From positions 11,524 to 75,523 of the forward strand of contig DASVRN010000100.1 in the NCBI GenBank assembly GCA_036388595.1: a stretch of 64,000 bases of DNA, read 5' to 3'. The notes beneath the pieces were generated by a model. The model did not search any database and was not told the DNA's origin. It was given only the letters and a program-made list of their open reading frames with translations. Positions 1-64,000 of the stretch are shown here, piece by piece. This DNA is from Chloroflexia bacterium (GTDB taxonomy: Bacteria; Chloroflexota; Chloroflexia; QHBQ01; JADMIH01). Made by a program: the position numbers and the translations under genes. Positions within the stretch are counted from its first letter, which is position 1, and every line of letters starts with the position of its first letter.

Positions 1-477
1 GCGCAGCACTTTGGCCGCTTCTTCCAGGTCGAAGGGCACGTGCATCATGCGGGCCACGTTGTTGGCGCTCCCCAGCGGAAGGATGCCCAGGGTGATCTTG
101 CGGCCTATGAGGGCGGTTGCTACTTCGCCTACCGTGCCGTCGCCCCCGCAGGCTATCACGATGTCGTACTTCTCTTTGAGCGCCTGTTGAGCCAGTTCGG
201 TGGCGTGGTTGGCGTACTCGGTTTCGAGGAAGTCAGCCTGGATGCCGTTGGCTTCGAGCACGCGGCGCACGTCGTCAACACCTGCCGCGTTGGTGGTGAT
301 GCCGCCCTTCTTGCCCGCGGCGGGGTTGATTATGACCGCCACTTTGGTGCCCGGCGGGATGTTATCGTGGACCTCTTCGGGCGCGTAGGCTTCCTGTCCC
401 TCCAGGAGCGGTGTGATACCGTCAATGGGGCTTTCCTGCTGCGTCTCGTCTTCTTGCTGCTTCACCAGTTGAACCAT
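1..477 (-). CDS. YegS/BmrU-family lipid (diacylglycerol) kinase, C-terminally truncated by window edge
   Basis: Minus-strand translation from the ATG at 477 gives MVQLVKQQ...KVAVIINPAAGKKGG...IVIACGGDGTVGEV...GILPLGSAN. The GGDGT and GxLPxGSxN motifs are the DAGK_cat signature. The reading frame runs off the window start. The track's plus ORF 40..558 is its antisense shadow. Confidence 0.75.
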   Translation of the reverse strand, partial: MVQLVKQQEDETQQESPIDGITPLLEGQEAYAPEEVHDNIPPGTKVAVIINPAAGKKGGITTNAAGVDDVRRVLEANGIQADFLETEYANHATELAQQALKEKYDIVIACGGDGTVGEVATALIGRKITLGILPLGSANNVARMMHVPFDLEEAAKVLR

Positions 478-671
478 GCTTGCTTCCTTTTCCCATGCGT
501 GAGTAAATGCAAAGTATTGCAAGCGACTGTAATGCAAAAGGCGGGCCAAGCCTTCTGAGTGGGCTGGAAACTACCTGTTATACTACACCAGCAGCAGGCC
601 GGGGCACGCATCGCACCGGCGCATTCTTTATCCATGCACCCACCGGGCAAGCTATTTAGACAGGAGGCAAT

Positions 672-887
672 ATGGGCTGGGACGAACGGGAAGACACTAC
701 GATCTACAAAGTGGTTGTGAATCCTGATGAGCAGTATTCCATCTGGCCCGCCGACCGGGAGAACGCATTCGGCTGGCGTGAGGCAGGCAAGCAAGGCACT
801 AAGAAAGAATGTCTCGCCTATATTGATGAGGTTTGGCCGGAGGGGCGGCGTCCCAGTGGGCGCAAGCAAACGGAGGGAGAGCAGTAA
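672..887 (+). CDS. MbtH-like protein (71 aa)
   Basis: Translation [61 protein letters not shown] matches the MbtH signature (NPxxQYSxWP ... GW ... CLxYI ... W). AGGAGG lies 6 nt upstream of the ATG. Confidence 0.85.
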
Positions 888-988
888 TTTAGCCAGGTGG
901 ACAGGGGAGGAACGGGGAAGCCCTGTGATTTCCATCAAGGCTTCCCCGTAGCTTGGCGATGTGGCAGGTATGAGGTTAGCGGCGTGTT

Positions 989-2521
989 TCAGTCCAGCCG
1001 CCTCATGTGGGGGAAGAGGATCACGTCGCGTATGGAATACTTGTCGGTGAGCACCATCGCCAGGCGGTCGATGCCCACCCCCATGCCGCCGGTGGGAGGC
1101 ATGCCTACCATGAGGGCGGTCACGTAGTCGAGGTCCATCTGGTGGGCCTCTTCGTCGCCGCCGCGCCCGGCCTCCACCTGCTCGCGGAAGCGGTCGTACT
1201 GCTCTAGGGGATCGTTTAGCTCGCTGAAGGCGTTGGCGATCTCGAAGGTGGACACGAACGCCTCGAACCGCTCGACCGCAGCAGGGTCGCCGGGCTTGCG
1301 CTTGGCTAGGGGCGACACTTCTAAGGGGTAGTCGAGCAGAAACGAGGGCTGCACCAACAAAGGCTCAATGAAGTGGCCCTGTAGCTCGTCCAGCACCTTC
1401 GCGCGGCTGGCCCCGGTCTCGACGTCCACGCCCTTGCTCTGGGCGAGCGCTACCAGTGCCTGCGTGTCGGGATAATCGGCTATGTCGATGCCCGATTGTT
1501 CGCGTAAAGTGGCGCGCCAATCGACGCGGGGCCACGGCGGGGTGAAATCTAGGGGCTGGCCCTGGTATTCGATCTGATAGCTGCCGTGGACCGACATCAC
1601 CATGCCGGAAATCATCTCCTCCAGCAAGGACATCATGGTGTTGTAGTCGGCATAGGCCTGGTATAGCTCCAGCATCGTAAATTCGGGATTGTGCTTGATG
1701 TCAACGCCCTCGTTGCGGAAGTCGTGCCCTATCTCATACACGCGCTCGAAGCCGCCCACTATGAGGCGCTTGAGGTAAAGCTCGTCCGCGATGCGCAAGT
1801 AAAGGTCCTGGTCCAACGCGTTGTGATGGGTCACGAACGGGCGGGCGGCGGCACCTCCATACAGCGGCTGCAATACGGGCGTCTCCACTTCGAGGAAGCC
1901 GCGAGAGTCGAGGTAGCTGCGGATGTAGGTAACCATACGGGAGCGCACGCGGAAAGTCTCGCGCACCTCTTCATTGGCTACGAGGTCGAGGTACCGCTGG
2001 CGGTAGCGGGTCTCGGTATCGGTGAGGCCATGCCACTTGTCGGGGAGAGGTTGCAGCGCCTTGGAGAGCAGGTGGTAACGTAGGACGTGCAGGGTCGGCT
2101 CGCCCGTACGTGTGCGGAACATAAAGCCCTCGGCCTGCACGAAGTCGCCCAGGTCGAGCATGGAGTTGACCGCCTCGTAGTCCCACGGCTTCTCCTGCAA
2201 GTCGTTGATGCGGAAGAAGAGTTGCAGACGGCCCGACTCGTCCTCTATGTGCGCGAAGGTGACCTTGCCGCCCGGCCTACGCAGCCTCATACGCCCCACC
2301 ACAGTGACTACCGGGTTGGTGCGCTCCTCACCCTCGGCAGGCTGATTGCCCGCGTTGGCCGCCTCCCACCCCTCGAAGGCGGCGAGGGCTTGAATGGCGG
2401 TGTGGGTGCGGTGGGCGCGGGGCGGGTAGGGTTCTAGGCCCTGCGCGCGTAGCTCCTCCAGCTTGGCAAGGCGCACTCGCTCCTGCTCGCCCATGTTCAG
2501 TTCTTCGCCGTAGTCTCTCAT
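989..2521 (-). CDS. lysS: lysine--tRNA ligase (class II)
   Basis: 510-aa ORF with class-II motifs (FRNEGVDIKHNPEFTMLELYQAYADY, GGMGVGIDRLAM) and an N-terminal OB-fold anticodon-binding region. Confidence 0.95.
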   Translation of the reverse strand: MRDYGEELNMGEQERVRLAKLEELRAQGLEPYPPRAHRTHTAIQALAAFEGWEAANAGNQPAEGEERTNPVVTVVGRMRLRRPGGKVTFAHIEDESGRLQLFFRINDLQEKPWDYEAVNSMLDLGDFVQAEGFMFRTRTGEPTLHVLRYHLLSKALQPLPDKWHGLTDTETRYRQRYLDLVANEEVRETFRVRSRMVTYIRSYLDSRGFLEVETPVLQPLYGGAAARPFVTHHNALDQDLYLRIADELYLKRLIVGGFERVYEIGHDFRNEGVDIKHNPEFTMLELYQAYADYNTMMSLLEEMISGMVMSVHGSYQIEYQGQPLDFTPPWPRVDWRATLREQSGIDIADYPDTQALVALAQSKGVDVETGASRAKVLDELQGHFIEPLLVQPSFLLDYPLEVSPLAKRKPGDPAAVERFEAFVSTFEIANAFSELNDPLEQYDRFREQVEAGRGGDEEAHQMDLDYVTALMVGMPPTGGMGVGIDRLAMVLTDKYSIRDVILFPHMRRLD

Positions 2522-2557
2522 CTGGCTATTACCTCTCGTGTATTGCGGTGCATTTTA

Positions 2558-2591
2558 AGGGAAAACAAAAGAGCCGGGCAAGGCCGGCTCT
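2558..2591 (-). terminator. intrinsic terminator downstream of greA
   Basis: Perfect hairpin agagccgg-gcaa-ccggctct at 2570-2591. On the minus strand it is followed by TTTTGTTTTCC (complement of 2560-2570). It lies directly after the greA stop at 2620. Confidence 0.55.
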
Positions 2592-2619
2592 CCTGACTTT
2601 CGTGTCGGGCACCGGCGGG

Positions 2620-3087
2620 TTATTCTACTTTCAAGATGGCGAATTCTTCAATGCCGCCGGGGGTGTTGGCGCGTACCTTGTCGCCTTTCTTGCGGCCCAT
2701 GAGCGACTGGCCGACCGGCGACTCGTTCGAGATGCGGCCCTGGCGCGGGTTGGCCTCCGCCGAACCGACTATCATCCACTCGTAAGTGTCGCCCTCGGAG
2801 TCTTTGACGGTGACACGAGAGCCGAGGCCGACCATGTCCTTGGGCGCGCTTTCGATTAGCTGGGCGTGCTGCAAGATGTGATCGAGGGTGCGTATGCGGC
2901 CCTCGATGAAGGCCTGCTCGTTCTTGGCGTCTTCGTACTCGCCGCTCTCGCTGACGTCACCATCAAGCTTGGCCTGCTGTATTCGGTATGCCACCTCGGG
3001 GCGGCGCACTTCGATCAAGTTGTGTAGCTCTTCTTCGAGCTTGGCTTTCCCCTCGGCAGTGAGGTGGACCGGCTTATCCATGACCAT
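2620..3087 (-). CDS. greA: transcription elongation factor GreA
   Basis: MVMDKPVHLTAEGKAKLEEELHNL...GRISNESPVGQSLMGRKKGDKV. Start chosen at Met15 of the track ORF (ATG at 3087), which is preceded by GAGAGG on the minus strand. Confidence 0.9.
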   Translation of the reverse strand: MVMDKPVHLTAEGKAKLEEELHNLIEVRRPEVAYRIQQAKLDGDVSESGEYEDAKNEQAFIEGRIRTLDHILQHAQLIESAPKDMVGLGSRVTVKDSEGDTYEWMIVGSAEANPRQGRISNESPVGQSLMGRKKGDKVRANTPGGIEEFAILKVE

Positions 3088-3357
3088 GTTAGTACCTCTC
3101 TTGTTGTACCCGCCCGATGCTGCGAACATTAAGTAAAGAAAAAACTGAGAGGACGGGCGCTCTCAGCTCGGGTGCCTCTTTCGAGGTTGCACGTATTATA
3201 CGAAGAAGGATACAAATGTGCAAGAGTTTCCACAAACCCATTAGTACTACCATAAATAGACCAATAAGGTTTAATAGGTGGACAAGCGGCAGTAGCTTCA
3301 CGCACATGCTCTATTGGCTAGGTGGAGGCCACCTATACGGACCGGCAGGACTCTACT

Positions 3358-3512
3358 CCCCTCTGTCATCCTGAGCGTAGCGAAGGATCTCAAATGTTAC
3401 TCTTGCTCGTGCCCTAGACCTTCAGCACACGGAGCGTTGTTGCTCATTGTTCAGCAGCATCCATATACCACCTTCTTGAGATCCTTCGCTACGCTCAGGA
3501 TGACAGGGGGGA
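3358..3512. repeat. MITE-like palindromic element, copy 1 (arms gtcatcctgagcgtagcgaaggatc)
   Basis: Left arm cccctctgtcatcctgagcgtagcgaaggatctc and right arm gagatccttcgctacgctcaggatgacagggggg are exact reverse complements around a ~90-bp core. Confidence 0.75.
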
Positions 3513-3553
3513 GTGTGGTCGCTGGCTCTTCAGCAGAACGGATTGCGGGGCGT

Positions 3554-4608
3554 TCACTTGTCCTGGGGCGTGAACTGGCGAATGGTGGCCTCAAAGTCGC
3601 GGGCGCTGATTTTCGTGGCAGACATTATGCGCTTGCGGGTGGGGAGGACGCGGGGCCACGTGAACAGGCCGACGAGGATGCCACGTAAGCGAGCGCGGGC
3701 GGCGGCACCACGGATGTTGCGTATCGCCTCTGTCGCGAATCGGAGCTGGGCCTTCACGATGCCCGGCATGTGGCGCAGGACGAAACCCAAGGGGAGGTCT
3801 TTGGCGAGGAGATAGATGAGGTTGCGGCCAACGTAGTAGGAGGCGAGGGTGCCGCCGCCGGTGGCGCTGAGACGATGCCGGGCGCGGGCGGTGGGTACGT
3901 ACACGGTGCGGTAGCCACGCAGGCGGGCGCGCAGGTTGAGGTCCACGTCCTCGGCGTACATCCATAGCTGGGGGTCGAGCACTCTGCCCTTTGGCTCGGT
4001 GCCGCCGGAGCGGGCGAGGTCGGCCAGCATAGTGCGCCTGTAGGCGGCGGCTGCTGCTGTGGGGCCGAACACCTCCTCTTCAGTGTCGTACTGGCCGGTG
4101 TCGGGCTGCCACACCCCCCTGCTGTTGGGCACGCCGTCGAAGCCGTAGTAGTCGCCCGCAGAGTGGAGGGTGTCGGGGCGGTCGTAGAGCACCAGCTTGC
4201 TAGCGGCTAGGGAGGCCCACGGGTTGCGGTCGAGGCCGCCGATTAGCTCAGCCAGCCAGGCGGGGTCGGGCGCCGCGTCGTTGTTCAACAGGACCAGTAT
4301 CTCACCACGTGCCTTTGCCAACCCCAGGTTGCAGGCCGCCACGAAGCCATGACCTTTCTTGCCGGGTATGCGCAGGGTGACTACGTCGGGCGTGCGCGAC
4401 AGCAACTTCTCGGTGCCGTCCGTGGAGGCGTCGTCCACCACAATTGTCTCGAAGTCGCGGTAAGTCTGCCTGCCGAGCGCTTCCAGGCATTCGGCCAGCA
4501 TATCAGCGCCGTTGTGCGTGGGGATGATTACGGAGACACGGTGAGGGTTAGAACGCCCTTCCAGACCTATAGCACCGGCGTTGTAGACCTGCCCTGACGC
4601 GCTCACAG
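3554..4608 (-). CDS. family 2 glycosyltransferase
   Basis: VSVIIPTHNGADMLAECLEALGRQTYRDFETIVVDDASTDGT is the GT2 N-terminal signature. No in-frame ATG precedes the domain, so a GTG start at 4608 is proposed. It overlaps the rmlD stop as GTGA. The long Arg/Pro-rich N-terminal extension of track ORF 3554..4828 is rejected. Confidence 0.7.
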
Positions 4609-5466
4609 GGGAGTTCCGACGTGCGGGGCCGTTGACAGGTAATCGGCCAGGGCTTCTTGCCAGGGGCGCAGTACAATGCCTGCGTCTGCCCCCACTACAT
4701 TCCTGAGGGTGGAGTAGTGGGCGGTGGGGGCGGGACGCTTGTAGTCGGCCAGGGCGGCGGGGGTCATGGGGATGTGCTCGCGGCCCGTGAGGCTCATTAT
4801 CTCGCTGGCGTAATCGAAGCGGGAGCACTCGCCCTCGTTGACTAGGTGGTACCAGCCATAGAGGCCGGTGCCGGAGAGTTGAAATAGAGCTGCGGCGAGG
4901 TCTTCAGCGTAAGTGGGGGTAGAGACTTCGTCGGCTACCACGCTGAGCGCCCCGTTCTTGTCAGCGGCGCGCACGATCTTGTGTATGAAGCTGTCGCCTT
5001 CCTTGCCGTAGAGCCAGGACACGCGGGCGATGTAGAAGCGGGTCATGAGCTGCTCTACGTAAATCTCACCGGCGCGCTTGCTGGTGGCATATGATCCTAC
5101 CGGGCAGGGCGGCTCAAGCTCCGTGAAGGGTGTGCTGCGCGACTGGTCGAAGAAGACCATGTTGGTGCTAACGTAAATAAGGGGTGCATCCACCTGATTG
5201 CAAGCAAGAGCCAGGTTGCGAGTACCCAGGCCGTTCACCTTGAAGGCCACGTCCGGCTCGCTCTCGGCCCCATCGACGTTGGTGTACGCGGCCGGGTGTA
5301 TCACCAGGTCCGGCTGGAACTCGCGCACGGCCGGGATGATGGATGCCGGGCCGGTGATGTCAAGTTCCGGGCGGTTGAGATGCAGGACCTCATGACCGGC
5401 GGCCTCGGCGTAGCGGACTAACGCCTGCCCTAGCGTGCCTCTCGTGCCGCTTATCGCTACCCTCAC
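4603..5466 (-). CDS. rmlD: dTDP-4-dehydrorhamnose reductase
   Basis: 287 aa, MRVAISGTRGTLGQAL...YVSTNMVFFD...YATSKRAGE. This is an NAD(P)-binding RmlD/RfbD-type fold with the YxxxK motif. Confidence 0.85.
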   Translation of the reverse strand: MRVAISGTRGTLGQALVRYAEAAGHEVLHLNRPELDITGPASIIPAVREFQPDLVIHPAAYTNVDGAESEPDVAFKVNGLGTRNLALACNQVDAPLIYVSTNMVFFDQSRSTPFTELEPPCPVGSYATSKRAGEIYVEQLMTRFYIARVSWLYGKEGDSFIHKIVRAADKNGALSVVADEVSTPTYAEDLAAALFQLSGTGLYGWYHLVNEGECSRFDYASEIMSLTGREHIPMTPAALADYKRPAPTAHYSTLRNVVGADAGIVLRPWQEALADYLSTAPHVGTPL

Positions 5467-5469
5467 GCC

Positions 5470-6390
5470 TTACGCCCCCCACCACAGGCCGATAGCCAGC
5501 GCCAGCACCGAGAGGGGCATCGCGGCCGACCAGACCATGCCTGCGGCCCCGCGCTCGCTCCTACCCAGCCACAAGCGTTCGGGTACAAGGCGCATGGCGA
5601 CGTAAGCAAACAGGGCCCCACCAAGCAGCACGAGCACGGCCCAGGGGAACGCACCGGGCACCGGCAGCACCAGCAGCGTCCACAATACCGACATAGCGAC
5701 CTGTTGGAACAGGCCGCCCGCGTAGAAGCCCGCGCTCTCCCCTCGCAAATCGGCTTCACGGCCGCGCCACCAGGGGAGGGAGATAAGGAGCACGCCTCCC
5801 GCCAGCAGCCGGACGAGTGTTTGCGCGGCGGTCTCAGGGGCCGCGCCCAACTCCGACAGCCGTAACGAGCGATTGCCCAGCACCTCTACCAGCGCGGCGA
5901 CTACCAGGAGTGCGGGCAGCAGGCCGGTTAGCAGCCTACCTAGCTCCTGAGCGCCCTTAAGCGCGACAAGCCCGCCCTGACGCAGCCTGGCAGCAGCAGA
6001 GGCCAGGGGCTGCACGCAGATGAGGGCAAGTACCGTGACGATGTCGGTGGTTAGAGCCTGCGAGCCACCCGTGAGGGGATTGCCGGGCAGGGGCATCAGC
6101 ACCAGGGCCAATAGCGGCCCAAGCACAGCCAGCAGGCCCAGGGCGTTCGTGGAGCCGGAGGTTGGGGTGGTCCCACCATCGCGCCCGGCCAGTTTGAGGA
6201 TGTCGTAGGCGGGTTGGAAGAAGCTATAGCGCGGTATGGTTAAACGTGTGCGCTGCCTGCGGAGGAACGGACGCACCACGGAGATTAGCCACTCGCCGGA
6301 GATGGCGAAGAGCAGCCCGAACAGCAGCCCTGGATAGAGCAGCAGGGCGAGCAGCCATTGTTGTAAAGTTGTGAACACCTCTGGCGGCAA
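5470..6390 (-). CDS. solitary complex-I subunit 1 (NuoH/HycD)-like polytopic membrane protein
   Basis: 306 aa, about 8 predicted TM helices. The segment RRQRTRLTIPRYSFFQPAYDILKLAGRD resembles the NuoH/HyfC loop motif (GP...QPxADxxKLxxKE). No other complex-I or hydrogenase subunits are nearby. Confidence 0.45.
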   Translation of the reverse strand: MPPEVFTTLQQWLLALLLYPGLLFGLLFAISGEWLISVVRPFLRRQRTRLTIPRYSFFQPAYDILKLAGRDGGTTPTSGSTNALGLLAVLGPLLALVLMPLPGNPLTGGSQALTTDIVTVLALICVQPLASAAARLRQGGLVALKGAQELGRLLTGLLPALLVVAALVEVLGNRSLRLSELGAAPETAAQTLVRLLAGGVLLISLPWWRGREADLRGESAGFYAGGLFQQVAMSVLWTLLVLPVPGAFPWAVLVLLGGALFAYVAMRLVPERLWLGRSERGAAGMVWSAAMPLSVLALAIGLWWGA

Positions 6391-6495
6391 ACGGCGTACC
6401 CCTCTCTACAAGCAGGGAGTCTATCACATGGGGGTGAGGGTGGCAAGGTGGGTCGGGAGCCACTCACAGTTGTAACAAAGTCGATTAGTGAAGCT

Positions 6496-6545
6496 AACGA
6501 TGGCTCTTGTCATTCTGAACGCAGTGAAGAATCAGGCGGGTAGGG
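6496..6545. repeat. solo left arm of MITE-like element (ttctgaacg variant)
   Basis: cttgtcattctgaacgcagtgaagaatcaggcgggtagggatgctgttgaac. An arm plus partial core sits immediately upstream of the full copy. Confidence 0.55.
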
Positions 6546-6574
6546 ATGCTGTTGAACCATTGGGACCAACTCCA

Positions 6575-6712
6575 CCTTTGTCATTCTGAACGCAGTGAAG
6601 AATCTCGTCCTACAGCACCCAAGTTGCCCCTTTCTTTCACCCACTATCTCCATCAGAAAGGTGAAGCATCCCGGTGGAGGACGAGATTCTTCGCTGCGCT
6701 CAGAATGACAGG
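6575..6712. repeat. MITE-like palindromic element, copy 2 (arm variant gtcattctgaacgcagtgaagaatc)
   Basis: cctttgtcattctgaacgcagtgaagaatctcgtcc ... ggacgagattcttcgctgcgctcagaatgacaggg. Both arms carry the same variant. Confidence 0.75.
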
Positions 6713-6756
6713 GTCCAATAGGGTGCTGCCCTCCGGCTTTGACACGGTTCCGGCCC

Positions 6757-7773
6757 TTAGTCGCCCTTCGTGGTGAGGTACTCTTGCAGGGCGTCGGCGT
6801 AGGCCTCCGCGATTGTTTGCCGGACCTCGTCCCGGTTGAGGTACTCGGCTTCCTGGGGCGAGGTTACGTAGAAGGCTTCTATCAGCACGCCGGGCATCTT
6901 GACGGCACGAGGGTGGCGGGGCATCTCTGCCGGGCCAAGCATGAAGAGATGTCCAGGTGGCTCGCCGGGAGAGTCTGACCAGAAATCGCTGCGCAGCTCC
7001 GATTTCTCTATTGTGTACCCCGCTTCCTCAAGCCTTGCCCACAGGTGATCGAGCACCAGACGACCCACTCGTTTGTTCTGCTGTGGGAAGAGGCAGTCGT
7101 CTGTGGCGCAATAGAGGGCCTGCAATCCCTTACGTTTCGCGGGATTAGAGGCGCTGTTGGCGTGGATGCTAAGAAAGACCTCCGCGCCGAACTCGTTCAT
7201 GATGTCGATGCGGTGCTGCAAGTCGTCGCTTTGGCCTTGCTCTACGCCGTCGCCGTTCGCGTCGTCAGGCCACGGAACGGTGAACTCATCACGCGTTTCC
7301 CTGGTCAGTCCGACCTCGGCACCGCGAGCTACCAGGATGTCGCGCAGACGCAGGGAGATGTCAAGGTTGAGTTCGTGCTCAGCCAGGATTAGCTTGCCGG
7401 TATCCTCGTTGACAAGCACCGCGCCCATATCCTCACGCGGGCCGTGTCCCGGGTCCAGGGCGATGCGCCTGCCCAGCAGGGGCTTCCCGGCGTCCGTCGT
7501 GGGGCTGGGAGGAGGGGTAAGGGTAGCTATAGAAGTAGTCGCAGGCGTGGATGGTGTGGCGGGAGAAGCCGGTGTTAGCGCAACAGGCGGAGTCTCAGCC
7601 TGCGCAAATTCTACAGTCGCTGTGACCGAGACGCCAGCCACCCCGGGAGTGAGCGATGGGGAATTGGCCTCAAATAAGCAGCCCGACAAGAGTGCGGCCA
7701 GCAGAAGCAGACAGATGTACGAAAGCAGGCGCGCGAGTGTGTGTTGAGTGGTCGTGTGGTTGGCGTTAGTCAT
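6757..7773 (-). CDS. N-acetylmuramoyl-L-alanine amidase (Amidase_3) lipoprotein
   Basis: Lipoprotein signal (LLLAALLSGC), a Pro/Thr-rich linker, then RIALDPGHGP...NLDISLRLRDIL...VFLSIHANS (MurNAc-LAA catalytic domain). Confidence 0.85.
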   Translation of the reverse strand: MTNANHTTTQHTLARLLSYICLLLLAALLSGCLFEANSPSLTPGVAGVSVTATVEFAQAETPPVALTPASPATPSTPATTSIATLTPPPSPTTDAGKPLLGRRIALDPGHGPREDMGAVLVNEDTGKLILAEHELNLDISLRLRDILVARGAEVGLTRETRDEFTVPWPDDANGDGVEQGQSDDLQHRIDIMNEFGAEVFLSIHANSASNPAKRKGLQALYCATDDCLFPQQNKRVGRLVLDHLWARLEEAGYTIEKSELRSDFWSDSPGEPPGHLFMLGPAEMPRHPRAVKMPGVLIEAFYVTSPQEAEYLNRDEVRQTIAEAYADALQEYLTTKGD

Positions 7774-8048
7774 GATTGAGGTCGTATTGCGGCGAGATGG
7801 ACGGCACCAACCAACACCCTTGATGATGGCTGAAACCTGCTGTGGAGTTGCGCTCCAGGCGCGCGACTCTCAAGGTGATAGCCGGGTCAAGGGGAACGGT
7901 GCCTTAGAGACTGAGGTCGGGGAATAGGAACGGGATAGTATAGCCGAGGTAGTATAACACAGCCTGCCGAATAGGGCCGTGCTGGTGTATCACCCTGCTG
8001 GACGTGTTTGGTTGAACACGGTTCAAGTAAGAAATTTGGAGCCAAACT

Positions 8049-8195
8049 CCCCTTTGTCATTCTGAACGCAGTGAAGAATCTCGTCCTCCATGCACGTGTT
8101 CCCCTTTTCCATTGGGGAAGTGCTCAGCAAAGAAAGGTGTAACTTGGGTGGTGAGGGACGAGATTCTTCACTGCGTTCAGAATGACAAAATGGGG
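8049..8195. repeat. MITE-like palindromic element, copy 3 (ttctgaacg variant)
   Basis: cccctttgtcattctgaacgcagtgaagaatctcgtcctcc ... ggacgagattcttcactgcgttcagaatgacaaaatgggg. Confidence 0.75.
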
Positions 8196-8249
8196 AGTGG
8201 TCCTTCCAATCGGACGCGCTGTGCGTTCGCTCTAAAGCATGGCTGGACG

Positions 8250-9182
8250 CTAGCGGAGGCGGGGAAGCACTTTGTTGATGAAACGTTCCAGGTTGTCGGT
8301 GCGGGGGTAGTCCATGAAGCGGACCATGAAGTGGTCGGCACCGGCATCGCGGAACGACTCTAGCTCGCGGGTCACTTCGTCCGGGTTGCCCGCTACGATG
8401 TGCAGGTGGTCCCAGCGGGTGGCCTGGGAGGAGTCTTCCTCCACGCTGACCCAGGTGACTTGCCCGTGCACGATGTCCTGGGGGTCGCGGCCTACGTCGG
8501 CGCAGTGCCGGGCCAGCACCGAGACCTTGTGGGCGAACACGTCCACCGGAGCGACGTCGGCGCACCACCAGTCGCCGTACTCAGCTACGAGCTTGAGCAG
8601 TTTCTTCTCGCCCATGCCGCCTATGCAGAGTGGTATCCACTCGTCAGGGCGGGGGGAGCTATAGGCGTTGTCGATGCGGTAGTGCTTGCCGTGGAAGGTG
8701 GCGGGGCTGTCGTTCCACAGCGCCTTGATGATCTTAATCGCCTCTTCGGTCTGTTCTACACGCTCGTCTGGAGGTGCGAACCTGTAACCGAATTCGTGGT
8801 GCTCGCCCGGATTGTTGCCCGCGCCTATACCCAGGATGAATTTGCCCTCGGTGAGCAGGAACATGTTGGTCGCCATCTTGGAGAGGAGCGCGGGGTTGCG
8901 GAATGCCTGTCCGCACACCATCGTGCCGTAGGTGAGGCCGGCATGCCGCCCCGCCAGCCAGGCCATATTGGTGAAGCATTCGAGGTGGGCCTTCTCTCCC
9001 CAGCCCATGTGGTCCTCCACCCAGATGGTGTCGAATCCACCCTCCCGCGCGATCTCGATGTGCTGCTCGTTGGCCTCAATCATCTGGCGAGCGAGGCTGA
9101 TATCTCGGGAGTCCACTCCCTCAGGCGTATTGATGAAAGCCGGATGCATAATCCAGCCGAAGGTCGGGTTGTCGTTAGCCAA
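8250..9182 (-). CDS. LLM-class (luciferase-like) flavin/F420-dependent oxidoreductase
   Basis: 310 aa, luciferase-like TIM-barrel pattern (IWVEDHMGWGE..., ...ILGIGAGNNPGEHHEFGY..., ...HFMVRFMD). Confidence 0.8.
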   Translation of the reverse strand: MANDNPTFGWIMHPAFINTPEGVDSRDISLARQMIEANEQHIEIAREGGFDTIWVEDHMGWGEKAHLECFTNMAWLAGRHAGLTYGTMVCGQAFRNPALLSKMATNMFLLTEGKFILGIGAGNNPGEHHEFGYRFAPPDERVEQTEEAIKIIKALWNDSPATFHGKHYRIDNAYSSPRPDEWIPLCIGGMGEKKLLKLVAEYGDWWCADVAPVDVFAHKVSVLARHCADVGRDPQDIVHGQVTWVSVEEDSSQATRWDHLHIVAGNPDEVTRELESFRDAGADHFMVRFMDYPRTDNLERFINKVLPRLR

Positions 9183-9247
9183 GATAATTCCTCCTAAAAT
9201 ATCGGTACGAACCTCTACAGCAGCAAGCGGGGTGCCAAGAGAGTAAT

Positions 9248-9412
9248 GAGGACTGAGGACTGAGGACTGAGGACTGAGTGTTTACTTGCGAGCTCCTCAG
9301 CCTCATCGCTAGAATTGCCTTGCATCTGATGGGAGTGTGGTGCATAATAGCGAAACGGCGTGTGAGGCTGTGAATGGCCGAGCTACTCAGTCCTCAGTCC
9401 TCAGTCCTCATC
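9248..9412. repeat. heptamer-arm hairpin element: (GAGGACT)n ... (CAGTCCT)n
   Basis: gaggactgaggactgaggactgag at 9248-9277 and its complement tcagtcctcagtcctcagtcctca at 9385-9412, about 105 bp apart. It sits in the divergent LLM/MTase intergenic region. Confidence 0.8.
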
Positions 9413-9434
9413 ACTGGTCAGAAAGGCCGGCTCG

Positions 9435-10505
9435 ATGCGCTACCTGGGTAACAAAGACAGCTTGCTGCCCTTCATCGACGAAGTGCTTGCTATGCACGGA
9501 GTGAAAAGCACGCGGGACAAACCGCTCTGCGTGTGCGACCCTTTCACCGGCACCACCGCCGTCGCCCGCCACCTCAAACGGCTCGAGTGGCAGACCGTCA
9601 CGGGCGACCTGATGACCTACTCCTACGCGCTGCAACACGCGTATATCGCCCTGAACGAAGCCCCGGTATTCGCCAACCTGGTGAACGCGGGCGTGCTAGA
9701 CGGCAGCGTGAACCTCCCGGTGCCCCTCCATCGCGTCATCGCGCACCTGAACAACCTGCGCGGCGTGGAGGGGTTCTTTTATTGGAATTACTCGCCCGAC
9801 GGGCCGGAGGGCAGGCGCTATTTCACGTCCGGGAACGCCCTGCGCATCGACGCTATCAGGAACACCATCAACTGGTGGTGGGAGCGGGGTTGGCTGATCG
9901 AATCGGAGCGATTCCTGCTGACGGCGGCACTGATCGAGGCGGTATCGAGGGTGGCGAACATCGCGGGCACCTATGCGGCGTTCCTCAAGCGGTGGGACTC
10001 GCGGGCGCGCAAGCCGCTGATGCTGGCGGTGCCCCAGGTGGTGCATAGCGCCTACGAGCACAGCATCAACCTGGCCGACGCCAACGAGTTGGTGCCCGAA
10101 ACGGAGTGCGACCTGCTGTACGTGGACCCCCCGTACAACACGCGGCAATACTGCACGAACTACCACCTGCTTGAGACGCTGGCGGTGGGCGATGAGCCTG
10201 AGACGCGGGGTGTCGCGGGGCTACGCACCGACGCCGAGGACAAGAGGTCGGCCTACTCCAAGACCGGGGCCGCAGAAGAAGCGTTATCGAAGCTGGTGAC
10301 AGGCTCCAAGGCGAAATGGGTGCTGGTCAGCTACAACAGCGAGGGCGTGATCCCGCACGACAAGATTGTGGACATCCTGTCTCAGCGCGGCACCGTGGAG
10401 ATTTACGCCTGCGAGTACCGCCGCTTCCGCTCCGACGCCGACGGTGAAAACCGCCAGTACAAGCCTAACACTACGGTGCAGGAGATGCTGTACTGGGTGG
10501 GGTGA
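9435..10505 (+). CDS. D12-class (Dam/FokI-like) N6-adenine DNA methyltransferase
   Basis: N-terminal MRYLGNKDSLLPFI (compare M.FokI MRFIGSKVNLL), motif I CDPFTGTTAV, and later LLYVDPPYNTRQY (motif IV). This is alpha-class order X-I-TRD-IV. Confidence 0.85.
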   Translation: MRYLGNKDSLLPFIDEVLAMHGVKSTRDKPLCVCDPFTGTTAVARHLKRLEWQTVTGDLMTYSYALQHAYIALNEAPVFANLVNAGVLDGSVNLPVPLHRVIAHLNNLRGVEGFFYWNYSPDGPEGRRYFTSGNALRIDAIRNTINWWWERGWLIESERFLLTAALIEAVSRVANIAGTYAAFLKRWDSRARKPLMLAVPQVVHSAYEHSINLADANELVPETECDLLYVDPPYNTRQYCTNYHLLETLAVGDEPETRGVAGLRTDAEDKRSAYSKTGAAEEALSKLVTGSKAKWVLVSYNSEGVIPHDKIVDILSQRGTVEIYACEYRRFRSDADGENRQYKPNTTVQEMLYWVG

Positions 10506-10512
10506 GGCGGAG

Positions 10513-10770
10513 TTCTTAATTCTTAATTCTTAATGTTCAATTCTTAATTGAGGTTTGGAGTAAATAGCAGATTTTGTGTGCGGGCACGATGCGTCGTGCC
10601 CATATGTGTCTGTATGGGTGGGAAACAGTAGCCATATGTGTGCATTCTACTTCGTACTGGGAGGCGGTCGTGCCGCAACGTAAGCTTGATACCTTGCATG
10701 GTGGCAACCGTGCCCCGCAACGAGAAACACAGCCAATTAAGAATTCAAAATTAAGAATTAAGAATTCTCC
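10513..10770. repeat. heptamer-arm hairpin element: (TTAATTC)n ... (GAATTAA)n
   Basis: ttcttaattcttaattcttaatgttcaattcttaattg at 10513-10550 and aattaagaattcaaaattaagaattaagaattc at 10736-10770. It lies between the two MTase genes. The right arm is wrongly included in track ORF 10574..11608. Confidence 0.75.
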
Positions 10771-10825
10771 CCCGCCGTCCGCCCATCCTCGTAACAGGTT
10801 GAACAACCTGACGGGGAGTGAGTGG

Positions 10826-11608
10826 GTGCATTTCCTGTCGTCCGTGGAGGCTACCGCGTTCCCAACTACCGGGCCGCAGTCGTACGGGCACAATTTGCGG
10901 CGAGTCCACCCATCACCCAAGCCGCCCCAGTTGATGCGGCGGCTGGTGGAGTTCTTTACGAAGGAGGGGGAATGGGTGCTTGACCCTTTTATGGGGGTTG
11001 GGGGCACACTGCTGGGGTGCTCGCTGGCGAACCGGGACGCGGTGGGGTTGGACCTATCTCCTGAGTACGTAGAGGTCTACAAGCAGGTGGCACGACAAGA
11101 GGGGTTGGGGACACAAACGGCGCTGATTACGGACGCGCGACGGATGTTGGAGCACCCGGAGGTAGCGGATCGCCTGTTCGACATGGTGCTGACCGACCCT
11201 CCCTATGGGGATATGATGCGGCGTCCGCAGAGCGGGGAGAAGAAGAAAAAGACGGGCCTGTCCTCGCCCACGCCGTTCACGGGCGACCCCGCCGACCTGG
11301 GCAACCTCACCTATGAGACATTCCTGGACGAGTTGGTAGGCATCATGGGCAAGTCGCTGGCGGTGCTCAAACCCTCGGGCTATCTAGTGCTGTTTGCCAA
11401 GGACTTCCAGCCCACCGAGCACCACCACAACCTGCTCCATGCCGACATCGTGGTGCGCCTCTCCAGGCTGCCGGAATTGGCCTACCGTGGCTGCAAAATC
11501 TGGTACGACCAGACCCCGCGCCTGTACCCATTCGGCTATCCCTACCGCTTCGTAGCCAACCAACTGCACCAGTACATCCTCATCTTCCAAAAAGCCAGCA
11601 ACCCTTAG
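10826..11608 (+). CDS. DNA methyltransferase (N6_N4_Mtase/PF01555-like, permuted motif order)
   Basis: VHPSPKPPQLMRRLVEFFTKEGEWVLDPFMGVGGTLLGCSLANRDAVGLDLSPEYVEV matches the HPTxKP + DPFxGSGTT catalytic-domain block, but it is followed (not preceded) by MVLTDPPYGDMM. A GTG start at 10826 with GGAGTGAG upstream is proposed; the repeat-encoded N-terminus of the track ORF is rejected. Confidence 0.65.
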   Translation: MHFLSSVEATAFPTTGPQSYGHNLRRVHPSPKPPQLMRRLVEFFTKEGEWVLDPFMGVGGTLLGCSLANRDAVGLDLSPEYVEVYKQVARQEGLGTQTALITDARRMLEHPEVADRLFDMVLTDPPYGDMMRRPQSGEKKKKTGLSSPTPFTGDPADLGNLTYETFLDELVGIMGKSLAVLKPSGYLVLFAKDFQPTEHHHNLLHADIVVRLSRLPELAYRGCKIWYDQTPRLYPFGYPYRFVANQLHQYILIFQKASNP

Positions 11609-11747
11609 GGGGCAATGAGTAAGAGACGAAACCGCAAAGGCGCAAAGAGCGCAAAGGACGCGCAAAGAGCATGAGGGTACGGGGCATACAAGAGCATGAT
11701 GCCCGTACCCTCGTCGGTGGCCCCGGTATTGGGCCCATAGAACCAAG

Positions 11748-11896
11748 CCCCTTCTGTCATCCTGAGCGCAGCGAAGGATCTCAAGAAGGTGAGTAGGGAT
11801 GCTGTTGAACGGCACGTACCAGGGTGCTGAACCTTCACCACAAGGGGTAAGGCAGCATCCTAGATCCTTCGCTACGCTCAGGATGACAGGGTGGGG
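11748..11896. repeat. MITE-like palindromic element, copy 4 (tcctgagcg variant)
   Basis: ccttctgtcatcctgagcgcagcgaaggatctc ... gatccttcgctacgctcaggatgacagggtgggg. The core shares gtagggatgctgttgaac with the solo arm at 6496. Confidence 0.75.
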
Positions 11897-12074
11897 CTTG
11901 GCCCTGCAAGAGCGGCATGGGGGCTACCCACGAGGGCAGGATACAGAGAGCGCCTACACACTCCAAACCATTATCTACTTAGTGTTACCTCTGAGCGTCC
12001 TTTGCGCTCTTTGCCCCTTTGCGGTTTCGTCTCTTGGGCAAGCCCACCGTCCGGTTTGTTGCAGGGGATACATT

Positions 12075-12083
12075 TGTTATACT
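12075..12083 (+). promoter_or_regulatory. extended -10 promoter (TGtTATACT) for the RHH/PIN operon
   Basis: ttTGtTATACT at 12075-12083. The AGGAGG RBS at 12098-12103 is followed by GTG 12111. Confidence 0.4.
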
Positions 12084-12110
12084 AGGGGGCTATAAACCAG
12101 GAGGATATGA

Positions 12111-12377
12111 GTGAGTAATTATCTAATTGACGTGCATCTCTATATGGAAAAGGGGATGTACGAGCGGCTGGTGGACCGGGCGCAGGAGCTTGGGACACCT
12201 TTGAGCGCGGTGGTACGTGAGGCGGTGGTGGAGTACTTCGCCAACATCCCCGAGGTGTCCGACCGCAGCGGCGATATGCCCCAACCCGAAGACGCCATCT
12301 GGCAGATACCCACATTGAGCCAGTCATTCGGGGCGCTCAACGTGCCTGGAATGGGCGGCAACGGAGGTAATCGCTGA
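12111..12377 (+). CDS. ribbon-helix-helix (CopG/VapB-like) antitoxin-like protein
   Basis: 88 aa, GTG start. ...ERLVDRAQELGTPLSAVVREAVVEYF is the RHH pattern. Its stop overlaps the downstream ATG (TGATG). Confidence 0.6.
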   Translation: MSNYLIDVHLYMEKGMYERLVDRAQELGTPLSAVVREAVVEYFANIPEVSDRSGDMPQPEDAIWQIPTLSQSFGALNVPGMGGNGGNR

Positions 12378-12814
12378 TGCGACGCCAGCACAGGCTTATT
12401 TTTGTGAACACCAGCGGCTGGCTGGCCCTCTACAACCCCAACGACCCCAATCACGCCGCCGCCCGCGCCCTCTGGGACGACCTGCGCAACCAGCCGGTGC
12501 GCTTCGTGACCACCGACTACGTGCTGGACCAGGTGTTCACCGCCATGAAGGTGTTCGGCTCTCTGGATGCGGCCCAGGCGATTTACACGGTGGTCAACAA
12601 CACCTCGCTGTTGCGCTTCTTCATGACCGACAGCGTCATCTTCGAGCGGGCCTGGAAGATCTTCGTGGACGACGAGCACCCCCAGTTCACCTTCACCGAC
12701 TGCATCAACTACGCCGTTATCCAGTACCTCGGCGCCGACGAGGTGTTCACCTTCGACCCCAACTTCACCGCGCCAGGGTTGATTAGAATTCCGTCTTCAG
12801 GTGCCAGGGGGTAG
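12377..12814 (+). CDS. PIN-domain (VapC-like) protein
   Basis: 145 aa, RLIFVNTSGWLAL ... TFTDCINYAVIQ ... FTFDPNF. This is a PIN fold, but the first conserved acidic residue reads Asn (FVNTSG). Confidence 0.7.
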   Translation: MRRQHRLIFVNTSGWLALYNPNDPNHAAARALWDDLRNQPVRFVTTDYVLDQVFTAMKVFGSLDAAQAIYTVVNNTSLLRFFMTDSVIFERAWKIFVDDEHPQFTFTDCINYAVIQYLGADEVFTFDPNFTAPGLIRIPSSGARG

Positions 12815-13160
12815 GGCTGAAACGTGAAACGTGAAACGTGATGCGGCCTGTGTTATTTGGTGCGTGGATTCGAGGGTGCTTCTATAGCAGCAGAACCCCA
12901 CTCCCTTCTGTCATCCTGAGCGTAGCGAAGGATCAGGTGAGTAGGCGAGAGTCCTCAACGTTGTGGATGATGCAGGTACGAGCAGCAGGGCACCTCAACA
13001 TCAAGGGTCAAGAACGGGCTACTGATCCTTCGCTACGCTCAGGATGACAAAGGGGAGCAAGGGTTCCTTACATGAAACAGGGTCGCCTCGTGAGTTGAGG
13101 CGACCCTGTTTCTTTTTGCGTACTAAGCTTCCCCTACCGCATCACGTTTCACGTTTCAGC
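12812..13160. repeat. composite element: (GAAACGT)n / (CACGTTT)n hairpin arms enclosing MITE-like copy 5 (12897-13057)
   Basis: gaaacgtgaaacgtgaaacgtgatgcgg at 12812-12840 and catcacgtttcacgtttcag at 13135-13160. Inside lies cccttctgtcatcctgagcgtagcgaaggatcagg ... ctgatccttcgctacgctcaggatgacaaagggga. Confidence 0.75.
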
Positions 13161-14166
13161 CACCGATGTGCGACATCTCCACCTTCGACCGCCTCACCGT
13201 CTCTAGGGTGCGCAGGTCGGAGTAGCGGTCGGTGCGGCGACGCCAGACTTTGGCGACGAAGGCTGATAGCTCCTCGTCAGTTTTGCCGGAGCGGAGGAGG
13301 GCGCGCAGGTCGTGGCCGTAGTTGCCGAAGAGGCAGGTGAAGAGTTGGCCCTCCGGCGAAAGGCGGGCGCGGGTGCAGGTGCCGCAGAAGGGTTGGGTGA
13401 TGGAGGAGATGATACCGATTTCGCCGCCGCCATCGAGGTAGCGGTAGCGGGAGGCCACTTCGCCCGTGTAGTTCGGCTCGGCGGGTTCGATGGGCATCTC
13501 GGCGTTGATGACGCGCACGATCTCAGAGGCGGGCACCACGTCGTCCATGCGCCAGCCATTGGTGGTGCCCACGTCCATGTACTCGATGAAGCGCAGAATG
13601 TAGCCGGTGCCGTGGAAGTAGCGGGCCATGGGCAGGATGCTGCTTTCGTTCACGCCACGCTGGACCACCATGTTGATCTTGATCGGCCACAGCCCGGCTT
13701 CCCGGGCGGCCTCAAGCCCTTCCAGCACGCGCCCCACCGGGAAGTCCACATCGTTCATCGACCGGAACACCGCATCGTCTAGCGAGTCGAGGCTGACCGT
13801 GAGGCGCTTCAGCCCGGCCTCCTTCAACGCAACGGCCTTCTTCGTGAGGAGCGCGCCGTTGGTGGTAAGAGTGAGGTCCTTGAGGCCATCCAGCGAGGCG
13901 AGCATGGCGATCAGCTTCTCCAGGTCGCGCCGCACCAACGGCTCCCCGCCCGTGATGCGCAGCTTCTCGACGCCGAGGCCGATGAAGACATGGGCCAGGC
14001 GGGTAATCTCCTCGAAGGTCAGCAGGTCGGCGCTGGGCAGGAACTGGAAGTCGCGCCCGAACACCTCCTTGGGCATGCAGTAGGTGCAGCGGAAATTGCA
14101 CCTATCGGTCACCGAGATGCGCAGGTCGTGGAGGGGCCTATTCAGTTGGTCAGTGGGCTTTTGCAT
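13156..14166 (-). CDS. moaA: GTP 3',8-cyclase MoaA (radical SAM)
   Basis: [18 protein letters not shown]...GGEPLVRRD. Start placed at the internal Met (ATG 14166, MQKPTDQL). The track N-terminus translates the GGATTTT repeat. Confidence 0.9.
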
Positions 14167-14167
14167 T

Positions 14168-14247
14168 TTGGATTTTGGATTTTGGATTTTAGATTGGTTT
14201 GGAGTGCTTCTTAATCCAAAATCCAAAACCTAAAATCCAAAATCGAA
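14168..14247. repeat. heptamer-arm hairpin: (GGATTTT)n ... (AAAATCC)n inside the moa operon
   Basis: ggattttggattttggattttagattgg at 14170-14197 and ccaaaatccaaaacctaaaatccaaaatc at 14214-14245. Confidence 0.8.
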
Positions 14248-14248
14248 T

Positions 14249-14725
14249 TTATCCGGCTCCTATTCCTACCCAGTGCTCGCCGTCTTCGAAGTACTCTTTC
14301 TTCCAGATGGGAACGCGTTCCTTTAGGAGGTCGAGGGCTTCGCTGCACGCCTCGAACGCTTCCCGGCGGTGGGGAGATGAAGCGGCTATAACCACGCTTG
14401 CCTCGCCTATCGCCAGTCTGCCTACCCTGTGCCGGATAGCGATGCCGTGCAGGCCCCACTTGTCCGCCATTTCCCGGCCGATGCGCTCCATCTCGGCCAC
14501 GGCCATTTCGTCGTAAGCCTCGTATTCAAGCGAGACGACCTTGCGGCCATCGGTGTTGTCGCGCACGGTGCCGGTGAAGGTCACCACAGCCCCGATGCTG
14601 CCCACTAGCACGACTTTCACCAGGTCGTCCGTGGAGAGCGACTCGCGGGTTATGTCAAACAAGTAGCTAACCTCAGCGGGGCGACTCGCGGGCGAGTTGG
14701 AGACGGGAGTTGTATCGAGAGACAC
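14249..14725 (-). CDS. moaE: molybdopterin synthase catalytic subunit MoaE
   Basis: 158 aa, ...VTFTGTVRD...[16 protein letters not shown]...VPIWKKE. Confidence 0.85.
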
Positions 14726-14726
14726 G

Positions 14727-14972
14727 TTAGCCTCCGCTCACAGGAGGTATGAAGGCTACTTCGTCACCATCGGAAAGCTGAGTGGTGGCACGAGCGTAGG
14801 TGCCGTTCACGGCGAAGGCGGATATGGTGCCCATCGGCTTCAGGGGCGGGTACTGGACCTGGAGCGCGTCCCAAAGCTGCGCCACGGTGGTGCCCGGCTC
14901 CACCTGGGTTACGCTTTCGGACGTGCCCGCTGCCTCGCGGAATGTGGCGAATAATCTTACGGTGACTTTCAT
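14727..14972 (-). CDS. moaD: molybdopterin synthase sulfur-carrier subunit MoaD
   Basis: [16 protein letters not shown]...[12 protein letters not shown]. ThiS/MoaD fold with a C-terminal GG. Start at Met18 of the track ORF. Confidence 0.8.
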
Positions 14973-15039
14973 TGCGCTCTTTCCATAAATGCTGCTATCT
15001 TTGATTCTACCACACATACGCACCCACCACTAGAGCTGT

Positions 15040-15293
15040 GTGATTGCATACAGGGCTGTGACAAAGTCGATGGGTTGCAACCTATAGGACCAGGCACCAC
15101 CCTTGTCATTTCGAACGCAGTGAGAAATCTCGTCCTCCAGCACCCAAAGCCAACCTTTATCCAACTATCCAGCATTATAACAAGATAGTCTCACAAGAAA
15201 CGGCCACAGCCCGGTGAAGGACGAGACTTCTCACTGCGTTCGAAATGACAGGGCGGTGCCTGGTCTCATAATTCGACTTTGTCACAGCCCTGG
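15040..15293. repeat. MITE-like palindromic element, copy 6 (tttcgaacg variant, extended ~60-bp terminal inverted repeats)
   Basis: Inner arms cccttgtcatttcgaacgcagtgagaaatctcgtcc / ggacgagacttctcactgcgttcgaaatgacaggg. Outer arms cagggctgtgacaaagtcga...gaccaggcacc and ggtgcctggtc...tcgactttgtcacagccctg. Confidence 0.75.
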
Positions 15294-15328
15294 ATTGCAT
15301 GGTTAGTCTGAACTGGAGGCATAGAGTG

Positions 15329-16066
15329 ATGAACAAAATGTATACGGAACTCGCCACATGGTGGTTTTTACTCTCTCCTCCTGGCGAGTACGAGGAAGAA
15401 GCCGCCTTTTTCCGGCAGGTGCTTGCGTCAGCAAATCTGCCTCTGCAACCTACGTTGCTTGAGCTGGGTTGCGGAGGTGGAAACAACGCCCTGTACCTCA
15501 AGACCGACTTTACGCAGGTGACGCTTACTGACCTGTCGCCGCAGATGCTGGCACTGAGCCGCCAACTGAATCCAGAATGCGAACACCTCGTTGGAGATAT
15601 GCGCACCCTGCGGCTTGGGCGCACCTTTGACGTGGTATTCGTCCACGACGCTATAGAGTACATGACCTCGGAAGATGATCTTCGGCTGGCGCTTGAGACC
15701 ACATTCCTGCATTGCGCCGCGGGCGGTCTGGCCCTCATAGTGCCTGACTACGTCCGGGAGACTTTTGAGCCATCCACCGATCACGGCGGAAGCGATGACC
15801 CGTCAGGCAACCGAGGCTTACGGTACCTGGAATGGACTTATGACCCGGACGAGACCGATACGACGTACACGGTCGACTACGCATATCTGTTGCACGAACA
15901 GAACAAGCCGGTAAGCCTCGTGCATGACCAGCATATCTGTGGGCTATACCCACGTGGCGAGTGGATGCGTCTCTTACAAGAGGCCGGTTTCGAGCCGGAA
16001 ATCACCCGCGACGAGTACGAGCGCGATATATTTATCGCACGCCGCCCCATCGTCCCCAGCACATAG
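15329..16066 (+). CDS. class I SAM-dependent methyltransferase
   Basis: LLELGCGGGNNALYL motif I and VVFVHDAIEYM. Start placed at MNKMYTEL (15329), which is less certain. Confidence 0.65.
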   Translation: MNKMYTELATWWFLLSPPGEYEEEAAFFRQVLASANLPLQPTLLELGCGGGNNALYLKTDFTQVTLTDLSPQMLALSRQLNPECEHLVGDMRTLRLGRTFDVVFVHDAIEYMTSEDDLRLALETTFLHCAAGGLALIVPDYVRETFEPSTDHGGSDDPSGNRGLRYLEWTYDPDETDTTYTVDYAYLLHEQNKPVSLVHDQHICGLYPRGEWMRLLQEAGFEPEITRDEYERDIFIARRPIVPST

Positions 16067-16101
16067 CTTTAGAAGGATGTCATGGTCGCTTGCCCATCCC
16101 T

Positions 16102-17016
16102 CTATCGCTTTATGCGCCACTGAAGGAGGAAAACGGCAGCGAGTACAAGCAGGCCGCCTAACATCTGGGGCCAGTCTATAACTTCGTGGAGGACGAAAAA
16201 GGCCAGCATAGTAGCCACTACAGGCTCGAAGGTGGCGAGGATGCTGGCAACCCCTGCATCGAGGTAGCGTAGGCCCGTGACGTAGGCTGCCACGGCCCCC
16301 AGCGTTTGCACCAGGGCGAGGACCAGCAAGAGGCCCCAGGCACCGGGGTTGTCGCCTGTGACGAGCAATTGGTCGGGGCCGGTGAGGAAGGCCAGCGCCA
16401 GGAGGCCCAGCACGCCGATGCTGTAGATGTAGAAGCTGGTGGTGGCTACACCATAGCCTCGGTTGAGGGACACCTTGCCCAGGATGCTGTAGAGGGCGTA
16501 CGCGAAGGCCGAACCAAGCCCGCACAGCACGCCCAGGGCGTTCACGCTGAGCAGGGCTGGGTCGTAGGCCCGCGACATCAGCAGCACTCCCAGGAAGGTC
16601 AGCAGCAGGGCGGCCAGTTTGCGCCTGTCGAAGCTCTCACCGAGGAAGCGCCAGGCGAGGACCGCCACTATTATGGGCGCGGTATAGAGCAGCACCACCG
16701 CGACGGCGACGCCCACCAGCAGCACCGAATAGATGTACAGCGGGTAGAAGGCGGTTACACCCAGGAGCCCGAACACCAGGAACATTGGCAGGTCGGCCCG
16801 CCGCACTCGCAATAGGCCCCGCTTCCCCGCGCCGAGGGGTAGGACAAGGCCCATGACCAGGCCGAGCGCGAGCGCTGCCAACCCACCCCGCCAGAAGACA
16901 ATAGCCAGCGGTGTCAGGTGGAACTGCTCCGTGCCGATGCGGTAGAACGTGCCCAGCGTGCCCCACAAACCGGCGGCCAGCAGCACTAAGAAGATGCCTC
17001 GTTGTCTATTGCCCAT
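16102..17016 (-). CDS. EamA/DMT-family transporter
   Basis: 304 aa, 10 TM helices, duplicated EamA pattern. Confidence 0.85.
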   Translation of the reverse strand: MGNRQRGIFLVLLAAGLWGTLGTFYRIGTEQFHLTPLAIVFWRGGLAALALGLVMGLVLPLGAGKRGLLRVRRADLPMFLVFGLLGVTAFYPLYIYSVLLVGVAVAVVLLYTAPIIVAVLAWRFLGESFDRRKLAALLLTFLGVLLMSRAYDPALLSVNALGVLCGLGSAFAYALYSILGKVSLNRGYGVATTSFYIYSIGVLGLLALAFLTGPDQLLVTGDNPGAWGLLLVLALVQTLGAVAAYVTGLRYLDAGVASILATFEPVVATMLAFFVLHEVIDWPQMLGGLLVLAAVFLLQWRIKR

Positions 17017-17021
17017 AGGGA

Positions 17022-17160
17022 ATTGATAATTACGAATTACGAATTACAGATTGCAGGCAGTATCCCATTGATGAGAGTGGAGCGCAAGAACAAAGGGAGC
17101 AGGTGTTGACCTACTCCCTTAGCATCCCCGTAATTCGTAATTCGTAATTCGTAATTCGTA
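17022..17160. repeat. heptamer-arm hairpin: (GAATTAC)n ... (GTAATTC)n
   Basis: gataattacgaattacgaattacag at 17024-17050 and cgtaattcgtaattcgtaattcgtaattac at 17128-17165. It lies between two co-oriented minus-strand genes. Confidence 0.8.
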
Positions 17161-17168
17161 ATTACCCT

Positions 17169-19457
17169 CTACTTGCCGATGAAGACCTTCCAATCGGCTT
17201 CTTCGGGGACCTGGCCGTTGTCGAGGCGCTGCCGCCACTGCTCGTTGGTGAGGCGGTTGCCGGAGGGCTGCACGAACTCGTACTGGCTGTAGATGCCGCC
17301 GCGAGCCAGCACCAGCTTGCCTTCGACTGGCACCACCACGTAGATTTCCATGATGCGGCCGGTGGCTTCTTCGAGGGCCTGGTCGAGTTGAGGGCCGCCC
17401 GTTGCGACGTCGGCTACTACTGCGGCGTCCTGGTCCTGGAGGGTGCCGCGACCCTGGGTGCGCTCATCGACGTCGGAGGCTGCTATGGTCAGGTGCTCGA
17501 TGCGGCCGCCGTAGTACTGGATGAGCGCGTATTCTTCTTCGGTGAGCGCCTTGTTCTCAAGCTCCTTCTCGCTGATGCGCTTCAGGTCGAGGGCCAGGTT
17601 CTCGATCTGGTTAAGCGTGTTGAAGTCGGATATGGCGAACGCGTCCTCGGTCTTTTCGAGCAGGCCGCGTGACAGCAGACCGTCGCGGGTCATGGCAGCC
17701 AGGGCGGCTATGCGAGCGTAGAACTCAGGCTCCGGCTCAACGTAGCCCTTGATAACCTGCGGCGGACCGCCACCGGCCTCGGCCATCACCTGCTTGGCGT
17801 ACAGGATGGTGTCGTGCTTTAGCTCAGTGTAGCTGCCCAGCACGGTGTTCAGGTTCTTGCGCGCCCAGGTATCGCTGGTCATGAAGCTGGGGTAGCCGCT
17901 ATCCGGGGCCTTGGGTTCGAGCAGCGGGCGGAAGGTGTAGAGCCACGACCAGTAGAGGTTCTCCGTCCACTGGGAGGTCTGTAGCCCGCCAATCTGGCCG
18001 CGTACCTTGTCTAACTGCGTGTCGAAGTTGGCGTACTTCGTCTCGCCCATGTCCTTGAGGATTTCGTAAGCTTCCTCGGAGCCGAAGGCCGCGGGCACGT
18101 CGAGGGCTTTGGGCAGGGAGCGCTGTTCGGTGAGGGTGCCCACGTTACGCCATATTAGCTGGCCGAACACGTACTCATCCAGGGTGAAGCGCTGCCCCAT
18201 CATGCGCAGGCCCTTGGTCACGGTCTCTTTGTCCTCATCGATGTACACGAACATGGAGTTGATCTTCGGCCCGGCCAGCGACTTGGCGGCCTCCTGGAAC
18301 TTCTCGACGTTGGCCTCTGAGACGAGATCGGCCAGGCTGGGGCTAGCTCCGATTGACTGCTCGATTACGGGAGAGTAGTCGCGGAAGGTGAGATCGTCAG
18401 CGCCGCCCACGAAGAAGGCGGTCGGTTCGTAGATGCGCGCCCATGCCTCCTGGGCTGTGGTGTCCTGGGCGTCGGCGGTCTCCAGCGCACGAGTCATGAG
18501 CAGGGCCGACCGGGTCTCCTCCACCACCTTGAGGCGGAAGGTGATGCGGCCGTACCACATCATGGCGCGGAAGTAGCGCGACAGGTCCTCGGAGCGAGTG
18601 TAATGACCGCGCGGCTTGTACTGGCCGTAGTCCTCCACGAACTCTTCCGGGTTGCCGATAGCCATGACCGCCGAGGGGGTAAGGCCCTCGTGCCGGTCGA
18701 TCTGCTGAAGCTCCTGGGCCACTTCCTTTTCTACATAGGAAGGTACGGGGGCATTGGCGTCGAGCAGCCGGGCGGCCACGGTGAAGTAGGCGACGTTGCG
18801 GCGGGCCGCCTGCTCGCCATCGGTACCTTTAAGCTCGTCGTACTGGGCCTGGCTTGCCTTGAGCAGACCGTCCGTCAGCTTCTCCAGGTCGGAGATGAGG
18901 TAGGTAGTTTCGGTGGAGCGCAGGATTTTGTCGAATATGAGATGGTAGACGTGCAGCACCGAGTCGGTGGTCACGAACACCGGCTGCTCGGAGTAGCGAC
19001 CGTCTTCGTATAGCTGGTAGAACTGCTTGTGGCTGACATCCTTCGGGAATTGGGCGGCGAAAGCATACTGCTCTATAAGCCCCTTCATCTCATCGGAAAG
19101 CCCAAAAGCATCCGCGTTCGCCACGTTGGACAGGCCAGCTTCGACGGTGTAGGGCGCGACCGCCGGGGTGACGGTAGACGGCTGAAGGTTGTAGTCAGCG
19201 AAGCGCACGGCATGGCGCACTGAGGGGGTTACACCGGCCTGTGGGGTATCTTGTGGCGTGCTTTCGGCAGTAGCCGCAACCGTAGCCTCACCAGTGGTGC
19301 CGGTGGTAACGGTTGGCTGCACCCCGGCCGTCGTAGCCGTAGGATTGACGACTGGCGTGGGGGTGGTGGGGGTATTCAGGTCGCAGCCCACGGTCCCTGA
19401 CAGTACCACGACGCTGAGACCCAGGGCGACCAGGCGATTTCTAACATTGTTGCTCAC
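17169..19457 (-). CDS. large secreted lipoprotein of unknown function (possibly DUF3160-like)
   Basis: 762 aa. Lipoprotein signal (VVVLSGTVGC), Thr/Pro-rich linker, then a long globular region. Family assignment is uncertain. Confidence 0.75.
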   Translation of the reverse strand: MSNNVRNRLVALGLSVVVLSGTVGCDLNTPTTPTPVVNPTATTAGVQPTVTTGTTGEATVAATAESTPQDTPQAGVTPSVRHAVRFADYNLQPSTVTPAVAPYTVEAGLSNVANADAFGLSDEMKGLIEQYAFAAQFPKDVSHKQFYQLYEDGRYSEQPVFVTTDSVLHVYHLIFDKILRSTETTYLISDLEKLTDGLLKASQAQYDELKGTDGEQAARRNVAYFTVAARLLDANAPVPSYVEKEVAQELQQIDRHEGLTPSAVMAIGNPEEFVEDYGQYKPRGHYTRSEDLSRYFRAMMWYGRITFRLKVVEETRSALLMTRALETADAQDTTAQEAWARIYEPTAFFVGGADDLTFRDYSPVIEQSIGASPSLADLVSEANVEKFQEAAKSLAGPKINSMFVYIDEDKETVTKGLRMMGQRFTLDEYVFGQLIWRNVGTLTEQRSLPKALDVPAAFGSEEAYEILKDMGETKYANFDTQLDKVRGQIGGLQTSQWTENLYWSWLYTFRPLLEPKAPDSGYPSFMTSDTWARKNLNTVLGSYTELKHDTILYAKQVMAEAGGGPPQVIKGYVEPEPEFYARIAALAAMTRDGLLSRGLLEKTEDAFAISDFNTLNQIENLALDLKRISEKELENKALTEEEYALIQYYGGRIEHLTIAASDVDERTQGRGTLQDQDAAVVADVATGGPQLDQALEEATGRIMEIYVVVPVEGKLVLARGGIYSQYEFVQPSGNRLTNEQWRQRLDNGQVPEEADWKVFIGK

Positions 19458-19579
19458 TAAATTTCCTCCTATTACCTTTCTATGGTATGAATGGTTAGTT
19501 GTTTATCATTATGTCTACTATCAAGGCTGCCATACTCAGGAGTGCCAGGTGAGCGTAGGATTCCTACACCCCCGACCTC

Positions 19580-19733
19580 CCCCGTGTCATCCTGAGCGCA
19601 GCGAAGGATCTCAGATGCTGCCTTTATCCCTGTGCTGAACCCTCCGCGTCATGTTCGCTACCATTCAGCCGTATCCCTGTTCACCTTCTTGAGATCCTTC
19701 GCTACGCTCAGGATGACAGGGGCACTCTTGGTC
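19580..19733. repeat. MITE-like palindromic element, copy 7 (tcctgagcg variant)
   Basis: cccccgtgtcatcctgagcgcagcgaaggatctcagatgctgcctttatccctgtgctgaaccctccgcg...gagatccttcgctacgctcaggatgacaggggc. The core is nearly identical to copy 8. Confidence 0.75.
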
Positions 19734-19751
19734 GCTTCGCACCAACACCTG

Positions 19752-19795
19752 TCACATCGCGCTACTCAGTCCTCAGTCCTCAGTCCTCAGTCCTC
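19752..19795. repeat. unpaired (CAGTCCT)n tandem array
   Basis: tactcagtcctcagtcctcagtcctcagtcctcagcac. Same unit as the hairpin arm at 9385, with no complementary arm nearby. Confidence 0.7.
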
Positions 19796-19810
19796 AGCAC
19801 TCATTACTCG

Positions 19811-21499
19811 TCACTTCACCAGAAGCATCTTGCCTTCGCCCCACACGGCCGAGTAGGTGCCGGGGAGGGACTTTAGAAGCTCGAAGCCGAAGCTGCCGGT
19901 CCAGTGCCACAGGTTGACGTTGCCGGGGGCCTGCTCCTGGGCGGGGTTGGCGCTGTCGAACACGGCCAGCGCGGGCTTCGCGTTCGGGGCGAGGGGCACG
20001 ACCGCGAGGTTGAGTATGGGTGAAGGGCGAGGCGAGCCGTGCCACAGGGGCGTGAGCGTGCCGTCGCGCCAGGTGTTAATGTAAATGTGCGGCAGGAAGT
20101 CGCCTCCCTCCATGTCTACCTTCATACCGCCGTCGTCCGGGCGTTCCCAGGTCAGGCGGTGTTTCCAGAGCGAGTAGACCAGGTCGGGCTTGCCGTCGGC
20201 GTTGGCATCGCCCACCGTGTAGCCGGTGACGCGCCAGGTCGGTTCGCTCTGCCAGACCGTCTTCCAGGGGCCTTTGCCCCCGCCCGTCTGCACAGACAGC
20301 ACGCCGCCGAGCAGTTGAGCGCGGGTGGTAACCCCCAGCCCCAACTCTTCGATTGAGGCGCGTTCCGGTGAGGTTGCCGCACGCCGGTACCCTATGCCGA
20401 GACCTGCCTGGGGCTGGTTGGCGTCCCAGAGGGCTTTCCATTGCAGTTCGGCGGGCGTGCTCAGGGCCGCGCGTTTGAGTGTCGGTTGGCCGGAGGCATC
20501 GTCTGCCACGCGCATTTTGTAGCTGCCCGCCGTTATCTCCATTGGGATGAGCCGGGCGCTCTTCACACCCTGCTTGTCCACACGCACCGACAGAGCGAGA
20601 CCCTGCCGCGTTTCCATACGGGCCATCTGGTCGAACAAGGCATTGCCGAGCGAGTAGGCCACGACAGTTGAACGTGCGGGGCCGCCCTCAAGTTCCACCT
20701 TCAGACCCTGCGCTACGTGTGGGTGCGCGCCCACCACCAGGTCAGCACCGGAGCGGGAAGCGAGCTTGCCTAGCTCCACCACCCAGCTATCGGGCTGCGT
20801 TTTGTACTCGTTGCCCCAGTGCATGAACACGACTACTATGTCCGCCTTCGTCCTGGCGGAAGCGATTTGCGCCGCGAACAGGTCCTTGTCGGCCTTGCTC
20901 GTGGGGTTGATATAGCCTATACCGGGTCGAAGCGCGCCGTTGCGCCACATGCCGTCAGTGATGATGTTAAGTAGGGTCGTGTAGCCGAGGAAGGCTACCT
21001 TCACCCCGCGCACCTCGCGTATGACGGGCAACTGCCTGCCCTGCGCGTCAGCAAGCCCGAACGAGGTCATACCAGAGGCTCGGAGCGCGCTCACCGTCGA
21101 TTGCAGGCCCGCCGCGCCGGAGTCGAGAGCGTGGTTGTTGGCGAGCGATAGCAGGTCGAACCCGGCGCGCGAAAGGGCGGGAGCGGCGCGGTCGTCGCCG
21201 GTGAGGTTCAGCTCGTTGGGTGCGGGAGGCGGTATCCTGATAGAGCCACGTCGCACCAACGGCCCCTCCAGGTTGCCCACGGCAAGGTCGGCGGACTGGA
21301 GCAGCGGGCGCACGGTCTCGAATGGGGTGTCGTAACCCCTGGCGGCCACCGTGCTACCCACGTACCGGCCAAGCATAATGTCGCCCACGAACGCCAGGCT
21401 CACCTCGTCAATGGAGGGCGCGGCGGTGCCACCCGCCCGGGTGAAAGCCCCAGCGAGCGCGGCAATTACCAGCGATATGGCGATGGCGACTCTTATCAA
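19811..21499 (-). CDS. CapA/PGA_cap metallophosphoesterase-family protein with C-terminal FG-GAP-like extension
   Basis: LAFVGDIMLGR...ADIVVVFMHWGNEY...VVGAHPHVAQG is the CapA pattern. A ~200-aa tail contains GDANADGKPDLV. Confidence 0.8.
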   Translation of the reverse strand: MIRVAIAISLVIAALAGAFTRAGGTAAPSIDEVSLAFVGDIMLGRYVGSTVAARGYDTPFETVRPLLQSADLAVGNLEGPLVRRGSIRIPPPAPNELNLTGDDRAAPALSRAGFDLLSLANNHALDSGAAGLQSTVSALRASGMTSFGLADAQGRQLPVIREVRGVKVAFLGYTTLLNIITDGMWRNGALRPGIGYINPTSKADKDLFAAQIASARTKADIVVVFMHWGNEYKTQPDSWVVELGKLASRSGADLVVGAHPHVAQGLKVELEGGPARSTVVAYSLGNALFDQMARMETRQGLALSVRVDKQGVKSARLIPMEITAGSYKMRVADDASGQPTLKRAALSTPAELQWKALWDANQPQAGLGIGYRRAATSPERASIEELGLGVTTRAQLLGGVLSVQTGGGKGPWKTVWQSEPTWRVTGYTVGDANADGKPDLVYSLWKHRLTWERPDDGGMKVDMEGGDFLPHIYINTWRDGTLTPLWHGSPRPSPILNLAVVPLAPNAKPALAVFDSANPAQEQAPGNVNLWHWTGSFGFELLKSLPGTYSAVWGEGKMLLVK

Positions 21500-21667
21500 C
21501 GTAGTTAGCCCAGGGGTGCGAAGCGAAATCTGCTGTGACGTCCACGTGTATGTATATGTAATTGTAAGTACATGCTGGGAGTATTCTTCCCGACGCTGCT
21601 ATTGTACCCTGCCTGGGAATGTGGATAAAGGGCAGGTCGGCTTACGGAGGCTACGACAAAGGGAGTA

Positions 21668-21735
21668 AGGATGAGGAGGATGGAGGATGGACGATGGACG
21701 ATGGACGATGGACGATGGACGATGGACGATAGGAT
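21668..21735. repeat. unpaired (GGAGGAT)(GGACGAT)n tandem array
   Basis: ggaggatggaggatggacgatggacgatggacgatggacgatggacgatggacgatagg. The same GGACGAT unit recurs at 36098 and 57963. Confidence 0.7.
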
Positions 21736-21792
21736 TGTGTATTTCGCTTGGCCCTGGTATCCAACATTGCATCTCCCTGGCGAATACCAGGA

Positions 21793-21958
21793 CCAACGCT
21801 CCCCTTTGTCATCCTGAGCGTAGCGAAGGATCTCAGATGCTGCCTTTATCCCTGTGCTGAACCCTCCGCGCCATGTTCGCTACCATTCAACAGCCTCCCT
21901 ACTCACCTTCTTGAGATTCTTCGCTACGCTCAGGATGACAAAGGGGAGCGTTGGTACT
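21793..21958. repeat. MITE-like palindromic element, copy 8 (tcctgagcg variant, longer TIRs)
   Basis: accaacgctcccctttgtcatcctgagcgtagcgaaggatctc...gattcttcgctacgctcaggatgacaaaggggagcgttggt. The core is over 90% identical to copy 7. Confidence 0.75.
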
Positions 21959-22046
21959 CATAGCCGAGTCTGCATCTGCCCCGCCGGGGCCGTTCGCCGG
22001 ATTGACCAAACATAGGTATTGTATTACCATTGGGCCGCTAGCTTAC

Positions 22047-23678
22047 ATGAGTAAAAGAGATACATCTATGAGTCCAACAGTGATGCGGCGGGGCCGGTGG
22101 GTCCTGGCTATCATTGTTGGCCTGTACTTGCTGCTGTTCGGGTACACGTCGCTGACGTACACTCGCAGCTTTACGAGCGATAGCATGAACTATGTGGATG
22201 TCGCTAGCAACCTGCTCGCGGGACGGGGGCTTGTCCAGTCTACCCTGGGCTTCAACACGCCGGATTTCTCACCTGACGCGCCAATTCCCGTACCCTTCAC
22301 CGCCCAGCCACCACTGTACCCGGCCAATATCGCGCTACTGAGTGTCACAGGCATAAGCGGGGCCGATGCCGCGTTACTCGTGGCCCTGCTGGCTTACGGG
22401 TTGGTGCTGCTGTTGAGCTATCTGCTTGCGCGCAACCTGTATGACGAGACGGCAGCCCTGATGGTTGTGGCGGCGCTGCTATTCTACGAACCCCTGGCGT
22501 TTGTGGCCGACCACGCCTGGAGCGAGACACTGGCTGTGTCCTTCGTGCTCTTATCTCTCTGGCTGTTGGTCCTGGTCATGCGAGGCAGATGGGGCGTGTT
22601 CGCTGGGTCGCTTCTGAGCGGTATCGCCGGGGGGCTTGCGTTCGCCACAAGGTATTCATTCGCCATGATAGTTGTGGTGGTAGTGGCCGGTACTGTCGTG
22701 ACAGCCCTGATGAGCCGGGACCGCAAGCTCAGGACGGAGAGGCTGGTAACCGGCACCCTGTACGCCGTCGGCTTTCTGGTGGTGGCCGGGCCGGTGTTGC
22801 TGCACAATTGGCTGACTACACATGACCTGTTGCCTTCTTACAACCCCGCCACGACCGGGTTGGTGGAGAATATCGGCAGGGCGCTTGAGACGCTGTTCGG
22901 GGGCTACCTACCGGTAGGAGAAGTCCCGCACCAGGCGGTGGCCCTTGCACTCTGTTTGATTGCACTGTTCATGCTGGTGCTCTTCCGGCACCGGGCGGCA
23001 AGCGGCGAGTGGTTGGCGAGCACCTTCTTGCAACAGGGGCGTTATTTGCTGGCAGGATGGACGATAGCATATACCGCCCTGGTGGTATACCAGCGGTCGG
23101 TCCACCATTTTGACGAGCTAGATGCCCGGCTGTTGGTACCTGCGGGCATCACCCTGGTGATTGCGATTGTGGCTTTCGCCGTTCGCGCGCTGACCGTAGG
23201 TCCGAGAGTGGCTGTGGTGCTAGCAATGATTGTGGCGATTGCCGCGCTAGGCCAGCAGTTCGCGAGAGTGTGGGTACATGCAAGCAGGGAGGCCGGGCCG
23301 GAAAGAACTTTGCCCGCGCACCTGGAGTGGTTGGCACGAAACACCACTGACGAAGACTTGATCATCTCCAAAGACGCGGTGGATGTACCCTTCTGGCTGG
23401 GGCGCTCAGGTGCGGTCTCGTACTCGCCCTATCCTTACACGGTACACCTGCAACACAACAAAGTGCAGGAGCTAGCGGGCCACAAGTGTGCCGAGTACCG
23501 GCATATATTCCTCGTGGCTAGCGTCACCAACCCCGATGGGCAGCGCAACAGGGCCGATTACGGGCCATACATTACAGATCTGGCGTCTGCGCGTTACGAG
23601 CAATACCCCGACCTTGTACTGAAGGCACAATTGAAGGGTACAGCCATTTACGAGGTTGAGTGCAAATCGCCTGGCTGA
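22047..23678 (+). CDS. GT-C fold membrane glycosyltransferase (ArnT/PMT-like)
   Basis: More than 10 TM helices and a periplasmic loop with a QPPLYP motif. Start is ambiguous (ATG 22047, 22068 or 22083). The track N-terminus from 21951 lies inside MITE copy 8 and is rejected. Confidence 0.55.
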   Translation: MSKRDTSMSPTVMRRGRWVLAIIVGLYLLLFGYTSLTYTRSFTSDSMNYVDVASNLLAGRGLVQSTLGFNTPDFSPDAPIPVPFTAQPPLYPANIALLSVTGISGADAALLVALLAYGLVLLLSYLLARNLYDETAALMVVAALLFYEPLAFVADHAWSETLAVSFVLLSLWLLVLVMRGRWGVFAGSLLSGIAGGLAFATRYSFAMIVVVVVAGTVVTALMSRDRKLRTERLVTGTLYAVGFLVVAGPVLLHNWLTTHDLLPSYNPATTGLVENIGRALETLFGGYLPVGEVPHQAVALALCLIALFMLVLFRHRAASGEWLASTFLQQGRYLLAGWTIAYTALVVYQRSVHHFDELDARLLVPAGITLVIAIVAFAVRALTVGPRVAVVLAMIVAIAALGQQFARVWVHASREAGPERTLPAHLEWLARNTTDEDLIISKDAVDVPFWLGRSGAVSYSPYPYTVHLQHNKVQELAGHKCAEYRHIFLVASVTNPDGQRNRADYGPYITDLASARYEQYPDLVLKAQLKGTAIYEVECKSPG

Positions 23679-23720
23679 AACCCATCTCACAAACAAGAAT
23701 GAGGAGATGAGCACCCAAAG

Positions 23721-23868
23721 CCCCTACCTTGTCATTTCGAACGAAGTGAGAAATCTCGTCCCTCACCACCCAAATAGCACCTTTCCTTCAGCAACAGAAA
23801 CCCATAAGGAAAAGGTGACATCTCGGTGTAGGACGAGATTTCTCACTTCGTTCGAAATGACAAGGGGA
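23721..23868. repeat. MITE-like palindromic element, copy 9 (tttcgaacg variant)
   Basis: ccccctaccttgtcatttcgaacgaagtgagaaatctcgtcc ... ggacgagatttctcacttcgttcgaaatgacaagggg. Confidence 0.75.
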
Positions 23869-23935
23869 GGATTTTGTCGCCAGCAATCGGAGCTGCTATT
23901 TAATAGATGGCTTCTAGCCGATGGACCTGGAATAG

Positions 23936-25390
23936 CTACCTTGGCGGATTTTGGAGCCGAAGCAGGATGGTTATGCCGGAGCCGCTGGAACTGGTCTGGA
24001 AATCGACCAGAGCGCCGGTGTTGAGGTCGTAGGTAAACAGGGAGCGGTTGCCGGGTAGCTCGCTGATGATGCTGGCGCTCTTGACGCCTGAACCACTCCG
24101 CACGGAGTCTACGGCGAGAGTCTCCTGGGTGAACGGGTCTTCGTCAAGCACCTGGCCGCGCTTTAGTTTAGAGAGCGCTTTGGGGTCTACCCAGAACTGG
24201 CCGGTGCTGCCTGTGACGCCGGTGCCCGCCGACTCCTGGGCATAGTCGCTGGAGAAGTGGATGGCCGATCTAGAGGTAAACGGCACCCAGTTCTTGTCGC
24301 CTCTGCCGAAGGCGACCGAGAGGTCCATTGGGTAGACCATAGCTTCGTTGGGGTTGCCGCCCATGGGGTTTATGAAGGTCCAGGTGCCGTTGTAATTTAG
24401 CTGCTTGGTGCGTGCCACCCAGGCGGGGTTGGTGCCGGTCAGCCCCGGTACGTTGCGCTGCCTGTATCCCAGCAGACGCCTCACGTATAGCTGCGCGTTG
24501 CCGCTGGCGGCGGTCTGCGGGGGTGTGAGCAGCGTAGTGTTGTGGGTGGTCCTCGTAGTGGCGGCGATGAGCAGCCCGGTCTCGGTGTCGTAAGCGTAAG
24601 AGTGGTACGAGCCGGGCTTCATGCTCACGAAGCTGATCGCTTTGTAGGTGTTGCCCTCGACCTCGTAGTTGCCCCTAAGGATGCGCATGCCCTCGATGTT
24701 CGACTCAGCGATCTCAGCCAATCGCGTGGGGTGGATCCAGACTTCGTCAATTACGTCGCCCGGGGCCTTGCCGCCGCCCAGTGGGGCAATCGTGTACTGC
24801 CTGTCTATACGGCTGTAGCTGTAAAGTGTCGTCGCGAGCACCACGTCGGTGCCCTCCACCGCCAGCACGTCTACCTGGCTCAGGCCCTCGCCCGCGGAAC
24901 TACCGTCGGGGTCGCCAGGCATGCCCGTGCAGGTGAATTTGTTACCATTGTCGTCTTCCCACTCGCCGTTGGGGTCCTCTTTACACTTGGGTTCGCCTTT
25001 CGACACGACCGTGGCGGCCGCGGCGTAGAAGGTAATACGCATACCCGGCTTGACCCATTTAGGCGCGCCAAGCTCCCTCGTATTGGGCAGGTCGGTGCTC
25101 CTGATTTGCCCTTGATGCGGAAGTACCTGCTGAGGCTGTCCCTGTTGTACTGCCGTCGTCTGGCTATTGCTAAACACACCCATCGGCAAACCCGCCACCG
25201 TGCCCATGTCGCCCTCGGCCAGTACGACGTCAGGTGCCGCGCTGGGTGGGGCCAAGGTCAGTGTGGGCGTGGAGGAGAGGCCGACAGTGGGTGGCGAGGT
25301 AGGCACAATGGTGGGCGTGGGTGGGGTCTCGCCCGCGCACGCGGACAAGGCCGGTGCCAATAGCGACACCAGCAGGATGCTACGAAGCAT
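23936..25390 (-). CDS. secreted lipoprotein, unknown function
   Basis: Signal MLRSILLVSLLAPALSACAG, then a Pro/Thr linker and a ~430-aa domain. Start may instead be 25426. Confidence 0.6.
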   Translation of the reverse strand: MLRSILLVSLLAPALSACAGETPPTPTIVPTSPPTVGLSSTPTLTLAPPSAAPDVVLAEGDMGTVAGLPMGVFSNSQTTAVQQGQPQQVLPHQGQIRSTDLPNTRELGAPKWVKPGMRITFYAAAATVVSKGEPKCKEDPNGEWEDDNGNKFTCTGMPGDPDGSSAGEGLSQVDVLAVEGTDVVLATTLYSYSRIDRQYTIAPLGGGKAPGDVIDEVWIHPTRLAEIAESNIEGMRILRGNYEVEGNTYKAISFVSMKPGSYHSYAYDTETGLLIAATTRTTHNTTLLTPPQTAASGNAQLYVRRLLGYRQRNVPGLTGTNPAWVARTKQLNYNGTWTFINPMGGNPNEAMVYPMDLSVAFGRGDKNWVPFTSRSAIHFSSDYAQESAGTGVTGSTGQFWVDPKALSKLKRGQVLDEDPFTQETLAVDSVRSGSGVKSASIISELPGNRSLFTYDLNTGALVDFQTSSSGSGITILLRLQNPPR

Positions 25391-25672
25391 AATCTTAAGT
25401 TCGGCCACGAGGGTCTCCTGTTGCAAAGCCTAAAATGGCACCACAGAACAGGCCCAGGTTCGTGGTGCCGAGAACAGCATTATTATAGCGTAGAGGAAGC
25501 TAGCTGCATAGTTACGTGCCGGCGGGACCAGGATTGGGTCATTGACTGCAACTATGGACCGTAGATTGCGTTCCACACCCGCTTCGTGTAGAATGAGCGT
25601 CGGCACGGCTCTTCGGAGCACCTTTCGATTTCCAGCGCCGCATGCGATATGCGACTAGAAAGAGCAGCAAAC

Positions 25673-26752
25673 ATGGCTCTTGAGCCATACACACCCGAAG
25701 ACCAGGGCACCGACCCCGCCTCCGCCGCTTCCTCCCAACCTGTGTACGTACTGATAGACCACCAGCTCGATGCCAAATACATCGAGCAGATTGAGGCTGC
25801 CGCCCCTAATGTGCGCGTGCTCACTACCTTTCCCAACACGGGCGTGGCCGACCCGATGCGCGGTGATGCGAACGCTCGCAGGTTCGAGGGGGAGCAGCTT
25901 GACGAACTGCTGGCCCAGGCCGAGGTGCTGTTCGCGTTCGGCTTCCCGGTGGAATGGGTACAGAAGGCCCCGCGCCTCAAGTGGGTGCAACTGGCAAGCG
26001 CCGGGTCGGACCAGATGCAACGGGCGGGCATATTCGACCTGCGCCCCGACTTGATACTCACCACCTCCAGCGGCGTGCACGAAGTGCCTATCTCGGAGCA
26101 CATAGTGGGGATGCTGCTATACTTCGCGCGCAGGTTCCAGGTAGCGGTGCGCAACCAGCCCACCCACACCTGGCAGCGGTACCAGGCGAGCGAGGCGGCG
26201 GGCAGGACCGTCTGCTTCGTGGGCTACGGCCCCATCGCGCGGCGGGCGGCTTTCCTGTGCAAAACGCTAGGTATGAACGTGCTGGTAGTGAGGGCGTCCA
26301 TAACGGAGGAGCAGCCGGGCACCGAGCACGTTGACCGCTACTACCCCGGCGCTATGTTGAACCGGGCGCTGTCGCAGAGTGACTATATAGTAGTAGCCGC
26401 GCCGCGCACCTCGGCCACCGAGGGTATGATAGGCAGGGAGCAGTTCGCCGCCATGAAAGCAGGGGCCGTGCTCATCAACATCAGCCGTGGGGCGCTGGTG
26501 GACGAGGACGCCATGATTGAGGCGCTACGGGAGGGCAAATTGGGCGGCGCTGGCCTGGACGTGTTCAGGGAGGAGCCGCTACCTCCCAACAGTCCACTGT
26601 GGGACATGCCCAACGTGCTTGTCACTCCCCACGTATCGGGATCGTCGCCCCACTACAACGAACGCGCCACCGCCATCTTCGCCGACAACCTGTCCCGCTA
26701 CACCCGCGGCGACCCACTGAGAAACCGCGTCATCAAAGAGAGAGGATACTGA
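25673..26752 (+). CDS. D-isomer-specific 2-hydroxyacid dehydrogenase (NAD-binding)
   Basis: VCFVGYGPIARRAAFL (GxGxxG), LINISRGALVDE, and VTPHVSGSS with the catalytic His. An alternative start lies at 25649. Confidence 0.85.
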   Translation: MALEPYTPEDQGTDPASAASSQPVYVLIDHQLDAKYIEQIEAAAPNVRVLTTFPNTGVADPMRGDANARRFEGEQLDELLAQAEVLFAFGFPVEWVQKAPRLKWVQLASAGSDQMQRAGIFDLRPDLILTTSSGVHEVPISEHIVGMLLYFARRFQVAVRNQPTHTWQRYQASEAAGRTVCFVGYGPIARRAAFLCKTLGMNVLVVRASITEEQPGTEHVDRYYPGAMLNRALSQSDYIVVAAPRTSATEGMIGREQFAAMKAGAVLINISRGALVDEDAMIEALREGKLGGAGLDVFREEPLPPNSPLWDMPNVLVTPHVSGSSPHYNERATAIFADNLSRYTRGDPLRNRVIKERGY

Positions 26753-26756
26753 CGGA

Positions 26757-26834
26757 TTTGGGAATTGGGATTTCGGATTTCGGATTTTGTTCCGATTTCC
26801 AGCTAAATCCGAATTCCGAATTCCGAAATCCCAA
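26757..26834. repeat. hairpin element ggatttgggaattgggatttcggatttcgg ... ccgaattccgaattccgaaatcccaaat
   Basis: Near-palindromic arms end 1 nt before the ATG at 26835. The left arm is about 90% identical to the element at 39304. Confidence 0.75.
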
Positions 26835-29800
26835 ATGGTAAGAACTTACATCGCGTTTGACCTCGAAGCTACCGGGATGCAGCCGGAACGGGACGAGGTA
26901 ATCGAGATAGGGGCTGTGAAGTTCCGGGACGGCCAGATTATTGGCCGTTGGGAGAGCTTCGTGCGGCCTTCGCAGCAGATCCCCTACAAGGTGCAACAGC
27001 TTACGGGCATCAAGCCCGCCGACGTGGCGCGCGCTCCTCATATCTCCCAGGTGGCTAGCGATTTCATAAAGTTCGTGGGCGACTCGCCGGTGATTGGGCA
27101 ATCGGTGGAGCTTGACCTGGCGATGCTGGAGCGGCACGGGGTTAGGCTGCCCAACGTGGCGTGGGACACCTTCGAGCTTGCCACCTTGCTGGTGCCTGAG
27201 GCGGCGGTGTACAACCTGCGCAACGTGGCCGACAAGCTGGGCGTGAAGCAGGAGGTGCGCGCCCACCGAGCGGTGGCCGACGCCGAGCTGACGATGCGGG
27301 TCTTCCTGGCGCTGCGGGAGCGGATAGAAGAGTTGCCGCTGGAGGTGCTGAGCGAAATAGGCAAGGCCACCAACCGTAGCGAATGGCCCTTGCGTCTGCT
27401 GTTCCAGGAAGTCGAGCACGAGAAGGCCCGCACAGCGTTTTCAGGGGGTATAGGCTCTTCGATACGCGCGCAGTTGCAGGCCAAGGGGCTGACCGACGCC
27501 GAGTTGGACGTGGGGATATTGCGCCAGCCGGACGAGGACATACAGTACGCACCCGTCGCCGCCGGGCATGAGGGCAAGTTCCCGCTGGACCACACCGAGC
27601 TAGAGAACATCCTCAAGCCGGGCGGGGCGATGTCGAAGGCGTTCGCGGGCTACGAGTACCGGCCCCAGCAGCTTGAGATGACCAAAGCGGTGGCAAGCGC
27701 GCTGAACAAGGGGCGTCACCTGATAGTGGAGGCGGGCACCGGCACGGGCAAGAGCCTGGGCTACCTCCTCCCAGCCGTGCTCTACGCCCTGCGCACCGGC
27801 GAGCAAGTGGTGATTTCCACCAACACCATCAACCTGCAAGACCAACTCTTCACCAAAGACCTCCCCCTCCTCCACCGCGTACTGGAAGGCCCCCCTGCGG
27901 GCAGCAAGTCCGGCAAGAATCAAATCCAAAATCCAAAACCCAAAATCCAAAATGGCGACGCCATCATCCAGGAGCCGTTCCACGACGCGCTGATGAAGGG
28001 TAAGGGCAACTACATTTGCTTGCGGCGGTGGTACCAGTTCCGGCGCAGCGTGCCCTCCTCCGTGGAGCAGTTGCGAGTGATGGTGAAGGTGCTCATCTGG
28101 CTGCCGCAGACTGAGACCGGGGACCGCAACGAACTGCTGCTGCTCAACGAAGAGAACGACGTATGGGGCCACCTCAAGGTGAGCGAGGAGGGGTGCCCGC
28201 CGTTCGAGTGCCGGGTGCGCCAGAAGGGGCTCTGCTTCTTCGACCGGGCGCGCCGCCGTGCCTACGGGGCCAACGTCATAGTGGTGAACCACGCGCTGCT
28301 GCTGGCCGACCTGGCGATGGGCGGGGGTGTGCTGCCGGAGTACGACAACCTCATCATTGACGAGGCGCACAATCTGGAGGACGAGGCCACCGACGCGCTC
28401 GGCTTCACGGTAGACCGCCGGGGGCTGGTGAGGCTGCTGGAGGACCTGAGCAGCGGCTCGGCGGCCCGTTACAGGGAGGACGATTTCCTCACCGCCCTAC
28501 GCAACGCCCTGGCCGCTGACATCTCTAAGGGGCTGAAGGTGAAGGGTGGCAGCCGGGTGGAGGCAGGGGCCACGCGCAACCTGCTCACGGGCGTGGACGA
28601 CGTTATAGCGAAGCTGCGGCCCAGCATAGAACGGGCGCGGCAGTCTACTGTGGAGTTGTTCGGGCAGCTAAACTCGGTCATGGAAGTGTACCAGGACGAG
28701 CAAAACGTGTACGACCTACGGCAGCGCATCACCAACGAGGTGAGACGGCACCCATCTTGGGGCCAGGTGGAGATGGTCTGGGACAACCTGGGCCTGCAAC
28801 TGAAGGAGATCGAGGACGGGCTGTCGCGCATCGGCACCGTGTTGGGCGACGTGGACTGGGACAACATCCCCCGCTCCGGCACCGGCGATGTGCCCGCCTA
28901 CGCCGACATGCTGATAGAGCTGCGCGGCCTCATCACCAATGTGCACAAGCTGCGCGCCGACGCCAACGCCGCCATTACCAACCCCGACGAAGGGGCGGTA
29001 TACTGGCTGGAGGCTAGGGTGAAAGGCGGGGATGTGGCCCTCAAGTGCGCGCCGTTGCACGTGGAGGAGCTGCTGGACCGCTACCTCTTCTCCAAGAAGC
29101 GGGCGGTGGTGCTCACCTCGGCCACCCTCTCCACCGACAACGACTTCTCGTACATATTGGAGCGTCTGGGGCTGCACAGCAGCGAGCAGTTGCAGCTATC
29201 GTCGCCGTTCGACTACCAGAAATCGGCCCTGGTGTACGTGCCCACCGACATGCCGGAGCCTGCCACCGCCGGGTACCAGCGCAGCCTCGAACAGGCGCTC
29301 ATCGAGTTATGTAAAGCCTCACAGGGGCGGGCGCTGGTGCTCTTCACCTCTCACAGCGCGGTGCGTACCACGTACCGGGCGATACAGCGTCCGCTGGAAG
29401 AGGCGGGCATCATGGTGCTGGGGCACAACATCGACGGCTCGCGGCGGCAGTTGCTGGAGCGGTTCAAGAACAACCCCAGGACGGTGCTGCTGGGCACGTC
29501 CTCCTTCTGGGAGGGTATAGACGTGGTGGGGGATGCGCTGTCGGTGCTGGTGATCGCCAAGCTGCCGTTCGCGGTGCCCACCGACCCGGTATTCGCGGCC
29601 CGCGCTGAGGGGTTCGAGGACGCCTTCCTGCAATACTCGGTGCCCCAGGCCATCCTCAAGTTCAAGCAGGGCTTTGGCCGCCTCATCAGGAGCCGCAACG
29701 ACCGGGGAGTGGTGGCCGTGCTCGACCGCCGCGTCATCTCCAAGCGGTACGGCCAGGCCTTCCTCAACTCCCTCCCCGAAGCCACGGTGAAGCACGGGCT

Positions 29801-29846
29801 GACGGCCAATCTACCGGGTGCGGTGGCGAACTGGCTGCGACAGTAA
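26835..29846 (+). CDS. dinG: bifunctional DnaQ-like 3'-5' exonuclease / DinG-family (XPD-like, Fe-S) ATP-dependent DNA helicase
   Basis: N-terminal YIAFDLEATGMQPERDEVIEIGAV (DEDD exonuclease motif I). Walker A AGTGTGKSLGYLLP and DEAH box IIDEAHNLED. Cys cluster C..C...C...C between them (Fe-S). C-terminal helicase domain. Start at MVRTY (26835). Confidence 0.9.
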   Translation: MVRTYIAFDLEATGMQPERDEVIEIGAVKFRDGQIIGRWESFVRPSQQIPYKVQQLTGIKPADVARAPHISQVASDFIKFVGDSPVIGQSVELDLAMLERHGVRLPNVAWDTFELATLLVPEAAVYNLRNVADKLGVKQEVRAHRAVADAELTMRVFLALRERIEELPLEVLSEIGKATNRSEWPLRLLFQEVEHEKARTAFSGGIGSSIRAQLQAKGLTDAELDVGILRQPDEDIQYAPVAAGHEGKFPLDHTELENILKPGGAMSKAFAGYEYRPQQLEMTKAVASALNKGRHLIVEAGTGTGKSLGYLLPAVLYALRTGEQVVISTNTINLQDQLFTKDLPLLHRVLEGPPAGSKSGKNQIQNPKPKIQNGDAIIQEPFHDALMKGKGNYICLRRWYQFRRSVPSSVEQLRVMVKVLIWLPQTETGDRNELLLLNEENDVWGHLKVSEEGCPPFECRVRQKGLCFFDRARRRAYGANVIVVNHALLLADLAMGGGVLPEYDNLIIDEAHNLEDEATDALGFTVDRRGLVRLLEDLSSGSAARYREDDFLTALRNALAADISKGLKVKGGSRVEAGATRNLLTGVDDVIAKLRPSIERARQSTVELFGQLNSVMEVYQDEQNVYDLRQRITNEVRRHPSWGQVEMVWDNLGLQLKEIEDGLSRIGTVLGDVDWDNIPRSGTGDVPAYADMLIELRGLITNVHKLRADANAAITNPDEGAVYWLEARVKGGDVALKCAPLHVEELLDRYLFSKKRAVVLTSATLSTDNDFSYILERLGLHSSEQLQLSSPFDYQKSALVYVPTDMPEPATAGYQRSLEQALIELCKASQGRALVLFTSHSAVRTTYRAIQRPLEEAGIMVLGHNIDGSRRQLLERFKNNPRTVLLGTSSFWEGIDVVGDALSVLVIAKLPFAVPTDPVFAARAEGFEDAFLQYSVPQAILKFKQGFGRLIRSRNDRGVVAVLDRRVISKRYGQAFLNSLPEATVKHGLTANLPGAVANWLRQ
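27917..27957 (+). repeat. in-frame (ATCCAAA)n half-hairpin repeat inside dinG-like CDS
   Basis: aatcaaatccaaaatccaaaacccaaaatccaaaatgg encodes [13 protein letters not shown] between helicase motif Ia and the Fe-S region. No complementary arm lies within several hundred bp. Confidence 0.7.
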
Positions 29847-30058
29847 CCTTCCCCACAGAACTCCCCACCTACCCCGCTAATTAACTCTTCCCTAATACAG
29901 ACGTAGGCCCGTGACTTTGTTGGGCATTTCAGTCATTTAAGTGAGAGGAAGGCCAAGCATACGAGCGGAACAAAAGACTGCTGGTAAAGCGGCCCATACA
30001 AACGCGAAATACTGCCCCTAGTTGGGGTGTACTAGCATACCTAATACTTGACAAGTTG

Positions 30059-30067
30059 TGCTATACT
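30059..30067 (+). promoter_or_regulatory. extended -10 promoter (TGcTATACT) upstream of S-layer protein gene
   Basis: cttgacaagttgTGcTATACTaagg. The implied 5'UTR is about 170 nt, and an AGGAGA RBS lies before ATG 30246. Confidence 0.45.
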
Positions 30068-30245
30068 AAGGCACGTTGTCTTCAGCTTTGTAGTTCCCTG
30101 CATAGCTTCCGACCTACCCCCAGGGCGTACGAAAACTGAATAGATCCTATACGAAAGGTGGTGGTGTATCTCTAACATCCTTTTGGGGCATGCTATTGCC
30201 CGTAACTTGGGATTATTTCGCAGCGAGGAAAGGAGATAGGAAGCT

Positions 30246-33200
30246 ATGTCAAACGGGAATGACAGATTCCCAATTCGGCGCGTACTGCTTGCGCTAGCCC
30301 TGCTTCTTGGCGTCATTACCACGGCCCTGGTGATGCGCATGCAAGATTCGCAGAGCAAGAATGCCGCAGCAGGCACACCAGCAGGCACCCTGGCGGGCGC
30401 AGACCTGCGTGGTGTGGCTGTGCCGAACGGTACCGGGAGCGAGATGGAGAATCGCGCCAAGCGCGAGGCGGCCGACTTTATTCGATGGGGTAACCCCGGC
30501 CAGCAGATAGACTCCCAGTGGGTACTAGACGCACAAAAGCATATTGCTAAAATGCCGTCCGGCATCCCTGCCGGTAAGGTCGTTTACAACAAGTCACAGA
30601 ACAACGCGCCCTTCGCGCTTGACCCCAACGCAATGATTAGCCTGGGGGCGCAGCCCGCTCAGTCCGACGGCTGCTTCCTGTGCTTCAACTACGGTATAGT
30701 CAGCGGTCGCATCAACTCTATCGCCATCGACCCGGTGGTAACCACCACCGTCTACCTGGGCGTGTCCAACGGTGGCGTGTGGAAGAGCACCAACTGCTGC
30801 ACCGAGGGCACCGTCTGGTTCCCGACCACCGATGACCCGGACATGACTACCCTGACCATTGACGAAGTAACGATTGACCCCAACAATCACGAGATTATTT
30901 ATGCCGCGACAGGCGACTTCCGCCCGTCCGGCGCTTCTCGTGGATCGCAGGGTGTCCTGCGCAGCACCGACGCCGGCGCAAGCTGGGTAGTGCTGGGCGA
31001 GAATATCTTCCCGCCGTTCCGCAACAACGGCCTGCCCATCGGCGGCTCCAGCCAGTACCAGGCGGTGAGCGCCGTCAAGGTGGACCCCAACAACAGCAAC
31101 ACGCTCATCGCGGGCACCAAGACCGAGCTCTGGATGTCCTATGACATGGGCGATAACTGGACCGGCCCTTGTTACACAAACTCCTTCACCACCACCGCCG
31201 CTAACCAGCGCCAGGACAACACCGAAATCCTGGTACGCGATGAAGGCACCACCACCACCATTTACTATGCGATTGGTGCTCCCTTCAACAACGCGGCAGC
31301 GGGCGGCAACGGCGCTAACGGCGTCTACACTGCCACCATGCCGAGCAGCGGCTGCCCCACTCCCTGGACGCTCATTTCAAGGGGCGACAATGGTTGGCCC
31401 GCGGGCCAGGGTAACGGCACCGCCGACAACACCAAGGGCGGCCGCATCGACCTGGCAATCGCGCCTAGCAACCAAACTGTAGTTTATGCCGCGCAGGCGT
31501 CACTTACCAGCAGCCTGATCGGTATCTATCGCTCGAGCAACAGCGGCGTATCCTGGACTCTGGTTGCCACACCTACGAAGTTCGTAGACTGCGTGGGCGG
31601 GGCAGGCATCCAGGGGCAGACCCAGTACGACCAGTATCTTGAGGTCGATCCTACTAACCCCGACTACCTATGGTACGGTGAAGTAGACATCTTCCGCTCG
31701 TCGAACGGCGGCGCTAACTGGAGAGACGCAAGCTGCGTGTACTCCGGCGGCGACTACATTCACCCCGACCAGCACGATGCACGCTACTTCCCCGGCCAGA
31801 ACAATGAACTGCTGTTCGCTAACGACGGCGGCATCTGGTATACCAACCGCGCGTACAGCGTGACCGCTTCCCTACCCAGGCTGCCCATCCTCTCGCTGAA
31901 CCATACGCTGAACACCCTGGAGTTCTACAACGGCCAGACCACGGGCAACTTTGCGACCAGCGACCAGCCCGGCGCCAACGGCGGTACCCAGGACAACGGC
32001 TCGTTCGTCAACATCTGGGAAGGCGGACAGGAGAGCCTCGGCCCCGAGCAGTGGGACCTGCGCATCGGTGGTGACGGCTTCTACGCCGCCATCGAGCCGG
32101 TGCACAACCAAATCTGGTACCAGGAGAACAACTCCAGCCAGATATGGCGCTCGACCTCCGGACCTTATGGTGTATACCAGAACGTCTCCGGCTTCGCGAC
32201 CAACAACCCGTGGGCGAACGACGGCCGTAACTTCTCGATGCCTTTCGAGATCTACAAATACGACTGCCCGCCGACAGGTTGTACTCACCTCATCGCGGGT
32301 ACGTACCGCGTGTGGGAGACCCAGAACGGCGCTCAGAACAGCGCGAGCTGGTACATCAACAGCCCACCGCTGACCAAAGCCGTACCGGGTCCCGGCTGGG
32401 GTGCCGCGCCGAACATCACCCAGCTTAGCTACGCTGTAAACATGTCGACCACGGCTATCGTTGGTACCACCGACGGTAACGTGCAGTACGGCTTCAACCT
32501 CGGCACGACGCCGGGCAGCGCGGTCTGGGTGAACGTGACAGGCGGCAACACGGTACTGCCTAACCGCCCTATCCTGGACGTGACTACCGACCCGGCCAAC
32601 CCCATCATAGGTTATGCCGCGGTGGGTGGCTTCAGTAAGGCCACGCCGGCCACACCGGGCCACGTGTTCCAGGTGACATGCGCCAACGCGCCTAGCCCCT
32701 GCGCAAGCTTCAACTGGGTTGACAAGACCGGCAACCTGCCCGACTATCCTATGACGGCAATTGTCGTAAATCCGAACTTCAGGCAGCAGGTGTTTGTGGG
32801 TAGCGATGCAGGCCTGTACTTCACCAACGACATCGACGCGGCCGTCCCTGTGTGGACCCGCTTCACCAATGGCATACCTAACGTATGGGTTGGCGACCTG
32901 AACATCGACCGGGGCTTCACCACATTGGCCGTATGGACCCGCAACCGCGGCGCCTACGTATGGCCTCTGCCGAGCGCTCCGTTTGTTCAGCCCACTCCTA
33001 CCAACACACCTATCATTATCGGCACACCGCCTACCGCTACGCCTACCGAAACGGTTGTCCCTGTGACTTGTAATACCACGGTGATGACGAGTACGGGGGC
33101 TTCACTGGTGCCCGGTGTCAATGGCAACACAGGCGTGTTTGCTGACGATGGCGTGGCAGTGGTCCAGTTGCCGTTCGCGGTACCTGTGTTCGACCGCTAC

Positions 33201-34466
33201 TTCACCCAGGCATACGCCACGACCAACGGCCACCTGCTGTTTGGCGCGGCGAGCGTGGGCAGTTTCAGTTGCATAACAACCAGGGGTGAAACCTACGCGA
33301 TCCATGCGAACGCGGGTGACCTGTGCACCAACGACTGCTCAGGCCCGACCGACGTATGTACATCCTGCGGTATCTACACCGCCACGATAGGCACTGCCCC
33401 CAACAGGCAGTTCGTGGTGCGCTGGTTGGCAGGCTACTACAACTTCGCCGGTCTAACCGAGTTCGAGGTAGTGCTCACGGAAGGCTCTAACAATATCCAG
33501 GTGATAATCGGCTCCGATGCCTACGGAGGAGCTAACACCAACTCGGGTATCCAGAGAGGCTACCAGGACAACGCCACACTGGTCCACTGCTACGAGGGTG
33601 GAGTGATTACCAACACCATGTCGATCACTTACTCGATAAGTGGTTGCGCAGCACCTACCCTCACGCCTACTCCTCAAAACACCGCTACGGCCACCGCCAC
33701 AGCACCCACCGCCACAGCTACGACTACGGCGTGCCCGATTGAGTTCCAGGACGTGCCGCCTAGCAACGCCGCAAGCTCGTTCTACCCGTACGTGAAGTGC
33801 CTGGCCTGCCGCAACATCATAGGTGGTTACCCTTGCGGTGACGTCAATCCTGTGAGCGGAAAGCCTGAGCCATGCGGAGCTACCGGCAATGCGTACTACA
33901 GGCCCGATAATCCTGTGACACGCGGTCAGATAGCCAAGATCGTGGCCCAGTCCGCCGGCTATGACGGTGAGGCAGGTCCTCAGATCTACGCCGACGTACC
34001 GCCCGACCAGGTCTTCTGGATTTACGTCCAGCAGCTGTCCAACGACGGCGTAATGGGCGGCTATCCGTGCGGTGGTACCAACCCGCAGACCGGCGAAGAC
34101 GAGGAGTGCGACGTTGAAGATCGCCCGTACTTCCGAGTGAACAACACCGCCACCAGAGGGCAGCTTGCCAAGATCGTGTTCAACGCTGCTGGGATTACGT
34201 ACAATGGGTCTTCTCAGACCTACGCGGACGTACCGCCCAGCAATAGCCCCAGCTCGTTCTACCCGTACATCGAGGGTCTTTCGCAGCTGGGTGTGATGAG
34301 CGGCTACGCCTGCGGCACGTCCGATCCCAGGAGCGGACCGTGCACCGCGCCAAGCAACCGCCCGTACTTCCGGCCTTCGAATAACGTCACCAGGGGCCAG
34401 GCAGCGAAGATAGTGGCTAACACCTTCTTCCCTAACTGCCAGACACCTGCTAGACCCAGCGAGTAG
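30246..34466 (+). CDS. S-layer-anchored BNR/Asp-box beta-propeller protein (1406 aa)
   Basis: N-terminal TM/signal, multiple SxDxGxxW motifs (STDAGASW, SYDMGDNW, SNSGVSW, SSNGGANW), a Thr/Pro linker, and three C-terminal SLH-like domains (FQDVPPSNAASSFYPYV..., YADVPPDQVFWIYVQQL..., YADVPPSNSPSSFYPYI...). Confidence 0.8.
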   Translation: MSNGNDRFPIRRVLLALALLLGVITTALVMRMQDSQSKNAAAGTPAGTLAGADLRGVAVPNGTGSEMENRAKREAADFIRWGNPGQQIDSQWVLDAQKHIAKMPSGIPAGKVVYNKSQNNAPFALDPNAMISLGAQPAQSDGCFLCFNYGIVSGRINSIAIDPVVTTTVYLGVSNGGVWKSTNCCTEGTVWFPTTDDPDMTTLTIDEVTIDPNNHEIIYAATGDFRPSGASRGSQGVLRSTDAGASWVVLGENIFPPFRNNGLPIGGSSQYQAVSAVKVDPNNSNTLIAGTKTELWMSYDMGDNWTGPCYTNSFTTTAANQRQDNTEILVRDEGTTTTIYYAIGAPFNNAAAGGNGANGVYTATMPSSGCPTPWTLISRGDNGWPAGQGNGTADNTKGGRIDLAIAPSNQTVVYAAQASLTSSLIGIYRSSNSGVSWTLVATPTKFVDCVGGAGIQGQTQYDQYLEVDPTNPDYLWYGEVDIFRSSNGGANWRDASCVYSGGDYIHPDQHDARYFPGQNNELLFANDGGIWYTNRAYSVTASLPRLPILSLNHTLNTLEFYNGQTTGNFATSDQPGANGGTQDNGSFVNIWEGGQESLGPEQWDLRIGGDGFYAAIEPVHNQIWYQENNSSQIWRSTSGPYGVYQNVSGFATNNPWANDGRNFSMPFEIYKYDCPPTGCTHLIAGTYRVWETQNGAQNSASWYINSPPLTKAVPGPGWGAAPNITQLSYAVNMSTTAIVGTTDGNVQYGFNLGTTPGSAVWVNVTGGNTVLPNRPILDVTTDPANPIIGYAAVGGFSKATPATPGHVFQVTCANAPSPCASFNWVDKTGNLPDYPMTAIVVNPNFRQQVFVGSDAGLYFTNDIDAAVPVWTRFTNGIPNVWVGDLNIDRGFTTLAVWTRNRGAYVWPLPSAPFVQPTPTNTPIIIGTPPTATPTETVVPVTCNTTVMTSTGASLVPGVNGNTGVFADDGVAVVQLPFAVPVFDRYFTQAYATTNGHLLFGAASVGSFSCITTRGETYAIHANAGDLCTNDCSGPTDVCTSCGIYTATIGTAPNRQFVVRWLAGYYNFAGLTEFEVVLTEGSNNIQVIIGSDAYGGANTNSGIQRGYQDNATLVHCYEGGVITNTMSITYSISGCAAPTLTPTPQNTATATATAPTATATTTACPIEFQDVPPSNAASSFYPYVKCLACRNIIGGYPCGDVNPVSGKPEPCGATGNAYYRPDNPVTRGQIAKIVAQSAGYDGEAGPQIYADVPPDQVFWIYVQQLSNDGVMGGYPCGGTNPQTGEDEECDVEDRPYFRVNNTATRGQLAKIVFNAAGITYNGSSQTYADVPPSNSPSSFYPYIEGLSQLGVMSGYACGTSDPRSGPCTAPSNRPYFRPSNNVTRGQAAKIVANTFFPNCQTPARPSE

Positions 34467-34510
34467 CTGGGATAAGCACCGGCGAGTACCGGTAAGGTAC
34501 GACGAGGGGA

Positions 34511-34545
34511 GTAGAGGAGGCATATGCCTCCTCTACTTTTTTGTT
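34511..34545 (+). terminator. intrinsic terminator after S-layer protein gene
   Basis: gtagaggaggcatatgcctcctctac is a perfect 11-bp stem, followed by TTTTTTGTT. Confidence 0.65.
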
Positions 34546-34651
34546 CGCTTTTCGCCCACTTGCCAAGCAAGGCCGTTGTCCATTACAGTAATAGACAGCC
34601 TGAACCGCGGGCACGGCAGGACCAGGGCTTAACAAGGGAGGAAGTACCGGT

Positions 34652-36094
34652 ATGGCAGACAAGGTACGCCTGCGCATCGCGCCGTCGCCAACGGGCGACC
34701 CGCACGTCGGCACGGCATATATGTCGTTGTTTAACAAGGCTTTCGCACACAGGCACGGGGGCAGGTTCGTGCTGCGCATCGAGGACACCGATCAGACGCG
34801 CTACAACCCCACCTCGGTAGGCGAGATAATTGACAGCCTGCGCTGGCTCGACCTTTTGCCGGATGAGGGGCCGGGAATAGGCGGAGAGTACGGGCCGTAC
34901 GTGCAGACTGAACGTCGCGAATTATATATAAGGCACGCTCACGAACTGGTTGAGCAGGGTCACGCTTACCGCTGCTTCTGCACCGCCGCACGGCTGGAGG
35001 AGATGCGCCGCGAGCAGGCAGCCCGGCACGAGCCGCCACGCTACGACCGGCTCTGCCTCAGGCTCTCTCCCGAAGAGATTGAGCGCAACCTGTCGGAAGG
35101 CAAGACCTACACGATACGCATGCTGGTGCCCGACGAGGGTACGACCAGCTTCCAGGACCTCATACGCGGGGAGATCAGCTTCGAGAACAAGGTGCTGGAC
35201 GACCAGATTATCCTGAAGTCGGACGGTCTGCCCACGTACCATCTTGCGGTGGTGGTGGACGACCACTACATGGAGATCAGCCACATTACCCGCGCCGAGG
35301 AGTGGATCAGCAGCACGCCCAAGCATATCCTGCTTTACAACTATTTCGGGTGGGAGCTGCCGAAGTTCGCGCACTTTCCCCTGCTGCGCAACGCCGACCG
35401 CTCCAAGATATCGAAGCGCAAGAACAACACCTCGCTCAAGTGGTACCGCGAGCAAGGCTATTTGCCGGAGGCGATGATCAACTTCCTGGCGCTGATGGGC
35501 TGGTCGATGCCCAACGGTGAGGAGACATTTACGTTCGAGGACGTGAAGCGAGAGTTTACTTTCGAGCGGATGGCGACCAGCGGGCCGATATTCGACCTGG
35601 TGAAGCTGACCGCTATCAACGGCAAGTACATCCGCAACCTCTCGGACGAAGAGCTTTACGCGCGCCTGCTGCCCTACCTGCCTGAGGGGCTGGACCAGGA
35701 GCGCGTACGTAGCACGGTGCCCGTAATCAAGGACCGGCTGACGCGGCTGGGTGAGTTCGTGGAGCTTACGGCCTATCTGTTCGGCCCACCCCCTGATTAC
35801 GACGCCGCGGGGCTGGTCCCGAAGAAGGGCACGCCAGAGATAGCGCGCGCCGCCCTCGAGCGAATACGCGACTTCCTGGCCGGGTTGCCGGAGCCGTGGG
35901 CGCACGAGGAGTGGGAGAGCGGTATGCGCGCGCTGGCAGCCGACCTGGGGCTGAAGGCGGGCGACATCTTCATGGTGCTGCGCGTGGCGGTCACGGGCAG
36001 CCCGGTATCGCCGCCGCTGTTCGAGAGCCTAGACATCCTGGGTAAAGAGGAGACGTTGGGGCGGGTGGACGCGGCGCTGGCGAAGCTGGGGTAG
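34652..36094 (+). CDS. gltX: glutamate--tRNA ligase
   Basis: RIAPSPTGDPHVGTAYM (HIGH-class motif) and KISKRKN (KMSKS). Confidence 0.95.
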   Translation: MADKVRLRIAPSPTGDPHVGTAYMSLFNKAFAHRHGGRFVLRIEDTDQTRYNPTSVGEIIDSLRWLDLLPDEGPGIGGEYGPYVQTERRELYIRHAHELVEQGHAYRCFCTAARLEEMRREQAARHEPPRYDRLCLRLSPEEIERNLSEGKTYTIRMLVPDEGTTSFQDLIRGEISFENKVLDDQIILKSDGLPTYHLAVVVDDHYMEISHITRAEEWISSTPKHILLYNYFGWELPKFAHFPLLRNADRSKISKRKNNTSLKWYREQGYLPEAMINFLALMGWSMPNGEETFTFEDVKREFTFERMATSGPIFDLVKLTAINGKYIRNLSDEELYARLLPYLPEGLDQERVRSTVPVIKDRLTRLGEFVELTAYLFGPPPDYDAAGLVPKKGTPEIARAALERIRDFLAGLPEPWAHEEWESGMRALAADLGLKAGDIFMVLRVAVTGSPVSPPLFESLDILGKEETLGRVDAALAKLG

Positions 36095-36097
36095 GGA

Positions 36098-36185
36098 CGA
36101 TAGTGGACGATGGACGATGGGTCCTGAGCCTGCGAAGGATGGACGATGGGTCCTGAGCCTGCGAAGGATGGACGATGGGTGATAT
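36098..36185. repeat. (GGACGAT)n array with 35-bp tandem duplication
   Basis: ggacgatagtggacgatggacgatgg, then [gtcctgagcctgcgaaggatggacgatgg] x2. Confidence 0.7.
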
Positions 36186-36208
36186 AAGCCTGCAAAGAGG
36201 AGGCTTGT

Positions 36209-36703
36209 GTGGTGGCAGAGGGTGTGGCTCAACTCTTATACATGATGGATGGGGCGTTTGACGGCAAGGACTGGCACTCGCTGCTGGGCAATCTGCGCTC
36301 GTTGAGAGACGAGGACTGGGGGTGGGTCCCGCCGGGCGGCAACCGCTCCATACGGGACATTGTCCAGCACGTTGGCGGCAGCAAGCTGATGTACCAGGAC
36401 CACGCTTTTGGTGACGCGAAGCTCACTTGGGACGCCTCGCTGGTTGACGGTGGGGAGGCGCTGGCGACCGTTTCTTCGGCTATTGCCTGGCTGCAAGAGG
36501 CCCACGAGCGCCTGCGGCAGAGCGTAGTCGCACTTGATGACGCGGAACTGCTTCGCCCGCGCATGACCAATTGGGGCGAGTTGCAGGAGACCCGGTGGAT
36601 AATCGCGGTGATGGTCCAGCACGACCTCTACCACGCGGGGGAGATCAACCACATCCGGTGCCTGCGCCAGGAAAACGATAGATGGGCGTATGAGGCTGGA
36701 TAA
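36209..36703 (+). CDS. DinB/YfiT-like (DinB_2) metal-dependent family protein
   Basis: 164 aa, conserved His positions (VQHVGG, DLYHAGEINH). AGAGGAGG RBS lies 5 nt before GTG 36209. Confidence 0.55.
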   Translation: MVAEGVAQLLYMMDGAFDGKDWHSLLGNLRSLRDEDWGWVPPGGNRSIRDIVQHVGGSKLMYQDHAFGDAKLTWDASLVDGGEALATVSSAIAWLQEAHERLRQSVVALDDAELLRPRMTNWGELQETRWIIAVMVQHDLYHAGEINHIRCLRQENDRWAYEAG

Positions 36704-36749
36704 CGAGGAAAGCTGCCCGCACGACCCCTACACGAGGCTGAAGCGTCGT

Positions 36750-37490
36750 CTAGATCAGCGCCTTGTTCCTGTAGGACTCCCACTCGCCGTTGGTGAAGCG
36801 GGCGACGTAGAATATGCGCTCCAGGTAGCGGGAGTGGGCCACCAGCACATCATCGCCTGCCTCCAATATGGCGTGGGAGGTGGGATCGACTCGGAAAATA
36901 CGCCTGGGAGGGGGCGTGTCGCTGTCCGCGGCGGCGCTTGCCGAAATGCGGTCCGCCGACAGGTAGCCGCCCGACTTGCCTCGCGCAGGTTCGCCCCCAC
37001 GTTCTGCCCCCCTGGAACGGTCGAGGTAGGCCGACGAACCTAGCGGTTGAAGGTTGGGAGCTTGGGCTGCCACTGCCAGGTCGGGGCCGGAGTAGCTGGG
37101 GAAGACGCCCAGCCATGTGCCGGTATTGCGCCCCCCTATCACGCGCTTGTCTGCTACGACGCCCCGTGTGTAATAGAGCGGCGTGAACAGATCACGCGTG
37201 CCTTTGATAACCGTCCAGCCGAAGTAAATGGTCCCTACCAGGCAGATCAGGCTACCCAGGCCGCACACTCCCAGCGTTACCAGGGAGCCTCGGGCATCGT
37301 TGTTGCTGACCCTGCCGAACTGCGTAACAGCAGCCAGTCCGGTGATCAGGGTGAGCAGACCAAGCACAACTAGCAGCAACACCGTCGCGGAGAGGGTGCC
37401 TAGCACCGGCGTGACATAGTTCACATGGGGCAGCCCTTTTTCGGCACCGCCTTTGATTTTTGGCTTCATGGAGCGTGCGCGCGTGCTCAT
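36750..37490 (-). CDS. hypothetical membrane protein (2 TM + ~120-aa soluble domain)
   Basis: 246-aa ORF with coding-like periodicity in a high-GC context. No recognisable family. Confidence 0.5.
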   Translation of the reverse strand: MSTRARSMKPKIKGGAEKGLPHVNYVTPVLGTLSATVLLLVVLGLLTLITGLAAVTQFGRVSNNDARGSLVTLGVCGLGSLICLVGTIYFGWTVIKGTRDLFTPLYYTRGVVADKRVIGGRNTGTWLGVFPSYSGPDLAVAAQAPNLQPLGSSAYLDRSRGAERGGEPARGKSGGYLSADRISASAAADSDTPPPRRIFRVDPTSHAILEAGDDVLVAHSRYLERIFYVARFTNGEWESYRNKALI

Positions 37491-37504
37491 AGGCTTGATT
37501 ATAG

Positions 37505-38010
37505 CAGAGTGGTTAGTGGTTAGTTGTTAGTTGTTAGTTGTTAGTTGTTAGTTGTTAGTTGTTAGTGCGGTTGGCCGTTCGGCATGTTCTAGCGGCTAAT
37601 AGTGATACATGCTTTGGAGCCGGAAGGTTCAAAGTGGAGAGCAGGCACATACAATACTGTATATCCTATTACTAACCCAGGGTACGAGCATCGTCGGCAG
37701 GAGAGAGGCAGAAAAGAGTAGACGCATTATATGTTATTGGGTCCATAGGAGACGCCCGTCGATTAAAATCGAGGGCTACACCTTGCGAAGTCTGCCACAG
37801 GGCAGACTGATTCATCTAGCAGCATCTATGAGAACTTAATGAGATGCTCCAGTCCCGCAGGGACTTTACAAAGTGTAGCCCTCGATTTCAATCGACGGGC
37901 GTCCCCTGCCGAGAAGGACCTCTCCCTACCACCAACCACCAACCACCAACCACCAACCACCAACCACCAACCACTAACCACTAACCACTAACCACTAACC
38001 ACTAACCACT
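37505..38010. repeat. large composite element: (TTAGTTG)n left arm, imperfect (CCAACCA)n(CTAACCA)n right arm, enclosing a 32-bp inverted repeat pair
   Basis: gttagttgttagttgttag... at 37511-37570 and accaaccacc...ctaaccactaaccactaacc at 37925-38010. Inner IR ggagacgcccgtcgattaaaatcgagggctacacc (37748-37782) / ggtgtagccctcgatttcaatcgacgggcgtcccc (37870-37904). Confidence 0.7.
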
Positions 38011-38017
38011 CCCCCCT

Positions 38018-38027
38018 GTGCTATAAT
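38018..38027 (+). promoter_or_regulatory. extended -10 promoter TGTGcTATAAT
   Basis: cccccctgTGcTATAATgtgcc lies immediately after the repeat arm. The implied TSS is ~38034, so the downstream gene start must be later than the track call 38028. Confidence 0.5.
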
Positions 38028-38072
38028 GTGCCAGCCTGGAACCGTGGGCCATACCATTCGCGGAGAGAATGC

Positions 38073-39305
38073 GTGCCACTTTACCTGAACATCAGCGTGG
38101 CGCTGGTCGTGTTCATGGGGCTTACGAGCGGCGGCATCCTGTCGCTGGTGCTCATGTCCGAGAGGCGACAACAGACGAACTTCGTCATAATGCTTGGCCT
38201 AACGCTGCTGCTGGCGCTTGGCGGGGGCGCGGGCATGATCGCCGTGCTGCCGAACGTCGCCTCCAGCCTCACCAACGTGCTCGTACTGCTGGTGCTCTCC
38301 ATGTCACTGGGCTACACGCTGACCAGCTTCTCGGTGCTCTCGCCCAGCAGAAAAAAGTGGGCCGTACAGGTGCCGGATAGCAACGCGCGCCCCGAGCGCA
38401 CCGCGGTAGTCCTCTTCATGCCCGGCGAACCGCCCGAATACTCCGTGTGGAGCGCGGCCCGGCGGCTGGAATTGGCCGACGACCCAAAGGACGTGCCGCC
38501 CATCCTGCTGCGCCCGTTCTACATGCGCGACTTGAAGCATAAGTACGCGAGTATAGGCAGCAGCCCCTACCGCCAGCACCAGCACAACCTGGCCGAGGAG
38601 ATACGTGGGCGGCTGGAGTCGGGCTACCGGGTGTACGAGGCGTACTACAGCGACCGGCCCACGCTGGCCGAGGCTGTCGTCACGGCGATAGGGGAAGGCG
38701 CCAGACACATCATCCTGGCCCACATCCGAGTAACCGACCCACCCGACCCCGTCATCCAGGGCGAGTTGCTGGAAGGGTTAGACCTGAACGACCTGGGCGT
38801 GAAGGTGACACAGGTGGGGCCGGTATGGGTATCCAGCTTGCTACCGCAGATATACGTGCGCCGGGTGATAGAAGCGGTCCCACAGGCAGATAGCGCGTCA
38901 GAGGACATGGGCCTGCTGCTGGTGGGCCGGGGGCACGGCACCGAAGGGGAGTCGGGCAGGGCCAGGCAGGAGCAAGAGGAGAGCTTCCAGCGCAAGGTGC
39001 GCCAGGCCCTGCTGCGGGTAGGCTTCGGGGAGAACCGCGTAGCAATAGGCTGGGTGCGTCGTTCGCCCAACTGCGCCGAGGCCCTGCAAACGCTGGTCGA
39101 GGCGGGTTGCAAGACCGTCTATGTAATACCCTCTGCCTTCGTAGCCGACGGCATCACCACCCTGTTCGACATCCCCGCGCAGGTCCAGTCTCTCGCGGCC
39201 GAGCGAGGGGTGAAACTCAACTTTCTACCGGCCTGGAACGCCGACAGCCTAGCCGCCGAGGAAATAGCCGTATACGTCAGGGCCGTAAGCGCGCCACCGT
39301 TATAG
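38073..39305 (+). CDS. CbiX/SirB-like (sirohydrochlorin chelatase fold, tandem) protein with N-terminal 3-TM anchor
   Basis: GTG 38073 preceded by GGAGAG. TM region, then two chelatase-like halves (AVVLFMPGEPPEYS...ARHIILAHI; LLLVGRGHGTEGESGRA...VYVIPSAFVADGITTLFDIP). Confidence 0.5.
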   Translation: MPLYLNISVALVVFMGLTSGGILSLVLMSERRQQTNFVIMLGLTLLLALGGGAGMIAVLPNVASSLTNVLVLLVLSMSLGYTLTSFSVLSPSRKKWAVQVPDSNARPERTAVVLFMPGEPPEYSVWSAARRLELADDPKDVPPILLRPFYMRDLKHKYASIGSSPYRQHQHNLAEEIRGRLESGYRVYEAYYSDRPTLAEAVVTAIGEGARHIILAHIRVTDPPDPVIQGELLEGLDLNDLGVKVTQVGPVWVSSLLPQIYVRRVIEAVPQADSASEDMGLLLVGRGHGTEGESGRARQEQEESFQRKVRQALLRVGFGENRVAIGWVRRSPNCAEALQTLVEAGCKTVYVIPSAFVADGITTLFDIPAQVQSLAAERGVKLNFLPAWNADSLAAEEIAVYVRAVSAPPL

Positions 39306-39394
39306 GGATTTGGGAATTGGGATTTCGGATTGCGGATTTGTTGGACACCTACTAAGTCCTAAATCCGAAATCCGAAATCCCAATTCCCAAATCG
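39304..39394. repeat. hairpin element gggatttgggaattgggatttcggattgcggatttg ... aaatccgaaatccgaaatcccaattcccaaatc
   Basis: Arms are reverse-complementary around ttggacacctactaagtcct. Same family as 26757. Confidence 0.75.
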
Positions 39395-39436
39395 GTTATA
39401 ATGTGCTGATTTGGCATGTGGGAGAGTAGTGAGAGC

Positions 39437-40857
39437 ATGGCGAACGCGGGTGGAATGAGCAATATGGAGCGGTGGCTCCCCAGCGGCTACGGCTTCCGGC
39501 GATGGGCGCTGGTGTTCGCCGCCGGGGTAGCGATAGTGGGGCTTGCGCTCTCGATGGGCATAACCAACCTGTATCGCGCCTACGTGCTGCCCCAGAGTGG
39601 CACCCCTTTTATGTACGCGGCCACATTGCAGTTCATCCCGCACCCCTGGCGCGAGGTCCTGGTAGGTCTGGTCGGCCTGGCCGTGGGTATACTGGGGGCC
39701 AGGGGCATGTATCGCGCCGCCGAGAGGGCCGCCGCCAGGGGCAGGCAGTACGAAGTGCCGATGCTCGCGCCGCTCAGGGCCGCCCGGCGAGCTGAAGGGC
39801 CGCGCATCGTCGCTGTCGGGGGTGGCACCGGCATGCCCACCCTGCTGCGCGGCCTCAAGGGGGTCACCGACAATATCGCGGCGGTCGTGAACGTGGTGGA
39901 CGACGGTGGCTCATCGGGCAGGCTGCGCCGCGATATGGGCGTGCTCCCTCCCGGCGACTTCCGCAACAACCTCGTGGCGCTCTCCGAGTCCGAGCCGCTG
40001 CTTTCCGAGCTTTTCCAGCACCGATTCACGGGGCCGGGAGAGCTTGAGGGGCACTCGTTCGGCAACATCTTCCTGGTCGCCATGAACGAGATTACGGGCA
40101 ACTTCGAGCAGGCTATACGCGAGTGCTCCCAGGTGCTCAACGTGCGCGGCAAGGTGCTGCCCTCCTCCCTCACCAACATAGAGCTTTACGCCGAGTTGCA
40201 GAACGGGCAGGTGGTGCAGGGCGAGTCGGTCATACCGCGCGCCCCTTCGCCCATCAAGCGGATATTCATGCAGCCCGCTCACGCGCCCGGCTACCCTGAA
40301 GCCATTGCGGAGATACTGGGCGCCGAGTTGATAGTGCTGGGGCCGGGTTCTCTCTATACCAGTATTATGCCCCCCCTGCTGGTGGAAGATATAGCCAAGG
40401 CGGTCAAGAACAACAAGTCGGCGGTGAAAGTCTACGTGTGCAACGTCGCCACGCAGCCGGGCGAGACGGACGGCTACGGGGTGGTGGAGCACGTGCGGTC
40501 GCTGCACAACCATATCGGGCCGGGCCTCTTCGATTACGTCATTTACAACGCCAACCAGGCCGTGCAGGACCAGATACAGCCGGAGTGGGGCGTCACACCC
40601 GTCACGCTGGACGTGGAGGCCGCCGCCCGCTTCCCCAACCTTGAGTTCGTGCCCGCCGACGTGGTGCGCGAGGATAACCCCCTACGACACGACCATCACA
40701 AGCTGGCCGACGCCGTCATGCGCCTGTACGAGAACCGGGGCGGAAGGGGCGCTCCTGGTCGGGTGCGCAACCGCGACCGCGCAAGCATACCCTCACGCAA
40801 CGGCACAGGACATGCGGAGATTAGCGAGAGGGAGAAGTTAGAGACCGGGGTTGAAAC

Positions 40858-40861
<4 letters not shown>
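39437..40861 (+). CDS. YvcK/CofD-family (gluconeogenesis factor-like) protein with N-terminal TM extension
   Basis: RIVAVGGGTGMPTLLRGLKGVTDNIAAVVNVVDDGGSSGRLRRD is the UPF0052/YvcK signature. Preceded by about 100 aa with 2-3 TM helices. Start placed at MANAGG (39437) because a TATAAT at 39397-39402 precludes 39416. Confidence 0.8.
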
Positions 40862-42002
<1,141 letters not shown>

Positions 42003-42005
<3 letters not shown>

Positions 42006-42090
42006 AGAGTGGTTAGTGGTTAGTGGTTAGTGGATAGAAGCTCTTTGCTAACCACTAACCACTAACCACTAACCACTAACCACTAACCAC
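42003..42090. repeat. heptamer-arm hairpin: (GTGGTTA)n ... (TAACCAC)n
   Basis: gtggttagtggttagtggttagtgg at 42008-42033 and ctaaccactaaccactaaccactaaccactaaccac at 42048-42085. Same unit as the right arm at 37981-38010. Confidence 0.8.
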
Positions 42091-42111
42091 TCATAACTTA
42101 AAGAGGTAGGC

Positions 42112-43326
42112 ATGGCAAAGCTGACGGTCCGGGATGTAGATGTCGCCGGTAGAAAAGTGCTGGTGCGAGTGGACTTCAACGTGCCCCTGGACGCAGGGGG
42201 GCAGATCACGGACGACACGCGCATCGTGGCATCGCTGCCGACCATCCAGTACCTGCTGGAGAACGGGGCGGCGGTGATTCTCATGTCGCACCTGGGCAGG
42301 CCCAAGGACGGACCGGACCCGAAATTCAGTCTCGCGCCCACGGCGGCCAGGCTGCAAGAGCTTTTGGGCAGTAATAGCACAGTCAGGTTCGCCGGGGACT
42401 GCGTGGGCGACGAGGTGAAGCATGCGGCGCGCGACCTGCAACCGGGCGAAATCCTGCTGCTGGAGAATGTGCGCTTCCACAAGGAAGAGGAAGCCAACGA
42501 CGCCGATTTTGCCGGGCGGCTTGCGAGCATAGCCGACCTGTACGTGAACGATGCGTTCGGCTCGGCCCACCGCGCGCACGCCTCTACCGAGGGAGTGGCC
42601 CACATTCTGCCCGCGTACTCGGGCCTGCTGATGGAACGCGAGATAAGCATCATGGGCAAGGCGCTGGAGGACCCGGAGCGACCCTTCGTGGCGATCCTGG
42701 GCGGGGCCAAGGTGTCGGACAAGATGGGGGTGATAGGCAACCTGCTGAACAAGGTAGATGTGCTGGTAATCGGCGGAGGCATGGCTAATACGTTCCTCAA
42801 GGCGATAGGCATACCCATCGGGCAGTCGCTGGTCGAGAACGACCGCGTGAGGGATGCCGAGGCGCTGAACGGGCGGGCCAACCTGCAAAACGTGCGCCTG
42901 ATGCTGCCCAGGGACGCCGTAATCGCCAGCGAGGTGAGCGCCACCGCTATGCCGAGCACGGTGGACCTGCACAACCTGCCGCCTGACATCGACCAGCAAG
43001 GCTGGCGCATCCTCGACATCGGACCTGAGACGGCGGCTGAGTACGCTGCGGTCATACGTGAAGCCAGGACCGTTGTGTGGAACGGGCCGATGGGCGTGTT
43101 CGAGATCCCGGCCTTCGCGGCGGGCACGCTGGCGGTGGCGCAGGCCGTGTGCGACGCCACCCGCGAAGGCGCTACCAGCATCGTGGGCGGCGGCGACTCG
43201 GTGGCGGCCATCGAGCAGATGGGCTTGGCCGACTGCATCACCCACGTATCCACGGGGGGAGGCGCGTCGCTGGAGTTCCTGGAAGGCCAGACGCTGCCCG
43301 GCGTGGCGGCCCTGCGGGATGCGTAA
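42112..43326 (+). CDS. pgk: phosphoglycerate kinase
   Basis: 404 aa, FNVPLD, ...[11 protein letters not shown]..., GGGASLE. Confidence 0.95.
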
Positions 43327-43352
43327 CAAGGCCGCGTTTCTGAAATGTAACC

Positions 43353-43396
43353 CCAATCGGTTATAATTGTGAGGGCGTCATGGTACGCCCTCACAA
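43353..43396 (+). promoter_or_regulatory. TATAAT -10 box (aatcggttataat) fused to a perfect 11-bp inverted repeat
   Basis: aatcggTTATAATtgtgagggcgtcatggtacgccctcacaat. The same aatcggttataat 13-mer occurs at 39390-39402. Confidence 0.45.
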
Positions 43397-43435
43397 TGCA
43401 TTGTCAAGTGAATATAGGAGAGGCTCACATCATTC

Positions 43436-44275
43436 ATGAATAAAGAAGCGAACCCACGTCCCACCGGCACCCCGACCCGCCCTACCGGCAACTCCACCGG
43501 GAGCCCTACCCGACCTACAGGAGCGGGTGCGAACACCAAGCAGGCCGCGTCCAACCGTCCCGGAGGTACCGTACGCACCGGCTCCACAGGCTCCCAGAAC
43601 CGCAACTCCAGCGGGACCGCACGCAGGCAGCCGCCGAAACAGCAATCCATTGGACTCAAGCCCTTAGACATCGGCCTGCTGGTGCTCGGCGTGGCGGTTG
43701 TGGTGGGCGTGATATTCTGGGTGCTGGCAGGCCAGAACACGTCGCCTACCCTCACGACCGGCACCGGCACGCAGCAGCAAAATCCCGGCCAGATCGACCC
43801 GGCGAACCCGCCCAAGCTGGCCGAGGGCAGCCCCGCGCCCGACTTTACCCTGCCCGGCGTTGACGGTCAGACCTACAAGCTGAGCGACTATAGGGGCAAG
43901 GTGGTGCTGCTTGAGTTCATGGCCCCCTGGTGCCCGCATTGCCAGGCAGACGCGCCAATATTCAACCAGGTCGCTCAGAACTTCCAGGGGCAGGACGTAC
44001 AGGTGCTGGCGGTGAGCGCGACAACCGAGAACAAGGACCGCAACGGCCCCATCAGCATGACCGACATGACGTGGTTCCGCGACCAGTTCGGCGTAACCCA
44101 CCCGCTGCTGTTCGACCAGTCGGTTGCCGCCGCCCAGGCTTACCAGGTCTACTACTACCCTACGGTGTACATAGTGGACAAGGAAGGCAAGATCGCCAAG
44201 TTCGTCCTGAGCGAGCAGGGCAATCCCCTCACGGTAGAGCGCCTGACCAACGAGATCAACAGCGTCCTTCAGTAA
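43436..44275 (+). CDS. TlpA/ResA-like thiol:disulfide oxidoreductase (membrane-anchored)
   Basis: Pro/Thr-rich N-terminus, one TM helix, then FTLPGVDGQTYKLSDYRGKVVLLEFMAPWCPHCQ (CxxC thioredoxin fold). Confidence 0.8.
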   Translation: MNKEANPRPTGTPTRPTGNSTGSPTRPTGAGANTKQAASNRPGGTVRTGSTGSQNRNSSGTARRQPPKQQSIGLKPLDIGLLVLGVAVVVGVIFWVLAGQNTSPTLTTGTGTQQQNPGQIDPANPPKLAEGSPAPDFTLPGVDGQTYKLSDYRGKVVLLEFMAPWCPHCQADAPIFNQVAQNFQGQDVQVLAVSATTENKDRNGPISMTDMTWFRDQFGVTHPLLFDQSVAAAQAYQVYYYPTVYIVDKEGKIAKFVLSEQGNPLTVERLTNEINSVLQ

Positions 44276-44342
44276 GTTATGAGTTGTGAGTTATGAGTGT
44301 TGAGTTAGCCTGCTACGGCTGATTCAGCACTCATAACTTTAG
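44275..44342. repeat. imperfect hairpin: gttatgagttgtgagttatgagtgttgag ... cagcactcataac
   Basis: Decamer-like gttatgagt(t/g) repeats with a partial complementary arm. Confidence 0.5.
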
Positions 44343-44356
44343 GAAGGCGGAAAAGA

Positions 44357-45055
44357 GTGGAAGACGCGACGCAACTCAAGACTGAAAGCACAACGTACAG
44401 GACGCTGCGGTATCTCACGCTCGTGTCGCGGTTGGTGCTGGGGGTGATATTCGCGCTTGCGGGGCTGGCTAAGCTGGGCCTGCCGTTCGCCATGGCCGAG
44501 AGCATCAGGGCTTACGAGATGGGTCTGCCGCCATTCATGGTAGACTTCATGGCTAACGTGCTGCCGCCCGTCGAGTTGGGCGTGGGCATATGGCTGCTCA
44601 TGGGCCTGTTCACACGCTTTTCGGCGGGTATAACGGCGGCGCTCATGGTGGTGTTCACCATCGCGGTGACGCAGGCGTGGGTACGGGGGCTGGACATCAA
44701 CTGCGGGTGCTTCGGAGGGCCGATGGGCGCGGACGCTTCCACCACCCCGGCGGCGCGGGCCATCATCGGCGCGATGGGTCCGGTGGGCGTGTTCCTCACC
44801 AACGAGAAGGCCGACCTGATGACAATTGGGCGCGACCTGGTCTTCTTACTTATGTCAATTCACCTGATACTCGTACCCAGCGTCTTCTCGATTGACCAGT
44901 TGCGGCAGTCGCGGCGGCAGCCTACGTACGAGGAAGATACCTACTACGACGAGGACGAAGCGTATGAGAAGGCCGATGATAGCCGGGAACTGGAAGATGA
45001 ACACCGACCCGGACAGCGCGTTCGAGTTGATGGACTCGATGCTGGAAGACCTTGA
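44357..45055 (+). CDS. DoxX/MauE-family membrane protein
   Basis: 4 TM helices, ...LDINCGCFGG... (MauE-type CGCFG). The acidic C-terminal tail overlaps the tpiA start by 92 nt. Confidence 0.65.
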   Translation: MEDATQLKTESTTYRTLRYLTLVSRLVLGVIFALAGLAKLGLPFAMAESIRAYEMGLPPFMVDFMANVLPPVELGVGIWLLMGLFTRFSAGITAALMVVFTIAVTQAWVRGLDINCGCFGGPMGADASTTPAARAIIGAMGPVGVFLTNEKADLMTIGRDLVFLLMSIHLILVPSVFSIDQLRQSRRQPTYEEDTYYDEDEAYEKADDSRELEDEHRPGQRVRVDGLDAGRP

Positions 45056-45725
45056 CGCCTTTTCCGATATCGACATAGTCATCTGCCCGCCATTCGTCTC
45101 GATAGAGACATTCGCGGACCTATTCGACGGCACGAGCCTCTACCTGGGCGCGCAGAACATGCACTGGGAGGAGCGCGGTGCCTTCACGGGCGAAATCTCG
45201 CCGCTGATGCTCCAGAACAGGTGTGACTACGTAATCCTGGGGCACTCGGAGCGTCGCCAGTACTTCCATGAGACCGACGAGGACGTGCAACGTAAGGTGA
45301 TAGCTGCCCTTCGCCACGACCTGCGGCCCATCGTGTGCGTGGGCGAGAGCCTGGCCGAGTACGAGGCGGGCGACACCTGGCACACGGTAAGCAGGCAGGT
45401 GGGCCTGGCGCTTGGCGGGCTGGACATGCAGCAGGTGGTGATCGCCTACGAGCCGGTATGGGCCATAGGCACGGGCAGGGCGGCCACCCCGGAGATCGCC
45501 AACGAGGTGATAGCCCAGATCCGCGAGAAGGTGCGCAACATGCATGGCGACGAGATAGCCGACGACACCCGCATCCTGTACGGCGGCAGCGTCAACGCCA
45601 ACAACATAGCAGAGTTCGTGTCGATGCCGGAGATAGACGGCGCGCTGGTGGGCGGGGCCTCGCTGGACGCGGAGCAGTTTGTGCGGATTGTGGCGGTGAC
45701 GAACGAGGCGAGAAATAGGATGTAG
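44964..45725 (+). CDS. tpiA: triosephosphate isomerase
   Basis: MRRPMIAGNWKMN and ...AYEPVWAIGTG.... Start at Met25 of the track ORF. Confidence 0.9.
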   Translation: MRRPMIAGNWKMNTDPDSAFELMDSMLEDLDAFSDIDIVICPPFVSIETFADLFDGTSLYLGAQNMHWEERGAFTGEISPLMLQNRCDYVILGHSERRQYFHETDEDVQRKVIAALRHDLRPIVCVGESLAEYEAGDTWHTVSRQVGLALGGLDMQQVVIAYEPVWAIGTGRAATPEIANEVIAQIREKVRNMHGDEIADDTRILYGGSVNANNIAEFVSMPEIDGALVGGASLDAEQFVRIVAVTNEARNRM

Positions 45726-45819
45726 GGAGAAGAGGAGAATGGATAGCTTACCGAGCGGGAGTGCTCGGCAGGGGCACCGCCTCTTTGTTAGTACCTGAAC
45801 GCTGCGGAAACGATCTTTC

Positions 45820-48339
45820 CTATGACGTATTTTGACTGCTTAGCCTTATGGCGTCTTCAAGCCACTTTCCTGCAGTAGTTGTCTTTGGATGTTCAGGCCC
45901 TAGGTACTTGTGAAATGTTCTGTACGCACTTGTCAGGCATCCCTGTGCCTCTTGAAAATTGCCTCCTTCTAGTAGGGCTACACCCAAGTTGGCCAGCCAT
46001 GTAGCTGCTTCTGGGTGGTCTGGACCATATACTGCTTCGCCAATAGCAAATGCTCTCTCGAAGTTAGAACGTGCCCCTTGCAGGTCTCCAAGTTCTCGTA
46101 GTACGGTGCCTAACATGCTTAATCTCACTGCCACATTTGGATGATTAGGACCGTACACGGACTTATCAATGGCAAGTGCCCTCTCTAAGTTGGAGCGTGC
46201 CCCTTGCAGGTCTCCAAGTGCTCGTAGTATAGCGCCCAAGTTATTTAAGCCTACAGCTACATGAGGGTGATCAGGGCCATGCACAGACTTGATTATAGCA
46301 AGTGCTCTCTCGAAGTTGGAGCGTGCCCCTTGCAGGTCTCCAAGTTCTCGTAGTACGGTACCTAAGTTATTCAACCTTGCAGCCACAGTAGGATGGTCTG
46401 GACCATACATAGACTTACCTATAGCAAGGGCTCTCTCGTGGTTGGAGCGTGCCCCTTGTAAGTCTCCAAGTACTCGTAGTACCGTGCCTAAGTTATTCAA
46501 CCGTATAGCCACTGTAGGATGGTCTGGACCATACACTGCTTCGCCAATCACTATTGCTCTTTCAAGCTGGTCTCTTGCCTCCTTGTACTGTGCTCTATGC
46601 TCCAGATATAAGCCCACCTCGTTCAAAACATGCGATAGTAATTCACCAATTCCCTTAGTAGTAGGTATTTGTAAGTCAAAAAAGGAGATCACTGCTAACG
46701 CGTGCGGCAACACACTAGCTGCAATAGGCCATGTACCCATGCCGTCTATTCTATAGCTGAAGCCATCTCCCACTACACGTAAGGCTGCCTCTATCCACGT
46801 CTGCCTCGCATCAGGTGACAGTTTATCGCGTACTACAGCTTGTACCAGACGGTGGATTGATATACTGCGTCTATCTTTGTCTACCTCAACCAGCGAATAC
46901 TTGCCTAACTCTCCAACTACGTCATCCAACTTAAGAGGTTCCGATACTGCTTTCTTGAGGCTCTCCGGCAAGTGGTCAGCCCCTGCTACGATCATGTCTA
47001 ACGGAATGTCCTCAGGAGCGAAGAAAGCGCACAGATTCAGCAGGTCGGCTGCCGCCGGTGAGTGCCCGCGCACGGCTTGGAATGTTAGCTCCCAGGTAGC
47101 AGCTATGGTGGCTGGATAATCGTCCGAAGGGATGAATGCCTTATCTCTGTACTCCTGGAACAAGGGCAGATAGTCGGCTAGCGATTTCTGTTTCTGCTCC
47201 ATGTATGCACCTGCCTGTGCCAGGGCTATGGGCAGAAAACCCAACCCCTCCGCGAGTTTGCCTGCTGTGGCTCGGTCCTTCTCCCCCGTGCGTTTCAGCA
47301 GGAAATCAACGGCTTCCTCCGGCTCCAGCACTTCTACAACTACGGGTTGAGCGTATTGCCGCCAGTTCGGGTTGCGGGACGTAATGAGCACATGCCCGGT
47401 GCCGACTTGAGGCAGATACTTCGCTATTTGCTTGCCATCCTCCGCATTGTCAAACACAAGCAGCCACCTGGTGTTCTCCCTCAGCCAGCGTAAGACTGCC
47501 TTAACATCAGCATCCTGGTCCCTGGTGTCTAGCTGAGATATTCCCAGTTCGCCCGCTAAAGCTGCAAAATCGGCTGCGAGCGTGGTAGGTTCCTCAGCAC
47601 GCACCCACAACACAGCATCATATTCGCCTGCATAACGGTAGGCATATTCATTGGCAAGCTGTGTCTTGCCAACACCACCCAACCCGTGTAGGGCTTGAGG
47701 CTGCGTCAAGGCGGCGTGCTGGCCGGAGGTAAGTTTCTCAAGTAGGTCTTGAAGCAATTCCTCACGCCCGGTGAAATTGAGGTTGCGGGAGTGTGGCACC
47801 GTCCAAACCCTCGGGAGGGCGGGCCTCGGGGGTAGGGGCGGCGTAGTGCTGGAACGCGTCGCAGAACCACTTTGCCTGCTTCGCCTTAGTGCCTCCGCTA
47901 CTTTCGCTATTCCTTGTGCGACATTGGTAAAGGCTTCATCTATATCCGGCCAACTCCTGACAGGCTTCCCATCGGTTGGTAAGAAGTTTAGCTTTCCGAA
48001 TATCGCACCCTTCCAGTACACGGAACGTATGATGATGGGAATAACACTCGCTTTGCGGGCCTCGTGCCGTTCCATAGCTCGCTTCAACTCCACGCTGGAG
48101 CAGTAACGGGAGGCAAGGAAGTCAGAACTGATAAGAAGGAGTATTATATCTGCGCTATTAAGGTGCTCATCTATCTCGTGCTCCCACTCTGTGCCCGCGC
48201 TGATGTTGCGGTCGTGCCAATTACTGATCACACCGTTGGTTCTCAATATGCTAAGATGCTTTTCAAGTTTGTCGCGAAGGTCCTCATCCTCATGTGCATA
48301 TGAGTAGAACACCTCCAATGGCTTTTCTGCGTCAGACAT
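45820..48339 (-). CDS. TIR - NB-ARC (STAND P-loop NTPase) - TPR-repeat protein
   Basis: Start MSDAEKPLEVFYSYAHEDEDL (ATG 48339). TIR-like domain (...SADIILLLISSDFLASRYCSSVELKRAMERH...). Walker A GLGGVGKTQLANEYAYRY. NB-ARC-like region (LLVFDNAED...ITSRN). About 7 near-identical 42-aa TPR units (ERALAIGKSMYGPDHPTVAARLNNLGTVLRELGDLQGARSNF). Codon usage is visibly AT-richer than that of neighbouring genes. Confidence 0.85.
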   Translation of the reverse strand: MSDAEKPLEVFYSYAHEDEDLRDKLEKHLSILRTNGVISNWHDRNISAGTEWEHEIDEHLNSADIILLLISSDFLASRYCSSVELKRAMERHEARKASVIPIIIRSVYWKGAIFGKLNFLPTDGKPVRSWPDIDEAFTNVAQGIAKVAEALRRSRQSGSATRSSTTPPLPPRPALPRVWTVPHSRNLNFTGREELLQDLLEKLTSGQHAALTQPQALHGLGGVGKTQLANEYAYRYAGEYDAVLWVRAEEPTTLAADFAALAGELGISQLDTRDQDADVKAVLRWLRENTRWLLVFDNAEDGKQIAKYLPQVGTGHVLITSRNPNWRQYAQPVVVEVLEPEEAVDFLLKRTGEKDRATAGKLAEGLGFLPIALAQAGAYMEQKQKSLADYLPLFQEYRDKAFIPSDDYPATIAATWELTFQAVRGHSPAAADLLNLCAFFAPEDIPLDMIVAGADHLPESLKKAVSEPLKLDDVVGELGKYSLVEVDKDRRSISIHRLVQAVVRDKLSPDARQTWIEAALRVVGDGFSYRIDGMGTWPIAASVLPHALAVISFFDLQIPTTKGIGELLSHVLNEVGLYLEHRAQYKEARDQLERAIVIGEAVYGPDHPTVAIRLNNLGTVLRVLGDLQGARSNHERALAIGKSMYGPDHPTVAARLNNLGTVLRELGDLQGARSNFERALAIIKSVHGPDHPHVAVGLNNLGAILRALGDLQGARSNLERALAIDKSVYGPNHPNVAVRLSMLGTVLRELGDLQGARSNFERAFAIGEAVYGPDHPEAATWLANLGVALLEGGNFQEAQGCLTSAYRTFHKYLGPEHPKTTTAGKWLEDAIRLSSQNTS

Positions 48340-48540
48340 ACGTTGCTCCCCAAGGCGAGGTATGAGAACACAGTGGCTTGTGTATAGCCACATTATAGCT
48401 GTACTAATGTTTGTAGGGAAGTGATAGCGCGTGCTTACAGATCGGGCAATAGTTGTAGAGGAATGGACAGGGTCTAATCGCGAGCAAAGCCAACAAGCAT
48501 CCACCTTCTAGGATGCTCGTTGGCTTTGTTCAGACGATAC

Positions 48541-49995
48541 TTACTTGTATCTTATTACCGCGAAGTCGGTGTCGAACATGTCTTCCTGGCGCAGGGTGGC
48601 GGAGCCGACTACTATCACCTTGCCGTCGGGCTGCACCGTCATTGCCAGGCCGATATCGTGAAAGTCGTCGAACTGGGTTGCTACCAGGCCCTCGTCGCCG
48701 AAGCTTTCGACCTTTGTGCCGTCCGGGTTCAGCAGCATGAGCGCGATAGCGTCGTTGTCGTCAATCGAGCCTGCGGTGAGCAGCTTGCCATCCGGCAGCC
48801 TCACAACGTCGTAGTTGAGGTCGGTGCCCTGCCTGTAGCCTACCTTGCCGTCGCCCCCAAAGCTTTCGTCGGGCGTGCCGTCGGGGTTGTACTGCGCCAG
48901 CCCGAAGCCGGGAGAGGCACAGGCGTCGGTCTCGCAGAAGGTCACATCGATGTACACGGGACCCGCGGCAACAATTTTACCGCCGGGCAGCACTAAGAGA
49001 GCTTCGATATAGTCACGGTCCTGGCGGAAGTCGGTCATCACCACGCCGTCCCTGCCGAACTCATCGTCCAGGCTGCCATCTTCGTTGTAGCGCACCAGCG
49101 TGTAGTCGTGCCCTTCCATCCCGGTGCTAGGATCGTCCGAACCATAGCCACCTACTAACACCTTGCCGTCGGGCTGCACCGCCACCGCGTGCGCCATCGC
49201 ATCGTTGGGGAACGAGGTGACCACACGCCCGCCGTCACCGAAACTCTCGTCAAGCGTACCATCTACGTTGAGCCGCACGGTCGCAAAGCTGTGTGGGTAG
49301 CGCCCCGTCATGCCCGCGAGCACAATCTTGCCATCGGGTGCCAGGGTGACCGCGTGCGCCTCCTCCTCCGAGGAGCTGCCCTCGGTCTGGTCAACAGCCA
49401 CGAGCGCCTTGCCGTCCTCACCGAAGCTCTCGTCCGGGCTGCCGTCCGGATTGTAGCGAAGGGCCGCAAATACCAGGTGGCCGGCATCAAAATCCAGCGT
49501 GGTGCCTACCGCTATGTACTTGCCGTCGGGCTGCTGGATAAGGGCGTGTGGCTCGCTATAGTCGTACTCAGAGTCGGTGACGTTGACCACCAACTTGCCG
49601 TCTTCTCCGAAGGTGGTGTCCAGGTTGCCCCTAGAATCGTAGCGGGTAAATGCAAACTGCGCCTTGGTCTTAGGCCACGTCTCACCCAGCACCACGATCT
49701 TGCCGTCTGCCTGCACAATTGCACCAACGGCCTCTTCGGGGCTGCCTCCTATGTTAGTGGTTACCTTCCCGCCTTTGCCGAATGACGTATCAAGTGTGCC
49801 GGCAAACGGGGACGCATCAACATGGGGAGTCCTGGTGGCACGGGCTGCCGTTCTAGTTTCAGAGGACTGTGGGGCGGGTTGAGGTGTGCCCTGGGTGGGG
49901 CTGACTTCACCGCAGGCTGTGTTCAGGATGAGGGGCAGCACCGCGAAGGCGGCAACGATAAGCTGAGTTGGTCTCGTGGGGTACTTGTTTGGCAT
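48541..49995 (-). CDS. secreted delta-60-repeat beta-propeller lipoprotein
   Basis: Signal ...LPLILNTACGE, then about 9 repeats of the form FGxDGKVVTxF...(P/Q)DGKIVVxG. Confidence 0.7.
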   Translation of the reverse strand: MPNKYPTRPTQLIVAAFAVLPLILNTACGEVSPTQGTPQPAPQSSETRTAARATRTPHVDASPFAGTLDTSFGKGGKVTTNIGGSPEEAVGAIVQADGKIVVLGETWPKTKAQFAFTRYDSRGNLDTTFGEDGKLVVNVTDSEYDYSEPHALIQQPDGKYIAVGTTLDFDAGHLVFAALRYNPDGSPDESFGEDGKALVAVDQTEGSSSEEEAHAVTLAPDGKIVLAGMTGRYPHSFATVRLNVDGTLDESFGDGGRVVTSFPNDAMAHAVAVQPDGKVLVGGYGSDDPSTGMEGHDYTLVRYNEDGSLDDEFGRDGVVMTDFRQDRDYIEALLVLPGGKIVAAGPVYIDVTFCETDACASPGFGLAQYNPDGTPDESFGGDGKVGYRQGTDLNYDVVRLPDGKLLTAGSIDDNDAIALMLLNPDGTKVESFGDEGLVATQFDDFHDIGLAMTVQPDGKVIVVGSATLRQEDMFDTDFAVIRYK

Positions 49996-50505
49996 TCTTG
50001 TATAGAGTCCTTTTCTATGTACGTCATTGTTGAGACTTTCTATATAGTCGCCGGTATGTGATCTTTATTGCAGGAGCATACAAGGATGCTCAGGCTAACG
50101 CATCAGCCTAAGAGTGGAATGCGGTACATACAATGATGTAGCGGAGAGTGTAGAACGATCGGAGCCAGAGGCTGCGACCCACGCTGCTACCGCTACTGGG
50201 ACCTATCTCCCATAGCTCATTACAACTGCATGTAGTATCCTAGACCCAGGAAACGTTCGTGCAGGGGCGGAACGTGAAGGCTATGTCCCGACCTTGCCTG
50301 TGCTATGCGATGTATGAAAAGCAGGACATTTGCGTGCGTCTCGCCACAACACGAAGACAGGTAGTGCCAGCAGTCCTACTCGTGGCGCATGCATGTACTC
50401 CCGGAGAAGCGGTGATCTGAGGTATTTGAGTCAGTCAATAGCTGGATTTGAAGGTGTAATGGCGGAGCAAAGGAAAGCCGCCTGGTTTCATCTCGACAGT
50501 AACCC

Positions 50506-51069
50506 TTGGGAGATCGCCCCTACGTGAATGGCTCGCGTCATTTGAAAGCACACCCACAACGGTCCGCATTCTGGAAGCTGCTGGTGCGTGTTCATGTGCT
50601 GCTGTGGCTGGGCATCATCGCAGGTGTAACGCTAGCCATTGCCTTTGGGGTGAGCGGTGTTGGAGAGACCGGTGTGCTCCTATGCTTGATCATATACCTG
50701 ACCACCGTAGCACTTGTGGGCTTGCTTGTCGGGCGAGCGTTGGGCCGCTCCAAACAGCGTCCGATCCTTCAAGGCTCTAGTGCAACGGAAGCACTAATCT
50801 TCGTCACCGATGCGGTAGCTGCGTCTGCGCTTATGATGGGTTTTGTCCTGCAAGCAGCGTCAGCAACCTACGGCCAGGTTTACGGCCGCTTAGGCTTTGC
50901 CTTCATGCTTACGGCCGGTGTAGCCTGGCTAGCGAGCTTCATTGCTGCTTTGAGGATCTACTTCCGCACCGGAAATAGGATGCTCGTTGCTCTCGTCTGC
51001 TGTTTCATCTGGATCAGCATAGTGTTTGTATATGAGATTCTGACCGGTCGCCAGTATTGGGGCTTCTGA
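50506..51069 (+). CDS. hypothetical 4-TM membrane protein
   Basis: 187-aa ORF with hydrophobic segments. No family recognised. Confidence 0.4.
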   Translation: MGDRPYVNGSRHLKAHPQRSAFWKLLVRVHVLLWLGIIAGVTLAIAFGVSGVGETGVLLCLIIYLTTVALVGLLVGRALGRSKQRPILQGSSATEALIFVTDAVAASALMMGFVLQAASATYGQVYGRLGFAFMLTAGVAWLASFIAALRIYFRTGNRMLVALVCCFIWISIVFVYEILTGRQYWGF

Positions 51070-51191
51070 AGTAACCATTTCGGTATCTAGAGTCATCCTC
51101 TTGCTCCGGTTGTTCGGCCTGCATACCAAGAGTAAGGCTGGTAAGAGATTTGAACTATTCTATGCTGCGGTAGATGCTAGAGGGGCCGGGG

Positions 51192-54191
51192 CTACTCTTC
51201 GTCGTCCAAGGGTGAGGCTTCCGGCTCCTCTTCTTCATCCTGCCTATCAGCTTCATTTTCATTTTGGCCTGTGTCTGCCCTGGGGGCGAAGCCTATCATA
51301 CCCGCCATCTCCACCACGCCCCGGCGCATCAACTTGTCGGCCTCGGATAGGGTGGCGCGGAGGGGGTTTTGGGGGTCCTGGTGGGCCAGCATGTCGCGCA
51401 CCTGGCGCATGAGGTCGAGGGTCTTGTTGAAGGTCATCACGAGGTCGCCCTCGCTCATCTGCATCTGGTCGAGCAGGTCGGCTATGGAGGTGCCTTTACA
51501 CCAGGCGCGGGCGGCCCCGTAGAAGTAGGGGTTGTAGCCGCGTGTGAGGGCGAGGTCCTGGCGGCGCTCGGCGGAGAAGATGGCGTTTTGCAGGCTGTCG
51601 AGATCGCGGCGCAGGTTGAGCAGGTAGCGCGGCAGCAGCAGGCGGTTGAGGAAGTCGATGTCGCGGTCGTAGGCGAACCAGGAGAAGACTTCCGCCAGGT
51701 CCTGCGGCTTCAGCCCGTCAAAGTAGCCCCCCTCCACCATCTCGGTGATCATCAGGGTGTTGGTGTCGAAGATGTCGGCCAGCTTGCGCGCCTTGTAGGT
51801 TGGCTCGCCCTTGCGCAGGTACGCGAACTGCACCAGCACAGTGGTAAGACCCTTAAGTGTGTTCTGAAGGCGGGTTTCCTCGTAATGCCGGCGCTCGGAC
51901 AGGCGCTTCTCGGCGGCGTCCCGGTCGAGCAGGAGGCGGGCGCGGAGGCGGCGGTTGCTGCGGTGCTCCTTGCGCACTGGGCAGTGGTGGCAAACGTGCT
52001 CCCTCTCGGCTTTAGTAGCCACAGCAAGCTCGGCCCGCGCTTCCTCCAGGTTGGCCTTCGCCTTAGTAGAAACCTCCTCTATATGCTCCAACTGCGCCGC
52101 CCGGTACTCCTCTATCCAGGCCTGGATGTCGGGGACAGCCTGTAGACCCAGGCCCGCGCTCTCCCGCAGTTGCCCTAGCTCCTCGGCGGGTAGTAGTTCC
52201 TCCAGGGGCATGGTGGGGGGCACCGCAAGCGTGGTGAGGGCAAAGGGCAGGTCTACCGTGACGGTGACGGTATGCAGGTAGTCTATCTGCCGGTACTCGG
52301 TGAGCGCGAAAATTTCCCCAAGCCGCACGCCCTCTTCTCCCCGGCTCACAGGCAGGAACAGCCCAATCACTGCCCCGCCCAACCCTCTCCCCAGGTATGC
52401 CGCCCAGCCTTGCCCCTCGATGTGCACCAACGCACCTTGTGGCAAGCTGCGGAAGGCTTTGCGGAGTTGGTCGCGCTCAGGTCGTCGCCAGGGCAATTCG
52501 GTGCGGCGCGACTCGATATAGCTCACGTTCTGCTCGGCCTTGCGCTCTCGGCGGCGCAGGTCGTCCACCTCGCGGCCCCGGTGCTCGTATTCGTCCAGCA
52601 GTTCCTCGCCGTTGTCGTAGCCGATAAGGCAACCGGCGGGCACCTCGGCCAGGCGGGCTTCCTCGTCCTCAAGCTCCTGCTCCAGGTCGCGCAGGCGGCG
52701 GCTCTGCTGGAAGTTGAGGAGGGAGGCCCGCATGACGGTGAGCACCCGCTCTCCCCTCGGCGCGTCCCACAGGTTGAGCACCGAGTTGTAGCGCATGGTG
52801 AAGGCGCTCTCCACCGGGCGTAGAGGTCCCGTGGCGATGTTCAACGCCTCGTGGAAGGTCACCCAGGGGGAATAAGGCAGCACCACGTGCCCCTGCTCGT
52901 CAATACCCCGGCGGCCCGCCCGGCCGGACATCTGCTGGAACTCGTTGGGGATGAGGGGGCGGCGAGATACACCGTCGTACTTGCTCATGCCGCCGATGAC
53001 TACAGTGCGAGCGGGCATGTTTACGCCGAGGGCCAACGTATCGGTGGCGAACACCACACGCATAAGCGACTTGTTGAAAAGCTCCTCCACAAGCTGCTTA
53101 AGGATGGGCAGCAGGCCCGCGTGGTGGAAGCCGAAGCCCCGCCGCGCCAGGTACGTGATGAACTCCACCTGTTGCAGCCTGCGGTCTTCGGGGGTGAGAC
53201 GCTCCAGGTAGCTGGCGAGCACCTCGTTGATACGCTGCACGATCCGGCGGTCGCGCATCGCCTTGAGGCGGGTCATGGAGCAAATTTCGGCGGCGGCCTC
53301 GCAGTCGCGGCGGGAGAACTGGAAGTAGATGGCGGGGAGCAGGTCAGCCCGCTCTAGCTCCTCCACGATCTCGCGGGGGCCGGGTTCGCGACGCTCTCGC
53401 TGGGTGTTGGTGTCTTCCTCCAGAGTGGGGCCACGGTAGCGCCCGCCCTGCATCTTGCGCTTTAGCTCGCCGCCCACGTTGAAATCGACCACCTGCTGGC
53501 CCTGGGCGTTGATGACCATGTTGAGCGTGCCGTCGAGGAAGTAGTAGAGGGAGAGAGGCACGGCGCGTTGCAGGTGGGTGACCAGGTGCACCGGCTGGTG
53601 GGTGCGGGTAATCCAATCCGCGATTTCGGGGGCGTTGGTCACCGTGGCGGAGAGGCAGACCAGTTGCACGTGCTTGGGGCACATGATGATCGACTCTTCC
53701 CAGGTGGTGCCGCGCTCCGGGTCGGCCAGGTAGTGGACCTCATCGAAGATGATGCAGCCAACACCCCAAAGCTCCGAGGGCGTCTGGAGGAGCATGTTGC
53801 GCAGCACCTCGGTGGTCATGACGATGATGGAGCCTTCGCGGTTCTCTATCACGTCGCCGGTGAGGAGGCCCACGGCGTCGCCGTACTGTTCGCGGAGGTC
53901 GCGGAACTTCTGGTTGGAAAGGGCTTTGATGGGGGTGGTGTACATCACCTTGAAGCCCTGGCGCGCCGCGCGGAAGATGCCGAACTCGGCCACAACGGTC
54001 TTGCCGGTGCCGGTGGGGGCCGCCACCATGACACTCTCGCCCGCCGCGAGGTGCGCGATAGCCTCCTCCTGGAACGGGTCGAGGGGGAAGGGATAGCGCC
54101 CGCGAAACTCCTCTACGAGGTGTTGGGCTTCGGGGGTGAGGTTGCCGGGTTGCGGTTCGGCTTGGGTGGTCTGCTTGGGTTTGCGGGGCAT
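51192..54191 (-). CDS. helY: Ski2-like DEAD/DEAH-box helicase (HelY family)
   Basis: FPLDPFQEEAI...MVAAPTGTGKT (motif I), IFDEVHYLAD (DExH), SATV, ...HHAGLLP...QQMSGRAGRRG (motif VI), and a long C-terminal domain. Confidence 0.85.
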   Translation of the reverse strand: MPRKPKQTTQAEPQPGNLTPEAQHLVEEFRGRYPFPLDPFQEEAIAHLAAGESVMVAAPTGTGKTVVAEFGIFRAARQGFKVMYTTPIKALSNQKFRDLREQYGDAVGLLTGDVIENREGSIIVMTTEVLRNMLLQTPSELWGVGCIIFDEVHYLADPERGTTWEESIIMCPKHVQLVCLSATVTNAPEIADWITRTHQPVHLVTHLQRAVPLSLYYFLDGTLNMVINAQGQQVVDFNVGGELKRKMQGGRYRGPTLEEDTNTQRERREPGPREIVEELERADLLPAIYFQFSRRDCEAAAEICSMTRLKAMRDRRIVQRINEVLASYLERLTPEDRRLQQVEFITYLARRGFGFHHAGLLPILKQLVEELFNKSLMRVVFATDTLALGVNMPARTVVIGGMSKYDGVSRRPLIPNEFQQMSGRAGRRGIDEQGHVVLPYSPWVTFHEALNIATGPLRPVESAFTMRYNSVLNLWDAPRGERVLTVMRASLLNFQQSRRLRDLEQELEDEEARLAEVPAGCLIGYDNGEELLDEYEHRGREVDDLRRRERKAEQNVSYIESRRTELPWRRPERDQLRKAFRSLPQGALVHIEGQGWAAYLGRGLGGAVIGLFLPVSRGEEGVRLGEIFALTEYRQIDYLHTVTVTVDLPFALTTLAVPPTMPLEELLPAEELGQLRESAGLGLQAVPDIQAWIEEYRAAQLEHIEEVSTKAKANLEEARAELAVATKAEREHVCHHCPVRKEHRSNRRLRARLLLDRDAAEKRLSERRHYEETRLQNTLKGLTTVLVQFAYLRKGEPTYKARKLADIFDTNTLMITEMVEGGYFDGLKPQDLAEVFSWFAYDRDIDFLNRLLLPRYLLNLRRDLDSLQNAIFSAERRQDLALTRGYNPYFYGAARAWCKGTSIADLLDQMQMSEGDLVMTFNKTLDLMRQVRDMLAHQDPQNPLRATLSEADKLMRRGVVEMAGMIGFAPRADTGQNENEADRQDEEEEPEASPLDDEE

Positions 54192-54347
54192 AGGGTGGGT
54201 TTTCTAGGTGTTTGTGGAGGTATGAGCAAGAGGTGGGCCGTGAGTTGCACAAGAATGGGCCACAAGTGGAGTGGGCAGCAACATGCAGGGTCCGACACTG
54301 GCAGTGCTATAATAGAACCATCAACGTGATCGAGGCAGGGATAACAC

Positions 54348-54578
54348 ATGAGCGCAGACTACCAGGATATCATCACCATCGAACCCGGCAAGCGCAGTGG
54401 GAAGCCCACGATTCGAGGCATGCGAATCACCGTATACGACGTACTCTCCTATCTGGCAGCCGGTATGACCCATGAGGAGATATTAGAGGACTTCCCTTAC
54501 CTGACTGAGCGGGATATATTGGCCTGCCTCAGTTACGCCGCTGACCGAGAGGCTCATGTGGTAGTCACGCATACGTGA
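54348..54578 (+). CDS. DUF433-family small protein (antitoxin-like)
   Basis: 76 aa, ...IEPGKRSGKPTIRGMRITVYDVLSYLAAGMTHEEILEDFPYLTERDI. Its stop overlaps the next gene's GTG (GTGA). Confidence 0.7.
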   Translation: MSADYQDIITIEPGKRSGKPTIRGMRITVYDVLSYLAAGMTHEEILEDFPYLTERDILACLSYAADREAHVVVTHT

Positions 54579-54907
54579 AATTGCTTTTCGACCACAACCT
54601 CTCACCGCGTCTCGTTCAGAAACTCTCCGACCTTTATCCTCAAAGTGAACACGTATACAACATTGGCTTAGATAGGGCTACGGACGATGAAGTTTGGCAT
54701 GTAGCTCAGGATAGTGGCTATGTAGTTGTAACGCGAGATGCCGACTTCAGTGACTTGAGTACGCTAAGAGGATTTCCACCCAAAATTATCTGGATACGTA
54801 TTGGCAACTGCCCTACTAGCCGAATAGAGGCAGCTTTACGTGCCCAGGAGGAGCAGATCAGCGCATTCGGCGACGACAGCGGCAGCGGTATACTTATGAT
54901 ACTTTAG
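54575..54907 (+). CDS. DUF5615-family (PIN-like) protein, putative toxin partner
   Basis: 110 aa, ...DHNLSPRLVQKL...DDEVWHVAQDSGYVVVTRDADF. Confidence 0.6.
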   Translation: MKLLFDHNLSPRLVQKLSDLYPQSEHVYNIGLDRATDDEVWHVAQDSGYVVVTRDADFSDLSTLRGFPPKIIWIRIGNCPTSRIEAALRAQEEQISAFGDDSGSGILMIL

Positions 54908-54999
54908 TTCCGGCTACAAGAATTCACCACGTCGTACAGCCACGTCAGCAACAGCAGTGGTGAAGTTTATCAGATTGACCTACTGGATTAGGATGTCGC

Positions 55000-55608
55000 A
55001 TGCAAGAGTCTGTTCAGGGTTACGAGCCTGTAATCATAACCAGGAAAACGGGCGACGAGCCTTTCCACTTGGACAACAGCCCGCTAGAACACAAATTGCT
55101 GGACTTCTGGAGGTGGGCGGCTTCCGATCTCGTAGGCAACACCGCAAGGGGCGTACTTGCTGAGTACATCGTGGCTATGGCTCTTGGGGTGGCAGAGGGA
55201 GTGCGCCTTAGCTGGGATGCCTTCGATCTAACAACTCCGTCAGGTGTGAAAATTGAAGTGAAGTCAGCCGCTTACCTGCAGGCCTGGTACCACAAGAAGC
55301 TATCTGCTGCCATCTTTACGATACGGCCAACCCGCGTCTGGAATCCCGACACAAACGAGTTAGATCCGGAAATTAAACGGCAGGCAGACCTTTATGTGTT
55401 CTGCGTGCTCAAGCATAAGGACAAGGCCTCTCTTGACCCACTCAATCTCAAGCAATGGGACTTTTACCTGTTGCCTGTTGGGGTACTGAATGCACGGATG
55501 CCAGTCCAGAAGACGCTTTCGCTGTCGAGCTTGCTTAGGCTTAGTCCTGTTCAAGCTACATACGAGACCTTGCGTGATGCTGTGCTAGCTATGGATTGCA
55601 GGCGATGA
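55000..55608 (+). CDS. hypothetical protein with PD-(D/E)xK-like motif
   Basis: 202 aa, WDAFDL...GVKIEVKS (D-x9-E-V-K) preceded by GVLAEYIVAMALG. Lower GC than flanks. Confidence 0.4.
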   Translation: MQESVQGYEPVIITRKTGDEPFHLDNSPLEHKLLDFWRWAASDLVGNTARGVLAEYIVAMALGVAEGVRLSWDAFDLTTPSGVKIEVKSAAYLQAWYHKKLSAAIFTIRPTRVWNPDTNELDPEIKRQADLYVFCVLKHKDKASLDPLNLKQWDFYLLPVGVLNARMPVQKTLSLSSLLRLSPVQATYETLRDAVLAMDCRR

Positions 55609-56027
55609 TAGCTAAACCCCGCACCGACGGCCTATACCGCACCGTCGAATCCAAGACGCTAGACACCGAGGGTGAGGAGGGCACGCCCTACTGGAACTAC
55701 CTGCGCTTCTACCCGGACGGCCACGTAATCAGCACCTCCACCACCGGCACGCCAGCGCAGATCGTCACGTGGTTCGCCCAGGAGGGTGTGAACGACACCT
55801 ACTTACCGATGGGTGACTACCGGGCTGATGGGCCTACCGTTAGCTTCACTACGCAAGCCAGGGCGGAGAACGTTGATAGAGACGGCTATGAGTACGAAAC
55901 AAGGGTGGACTACACGGTAACAATTCAGGACGAGAACGCTAATCTGCTACTGGTGACAACGCACAGTCACATCAACGGGCATGTGGGCACCGAGTTGTAC
56001 GAGTTCGTGAGCATGGAGGACAACTAG
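55596..56027 (+). CDS. hypothetical protein
   Basis: 143-aa ORF overlapping the previous gene by 13 nt. No family recognised. Confidence 0.4.
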   Translation: MQAMIAKPRTDGLYRTVESKTLDTEGEEGTPYWNYLRFYPDGHVISTSTTGTPAQIVTWFAQEGVNDTYLPMGDYRADGPTVSFTTQARAENVDRDGYEYETRVDYTVTIQDENANLLLVTTHSHINGHVGTELYEFVSMEDN

Positions 56028-56111
56028 AGGCACGACGGGCCTAGAATGCGAACAGCCCGGCTAGCTCAGATGGAGGGCGCAGCCGGGCTGTTTTCGCTTC
56101 AGCCAGTTAGA

Positions 56112-56639
56112 TTATGGCTTAGGGGCGTTGGGGTTCTTATTTTTGTTGCCCGGATGGTTGGGGTTGTTCTTGGGGCCGCCCGCCCAGGGTGGCTTACCGG
56201 GGCCACGTATCGTCTCGCCGTTGATGGTGTACACTTCCAGGCTGGGCACGGTCGATTGTGGCGGCTGGGCGGCTGGGTTGCCCTTGTTCTTGTTCTTGGC
56301 CTTCCCGAACGCCTTGCCCTTCTCGGCTTCGACCACGCCCGTCACCGTCACCTGCCGGCCCGCGTACTTATCGAGGGGGTACGCGCCATTGGCGTAATAC
56401 CAGGGCGGGCCGGCGGAGAGGCGATAAAGTGTCGCGCCGCTGCCGTTCTTGAGCAGGTAGCTCTTCTCGCCGCCTGCCGTTTCGACCACCAGCGTGCCGG
56501 TGGTGGTGATTACGTTTTCGGGGGCCTTGGGCGGCTTGGGTTTGTTGGGCTTGGCCTGGGCGCTCGAACCACTTACGAGCAGCGCCAGTACCACCAGGGT
56601 AGCACCAAACGCGGCCCAGAATCTGAATGTGCGTGACAT
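56112..56639 (-). CDS. small secreted Lys/Pro/Asn-rich protein
   Basis: Signal peptide ...LVSGSSAQA, then Lys/Pro-rich N- and C-terminal tails around a ~90-aa core. Confidence 0.5.
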   Translation of the reverse strand: MSRTFRFWAAFGATLVVLALLVSGSSAQAKPNKPKPPKAPENVITTTGTLVVETAGGEKSYLLKNGSGATLYRLSAGPPWYYANGAYPLDKYAGRQVTVTGVVEAEKGKAFGKAKNKNKGNPAAQPPQSTVPSLEVYTINGETIRGPGKPPWAGGPKNNPNHPGNKNKNPNAPKP

Positions 56640-56801
56640 GAACTCGGTTCTCCTTACAGTCTGCTACGCCCGCGTGACGAAAAGTATTGCTATTGTGATT
56701 GTATATGCAGCAGGCAGGCCGGGGAATAGCTCATTCGGGCTATGAAGCGCTGCCGGTTACGCGCCCACAGCAGCTTCATAGATAGAAGCAGGCCCCTACA
56801 G

Positions 56802-57140
56802 CTAAGGCATGTCACTCGTTCTAGACTGTTTCTGCCCCCTATGGAGCCTATAGATGAGGTAAGCCGAGAAGAATAGAACCACGATGAACGCGACGAATAC
56901 GGCAAGCACCGTTAATAGAGTAGTTATGGGGATGTAAGCAGTGCCAAAAGGTTTTAGCTCGACAAAGTTGTCGCTGCTGATCGAGCCAGAGCCACCAATA
57001 TGGATGTGCCACCCTTCCACAATGGTAGATGGTCTAAACGAAGAGTAGATGGAAATCTCGAACGCAGTAAGGAGCAAGATGAAGAGGAGGAACGTAACAC
57101 CGATACCTAAACGCTTTGCAAGTGTAGGGGATTTGCTCAT
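56802..57140 (-). CDS. small 2-TM membrane protein in AT-rich islet
   Basis: 112-aa ORF. The surrounding 56640-57340 is about 48% GC versus ~63% in the flanks. Confidence 0.4.
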   Translation of the reverse strand: MSKSPTLAKRLGIGVTFLLFILLLTAFEISIYSSFRPSTIVEGWHIHIGGSGSISSDNFVELKPFGTAYIPITTLLTVLAVFVAFIVVLFFSAYLIYRLHRGQKQSRTSDMP

Positions 57141-57341
57141 GTCAGGAACACCGCTGAATCAGGCGTAGTAAGCACTCGTCGTTTAGCCTATTTTACTACC
57201 ACTTACCTGTAGTGCCAAATAAAGAAAGATTACTCAAGATGGCAGATTCAGAAGTAAAGCAGTAGGCAAGGCTTCTCAGGATGCCCTTAATACCGGCTTG
57301 CACAGGCATATTACAGGACAAGCTGTAACACGCACTAGAGA

Positions 57342-57962
57342 TTATGCAGGCGGGTAGGGACAGTGTGCCCATATCAGCTTCATCGGCAGGAGCAGCCCGC
57401 GCCTGTTCTCCACCCGCTCGACCCGCAACCCTGCCTCACGAATAAGCTTCTCGGTATCCTGGTTCAATCTACATCCGCCCGCGAGCCTCGACCACACAGG
57501 GGCAAGCGCGTCCTGCATCTTCGCCTGCACGCGGTTCCCGGCCCTGACGTGTTCGAGGAAGCGGGCGGTAGCGCCGGGCTTTAGCACCCGCCTGACTTCG
57601 GCCAGCGCCGTGTGAGGGTCGGGGATGGTGCAGAGTGCCAGGTTACACACCAGTGCGTCGAAGGTGGCGTCGGGGAAGGGCAGGCGCATGGCATCGGCGG
57701 CCGCTACGACTACCCCGGCACGCGCCGATTTCGCCCTGCTGCTCAGGCGAGGCAGGCTGGCGGGGTCGAACTCGGTGGCGACCACCCGCGCGGCAGGCGA
57801 GTAATATCGCAGGCTCAGCCCGGTACCCGCCCCAATCTCCAGCACCAGGCCATCGAGCGGAGCTATTAGTTTACGCCTGCGCGGCCCAATGAAGAACATC
57901 TCCGGCGGCCCCTGTAGCGCCAGGTCGTAGAAGAATGGGTTGGTGGCTGGTGAAGTAGGCAT
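57342..57962 (-). CDS. class I SAM-dependent methyltransferase (Methyltransf_11-like)
   Basis: VLEIGAGTGLSLRYY and ...FDALVCNLAL.... Confidence 0.8.
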   Translation of the reverse strand: MPTSPATNPFFYDLALQGPPEMFFIGPRRRKLIAPLDGLVLEIGAGTGLSLRYYSPAARVVATEFDPASLPRLSSRAKSARAGVVVAAADAMRLPFPDATFDALVCNLALCTIPDPHTALAEVRRVLKPGATARFLEHVRAGNRVQAKMQDALAPVWSRLAGGCRLNQDTEKLIREAGLRVERVENRRGLLLPMKLIWAHCPYPPA

Positions 57963-57995
57963 CGGGAGACGACGGACGACGGACGATGGACGTTA
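57963..57995. repeat. (GACGACG/GGACGAT)n tandem array
   Basis: gacgacggacgacggacgatggacg lies directly upstream of the methyltransferase start. Confidence 0.6.
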
Positions 57996-58058
57996 GGAGT
58001 GAGGAAGACTGTGCAGTGGATTATACCCCTCCCCAGCAGAACCCCGCAGATGGTTCAT

Positions 58059-59696
58059 CTACCTGCCGTTGGGGTACTTCTGGTTGTATCTCAGGGTGCC
58101 TAGCTGGGTAAGCAACACGTCGTAGGGGCGGGGGTTCTCCGGGTGAGACTCGAATACAGAGCGCTCGAAATATTGCACCGTGTAGGTCTTGCCATCGATA
58201 TCCGACTTCTCCTGGAACGGCTCGCTGATGGGATAGCCCTGCTGAGCCAGCCCGCCGTTCTGCTGCCAGTACTCGAAGAACCGGCCGGACACCGTCTTGC
58301 CGGTCTCAGGGAAGGTGCGGGAGGTCTCCACGGTGGCGGCCTGGTCGGAAGGCTCCACCTTGAAGAAGCCCTTCATGGCCGAAGCGTGGTCCTGGAAGTG
58401 GCAGTGGTACATCCACATGCCGGGGCCAACCCCCTCACCCGCGATGACCATGAAGCCAAAGCTATCGCCGGGAGCCAGGATGTGGTTGTCTTCGCGCCCG
58501 CTGCTGGCGTTGGCCGGATTGGCGGGGTTGCCGTCGATGGGCCTGCTGGGAGTGACCCAGCGGTGGGCGTGCAGGTGGAACGTGTGCACTCGGTTGCCGT
58601 GCGAGATCACCAGGAACTCCACAAGCTCACCCTGGCGGGCCGTGGGCGTGGGAGTGTCGGGGTAGATGCGGCCGTTGAGTGTCCTGTCGTGGCCGACGAT
58701 GACGAACGTCCTGGCGGGGCGGACCTCCCCGGCCTTCCTGACGATGAGGCCGCCGTAGAGACCCACCAGGATGCCGGTGGAGCCTTCGTCGTCGCCCATC
58801 ACGTGGTCGTGGTAGTGCCAGTACCCGGCGGTACCGGCAGCCGCACGCCACTGGTAGGTGCGGGAAGCGCCCGGCTTCACGAACGAGCCGGAATGGCGGG
58901 TGCCATCGCTGTCCTGGTTATAGTGCACGCCGTGTACGTGCAGGCTGACATCGTCGCTCAGCTCGTTCTTTACGTTGATGTTCAGCGTCTCCCCTTCGGT
59001 CATTTCGATAGTGGGACGCATGCCGTTGTTGCCGAAGTCGGGGGCCACGAAGGCCATATTGCCGTCGGGCAGCTTGCGAGCGATAAGGTTGAGGCTGCCC
59101 TTGGGGTGGATCACCTGGTCGGGAAAGCTGGTTTGCGCGGCTACCGGGCCGGTACCTGCGAACATAAACGCTGGCATCAGCCCGACCACCACGGCGACGG
59201 GCAGAGCGATGCGAGCAAAGCGCCCCGGCACCGGCAAGCGCTCAAGTCTTCCGTTCTCTACGCGGTCCAGTGCCCCCAAGAGCAGGTCCACAACGTAGGC
59301 GTAGGCACCGGCAACGACCATAACCACGAGCACGTGCTGTAGCAGCGCGGCGGTGGAAACAGCGGTCGCGTCATGCGCGGGGTGACTATCGCCGGGGAAG
59401 AGGCCACGCAGCAACGTGCCCCCACTCATAGCGGCGGCATACAGGGCTGCCAGGCCGAGCCGATTGTTCTGCATGCCCCGGCCCGCGAGGAGCACCGCCA
59501 GGCACACGAACGGCAGTGACATTGCGCTGTCCCGCAGCCAGCCAAGCGTGCCGTAGTCTGCCTGTGTGTGTTCGAGGCCCGCCAGCACGGTCATGTGCAG
59601 CCACTGGATAAGGGCCACGCCGCCGAATGCCAGGAACACGATGCGTACGAACGTATTCTGGTTGAGGACCGAGGTTGAGGGGGCCGGAGCTTTCAA
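58059..59696 (-). CDS. membrane-anchored two-domain multicopper oxidase with C-terminal LGFP-like module
   Basis: 4-5 N-terminal TM helices. Copper ligand motifs LHVHGVHY, WHYHDH, HTFHLHAHRW and MYHCHFQDHASAM. C-terminal ...VSGRFFEYWQQNGGLAQQGYPISEP.... Confidence 0.75.
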   Translation of the reverse strand: MKAPAPSTSVLNQNTFVRIVFLAFGGVALIQWLHMTVLAGLEHTQADYGTLGWLRDSAMSLPFVCLAVLLAGRGMQNNRLGLAALYAAAMSGGTLLRGLFPGDSHPAHDATAVSTAALLQHVLVVMVVAGAYAYVVDLLLGALDRVENGRLERLPVPGRFARIALPVAVVVGLMPAFMFAGTGPVAAQTSFPDQVIHPKGSLNLIARKLPDGNMAFVAPDFGNNGMRPTIEMTEGETLNINVKNELSDDVSLHVHGVHYNQDSDGTRHSGSFVKPGASRTYQWRAAAGTAGYWHYHDHVMGDDEGSTGILVGLYGGLIVRKAGEVRPARTFVIVGHDRTLNGRIYPDTPTPTARQGELVEFLVISHGNRVHTFHLHAHRWVTPSRPIDGNPANPANASSGREDNHILAPGDSFGFMVIAGEGVGPGMWMYHCHFQDHASAMKGFFKVEPSDQAATVETSRTFPETGKTVSGRFFEYWQQNGGLAQQGYPISEPFQEKSDIDGKTYTVQYFERSVFESHPENPRPYDVLLTQLGTLRYNQKYPNGR

Positions 59697-59786
59697 AGGC
59701 TTACCTTTCTGAGTTTGTGCATATGGATCGGAGGCCGCGCTCTATAGGTAAAGCACAGCCTCCGACCCTCGTCATGTCAGACCTTG

Positions 59787-61145
59787 TTAGCTTATTCTAG
59801 CGGATTTCCTCATGCGGAGAGCGGTGCCGCCAGCAGCCAGCGCCAGCCCGAGGGCCAACAAACCATACAGCCAGCCTGCCGCGTCACCGCTGCCGGTGCG
59901 AGGCATGCCTACCGTGCCACCGGCACCCACCGTCACAAAGCCTGCCATGCCCTGCGAGTAGTGGATGGAGCAGATGTACTCGTACCGCCCCGGCTGGGTG
60001 AAGGTAAGCGAGTACTTTTCGACCACCGGGAAGGGTCCGCCTTCGGCCTGCGCGGCAGTACCGGGAGGCGTCAGGATGCCGGAGTTGTAGAAGCCGCTGC
60101 CCGTGTGAGCCGGTTGGCCGGTCGGCAGGAAGTTGATCAGGTTGAGCAACACCTGCGGCTGGCCGTCAGGCCCCGGCACGATATCCACTAACGTCGGCTC
60201 CGCACCGAATATGACGTTGTGAAACCCACCTACGGGATCGACCCACTCAATCGTATCGCCCACGTTGAGGTTTACTTCGTGAGGCGCAAAGCGCACGTAG
60301 GTGAGTGGGAACGCGGGGTCCTGGCTGCCGTAGCCAGCGAGCACGTGGTACGTCTTGGTGCCGCCTGCGTCGGTATGGGGCGACTTGACCGCGTTGCGGG
60401 CCTCAGCCTCAAGCTCAAGCGCCTTGGCTTCCTCGGCCTGCATCAGGGCGGCAACGTCCGCGTCGTACTGGGCCTGCGTCTTAGGGAGGGCGCTGCCTGG
60501 GGCCTGCACGACCACATTCTGCACCATGCCCCGGACCTGACCCGTCGGGTCTACGCCCGCGTGCAGGGTACATATGGCAAGGTAGGTACCTGCCTTCGGG
60601 AAGGACAGCGTGTAGGACTTGGGGCCGGGGGTATCGGCGGCGATTACGCCGGAGTTCACAAACTGCGAGCCGTCGTAAGAGTTACCGCCCTGCCGGTTCC
60701 AGAACTTGGGGTTGCCGGGGATCTGCGGGGGCGGGCCACCTGCACCGGGACCGCCCGGACCACCAGGAGGGCCACCGGGAGGGCCACCAGGAGGAGGTCC
60801 GCCTGCCTCACCACCCGGAGCACCTGGCGGCGGGCCTGCCACCTGCTCCGGGAACGGATCGGGGCCGAGGAACACAACATTATGGGGTTCATTGCCCGCG
60901 TTGAAGTTCCAGGTGATCGAGTCGCCCTGGTTGACGGTGATGGTCTCCGGGAAGAAGCGTATCGACTGCCAGGAGGCGGGCCGGCCTTGCTCCGTCTGTA
61001 TCGCGTTGCCGACCAATACCTTCCAGTTCGTGCCACCCGCGGGCTGGCTCGGCTGAGAGGCCGCGGCGGGACCCGCGCCCACGGTCAGGGCCAGCAGAGA
61101 GGCTGCGAGCACCGAAGAGTTGATTACTCTTAATTTTCGGGACAT
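59787..61145 (-). CDS. tandem-cupredoxin (type-1 blue copper) protein with Gly/Pro linker and C-terminal TM anchor
   Basis: Signal MSRKLRVINSSVLAASLLALTVGA. Two cupredoxin-like domains ending ...YLAICTLHAGVDPTGQVRGM... and ...YEYICSIHYSQGMAGF... (C-x2-H-x4-M). Start at ATG 61145. Confidence 0.7.
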   Translation of the reverse strand: MSRKLRVINSSVLAASLLALTVGAGPAAASQPSQPAGGTNWKVLVGNAIQTEQGRPASWQSIRFFPETITVNQGDSITWNFNAGNEPHNVVFLGPDPFPEQVAGPPPGAPGGEAGGPPPGGPPGGPPGGPGGPGAGGPPPQIPGNPKFWNRQGGNSYDGSQFVNSGVIAADTPGPKSYTLSFPKAGTYLAICTLHAGVDPTGQVRGMVQNVVVQAPGSALPKTQAQYDADVAALMQAEEAKALELEAEARNAVKSPHTDAGGTKTYHVLAGYGSQDPAFPLTYVRFAPHEVNLNVGDTIEWVDPVGGFHNVIFGAEPTLVDIVPGPDGQPQVLLNLINFLPTGQPAHTGSGFYNSGILTPPGTAAQAEGGPFPVVEKYSLTFTQPGRYEYICSIHYSQGMAGFVTVGAGGTVGMPRTGSGDAAGWLYGLLALGLALAAGGTALRMRKSARIS

Positions 61146-61837
61146 TACTTCCAATCCTCCACGAGATAACCAAGTAGTTGTTTTGCATTTTGCACGTGCA
61201 TTCTCAAGTTGTGCGAGCATAACGCCCTGTGTAGAGCGGAGAAACACCACCTCCTTGTCTAACGTCCTGCGCTCCCCCTGATTATTCAACCGAGTGCTAT
61301 TCACCATCCAGACCAAATGCTGTTCATTTTATGCTCAGCATGTGCGGACATAGGCGAGGCGTTCCGGCGTAATAATCAGCTGCCACATAGGGTATGACGT
61401 GGGAGCGCAAACAGCAAAATACTGGTTTGCGCCGATCTGATAGCAGTAGCGACACAGAGTGTAGCGCGAAGAGAAGGATATGTCAATATATTCTCGCCAT
61501 TTTTGCACAGCATCCCTGCTACACGGGTCACCGTTCCGCCACCTATATCTAACCACAAAAAGGCGGGTTTGGGGTCGCACAAAAACTCGCACAAGAAGCG
61601 ACACGCGTATGTGCCAAGCAGAAGATGCGGAGGGATTTGGGCTGTTATGGATGAGATTGACGGAAAACGTAGTGCGCGAGGGTTATCTTGTTACCGGCAA
61701 GAGCGGTGTCTCCCAGGAGCAAGGCATCCGCTACCTAGACAAGCAAGGCGATGCCACCAAAAGAACAAGGCCCAACAAGTGGCGTCTATTTCTGCTGTAT
61801 CCATGTGCGGTGAAACTGTTTAGCTCCATGCTCGTCC

Positions 61838-62098
61838 TCACGTCGTTGCACCTTCCTGTCCGGTGGTTTCATCATTGTTGAGAGTGGGGGACATCATCCT
61901 GACCAGCAGGCTCAGGAGGGTGGGCCAGTCGTTGAAGTTGCTGCCCTGGCCGCTCAGGACGTGCATCACCCGGCCGTGGAGTTGGTTCGTTCTGCTCTCC
62001 GGCGCATTCTGTTCTTCCATTCCGGTAGTGCCATCGGTCCACAGCCTCACCAGGAAAACCTGCGAGGTGTCGGGGTCTTGGCCTGGAACAGCGTCCAT
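61838..62098 (-). CDS. small hypothetical protein (86 aa)
   Basis: GGAGGT lies 5 nt upstream of the ATG at 62098, in a lower-GC region. No family recognised. Confidence 0.3.
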   Translation of the reverse strand: MDAVPGQDPDTSQVFLVRLWTDGTTGMEEQNAPESRTNQLHGRVMHVLSGQGSNFNDWPTLLSLLVRMMSPTLNNDETTGQEGATT

Positions 62099-62240
62099 TC
62101 TGTACCTCCGCGAGCAATATGCGTCGCCCATGCGTGCTGAGGGCCATCAACACGCACAGGCCCGCAGTTTCATTCTAGGAGTTATCGGGCTATAATGGGC
62201 GTTACAGAAACCGTACAAGAACCGTACAAGAGCAAGTGCG

Positions 62241-64000
62241 ATGGACCCCACGAAGCAGTTCGGCCTATGGCTAAGGGAGAAACGCAGAGCGCTCGATCTC
62301 ACGCAGCTTGAGCTTGCGGAGAAGGTCGGCTGCTCCGATTCGGCCATCCGCCTGATTGAAGCGGGGCAACGCAGACCCTCCCGCCAGGTAGCCGCATTGC
62401 TGGCCGTGCACCTGGGCATCCCATCTCACGAGCGTGACAGGTTCTTGAGTTGGGCGCGCGAGCCGCATGGCTCCGACGGGCATAGTGCCCAACCCACTCC
62501 ACAAGCCACGGAGTTAGGCGAGGTCCCCACCAACCTCAAGGAAGAGCCGACCCGCTTTATTGGCCGCACTGAGGAGATAGCGGCGATTGAGCGGCTTCTA
62601 CTGCACGGTAACATGCGGCTGCTCACCCTTACCGGACCTCCCGGCGTCGGTAAGACCCGGCTCGCGCTGTCAGTGGCGGCCAGGATACTCCATGGCCGCT
62701 CAGCGGTAGGCGTAGGAGAAGCGGCATCGCCCCAAGATGCTCCCCCCAGAGATTTCAGGGACGGGGTATTTTTCGTCGGGCTGGCGGCGATAAGCGACCC
62801 CGACCTTGTAGCGGCGGGCATCGCGCACGGAATCGGCCTTCGCGAGTCCACTACCACACCGTTCGAGCTGTTGAAGGGACACCTCAAGGGTAAGCGATTA
62901 CTCCTGGTGCTCGACAACTTCGAGCACGTGTTGGAGGCGGCCGCACTCATTTCCGGCTTGATGCCCGAAAGCCCCGGCGTCTGCTGGCTCGTCACCAGCC
63001 GGGAGCCACTGCGCGTGCGCGGCGAGCAGCAATTCGAGGTGCCCGCGCTGCCGTGGCCTGGTGAGGAAACTCTGCCCGTCGGGGAGATGCTGCAATACCC
63101 GGCCATCGCGCTCTTCGTGGAACGAGCGCAAGCGGTGGACGCGGGTTTCCGGCTCTCGGAGGAGAACGCCCCGGCTGTAGCCACCCTGTGCGAGGCCGTT
63201 GACGGGCTGCCGCTGGCGATAGAGTTGGTGGCGGCACGGGTCAAGTTGCTGCCCCCCGCGGCCATGTCGCAGAGGTTCAGGCCGGGGCATGGCGGCGCGT
63301 CGCTACCCCTCCTCTCCGGCGGGCACAGAGACTTGCCGGAGCGCCACCGTACGTTGCGCGGGGCTATCGGCTGGAGCTACGACCTGCTGAACAAGGAAGA
63401 GCGCGCGCTCTTCGCCAGGCTGGGGGTGTTCGCCGGGGGATACACGCTGCCTTCGGTGGAGGCGGTGTGCAACGCCAGGGGCGACCTGGATACGCCCATG
63501 CTCGATGGGTTGGCCTCGCTGCTCGATAAGAGCCTCGTCAAGCGCGAGGACGAATGGGGGGACGAGCCGCGTTATTCAATGCTCGCCACTATACGCGAGT
63601 ACGCGGCAGAGCGACTGGAGGAGAGCGGCGAAGCCGAAATGGTCAGAAGCTGGTACCTCGAATATTACCTGGCGCTGGCCCAGGCCGCACGTCCCCACCT
63701 GTTAAGTGCGGACCAGAGGGCCTGGCTGGCGAAACTGGACGCGGAACAGGCCAACGTCCGGTCGGCACTACGTTGGGCTATAGATGCGGGCAGGATAGAG
63801 GTAGCCGCTCGTATAGCAGTGGCGCTCCTTGCCTACTGGTACGTGCGGGGCAACATCAGCGAAGGGCGCGCCTGGCTGGAGGAGATTGCCGGACGTGACG
63901 AAATGCACTCGCTGCCTGTGAGCCTTCGGGCAGAGGTGACTGGTGCCGCAGGTGCCCTGGCGAGCGCCCAGTGCGACCTTCAGCCTGCAATACGGCTGCT
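62241..64000 (+). CDS. HTH(XRE)-NB-ARC STAND ATPase regulator, 3'-truncated by window edge
   Basis: Manual translation from ATG 62241 is open to the window end. It gives LTQLELAEKVGCSDSAIRLIEAGQRRP (HTH), Walker A LTGPPGVGKTRLAL, LLLVLDNFEH (Walker B) and VDGLPLAIELVAARV (GxP/NB-ARC motif). It is not in the ORF track because it has no stop codon. Confidence 0.75.
   Translation, partial: MDPTKQFGLWLREKRRALDLTQLELAEKVGCSDSAIRLIEAGQRRPSRQVAALLAVHLGIPSHERDRFLSWAREPHGSDGHSAQPTPQATELGEVPTNLKEEPTRFIGRTEEIAAIERLLLHGNMRLLTLTGPPGVGKTRLALSVAARILHGRSAVGVGEAASPQDAPPRDFRDGVFFVGLAAISDPDLVAAGIAHGIGLRESTTTPFELLKGHLKGKRLLLVLDNFEHVLEAAALISGLMPESPGVCWLVTSREPLRVRGEQQFEVPALPWPGEETLPVGEMLQYPAIALFVERAQAVDAGFRLSEENAPAVATLCEAVDGLPLAIELVAARVKLLPPAAMSQRFRPGHGGASLPLLSGGHRDLPERHRTLRGAIGWSYDLLNKEERALFARLGVFAGGYTLPSVEAVCNARGDLDTPMLDGLASLLDKSLVKREDEWGDEPRYSMLATIREYAAERLEESGEAEMVRSWYLEYYLALAQAARPHLLSADQRAWLAKLDAEQANVRSALRWAIDAGRIEVAARIAVALLAYWYVRGNISEGRAWLEEIAGRDEMHSLPVSLRAEVTGAAGALASAQCDLQPAIRL

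Follow-up and report, generated by a model that had tools for sequence, protein, structure and literature searches.

The window analysed here, that is, the whole 64-kb stretch of DNA, is ordinary chromosome: it encodes lysyl- and glutamyl-tRNA synthetases, GreA, gap, tpi and the moa operon. Within it, a gene for a toxin and moaA converge on a spacer of 341 bp. The two assignments, PIN toxin and moaA, had been made in a first-pass annotation of this DNA, and domain matches bear them out (PF01850 for the former, PF04055 and PF06463 for the latter). An identical PIN protein is found, with the same structure, on JGI metagenome contig 3300034236 and in two other assemblies. By MoaA, the nearest genome (78%) is an uncultured Chloroflexia MAG, and closer MoaA homologues (85–91%) are also labelled Chloroflexia. 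No tRNA gene was detected in the 64-kb window, and a domain search among its ∼40 proteins detected neither a transposase nor a RAYT, Y1_Tnp domains included. The spacer holds an outer hairpin with heptamer arms, an intrinsic-terminator-like hairpin and an inner palindrome; these are listed in Table 1, together with related features of the window.

Table 1. Coordinates of the PIN/moaA nest and of related features in the window.
Feature	Position	Strand	Description
PIN-domain (VapC-like) toxin gene	12377-12814	+	ORF; PF01850; TAG stop at 12812-12814
moaA (GTP 3',8-cyclase)	13156-14166	-	ORF; PF04055 and PF06463
Outer left arm	12815-12846		GGCT(GAAACGT)3GATGCGG; found by inverted-repeat and tandem-repeat (TRF) detection
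Outer right arm	13137-13161		CCGCATC(ACGTTTC)2AGCC; includes the final Gly codon of moaA and its TGA stop
Inner element	12893-13066		174-bp palindrome; head-to-head dimer with GAACCC...GGGTTC outer extensions and an oriented spacer of ~89 nt
Left REP unit	12910-12934	+	GTCATCCTGAGCGTAGCGAAGGATC; tag TGTC at 12909-12912
Right REP unit	13024-13048	-	same 25-mer as the left unit; tag outward, hence head-to-head
Intrinsic-terminator-like hairpin	13074-13117	+	stem-loop 13074-13112, then TTTTT
Second nested composite	11621-12035		outer arms 11621-11667/11989-12035, 47 nt, 94%; GCGCAAAGR units (8-9 nt)
Third nested composite	37498-38027		outer arms 37498-37567/37928-38027; AGTGGTT/AGTTGTT versus AACCACC/AACCACT
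Paralogous (GAAACGT)3 hairpin	40866-40980		upstream of gap; loop 43-55 nt

The arms of the outer hairpin pair perfectly, over 22 nt when 12825–12846 faces 13137–13158 and over 20 nt when the register is shifted by one heptamer (12815–12834 with 13142–13161). The left arm has three GAAACGT units and the right arm two, so that pairing leaves a 7-nt bulge, and TRF reported both arrays. The first-pass annotation had described a palindrome within a palindrome between PIN and moaA, with outer arms at 12812–12840 and 13135–13160 that should be complementary over at least 15 bp. The nest is real and far beyond chance, and the arms exist and are complementary over 22 nt at 100%, while their coordinates were off by a few bases. 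The motif GAAACGTGAAACGTGA occurs seven times in the window, against 0.02 expected. The GATGCGG end of the left arm is best read as belonging to the same array family, as a degenerate unit of the CGTGATG type, since arrays mixing CGTGAAA and CGTGATG units are present in metagenome contigs. The hairpin is flush with both genes: the left arm starts directly at the PIN stop and the right arm includes the moaA stop (13156–13158). As part of the arm complementarity, GGCTGA, which ends moaA (last codon and stop), is copied beside the PIN stop; this repeat, of six bases only, would fit copying from arm to arm. The whole 363-nt region folds as a nested structure of −190.4 kcal/mol on the plus strand (z=−10.3) and −188.7 kcal/mol on the minus strand (z=−14.5), and no shuffled sequence matched either strand. 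Rfam returned nothing relevant, whether the whole window was searched at the gathering thresholds or 12700–13300 at E≤10.

A terminator-like hairpin, which had been missed earlier, lies inside the outer loop, downstream of the inner element in the PIN sense. It has 17 pairs, 10 of them G-C, and a 5-nt loop before its T-run, that is, the G+C-rich stem followed by a U-tract by which intrinsic terminators are recognised, and it is predicted from its orientation to end the antitoxin-PIN operon.

Two copies of a 25-nt hairpin unit, GTCATCCTGAGCGNAGCGAAGGATC, set head to head, make up the inner element. Its arms (12901–12936 and 13022–13057) are 36 nt long, 94% complementary and 85 nt apart, and a weaker symmetry carries the palindrome further out on both sides. 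The unit is present in 18 copies in the window, all intergenic, falling into three sub-types, GTCATCCTGAGCGNAGCGAAGGATC, GTCATTCTGAACGCAGTGAAGAATC and GTCATTTCGAACGNAGTGAGAAATC. The 18 units form nine inverted pairs with their GTC ends outside and spacers of 60–89 nt. All of them read TGTC-AT..., with CGTC in L061 and NGTC in units from viral contigs. The spacers of the five type-A dimers are homologous and oriented, one way in c11757 and c12911 and the other way in c3366, c19587 and c21809. The unit hairpin consists of an A-T and a T-A pair, three covarying pairs, a tandem G.A/A.G and two further pairs, in all nine stacked positions, closed by a loop of 3 nt (G-N-A), or of 5 nt if the closing C-G is open, and followed by a tail of CTC, CAG or CCC. 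We scored 29 distinct variants, taken from the window, its relatives and viral contigs: pairing holds in 97% of cells and compensatory changes are seen at five of the seven pairs, figures to be read with the GTCA, GA, GA and TC positions fixed by the search pattern; slid controls gave 19–52% paired. All four bases occur at the variable loop position in different copies, and GTAG arises in the unit only when the base there is T (CGTAGCG).

We looked for direct repeats at the ends of the nine dimers and found none; their flanks continue the weak inverted symmetry instead. The inner element had been called MITE-like, with a search for target-site duplications at its boundaries as a check. No such duplication is visible and no parent transposase was found, and the label proved imprecise for what is a dimer of REP/REPIN-type hairpin units. 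It is small, non-coding, multi-copy and bounded by terminal inverted repeats around an oriented interior, as MITEs are; it differs from them in showing no target-site duplication, in that our searches detected no related full-length insertion sequence, and in that its terminal repeats are autonomous hairpin units, which are also found singly. The unit is not restricted to this chromosome. The exact type-A unit is present in 64 stretches of IMG/VR contigs, with G+C fractions of 0.43–0.70 and unrelated flanks, where head-to-head, tail-to-tail and head-to-tail pairs occur in a ratio of 9:1:1 with spacers of 19–44 nt, and the unit is also found in Thermoanaerobaculia MAGs. A plasmid BLAST with the inner element gave no match, and a literature search by sequence string returned unrelated primers only.

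We compared the PIN/moaA junction with its counterparts in relatives, which are MAGs or metagenome contigs sharing the synteny thiS-moaE-moaA with a convergent PIN-antitoxin-methylase block. At four orthologous loci (L204, L205, L207 and L206; MoaA 85–91%), the outer hairpin lies at the same gene ends in a spacer of 101–152 bp and the inner element is absent. In L204, from the lineage of GCA_036399895.1 (MoaA 91%), the spacer measures 152 bp, versus 341 bp in the window, and reads, from the moaA stop to the PIN stop, CGCT(GAAACGT)3GATGCGG, a loop of ∼80 nt and CCGCATC(ACGTTTC)4. This loop contains a hairpin homologous to the terminator of the window, GGGTCGC...GCGACCC (GGAGGGTCGC...GCGACCCTC), with a T-run in the PIN sense, and no trace of the inner element. 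L204 can therefore be taken, on sequence comparison, as a true empty site with the same arms and terminator, and L205 matches it as far as its contig end. The loops of L204 and the window are too diverged to align outside the terminator, and the exact insertion junction is not definable between them. L207 (MoaA 90%) has a spacer of 123 bp with arms (ACGTAAC)3/(GTTACGT)7, and L206 (MoaA 85%) one of 101 bp with arms ACGTAAC-GAGTAAC/...GTTACG; each has a different small terminator and no insert. More distantly, L208 (MoaA 83%) carries (ACGTAAA)≥11 right after the moaA stop, up to a contig break, and L004 (MoaA 78%) carries (GAATTAC)4, 7 nt and (GTAATTC)4.7. Heptamer hairpins are wholly absent from L209 and L210 (80% MoaA), which are uninformative on the insertion. 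Since the outer hairpin is kept in relatives, it is old and fixed at this junction, and since the inner element is found only in the lineage of the window, it would be a later insertion. The orthologues thus show, as far as an order can be read from aligned loci, that the hairpin came first and the REP dimer later, in support of the earlier suggestion that one element was inserted into the loop of the other: L204/L205, L207 and L206 carry the hairpin without the inner element. Not every dimer is so recent. A type-C dimer at 15101–15253, upstream of thiS, is at the orthologous position in L206, which indicates that some insertions are old and can persist.

A different empty site had been proposed within the window itself, at 40858–40978. 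We rejected it as the empty-site version of 12815–13161: it is a paralogous hairpin at another locus, sharing no more than the heptamer arms and a degenerate unit, with unrelated flanks and an unrelated remainder of the loop. Two other nests are present in the window. The one at 11621–12035 encloses a type-A REP dimer, with units at 11757 and 11864, and in L204 and L206 the orthologous hairpin retains its arms around a short loop from which the dimer is missing. The other, announced in the first-pass annotation at 37505–38010, was borne out with slightly wider limits. Its inner palindrome (37747–37907, with 46-nt arms at 37747–37792 and 37862–37907) belongs to a family unrelated to the 25-nt unit and has one copy in the window.

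The window contains many hairpins like the outer one. We counted 26 exact period-7 arrays in it, versus 0–3 for each other period between 4 and 12, and most of them form inverted pairs, giving 11 paired hairpins whose units are locus-specific (TGAGGAC, TTCTTAA, TTTTGGA, AATTACG, CGGATTT, AGTGGTT and others) and whose arm-arm duplex energies range from −35 to −86 kcal/mol. They are found in 14 of the 40 intergenic regions, in every orientation type, and their arms usually lie 0–25 nt from the flanking start or stop codon. At the other end of moaA, for instance, the right arm of the neighbouring heptamer hairpin (14159–14244, moaE-moaA) takes in the ATG start (14164–14166). Two hairpins, at 9242–9415 and 37498–38027, lie between divergent genes, where a role at transcript 3′ ends cannot apply. 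Three period-7 arrays are inside called ORFs; only that at 27922–27953 was confirmed in frame, and that at 26808–26827 probably lies in an over-extended ORF start. The density of arrays is 4.4–14.5 per 10 kb in the window, L004 and L204–L207, and 2.4 per 10 kb in L208, whose contig breaks inside an array. In 1.27 Mb surrounding moaA from 79 other genomes, arrays occur at 0.19 per 10 kb, and L209 and L210 have none; the clade is enriched 20- to 70-fold relative to other genomes. A metagenome scan for the arm motif GAAACGTGAAACGTGATG retrieved at least 120 contigs with G+C fractions of 0.32–0.70, in which CGTGAAA, CGTGATG, CGTGAGG and CGTGTTG units are mixed. These contigs come from many unrelated organisms, are not paralogues of this genome, and are useful for loop lengths only: hairpins whose second arm could be located nearly all have loops of 4–90 nt, long loops being the exception.

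The two arms of a given hairpin change together. The unit that follows the moaA stop is ACGTGAA in the window and L204/5, ACGTAAA in L208, ACGTAAC in L207 and L206, and ACGAATT in L004. In each orthologue every unit, in one arm as in the other, carries the version of that orthologue; both arms have changed together, and the number of units is free to differ between arms (3 versus 2, 3 versus 4, 3 versus 7). The moaE-moaA hairpin behaves likewise, with units GATTTTG in the window, GATTTCG/GATTGCG in L204, GAATTTC/GGAATTG in L206 and AAAGGAA in L004. The arms are almost purely Watson-Crick, and we found no signal of RNA-level selection on them in duplex energies and G-U pairs, the sense strand being the better one in four of seven co-directional cases. 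Near-pure Watson-Crick pairing without an advantage of the sense strand fits a symmetrising process at the DNA level. Quasi-palindrome correction is an established mutational mechanism, and the concerted change of the arms could reflect either selection for pairing or neutral template switching.

We then asked how the two kinds of repeat relate to systems already described. CGTC-tagged REPs, whose unpaired terminal tag is often TGTC and may also be CCTC, have a stem of 8–9 bp starting with A-T pairs and a short tail (PMC3733652); they occur predominantly as head-to-head dimers with spacers of 20–100 bp (Di Nocera, De Gregorio & Rocco 2013, BMC Genomics 14:522; PMC3733652). They are intergenic, often between convergent or co-directional genes, and are found near-identical in distant members of five phyla, with no dedicated transposase known; Chloroflexi is listed there only for GTAG repeats and is not among the five CGTC-repeat phyla (PMC3733652). 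The units of the window share with them the unpaired 5′ (C/T)GTC tag, a stem of about nine positions beginning A-T then T-A, a short tail beginning with C, and head-to-head intergenic dimers with the tags outside and spacers within 20–100 bp, as well as near-identity between distant phyla and the lack of a known dedicated transposase. They differ in an apparently fixed tandem G.A/A.G that interrupts the stem, a loop of 3 nt (5 if the C-G is open) versus 4–5, a tail of CTC, CAG or CCC versus CCA, spacers at the long end of the range (76–89 nt) and a host in the Chloroflexota. Translations of intragenic copies in the supplement of PMC3733652 back-translate to GTC-ATTCCCGC-GAAA-GCGGGAAT-C-like units. 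The 25-nt unit resembles, and probably belongs to, the CGTC/TGTC-tagged REP superfamily, the match being by description and at the level of the superfamily, above its four families. REPINs, in turn, are inverted REP doublets that form one hairpin (Bertels & Rainey 2011, PMC3116915). The dimers of the window are built alike, with two conserved inverted units and a less conserved spacer forming one long hairpin, are extragenic and numerous, and the singletons look like decayed dimers. On the other hand, their units lack the GTAG tag, neither the window nor the loci retrieved from other genomes yielded a flanking RAYT, and their sequence is common to several phyla where REPIN units are species-specific. 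We did not assign them to RAYT-mobilised REPINs, the GTAG tag being absent and no RAYT having been detected in the window.

As for the arms, heptameric repeats are over-represented in many bacteria, near gene ends and sometimes as inverted pairs, recur, with varying sequence and length, at the same gene junctions of related Xanthomonas species, and have been ascribed to polymerase slippage (PMC4692102, PMC4679880); a regulatory role has been suggested in Nostoc. The arrays of the window resemble cyanobacterial STRR, the GGGAATC-type repeats of Xanthomonas and Nostoc and the TAACTGA repeats of Beggiatoaceae (PMC4692102, PMC4679880, bioRxiv 10.1101/2022.06.06.494920) in being tandem 7-nt repeats with period 7 over-represented, intergenic, a few bases from start or stop codons, partly in inverted pairs, and kept at the same junctions in related species with variation in length and sequence. 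In the window, in contrast, pairing is the rule (11 hairpins), the units are many, the host is a Chloroflexia and the arms change in concert. The canonical STRR units are CCCCAGT, TTGGTCA and CAACAGT; the units of the window are not canonical and their host is not cyanobacterial. Our literature search found no description of heptamer hairpins with concerted arms for Chloroflexota. The nest is two known kinds of intergenic repeat superimposed.

The interpretation we favour, with good confidence, is that three independent structured elements of different ages share the 341-bp spacer: an old hairpin, a terminator and a later REP dimer. The three components are independent, and nothing in the window indicates targeted insertion. 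The first-pass annotation had raised the possibility that hairpins of this family target or duplicate DNA that is already structured; we found instead that the outer hairpin predates the insert, and that REP-type arms, present in 9 of the 40 intergenic regions, coincide with period-7 arrays in three, which is chance-level co-occurrence (odds ratio 0.9, Fisher p=0.69). Preferential insertion into hairpin loops was rejected on the same count. Nesting without targeting follows from the position of the arms: they abut coding sequences, which leaves the loop as almost the sole neutral DNA for insertions. We see very little room for the converse, namely that a structured element came first and that heptamer arms arose around it or were drawn to it. 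There are, it is true, three nests in one 64-kb window, two more REP dimers with an array on one side only (19765–19797 and 21675–21730) and a similar arrangement in L006, a member of another phylum. However, the co-occurrence does not exceed chance, most hairpins of the heptamer kind have short, empty loops, and the arms without insert at the four orthologous loci contradict such an origin for the PIN/moaA locus. A dimer that the common ancestor already carried in the loop, and that the lineages of L204/L205, L207 and L206 lost by clean deletion, is improbable rather than far-fetched: long palindromes are deletion-prone, excision of REPINs has been reported in Pseudomonas (PMC3116915), and the branching order of the relatives is not established. 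Yet at least three independent deletions would be needed, each sparing the arms and the loop hairpins, the same losses would be required at the second nest (11621–12035), and L206 has retained the dimer 15101–15253 at its orthologous site. Gain of the inner element would be more parsimonious than three or more clean losses.

Two further readings would make the nest a single entity. Arms, terminator and dimer could form one composite mobile element that transposes as a whole, in which the heptamer arrays would serve as terminal inverted repeats; the arm (GAAACGT)3GATGCGG is indeed present at two loci (12815 and 40873), whose loops share a short GAAACA(G/T)GGT stretch. The flanks and the remaining loops of these loci are nevertheless unrelated, the hairpin stays at one gene junction from species to species while its units drift in situ, and the window holds no second copy of the composite, so that this reading is extremely improbable. 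Nor do we think it at all likely that the whole nested fold is one functional or cis-regulatory RNA selected as a unit. The fold is far more stable than shuffled sequences on both strands and the outer hairpin is positionally conserved, which would suit such an RNA, but there is no Rfam match even at E≤10, the inner part is absent from close relatives, the transcribed strand shows neither asymmetry nor G-U enrichment, and all three components occur independently elsewhere.

Under the favoured reading of three superimposed elements, the history of the locus would run as follows. An old hairpin with inverted heptamer arrays, of a kind found in roughly one intergenic region in three in this Chloroflexia lineage, would have stood flush against both stop codons, and an intrinsic terminator for the PIN operon would have sat in its loop. 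Replication slippage would homogenise the units within an arm, and changes would pass from one inverted arm to the other by gene conversion or by intramolecular template switching. After the split from the closest sampled relatives, a REPIN-like, CGTC/TGTC-tagged dimer would have entered the loop; by analogy, a HUH-type enzyme acting in trans probably mobilised it as single-stranded DNA, leaving no target duplication. In transcripts, the resulting stack would probably be a very stable 3′-end structure for both convergent genes.

These results turn an odd palindrome into a dated series of events, with natural empty sites as proof, and extend both heptameric intergenic arrays and CGTC/TGTC-tagged REP dimers to the Chloroflexota. 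That almost the same 25-nt REP unit recurs in different phyla and in viral contigs raises again the question of what mobilises or conserves such units, and the locus illustrates that nesting of intergenic repeats can arise simply from arms abutting genes. The more interesting by-product is the lineage-wide occurrence of heptamer hairpins with co-evolving arms, and the comparative series in which both arms change unit together is useful for the study of concerted evolution of quasi-palindromes. It is possible, though we hold it doubtful, that the heptamer hairpins are a genome-wide punctuation system of an uncultured Chloroflexia clade, maintained by selection on pairing and not by neutral slippage alone, with their loops acting as landing pads for REPs and terminators. 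If so, pairing would serve the protection of transcript ends, the tuning of expression within operons or the occlusion of start codons, as at moaA.

Heptamer arrays and REP units were found side by side, and in one case seemingly merged, within the window. In the 29-nt tandem repeat at 36095-36208, GTCCTGAGCCTGCGAAGGA looks like the core of a REP unit lacking its GTCAT tag, so that, judging from the sequence, the two repeat classes appear to have been fused and co-amplified there. Two REP dimers each carry a heptamer array next to one end but not the other, and neither array (19765-19797, 21675-21730) has a complementary partner arm. We observed a related arrangement in a different phylum, just upstream of moaA in L006, a locus from a Thermoanaerobaculia MAG; its heptamer, GAAGGAT, is identical to part of the REP arm (CGAAGGATC).

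Coordinates of repeats and associated features (window positions except L006)
Feature	Position	Details
29-nt tandem repeat, x2.5	36095-36208	GGACGAT heptamers interleaved with GTCCTGAGCCTGCGAAGGA
REP dimer	19587-19716	CTCAGTC x4.7 at 19765-19797, one side only
REP dimer	21809-21938	GGACGAT x8 at 21675-21730, one side only
(GAAGGAT)x4.7 array, REP head-to-head dimer, short ATCCTTCAT complement	L006 8305-8490	
Hairpin (GATTTTG)n/(CAAAATC)n	14159-14244	fills moaE-moaA junction
Type-C REP dimer	15101-15253	upstream of thiS/moaD
(AAATCCA)x4.6 array, one arm only	27922-27953	within ORF 26787-29846, +
TIR + NB-ARC/STAND NTPase + TPR protein, defence-like	45820-48504	-

Within the moa operon, the junction hairpin is kept in orthologues with different units. 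Its right arm contains the moaA ATG (14164-14166), and no Shine-Dalgarno sequence was visible. The type-C dimer has a counterpart at the orthologous position (1906-2040) of L206, the moaA/PIN locus of a relative whose MoaA is 85% identical, unlike the dimer at 12893-13066, which has none at the orthologous site.

Repeats also lie inside genes. The ORF carrying the AAATCCA array encodes a DinG-like exonuclease/helicase (RNase_T, DEAD and Helicase_C_2 domains); the array is in frame and codes for a 13-residue stretch. Replication and repair genes are frequent hosts of intragenic REPs (Di Nocera et al. 2013, PMC3733652). The 126-bp tandem repeat detected by TRF at 46016-46548 corresponds to the TPR_12 repeat region of the defence-like protein.

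In the nested composite at 37498-38027, units change from AGTGGTT to AGTTGTT in the left arm and from AACCACC to AACCACT in the right; because both arms switch units, complementarity between their inner halves is partial (83-85%), as though unit turnover in the arms had been caught half-way. These arms enclose a palindrome (37747-37907) that consists of a doublet of TCGATT-GA-AATCGA mini-hairpins; it differs from the REP dimers and occurs once in the window. Finally, several complete REP units in stretches of IMG/VR viral contigs (L240, L260, L261, L271 and L272) follow a truncated version of their own 5' half (as in ...GTCATCCTGAGCACC... GTCATCCTGAGCG...), which hints that partial duplication recurs at the tagged end.

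Follow-up and report, generated by a model that had tools for sequence, protein, structure and literature searches.

Within the window, by which we mean the whole 64,000-nucleotide stretch of DNA that was analysed, a single minus-strand open reading frame preceded by GGGGAG runs from an ATG at 48339 to a stop at 45820 and encodes a protein of 839 amino acids. Judged from its sequence, it is an intact bacterial NLR-like gene, with a predicted TIR enzyme head, an ATP switch and a TPR sensor (Table 1). The gene is convergent with tpiA (end at 45725) and has a same-strand DUF5122/delta-60 propeller gene upstream of it, which places it between the two neighbors that an earlier note on this DNA had assigned to it. 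Its GC content is 0.519 and its GC3 is 0.511, with the TPR part as the lowest segment (GC3 0.40). That note had described a gene with AT-rich codons in a genome of ~63% GC. The deviation itself is real, with a GC3 of 0.51 as compared to 0.75-0.86 in the neighbors (gap, pgk, tpiA, the helicase gene, gltX and others), but the GC content of the window is 60.3%, and housekeeping genes lie at 61-66%. No further STAND paralogues were found within the 64-kb window.

Table 1. Coordinates of the STAND gene, its parts and the surrounding features (positions in the window).
Feature	Position	Strand	Basis or remark
TIR-NB-ARC-TPR STAND gene, complete CDS including stop	45820..48339	minus	ORF/translation; Pfam, PADLOC and NCBIfam domain matches; AlphaFold2 model
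TIR domain with C-terminal helical extension, aa 1-160	47860..48339	minus	
NB-ARC/AP-ATPase NOD module with winged-helix/DUF7779, aa 186-545	46705..47784	minus	
TPR sensor, aa 546-839	45820..46704	minus	TRF; unit identities; kinesin-light-chain-type TPR similarity
Putative own promoter/5'UTR block of the cassette	48340..48465	minus	conserved in syntenic alleles and two L095 paralogues
Hairpin, probable terminator	48482..48531	minus	directly after the propeller stop codon; part of second insertion
tpiA, conserved left flank of the variable site	44997..45725	plus	Pfam TIM; synteny in L003-L008, L083, L093, L094
DEAD/DSHCT (HelY-like) helicase, conserved right flank	51192..54191	minus	Pfam; adjoins tpiA in L003, L008
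Second nested insertion, this genome only	48466..51190		absent from L083, L093, L094
Delta-60/DUF5122 propeller lipoprotein	48541-49995	minus	within second insertion; family matches
181-aa multi-pass membrane protein	50524-51069	plus	within second insertion; translation

The N-terminal part of the protein matches Pfam TIR_2 at residues 10-106 (57.3 bits, cutoff 28). Together with its helical extension it matches the PADLOC ThsB1 model PDLC00420 at residues 9-178 (2.5e-60, 202 bits), which is the strongest TIR match. The predicted catalytic glutamate, E84 (codon 48088-48090), lies within 'SSDFLASRYCSSVEL' and is invariant in 31 family members, such that the residue whose loss the earlier note had considered as a possible counterargument is kept. 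E84 aligns with the glutamate of the plant 'WCLD-EL' motif (7xoz), of Cat1 and of the bacterial TIR 7uxr, a column which we take to be that of the catalytic glutamate, as established for plant, SARM1 and bacterial TIRs. In an AlphaFold2 model of the 839-aa protein (mean pLDDT 85.6), the predicted TIR domain superposes on those of RPS4, RPP1, MAL and TIR-SAVED. With the profile and predicted fold of an enzymatic TIR domain and the conserved glutamate all present, the domain is predicted to be catalytically competent.

The central part carries a Pfam NB-ARC match (PF00931, residues 194-385, 44.9 bits, cutoff 23.5), followed by DUF7779 at residues 425-510. The P-loop or Walker A motif GLGGVGKT is found at residues 219-226 (nt 47662-47685), Walker B (LLVFDN) at residues 293-298, a sensor-1 arginine region (TSR) at 320-322, a GxP/GLPL-type motif (GFLPIA) at 367-372 and an MHD-type histidine motif of the winged helix (IHR) at 495-497. 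K225, D297, T320 and H496 are invariant in the 31 family members, and the NTPase switch motifs are all intact. The modelled module superposes on ADP-bound Apaf-1 (1z6t), resting NRC2, the NRC1 NB-ARC and the autoinhibited archaeal STAND-TPR protein PH0952 (6mfv). Profile, switch motifs and an NBD-HD-WHD fold like that of Apaf-1, CED-4 and plant NLRs all agree with the AP-ATPase/NB-ARC clade of STAND proteins. The TIR-like domain, the P-loop and the NB-ARC region that the earlier note had read from the translation are thus borne out by profile searches, as are the TPR_10/12 repeats, which occur in six stretches.

These six Pfam TPR_12/TPR_10 stretches (268 and 194 bits) correspond to six 42-aa units at residues 580-831 (nt 45847-46602), and the segment resembles the TPRs of the kinesin light chain type. 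The earlier note had counted about seven near-identical units, which is an overestimate of both number and likeness. The four central units are 64-79% identical to each other at the protein level and 67-79% at the DNA level, the first unit is 48-60% identical to the central ones, and the last 21-29%. Tandem Repeats Finder reports a period of 126 with 4.2 copies and 79% matches on this segment. The central units therefore fall short of the 80-90% unit identity of the NLRs with highly conserved repeats of Dyrka et al. Between alleles, the two terminal units alone are positionally orthologous, and the internal units are about as similar within one protein as between proteins, which shows neither strict positional orthology nor strong homogenization. 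Concerted evolution of the units was considered and is not supported by this pattern.

The gene occupies a variable site between two conserved flanks. In two Chloroflexia relatives (L003, L008), the site is empty and tpiA directly abuts the helicase gene; in L005 it is occupied by a different gene; and in three close relatives (L083, L093, L094) the STAND gene is its sole occupant. The comparative loci thus constitute a true presence/absence polymorphism, a point that the earlier note had proposed to check. In the window, the inserted block (about 45770-51190) comprises three genes and stems from two nested insertions. The second of these, in which a 510-bp low-GC spacer separates the propeller lipoprotein gene from the membrane protein gene, is not part of the TIR-STAND cassette. 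Hence, the earlier description of a single-gene insertion holds for the cassette itself, but not for the block as a whole. Paralogues of the STAND gene are found at other chromosomal sites in L085 and L095. The site has the atypical composition and the presence/absence between conserved flanks of a variable hotspot, but it lacks the hallmarks of mobility: no tRNA genes were found in the window, no direct or inverted repeats flanking the island, and no integrase, transposase or recombinase among the neighboring genes. Rfam, searched with the island at E<=0.1, returned no matches.

Upstream of the gene, a block of ~100 bp accompanies each copy and is better conserved than the coding sequence among the four syntenic alleles and the two L095 paralogues; the nucleotide alignment between the window and L083 reaches to 48465. 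The conserved core of this block, 24 nt long (CATTAGTACAGCTATAATGTGGCT), occupies 48386-48409, 53 nt ahead of the ATG, and includes a perfect TATAAT at 48392-48397. The block was detected only through the comparison of alleles, and a generic sigma-70 scan gave no flag there; a scan of viral contigs for the 24-nt core yielded no matches. The hairpin behind the propeller gene has 21-nt arms that are 90% complementary and a loop of 8 nt, and it probably acts as a terminator, setting the TIR-STAND transcription unit apart. Since a conserved promoter block belongs to the gene itself, the hairpin stands upstream of it and in three relatives the helicase gene is its upstream neighbor, it is a solo transcription unit, as the earlier note had surmised in finding no co-transcribed partner. 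Co-transcription with the propeller gene was rejected, since a hairpin stands between the two genes, the STAND gene has a conserved promoter to itself, and three other alleles have no propeller gene beside them. The promoter block could act as a dedicated regulatory element that is shared by the entire paralogue family.

The four alleles at this site are only 65-73% identical, whereas the flanking proteins are 88-99.7% identical. Their synonymous divergence is mosaic, in that the TIR and TPR ends are near saturation while the central NOD resembles the flanks, and the nearest neighbor of an allele changes by domain. Divergence between alleles is greatest in the TPR region (62-68% identity at the amino acid level), where they also differ by entire 42-aa units. 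The effector and sensor ends thus diverge or recombine far faster than the core or the flanks. Of the earlier suggestion that the repeats reflect recent expansion or diversification, diversification fits these whole-unit differences, but an expansion of near-identical repeats is not what the units display. When metagenomes were scanned by pattern for further close alleles, the relatives recovered were all at 34-54% identity. The GC3 of the syntenic alleles is 0.50-0.55, and codon usage is non-native in every allele found. Because this low GC3 is common to alleles from lineages whose flanks differ by a dS of ~0.3, the acquisition was not recent. An ortholog in all relatives with native codon usage, the situation that the earlier note had named as speaking against its reading, is also not what we find, since some relatives lack the gene and no allele has native codons. 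The 839-codon reading frame is uninterrupted in at least five lineages, and each domain is under purifying selection (dN/dS 0.07-0.39), so the gene is functional; with a gene-wide dN/dS below 1, positive selection is not demonstrated.

We consider it probable, though with considerable room for doubt, that the product of the gene is an NLR-like bacterial receptor of the AP-ATPase/NB-ARC clade, in which a catalytic TIR domain, a nucleotide-switch NOD and a sensor of kinesin-light-chain-type TPRs are combined in a conflict-gene cassette. A solo, variable cassette of foreign composition with fast-evolving ends behaves as would be expected of a conflict gene. The most likely function, going by the domains, would be that of a ligand-gated, oligomerizing NADase in cell-suicide immunity, and homology of the same domains suggests an antiphage or abortive-infection role. 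The resting protein would be a monomer, bound to ADP and autoinhibited. Once the TPR array had bound a foreign ligand, for which a protein or peptide of a phage is the likeliest candidate, autoinhibition would be released and ADP could be exchanged for ATP, upon which the NOD would oligomerize and the assembled TIR domains would form active NAD+-cleaving sites around E84. NAD+ would then be depleted, or ADPR-type products made, and the infected cell would stop growing or die, which in filamentous Chloroflexia would protect neighboring cells.

The same receptor might instead use its TIR domain to make a signaling nucleotide (a cADPR isomer or an ADPR conjugate, as by Thoeris ThsB or plant TIR-NLRs) that activates an effector elsewhere in the genome. 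ThsB proteins are signal producers, not NAD+ depleters, and it is with a ThsB model that the protein has its best match in the defence database, much stronger than that to Pfam TIR_2; furthermore, the predicted structure resembles the plant TNL RPP1 across TIR and NB-ARC. Yet there is no ThsA or other Ths or candidate effector gene within +/-10 kb or beside the syntenic alleles, and what moves and varies is one gene together with its promoter, an argument for a system complete in itself, such that we regard signaling of this kind as unlikely. Membership in a Thoeris system proper, which had also been considered for the locus, was rejected, as the ThsB-type TIR is present but the adjacent effector gene is absent. 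About as unlikely, in our estimate, is a role outside antiviral defence, in which the protein would be a receptor for allorecognition and kin discrimination or for developmental cell death in a filamentous bacterium, with its alleles under balancing selection. The analogue would be the het-type NB-ARC/TPR NLRs of fungi, which control allorecognition (as cited in bioRxiv 10.1101/2020.01.06.895854). Hyper-divergent alleles at a fixed position between highly conserved flanks, with TIR and TPR ends that differ at synonymous sites far more than the flanks do, are what one would expect for old allelic lineages, and neither phage nor defence genes are linked to the locus. However, the site is empty in some relatives, which would be unusual for an essential recognition locus, paralogues reside at other sites (L085, L095), there is no co-inherited partner or ligand gene, and diversification driven by phages together with gene conversion between paralogues would give the same pattern.

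That the gene is a recently acquired, functionless or decaying product of horizontal transfer, or that its TIR domain is a non-enzymatic scaffold or regulator, is suggested by its foreign composition, but we consider this very improbable, given reading frames intact in at least five lineages, purifying selection in every domain, invariant catalytic and switch residues, a conserved promoter and a low GC3 that is common to lineages with diverged flanks and thus speaks against a recent arrival. Least probable of all, with hardly any likelihood left to it, is the function implied by the protein's database name. NCBI calls the exact protein an 'FxSxx-COOH system TPR protein', NCBIfam NF040586 ('FxSxx_TPR') matches it at 520 bits (cutoff 300), and genes for TIR-AP-ATPase-TPR proteins lie downstream of such systems in actinobacteria (Kaur et al., PMC7159879). 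It would then be the FxsT/TIR-AP-ATPase part of an FxSxx-COOH (RiPP-like) and vWA-MoxR-VMAP ternary system that senses a processed peptide. But no FxsB radical-SAM/SPASM, metallopeptidase, vWA, MoxR or VMAP gene is present within +/-10 kb or at the syntenic loci, and the sole CxxxCxxC reading frame in the 64 kb is a MoaA-like gene (13159-14229) that lies 32 kb away. A six-frame search found four reading frames ending in FxSxx, which is chance level, and the single frame among them that falls inside the inserted block (50435-50614) has no NCBIfam match; against the FxsC TIR model, the STAND protein reaches 20 bits, below the cutoff of 130. Membership was therefore rejected for this locus, the NF040586 match reflecting shared NOD-TPR homology. 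With the partner genes absent, the widely propagated name is unsupported and should not count as evidence of the system.

Returning to the conflict-gene cassette, its surroundings offer no help. PADLOC, the search that the earlier note had proposed, was run on eight neighboring proteins and detected no known defence genes beside the STAND gene, its only signal being the generic DEAD-box similarity of the conserved helicase; a location in a defence island was rejected on these grounds. For the protein itself, the scan at E<=0.01 did return the ThsB-type TIR model, along with SAVED-TIR, a generic TPR model and PDC-S66, but these were its only matches, and no Avs, bNACHT or NACHT model was among them. 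With neither an Avs/bNACHT match nor a flanking defence gene, there is no guilt by association for the STAND gene. The validated phage sensors Avs and bNACHT do follow the same logic, with an effector, a STAND NTPase and a repeat sensor encoded by one gene. The effector of some Avs proteins is a TIR domain, the TPR-like sensors bind proteins of phages and thereby set off oligomerization, and STAND clades have been labelled as defence-associated from their effector domain (PMC13581612); a preprint counts both Avs and standalone TIRs among the effectors that deplete NAD+ (bioRxiv 10.64898/2025.12.03.692087). In contrast to Avs and bNACHT, the NOD here is NB-ARC/Apaf-1-like, and the sensor is a regular six-unit array of kinesin-light-chain-type TPRs of ~290 aa, whereas the STAND sensors analysed in a 2026 survey measure at least 400 aa. 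Among the other systems with related parts, Thoeris ThsB is a stand-alone TIR in a two-gene system while the TIR here is fused to STAND-TPR, the archaeal PH0952, a STAND protein with a TPR sensor, is without a TIR effector, and Apaf-1 has CARD and WD40 domains. Double autoinhibition has been described for a STAND-TPR protein (PMC6468293).

The protein family is large and has already been described computationally. At E<=1e-10, over 7,500 homologues have the combination of TIR_2, NB-ARC, DUF7779 and TPR_10/12, with hosts that include Chloroflexi, myxobacteria, Acidobacteria and Methanosarcinaceae. Kaur et al. 2020 (PMC7159879) predicted that TIR-AP-ATPase-TPR proteins act as conflict effectors in multicellular bacteria, a computational account of this type in multicellular bacteria is also given by Dyrka et al. 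2020, and both Koonin & Aravind 2002 and Leipe 2004 are cited for it in the literature. Bacteria that grow as filaments, Chloroflexi included, typically possess NLR-like proteins (bioRxiv 10.1101/2020.01.06.895854), and the host here is presumably a filamentous member of the Chloroflexia. The tripartite architecture is that of the described AP-ATPase-TPR STANDs with an N-terminal TIR, without any architectural difference. What is added here is at the level of the locus: the gene forms a cassette by itself and brings its own promoter block, one and the same site is occupied or empty depending on the genome, and the alleles are mosaic and hyper-divergent. Our literature search found no experimental test of the AP-ATPase/NB-ARC-TPR clade. 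The locus is a compact example, consisting of one gene and a promoter, and the empty sites and divergent alleles in near-isogenic backgrounds are natural controls; as a self-contained unit with such controls, it is a good candidate for testing the clade as ligand-gated NADases and for studying how the specificity of bacterial NLRs diversifies.

In this context, TIR-NB-ARC-TPR is the bacterial architecture that is closest to plant TIR-NLRs, and it is very numerous in multicellular bacteria. Plant TIR-NLRs such as RPP1 and ROQ1 have TIR and NB-ARC in the same order and the catalytic glutamate in the same 'S..S.(W/Y)C..EL' motif, and they likewise form allelic series with domain-level mosaicism at a fixed locus; they differ in having LRR and C-JID in place of the TPR sensor, and there is no EDS1-type downstream pathway here. 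It is conceivable, and we put this forward only tentatively, that the spacer between tpiA and the helicase gene hosts a true NLR allelic series, in which old TIR and TPR lineages are held under balancing or diversifying selection and reshuffled by recombination, for which two conserved stretches, the promoter block of ~100 bp and the central NOD, may serve as homology anchors. If so, NLRs would here evolve by the swapping of modules at a fixed locus of a bacterium, comparable to plant R-gene or fungal het loci. At the level of predicted structure, Foldseek aligns ~550 columns of the AlphaFold2 model to RPP1.

ORF calling and translation give one long reading frame on the minus strand for the TIR-STAND gene (STAND denotes a class of NTPase switches), in which the ATG, preceded by GGGGAG, is the biologically sensible start. 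The TIR, NB-ARC and TPR architecture that the earlier note had read from the sequence holds, with Pfam matches exceeding their cutoffs, and judged by its motifs the protein has all elements of a working STAND switch. In a family alignment of 31 members, K225, D297, T320 and H496 are invariant, as is E84 in the TIR motif SSDFLASRYCSSVEL. A single-sequence search and a TIR-only family profile place E84 on the column of the Glu in the plant 'WCLD-EL' motif (7xoz), Cat1 and bacterial TIRs; the profile matches Cat1 at 1.3e-13, and also AbTIR, RUN1/RPV1, RPP1, ROQ1 and TIR-STING. We take this column to be the catalytic residue, as established for TIR NADases.

The atypical composition noted earlier is real: GC is 0.519 and GC3 0.511 (down to 0.40 in the TPR part), strongly anomalous against a GC3 of 0.75-0.86 in gap, pgk, tpiA, the helicase gene, gltX and other genes of the window. 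The TPR array had been described as about seven near-identical units. We count six. Identity among the central four is only 64-79% at the protein level and 67-79% at the DNA level; with these central units the first unit shares 48-60%, the last 21-29%. TRF reports a period of 126, 4.2 copies and 79% matches.

Features of the TIR-STAND locus, its surroundings and related loci (window positions unless residues or a locus are named)
Feature	Position	Strand	Remarks
AhpC/TSA-thioredoxin-like and MauE/DoxX genes	43436-45055		split the gap-pgk-tpiA cluster; same in every Chloroflexia relative examined (L003-L008, L083)
tpiA	ends 45725	+	order: gap, pgk, AhpC/TSA-like, MauE/DoxX, tpiA, TIR-STAND
TIR-STAND gene	45820-48339	-	839 aa; stop 45820, ATG 48339
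TIR_2	res 10-106		Pfam, 57.3 bits (cutoff 28)
NB-ARC	res 194-385		Pfam, 44.9 bits (cutoff 23.5)
P-loop GLGGVGKT	res 219-226		
Walker B LLVFDN	res 293-298		
TSR	res 320-322		
GLPL-like GFLPIA	res 367-372		
DUF7779 (WH)	res 425-510		Pfam
MHD-like IHR	res 495-497		
TPR array	res 580-831		six 42-aa units; TPR_12/TPR_10 (Pfam), six stretches
ThsB1 match (PADLOC PDLC00420)	47806-48315		aa 9-178, TIR plus helical extension
Promoter block	48340-48465	-	~100 bp 5' of ATG
Small hairpin	48373-48391		directly after -10 box
Promoter core	48386-48409		24 nt; TATAAT at 48392-48397
Promoter core elsewhere	L083:7840-7863, L093:73-96, L094:1723-1746, L095:187-210, L095:4677-4700		
Nested insertion	48466-51190		specific to window genome; includes 510-bp low-GC spacer
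Hairpin	48482-48531		in nested insertion
Delta-60/DUF5122 propeller lipoprotein	48541-49995	-	adjoins TIR-STAND gene; signal lipoprotein-like; in nested insertion
Multi-pass membrane protein	50524-51069	+	181 aa; GC3 0.61; no family match; in nested insertion
DEAD/DSHCT helicase	beyond membrane-protein gene	-	conserved in all relatives
514-aa ORF	L005:10780-12324		tpiA-helicase spacer of another Chloroflexia MAG
TIR-STAND homologue	L085:1-1865		GCA_030156005.1, JALYDY010000023; 68% identical; GC 0.51
Two TIR-NB-ARC paralogues	L095:231-3317, 4748-5611		both on one short contig, with ~1.4 kb between them

Syntenic loci were retrieved with TpiA as query, and the closest protein homologues were also looked up. 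Among relatives, the spacer between the convergent tpiA and helicase genes is variable and occurs in several states. It is empty on contigs L003 (TpiA 89%, helicase 95% identical to those of the window) and L008, carries the TIR-STAND gene alone in L083, L093 and L094, and in the window holds the TIR-STAND, propeller and membrane-protein genes. Compared with L003, the breakpoints fall near 45770 and 51190; compared with L083, the extra block runs from 48466 to ~51190. These states and breakpoints mark the TIR-STAND cassette as a true single-gene unit, as the earlier note had proposed, but the inserted block in the window is larger, with another insertion nested immediately upstream of the cassette. 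No tRNA was found in the window and no repeats flanking the TIR-STAND gene. In L005, an unrelated ORF, by eye resembling a cyclopropane-fatty-acid-synthase-type methyltransferase, occupies the same spacer, which thus behaves as an insertion hotspot.

The stretch 5' of the ATG is far better kept among alleles than the coding sequence. This block, with a perfect TATAAT inside the core CATTAGTACAGCTATAATGTGGCT, stands near-exact before every TIR-STAND allele or paralogue found, including both paralogues on the non-syntenic contig L095, although their proteins are only 63-73% identical; it was not found in the empty spacer of L003 or on viral contigs. In the window, a hairpin with 21-bp arms follows the propeller stop codon, upstream of the block. 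Given its own conserved promoter block and this intervening hairpin, the gene is an independent transcription unit, which agrees with the earlier view that it lacks a co-transcribed partner. A common regulatory element (promoter or operator) is one possible role for the block, an anchor for recombination another.

L083 comes from a very close relative: Gap is 99.7% identical, TpiA, MauE, CofD and the helicase ~96%, and the flanks show dS 0.22-0.34 and dN/dS 0.01-0.10. At the same site, however, its TIR-STAND protein is only ~70% identical to that of the window, and a clean 42-aa indel gives it seven TPR units to the window protein's six. The four syntenic alleles are 65-73% identical overall (TIR 66-73%, N-terminal NBD 74-86%, C-terminal NBD/WH 64-85%, TPR 62-68%), whereas their TpiA is 88-96% identical to that of the window. 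All four have GC3 0.50-0.55, which makes the foreign composition a long-standing, maintained trait and not a mark of very recent arrival.

The alleles have diverged in a mosaic fashion. When the window is compared with L083, identity at third codon positions reaches 0.72-0.90 only at residues ~283-532, which is flank-like (helicase control mean 0.83); it is 0.30-0.62 at residues 1-260 (TIR, linker, N-terminal NBD), and the TPR has 0.46-0.66. Per domain, dS is 0.36 (WH), 0.62 (NB-ARC) and ~1.0 (TPR) and reaches saturation in the TIR, with dN/dS 0.07-0.39 in every domain; these estimates are noisy given short segments and an ambiguous TPR alignment register. The nearest neighbour also varies with the domain: for the TPR, and partly WH, the paralogues P0040 (in L085) and P0004 (in L095), from outside the site, rank with or above the syntenic alleles. 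Recombination or exchange of modules among the alleles and paralogues of a local pool fits this pattern; simple vertical divergence does not. Purifying selection on all domains indicates a functional gene; a dead or decaying one is rejected on three counts, namely dN/dS, the invariance of the key residues and the conservation of the promoter.

The L085 homologue, in a related genome, lies at a different site, just upstream of the counterparts of gltX and of the 1406-aa protein encoded at 30246-34466 in the window; the matching window position lacks a TIR-STAND gene. Between the L095 paralogues is a 352-aa ORF without Pfam match.

The earlier observation is for the most part confirmed once the number and identity of the repeats and the extent of the island are corrected; its interpretation as an NAD+-consuming immune sensor and effector is partly supported. 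The data directly support the architecture and the integrity of the catalytic and switch residues, and they show that the gene is under purifying selection, is organised as a solo unit, varies in its presence and has diversified as a mosaic. By homology with Apaf-1, plant NLRs, PH0952 and Avs proteins, the resting protein would most probably be an ADP-bound, autoinhibited monomer, in which ligand binding at the TPR would trigger nucleotide exchange and oligomerisation through the central NB-ARC/WH module; TIR-TIR assembly would then permit E84-dependent NAD+ cleavage, leading to growth arrest or death (PMC6468293; PMC13581612; bioRxiv 10.64898/2025.12.03.692087). Exactly such proteins have been predicted as conflict or cell-death effectors in multicellular bacteria including Chloroflexi (Kaur et al., PMC7159879; Dyrka et al., bioRxiv 10.1101/2020.01.06.895854).

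In a PADLOC search the strongest match of the TIR is the ThsB1 model, at 202 bits far above the 57 for Pfam TIR_2; this TIR subtype may be the source of the model or be covered by it. The match would suit a signalling TIR acting through an unlinked effector, but no effector is linked to any allele, and we consider this improbable. The protein falls outside the Avs and bNACHT families for which profiles exist, and its neighbours match no PADLOC model except for the helicase's generic DEAD-box similarity. Hardly likelier is allorecognition or developmental cell death, by analogy with fungal NB-ARC/TPR NLRs: allelic diversity at a fixed locus would fit, but empty sites and dispersed paralogues speak against an obligatory recognition locus. 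An identical protein is already on record from a Chloroflexia MAG under the NCBI name 'FxSxx-COOH system tetratricopeptide repeat protein', and the NCBIfam model is exceeded (520, cutoff 300); with all other components of that system missing from the surroundings of the gene, membership is very improbable, and the name reflects homology of the NB-ARC/WH-TPR module.

The family is very large (at least 7,500 clusters at E<=1e-10), its architecture computationally described for two decades. Of interest to specialists may be how the locus behaves: a self-contained promoter-plus-gene cassette with presence/absence and divergent alleles. Strongly divergent recombinant alleles between near-identical flanks, here at tpiA-helicase, recall plant R-gene allelic series. 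We advance such an R-gene-like series only tentatively: with four alleles compared pair by pair, balancing selection is not distinguishable from gene conversion among paralogues or from repeated replacement.

Beyond the helicase, positions 54348-57367 form another variable patch, with a DUF433/DUF5615 (PIN-like) toxin-antitoxin-type pair (54348-54907) followed by segments not alignable to L083 (54957-55963 and 56671-57367), which hold an endonuclease-IV-like ORF (55000-55608) and small ORFs of no known family. Elsewhere in the window, a 1019-aa DnaQ-exonuclease/DinG-helicase fusion (26787-29846) of ordinary composition (GC3 0.85) scores just under NCBIfam equivalog cutoffs.

Follow-up and report, generated by a model that had tools for sequence, protein, structure and literature searches.

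Makarova et al. 2009 (PMC2701414) predicted type II toxin-antitoxin systems that combine a DUF433 (COG2442) protein with a PIN-like protein (COG4634, PIN_10), and Matelska et al. 2017 (PMC5499597) gave them a place in a classification. An example is Rv2018-Rv2019 (VapB45/VapC45) of M. tuberculosis. Such pairs are very abundant in Chloroflexi, and the published reverse search found no partner of DUF433 except PIN (PMC2701414). Among nucleases, T4 endonuclease IV (DenB) is a dC-specific single-strand DNA endonuclease (PMC1635256, PMC2095790, PMC2175332) whose expression kills E. coli (PMC1635256). NhoI and Eco15I (PDB 8q5n, 8rpx, 8q5m; PMC11347163) are modification-dependent enzymes of the BisI family.

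In a Chloroflexia bacterium, four genes (A, B, C, and D) lie side by side between helY and the p175 gene (Table 1). The stretch of DNA analysed, called the window here, is 64,000 nucleotides of contig DASVRN010000100.1. The block of four genes is best read as a mosaic hot spot of independent modules in this Chloroflexia lineage.

Organisation and composition of the locus

All four reading frames are present and share one orientation, as the earlier note had described, and two of the junctions overlap. The stop codon of A and the start codon of B form GTGA (54575-54578), while the stop of C and the start of D form ATGA (55605-55608), provided that D begins at ATG. The latter overlap would permit translational coupling. 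D had been described as a 143-aa gene from 55596. Its start most likely lies at ATG 55605, giving 140 aa, and not at TTG 55596, as all eight close homologues (140-145 aa) align from the Met at 55605.

The candidate promoter of A (TGcTATAAT) is missing from the consensus promoter scan because there is no good -35. A purine-rich GAGG/AGGG is found at 54332-54340, upstream of A, and a comparable TGcTATACT precedes the DUF433 remnant of one relative (L087). The terminator-like hairpin after D is convergent with the p175 gene. It is partly listed by the terminator scan and, in the alignment, is kept in the relative L001.

Table 1. Genes and signals of the helY-p175 interval (window positions).
Feature	Position	Strand	Basis
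Candidate extended -10 promoter element (TGcTATAAT)	54305..54313	+	34 nt upstream of A ATG; read from sequence
Gene A, 76-aa DUF433 (COG2442) protein, predicted DNA-binding antitoxin	54348..54578	+	Pfam DUF433
Gene B, 110-aa DUF5615 (COG4634, Mut7-C-like minimal PIN), predicted toxin nuclease	54575..54907	+	Pfam
Gene C, 202-aa solitary predicted PD-(D/E)xK endonuclease, PF26887 (T4 endonuclease IV, DenB) family	55000..55608	+	homologues, motif, model
Gene D, predicted cytoplasmic beta-barrel (lipocalin/calycin-like) of 140 aa, lineage-restricted	55605..56027	+	homologues, model, synteny
Terminator-like hairpin after D	56051..56096	+	perfect 12-nt inverted repeat, 18-nt loop, then TTTTC

The block had been called a lower-GC islet, and its GC content is indeed low, 0.531 where the window averages 0.603; just 1.6% of 1,680-bp segments are as poor in GC. 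However, similarly GC-poor patches occur at 45.0-48.9 kb and 49.5-51.4 kb, so low GC is not unique to the A-D block. The third codon positions separate D from its neighbours: GC3 is 0.65 in A, 0.49 in B, and 0.59 in C, but 0.76-0.77 in D, with flanking native genes at 0.77-0.84. Of insertion signatures, no tRNA, Rfam match, or flanking direct repeats were found at the block, and no integrase or transposase is evident among its reading frames. No defence-protein model of PADLOC-DB 2.0 matched any protein of the block (E up to 1).

A predicted toxin-antitoxin pair

A matches the Pfam model of DUF433 (PF04255), a three-helix DNA-binding domain, over its full length (E 3e-26, model positions 1-56 of 56). 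It also matches PDB 2GA1 (E 2e-5) and, weakly and above the usual cut-off, 5AF3 (E 0.064). B starts with GTG, overlapping the A stop by 4 nt. It matches DUF5615 (PF18480; E 4e-36, 1-103 of 110) and, barely over the 26.2 cut-off, PIN_10 (PF18478; E 5e-6, 26.9 bits). Acidic residues that can be read from the B sequence are D6, D37/D38, and D54/D56.

With an antitoxin domain, a toxin domain, and adjacent co-oriented, tightly coupled genes in antitoxin-first order, A and B are predicted to be the known COG2442/PIN type II pairing, which the earlier note had recognised (PMC2701414, PMC5499597). As in described systems, a small DUF433 gene comes first and overlaps a ~110-aa minimal PIN-like gene by 4 nt; the domain matches are strong and the pairing is typical of Chloroflexi. 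The GTGA-type overlap is also found in L002, the closest relative of the window, and in an Acidobacteriota MAG (L060). However, B belongs to the DUF5615/COG4634 branch and not to PIN_10 proper, and unlike Rv2018, A has no extra winged-helix domain. Judging by family, B would be a Mg-dependent nuclease toxin, which A would bind and neutralise while auto-repressing the promoter. The repeated loss or truncation of B in relatives which retain A is compatible with a toxin and a neutralising antitoxin, though it is no proof.

A solitary predicted nuclease, probably a distant relative of T4 endonuclease IV

The D...E-V-K arrangement from which C had been proposed to be PD-(D/E)xK-like is kept across 44 homologues, with D76 invariant and E86-V87-K88 conserved at 90-100%. 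The predicted catalytic residues are E55, D76, E86, and K88 (E86-x-K88). In the AF2 model (pLDDT 90), E55 is placed in helix 47-62 and E86-V87-K88 in strand 84-91. The structure prediction that had been suggested as a check thus returned a nuclease fold: the best Foldseek matches in PDB are NhoI/Eco15I, PvuII, SfiI, and EcoRV, and all of the top matches are PD-(D/E)xK restriction enzymes. Model and alignment together support the assignment of C, by predicted fold and motif, to the PD-(D/E)xK superfamily.

Matches to NhoI/Eco15I and PvuII, the best structural ones, are modest (Foldseek E 5e-5 to 5e-4, TM about 0.4-0.5). NhoI and Eco15I resemble C in being small PD-(D/E)xK enzymes with no separate sensor domain and no cognate methyltransferase required. 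However, the active site is PD-QxK (WD...QVK) in BisI enzymes and ExK in C. Similarity at the sequence level was not found: a PDB sequence search with C alone gave no match, and one with the C-family profile gave none at E up to 10. Membership of C in the BisI family was rejected on these grounds, the likeness being at the level of fold only. C was also rejected as an END nuclease (bioRxiv 10.1101/2025.03.31.646159), as the defining iEndoIII domain is missing.

C is a probable member of PF26887 (Phage_T4_End_IV), judging by precomputed matches of its homologues. More than 1,800 homologues have the match, among them those 83-99% identical to C and every one of the 120 relatives listed, and it is also present on T4 DenB and on proteins related to DenB. 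Direct comparisons suggest that the link between C and T4 DenB is remote. Alignment of the two families with hhalign gave a probability of 63% (E 6.9e-5) for the catalytic core alone (~48 columns), and BLASTP of C against T4 DenB gave E 0.048. No match was found between C and PHROG 1360, and no family of Pfam, NCBIfam, PADLOC, or PHROGs was significant when C and D were scanned directly. A Foldseek search of C against BFVD viral structures returned only weak generic PD-(D/E)xK or unnamed matches, T4 DenB not among them. The two proteins are close in size (202 and 185 aa) and their cores align (AEY...WDAFD...IEVKS and AEF...WDV...VEVKT), but the alignment extends to neither terminal part and so leaves out the region of T4 Ser176. 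C also differs in that it is a cellular protein encoded on the chromosome, with vertical maintenance and purifying selection (dN/dS 0.09-0.10). A literature search turned up neither biochemical nor genetic work on cellular members of PF26887.

The C family comprises more than 1,800 proteins; at least 592 stretches of species genomes match it, and it is represented on no fewer than 108 viral contigs. Its genome matches span many bacterial phyla and some archaea. The proteins are ~50% identical across phyla, patchily distributed, and common to cells and gut phages. Among 50,697 phage records searched with tblastn, matches to C were confined to Faecalibacterium phage FP_Brigit and a single uncultured phage.

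C stands alone in 77 of 80 diverse genomes, and all-against-all clustering of the neighbours in these 80 genomes gave no conserved partner. Among 150 immediate neighbours of C homologues scanned with Pfam, no family recurs more than three times, and no DNA methyltransferase is included in the 25 commonest families, to which the listing extends. The absence of a recurring methyltransferase family from these 25 families of the 150 neighbours speaks against a type II restriction-modification enzyme. A Methyltransf_11/UbiE-type gene near the block (57342-57962) is also present in relatives without C.

A native gene for a predicted beta-barrel protein

D had been reported to have no recognisable family. 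No curated family model scores above threshold (matches of FBO_C are below it), but a profile search gives 520 remote relatives, and most members of the superfamily are lipoproteins or barrel domains. The AF2 model (pLDDT 85) has ~10 strands and one helix. Its best Foldseek matches, to the lipocalin-like 4gzv (BACOVA_00364) and 4iab, are weak (E 1e-3, TM 0.46, 10-13% identity). D shares with bacterial lipocalin-like/calycin beta-barrels the predicted fold of at least eight antiparallel strands and one helix, and many of its remote relatives are lipoproteins; the match is at the fold level only, and D differs in having no signal peptide.

D lies in synteny between helY and p175/MT in L001, L002, and L087-L092, and its GC3 is 0.74-0.81 in all lineages. 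Because of this native-like GC3 and the synteny, D is a native gene at this position, outside the islet. A, B, and C, in contrast, are atypical in composition.

Gene turnover in related genomes

Four layouts are found among relatives: A-B-C-D, A-B'-C, A-D, and B-D. The full set is kept in L002. In L003-L005, B is cut to 40 codons, C is intact under purifying selection, and D is absent. L001 and L087-L091 possess D and lack B and C. In L092, B stands directly before D and C is absent. A is present in every examined relative with a contig reaching upstream of D (it is not visible in L092). In L087-L089, however, A is a pseudogene with a nonsense codon at position 16, seen in three independent contigs, and D is intact.

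Divergence between the window and L002 is uneven: dS is lowest in A (0.079) and B (0.074), higher in D (0.19), and highest in C (0.376). The low values for A and B and the 0.38 for C indicate segments with different histories. Against L001, dS is saturated for A, 0.38 for helY, and 0.32 for D. Purifying selection acts on all four genes (dN/dS 0.03-0.36), with dN/dS of 0.03-0.08 for A and 0.16 for B (against L002). Variation between close relatives, together with the atypical composition of A, B, and C, shows that recent gain and loss are real. The presence/absence comparison which the earlier note had asked for found the region variable between these relatives, with its parts occurring independently.

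Functional linkage between the genes

The helY-p175 interval is probably a gene-turnover hot spot which holds three functionally independent items (A-B, C, and D) and not one cassette. The alternative that survives best, although it is rather unlikely, is that A, B, and C are a facultative three-gene unit to which D is unrelated. The DUF433/DUF5615 pair would control C, for instance by repression until infection, or stabilise it by addiction. The same order with short gaps is found in a different phylum, in L060 (DUF433, DUF5615, a 20-nt gap, then C), and in L050 C follows DUF433 and a PIN-like gene. In Armatimonadota loci, C is flanked by toxin-antitoxin genes of another kind (RHH/PIN). Three of the 80 genomes have DUF433 no more than 1.3 kb from C, apparently above a rough chance estimate, so that C and the toxin-antitoxin pair may be facultatively linked. 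A jackhmmer search with B detected no other DUF5615 gene in the loci and missed the L060 copy that Pfam detects; the count of DUF5615 near C is thus a lower bound.

However, DUF433 is missing near C in the other 77 genome loci and in all 80 viral loci. The A and B proteins of L060 are just 46% and 28% identical to those of the window, which argues that A-B-C is not a co-transferred unit, and the abundance of DUF433/PIN pairs in Chloroflexi (PMC2701414) makes chance adjacency easier. C persists intact in L003-L005 beside a truncated B, and against L002 the dS of A and B is unlike that of C.

The earlier note's stronger proposal, that A-B-C-D is one horizontally acquired four-gene defence cassette acting together, is very improbable. 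It could draw on the co-orientation, gene ends that overlap or abut, a single candidate promoter and a single terminator, the conservation of the full set in L002, and the low GC of the block. The presence/absence patterns have already largely refuted it, as parts occur independently in relatives (A-D, B-D, and A-B'-C). The native composition of D, the discordant dS inside the block, the lack of PADLOC matches, and the solitary state of C in nearly all of 160 other loci also contradict it.

There is very little chance that C and D form a toxin/immunity pair in which D, translationally coupled through ATGA, inhibits a DenB-like toxic nuclease; the two are adjacent in the window and L002, and T4 DenB is lethal to E. 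coli (PMC1635256), but C occurs without D in L003-L005 and all 160 other loci, D occurs without C in L001 and L087-L092, the D superfamily is mostly lipoproteins and barrel domains, and GC3 is native for D and not for C. It is just as hard to credit that DUF433 and D are an unrecognised toxin-antitoxin-like pair into which B and C were later inserted: the A stop overlaps the D start in L001, L090, L091, and L087-L089, and some proteins elsewhere (P0167, P0181, and P0204) join a D-like domain to a TIR domain, but D outlives the nonsense codon in A, the B-D arrangement of L092 points to loss of B and not to an original A-D pair, and PIN is the only DUF433 partner in the published reverse search (PMC2701414).

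In the probable hot spot, the independent items A-B, C, and D share an orientation and probably a transcript. D would be a lipocalin-like barrel that is merely downstream and read through. C would be a stand-alone cellular endonuclease in the T4 endonuclease IV family, with no methyltransferase or conserved partner, and the adjoining toxin-antitoxin pair may incidentally stabilise its gene. C is most likely a single-gene nuclease that would cut foreign DNA, and a defence role without a methyltransferase is plausible for it. It might spare the host by substrate class, acting on single-stranded and/or cytosine-state-specific DNA like DenB or the structurally nearest BisI-family enzymes.

Extended to the family, this suggests a more speculative and rather doubtful proposal. 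The cellular PF26887 branch could be a widespread single-gene anti-phage nuclease, free of methyltransferase, which distinguishes foreign from self DNA by its strandedness and/or the state of its cytosines, making it the host-side counterpart of T4 DenB. Modules of the DUF433/DUF5615 type would occasionally be recruited as stabilisers or regulators.

Significance

The close relatives show that adjacency, shared orientation, and overlapping stop and start codons do not mark a functional cassette here. The A-B toxin-antitoxin pair is routine. C is the sole item worth following up: its family is large, highly conserved, patchy, partner-less, and absent from PADLOC, and its only characterised relative is T4 endonuclease IV, a dC-specific ssDNA nuclease lethal to E. 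coli. Knowledge of the substrate of the cellular enzymes, and of the reason why cells tolerate them, could bring to light a simple immunity or DNA-processing function carried by a single gene.

Gene layout and composition

An earlier note had described, next to a helicase gene, helY, an apparently horizontally acquired mini-island of toxin-antitoxin and nuclease genes that could be a defence module. The four plus-strand open reading frames were confirmed at their positions: a DUF433 gene (A), a DUF5615 gene (B), a PD-(D/E)xK nuclease gene (C) and a barrel-protein gene (D). The block is, however, fairly likely to be a mosaic hot spot, in which a toxin-antitoxin module, a solitary nuclease and a native lipocalin-like protein have come to lie side by side.

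The stop of A overlaps the start of B (GTGA). The most likely start of D is the later of its two candidates because all eight homologues (140-145 aa) align from that methionine, and given this start, the C stop overlaps it (ATGA). A single transcript over A-D is plausible from the promoter-like and terminator-like elements (see table). A further promoter-like match lies within the 3' end of B, and the matches in total are no more numerous than in shuffled sequence.

Features of the block and its surroundings
Feature	Position	Strand	Remarks
TIR + NB-ARC/STAND + TPR gene	45820-48504	-	894 aa, bacterial NLR-like
Extended -10, TGcTATAAT	54305-54313		candidate promoter (inferred)
A, DUF433	54348-54578	+	76 aa
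B, DUF5615	54575-54907	+	110 aa, GTG start
Promoter-like match	54873-54900		within B
C, nuclease	55000-55608	+	202 aa
D, barrel protein	from TTG 55596 or ATG 55605	+	ATG likelier
Perfect 12-nt hairpin + T-run	56051-56096		terminator-like (inferred)
p175	56112-56639	-	175 aa
Repeats in p175	56127-56302		26-nt degenerate direct repeats
Membrane-protein gene	56802-57140	-	112 aa, predicted; GC 0.475, GC3 0.575

The block has a GC content of 0.531 against 0.603 for the window, a value as low as this being found in 1.6% of equal-sized windows; GC-poor patches also occur elsewhere in the window. The proposed lower-GC islet stands for A, B and C (GC3 0.65, 0.49 and 0.59) but not for D, whose GC3 of 0.77 falls within the range of native neighbour genes (0.77-0.84). 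Searches for marks of insertion at the block gave neither a tRNA nor an Rfam match nor flanking direct repeats, and no integrase is evident among its ORFs.

Variation among related contigs

In related contigs that are long enough, helY, p175 (the convergent downstream gene), a UbiE-type methyltransferase and a multicopper oxidase form syntenic flanks. Four layouts occur between helY and p175, which bears out the strain-variable character claimed for the region. The full set A-B-C-D is found in the window and in L002. In L003-L005 a deletion fuses codon 40 of B to the ATG of C, and D is absent (A-B'-C). Six contigs (L001, L087-L091) carry A-D, with the D start overlapped by the A stop. The contig L092, which begins within B, has B-D and lacks C. 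In L087-L089, three independent contigs from different samples, A (L087 1638-1868) has a CGA-to-TGA nonsense mutation at position 16 while D is intact; this DUF433 gene is an antitoxin pseudogene remaining after toxin loss.

Presence and absence across relatives thus supports a variable islet for A, B and C only. D stays at its position wherever present and is constant across most layouts: it is the constant, compositionally native element, while A, B and C are variable and atypical, and its assignment to the islet fails. Comparison of the window with L002 gives dS values of 0.079 (A), 0.074 (B), 0.376 (C), 0.19 (D) and 0.15 (p175); in the comparison with L001, dS is 0.38 in helY and 0.32 in D, yet saturated in A. 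The segments of the block therefore differ in history, which implies recombination or allele replacement. With discordant dS, differing layouts and a solitary C (see below), the four-gene defence module does not hold.

Other genes nearby vary as well. Relatives have additional genes between helY and DUF433: one in L001 for a 227-aa membrane protein resembling ion channels (6814-7497; Ion_trans_2, E 3e-5) and one in L003 for a family-less 194-aa protein (1434-2018), both of which support the hot-spot view. The NLR-like gene, with tpiA on one side and a DUF5122 propeller gene on the other, occupies another GC-poor block. As L001 has the DUF5122 gene directly after tpiA, the NLR-like gene appears to be a second insertion, some 6 kb away, that is likewise strain-variable and defence-like. 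Immediately downstream of the block, the 112-aa membrane-protein gene is a further variable gene, present only in L002 among the relatives examined; L001 has a 667-aa gene there. In the p175 protein the N-terminus is hydrophobic, and the C-terminal tail is rich in Lys, Asn and Pro, contains repeats (KNKNKGNP...NKNKNPNAPKP) and is of variable length (175 to 190 aa proteins among relatives).

The DUF433/DUF5615 pair

A matches DUF433 (E 3e-26); among solved structures it matches the DUF433 protein 2GA1, with a weak match to 5AF3 of Rv2018 (E 0.064). The match of B to DUF5615 (E 4e-36) is accompanied by a weak one to PIN_10, and its acidic residues, read from the sequence, are where expected (D6, D37/D38, D54/D56). 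Both genes are under purifying selection (dN/dS 0.03-0.16). DUF433 (COG2442)-PIN pairs are a predicted type II toxin-antitoxin system, particularly numerous in cyanobacteria and Chloroflexi (PMC2701414), and COG4634 and PIN_10 have been classified as potential toxins with a reduced PIN domain of the Mut7-C-like type (PMC5499597). The domain matches and these reports uphold the recognised pairing, and A-B is best read as a standard predicted toxin-antitoxin module.

The predicted nuclease

C has no match in the NCBIfam, PADLOC and PHROGs libraries or in a Pfam copy without PF26887. Its relatives in the protein database number more than 1,800. Each of the 120 listed carries a precomputed PF26887 annotation, named Phage_T4_End_IV in gene tables, as do phage T4 endonuclease IV (DenB) and its phage relatives. 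Among 44 diverse aligned homologues, E55, W72, D76, V87 and Q94 are among the invariant residues, and E86 and K88 are near-invariant. The AlphaFold model is confident (pLDDT 90, pTM 0.85) and its best PDB structural matches are all PD-(D/E)xK restriction enzymes: NhoI and Eco15I, which belong to the BisI family and depend on 5mC (E 5e-5 to 5e-4), and also PvuII, SfiI and EcoRV. The suspected PD-(D/E)xK nuclease fold is borne out by conserved E55/D76/E86/K88, by the model and by these matches. The BisI-family active site is PD-QxK (PMC11347163), whereas C has ExK, and sequence comparison tied C to no PDB entry. The likeness to DenB is remote and limited to the catalytic core (profile-profile probability 63%, E 7e-5; AEY/WD/IEVKS in C, AEF/WD/VEVKT in DenB). 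T4 endonuclease IV, which is lethal to E. coli, cleaves single-stranded DNA 5' of dC (PMC1635256).

At least 592 C-like stretches (~50% identity) were confirmed in species-representative genomes of many bacterial phyla and some archaea. Neighbour clustering of 80 genome loci gave no conserved partner; the largest clusters were common regulators or local synteny in related Armatimonadota. No Pfam family occurred in more than three of these loci among the 150 immediate neighbours, and C is therefore essentially solitary. There was no methyltransferase among the 25 most frequent neighbour families. A DUF433 gene is found no further than 1.3 kb from C in 3 of the 80 genome loci and in 0 of 80 viral loci. 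An Acidobacteriota MAG (JANLTF010000147.1, 4349-5585) has DUF433-DUF5615-C in the same order as the window, with only distantly related A and B (46% and 28% identity); this trio lies within a GC-poor patch adjoining an HTH gene. At another locus, L050, C is preceded by DUF433 and a PIN-like gene of a different kind. C may be facultatively associated with DUF433/PIN pairs, though such cases are exceptions.

Viruses carry the family as well: IMG/VR has at least 108 viral contigs with a member, frequently close to a contig end, and Faecalibacterium phage FP_Brigit encodes one at 1877-2485. In phages the gene often lies within ~0.6-2 kb of the contig or genome end, which suggests a conserved location near one genome terminus; the viral contigs are mostly gut-metagenome in appearance. 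C is best read as a probable solitary DenB-family PD-(D/E)xK nuclease, and may act as a methyltransferase-less defence enzyme.

The predicted barrel protein

The close homologues of D are eight in number, all from the same lineage. D had been described as having no recognisable family, yet an exhaustive profile search uncovered 520 remote relatives. Its structure is modelled (pLDDT 85) as a beta-barrel plus a single helix, and the best matches, which are weak (E 1e-3, TM 0.46), are bacterial lipocalin-like proteins. Many remote relatives carry lipoprotein-type leaders, while D itself has no leader peptide, and 27 of 42 members have sub-threshold FBO_C matches. A few remote relatives are TIR or WD40 fusions; in P0167, P0181, P0204 and P0288 the D-like barrel is at the C-terminus of TIR proteins and one WD40 protein. 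This hints that the domain may act in conflict systems, either as a sensor or by binding a ligand. D is best read as a probable native lipocalin-like protein.

Taken as a whole, the locus has little novelty; the cellular PF26887 family, which is uncharacterised, has a moderate degree of it.
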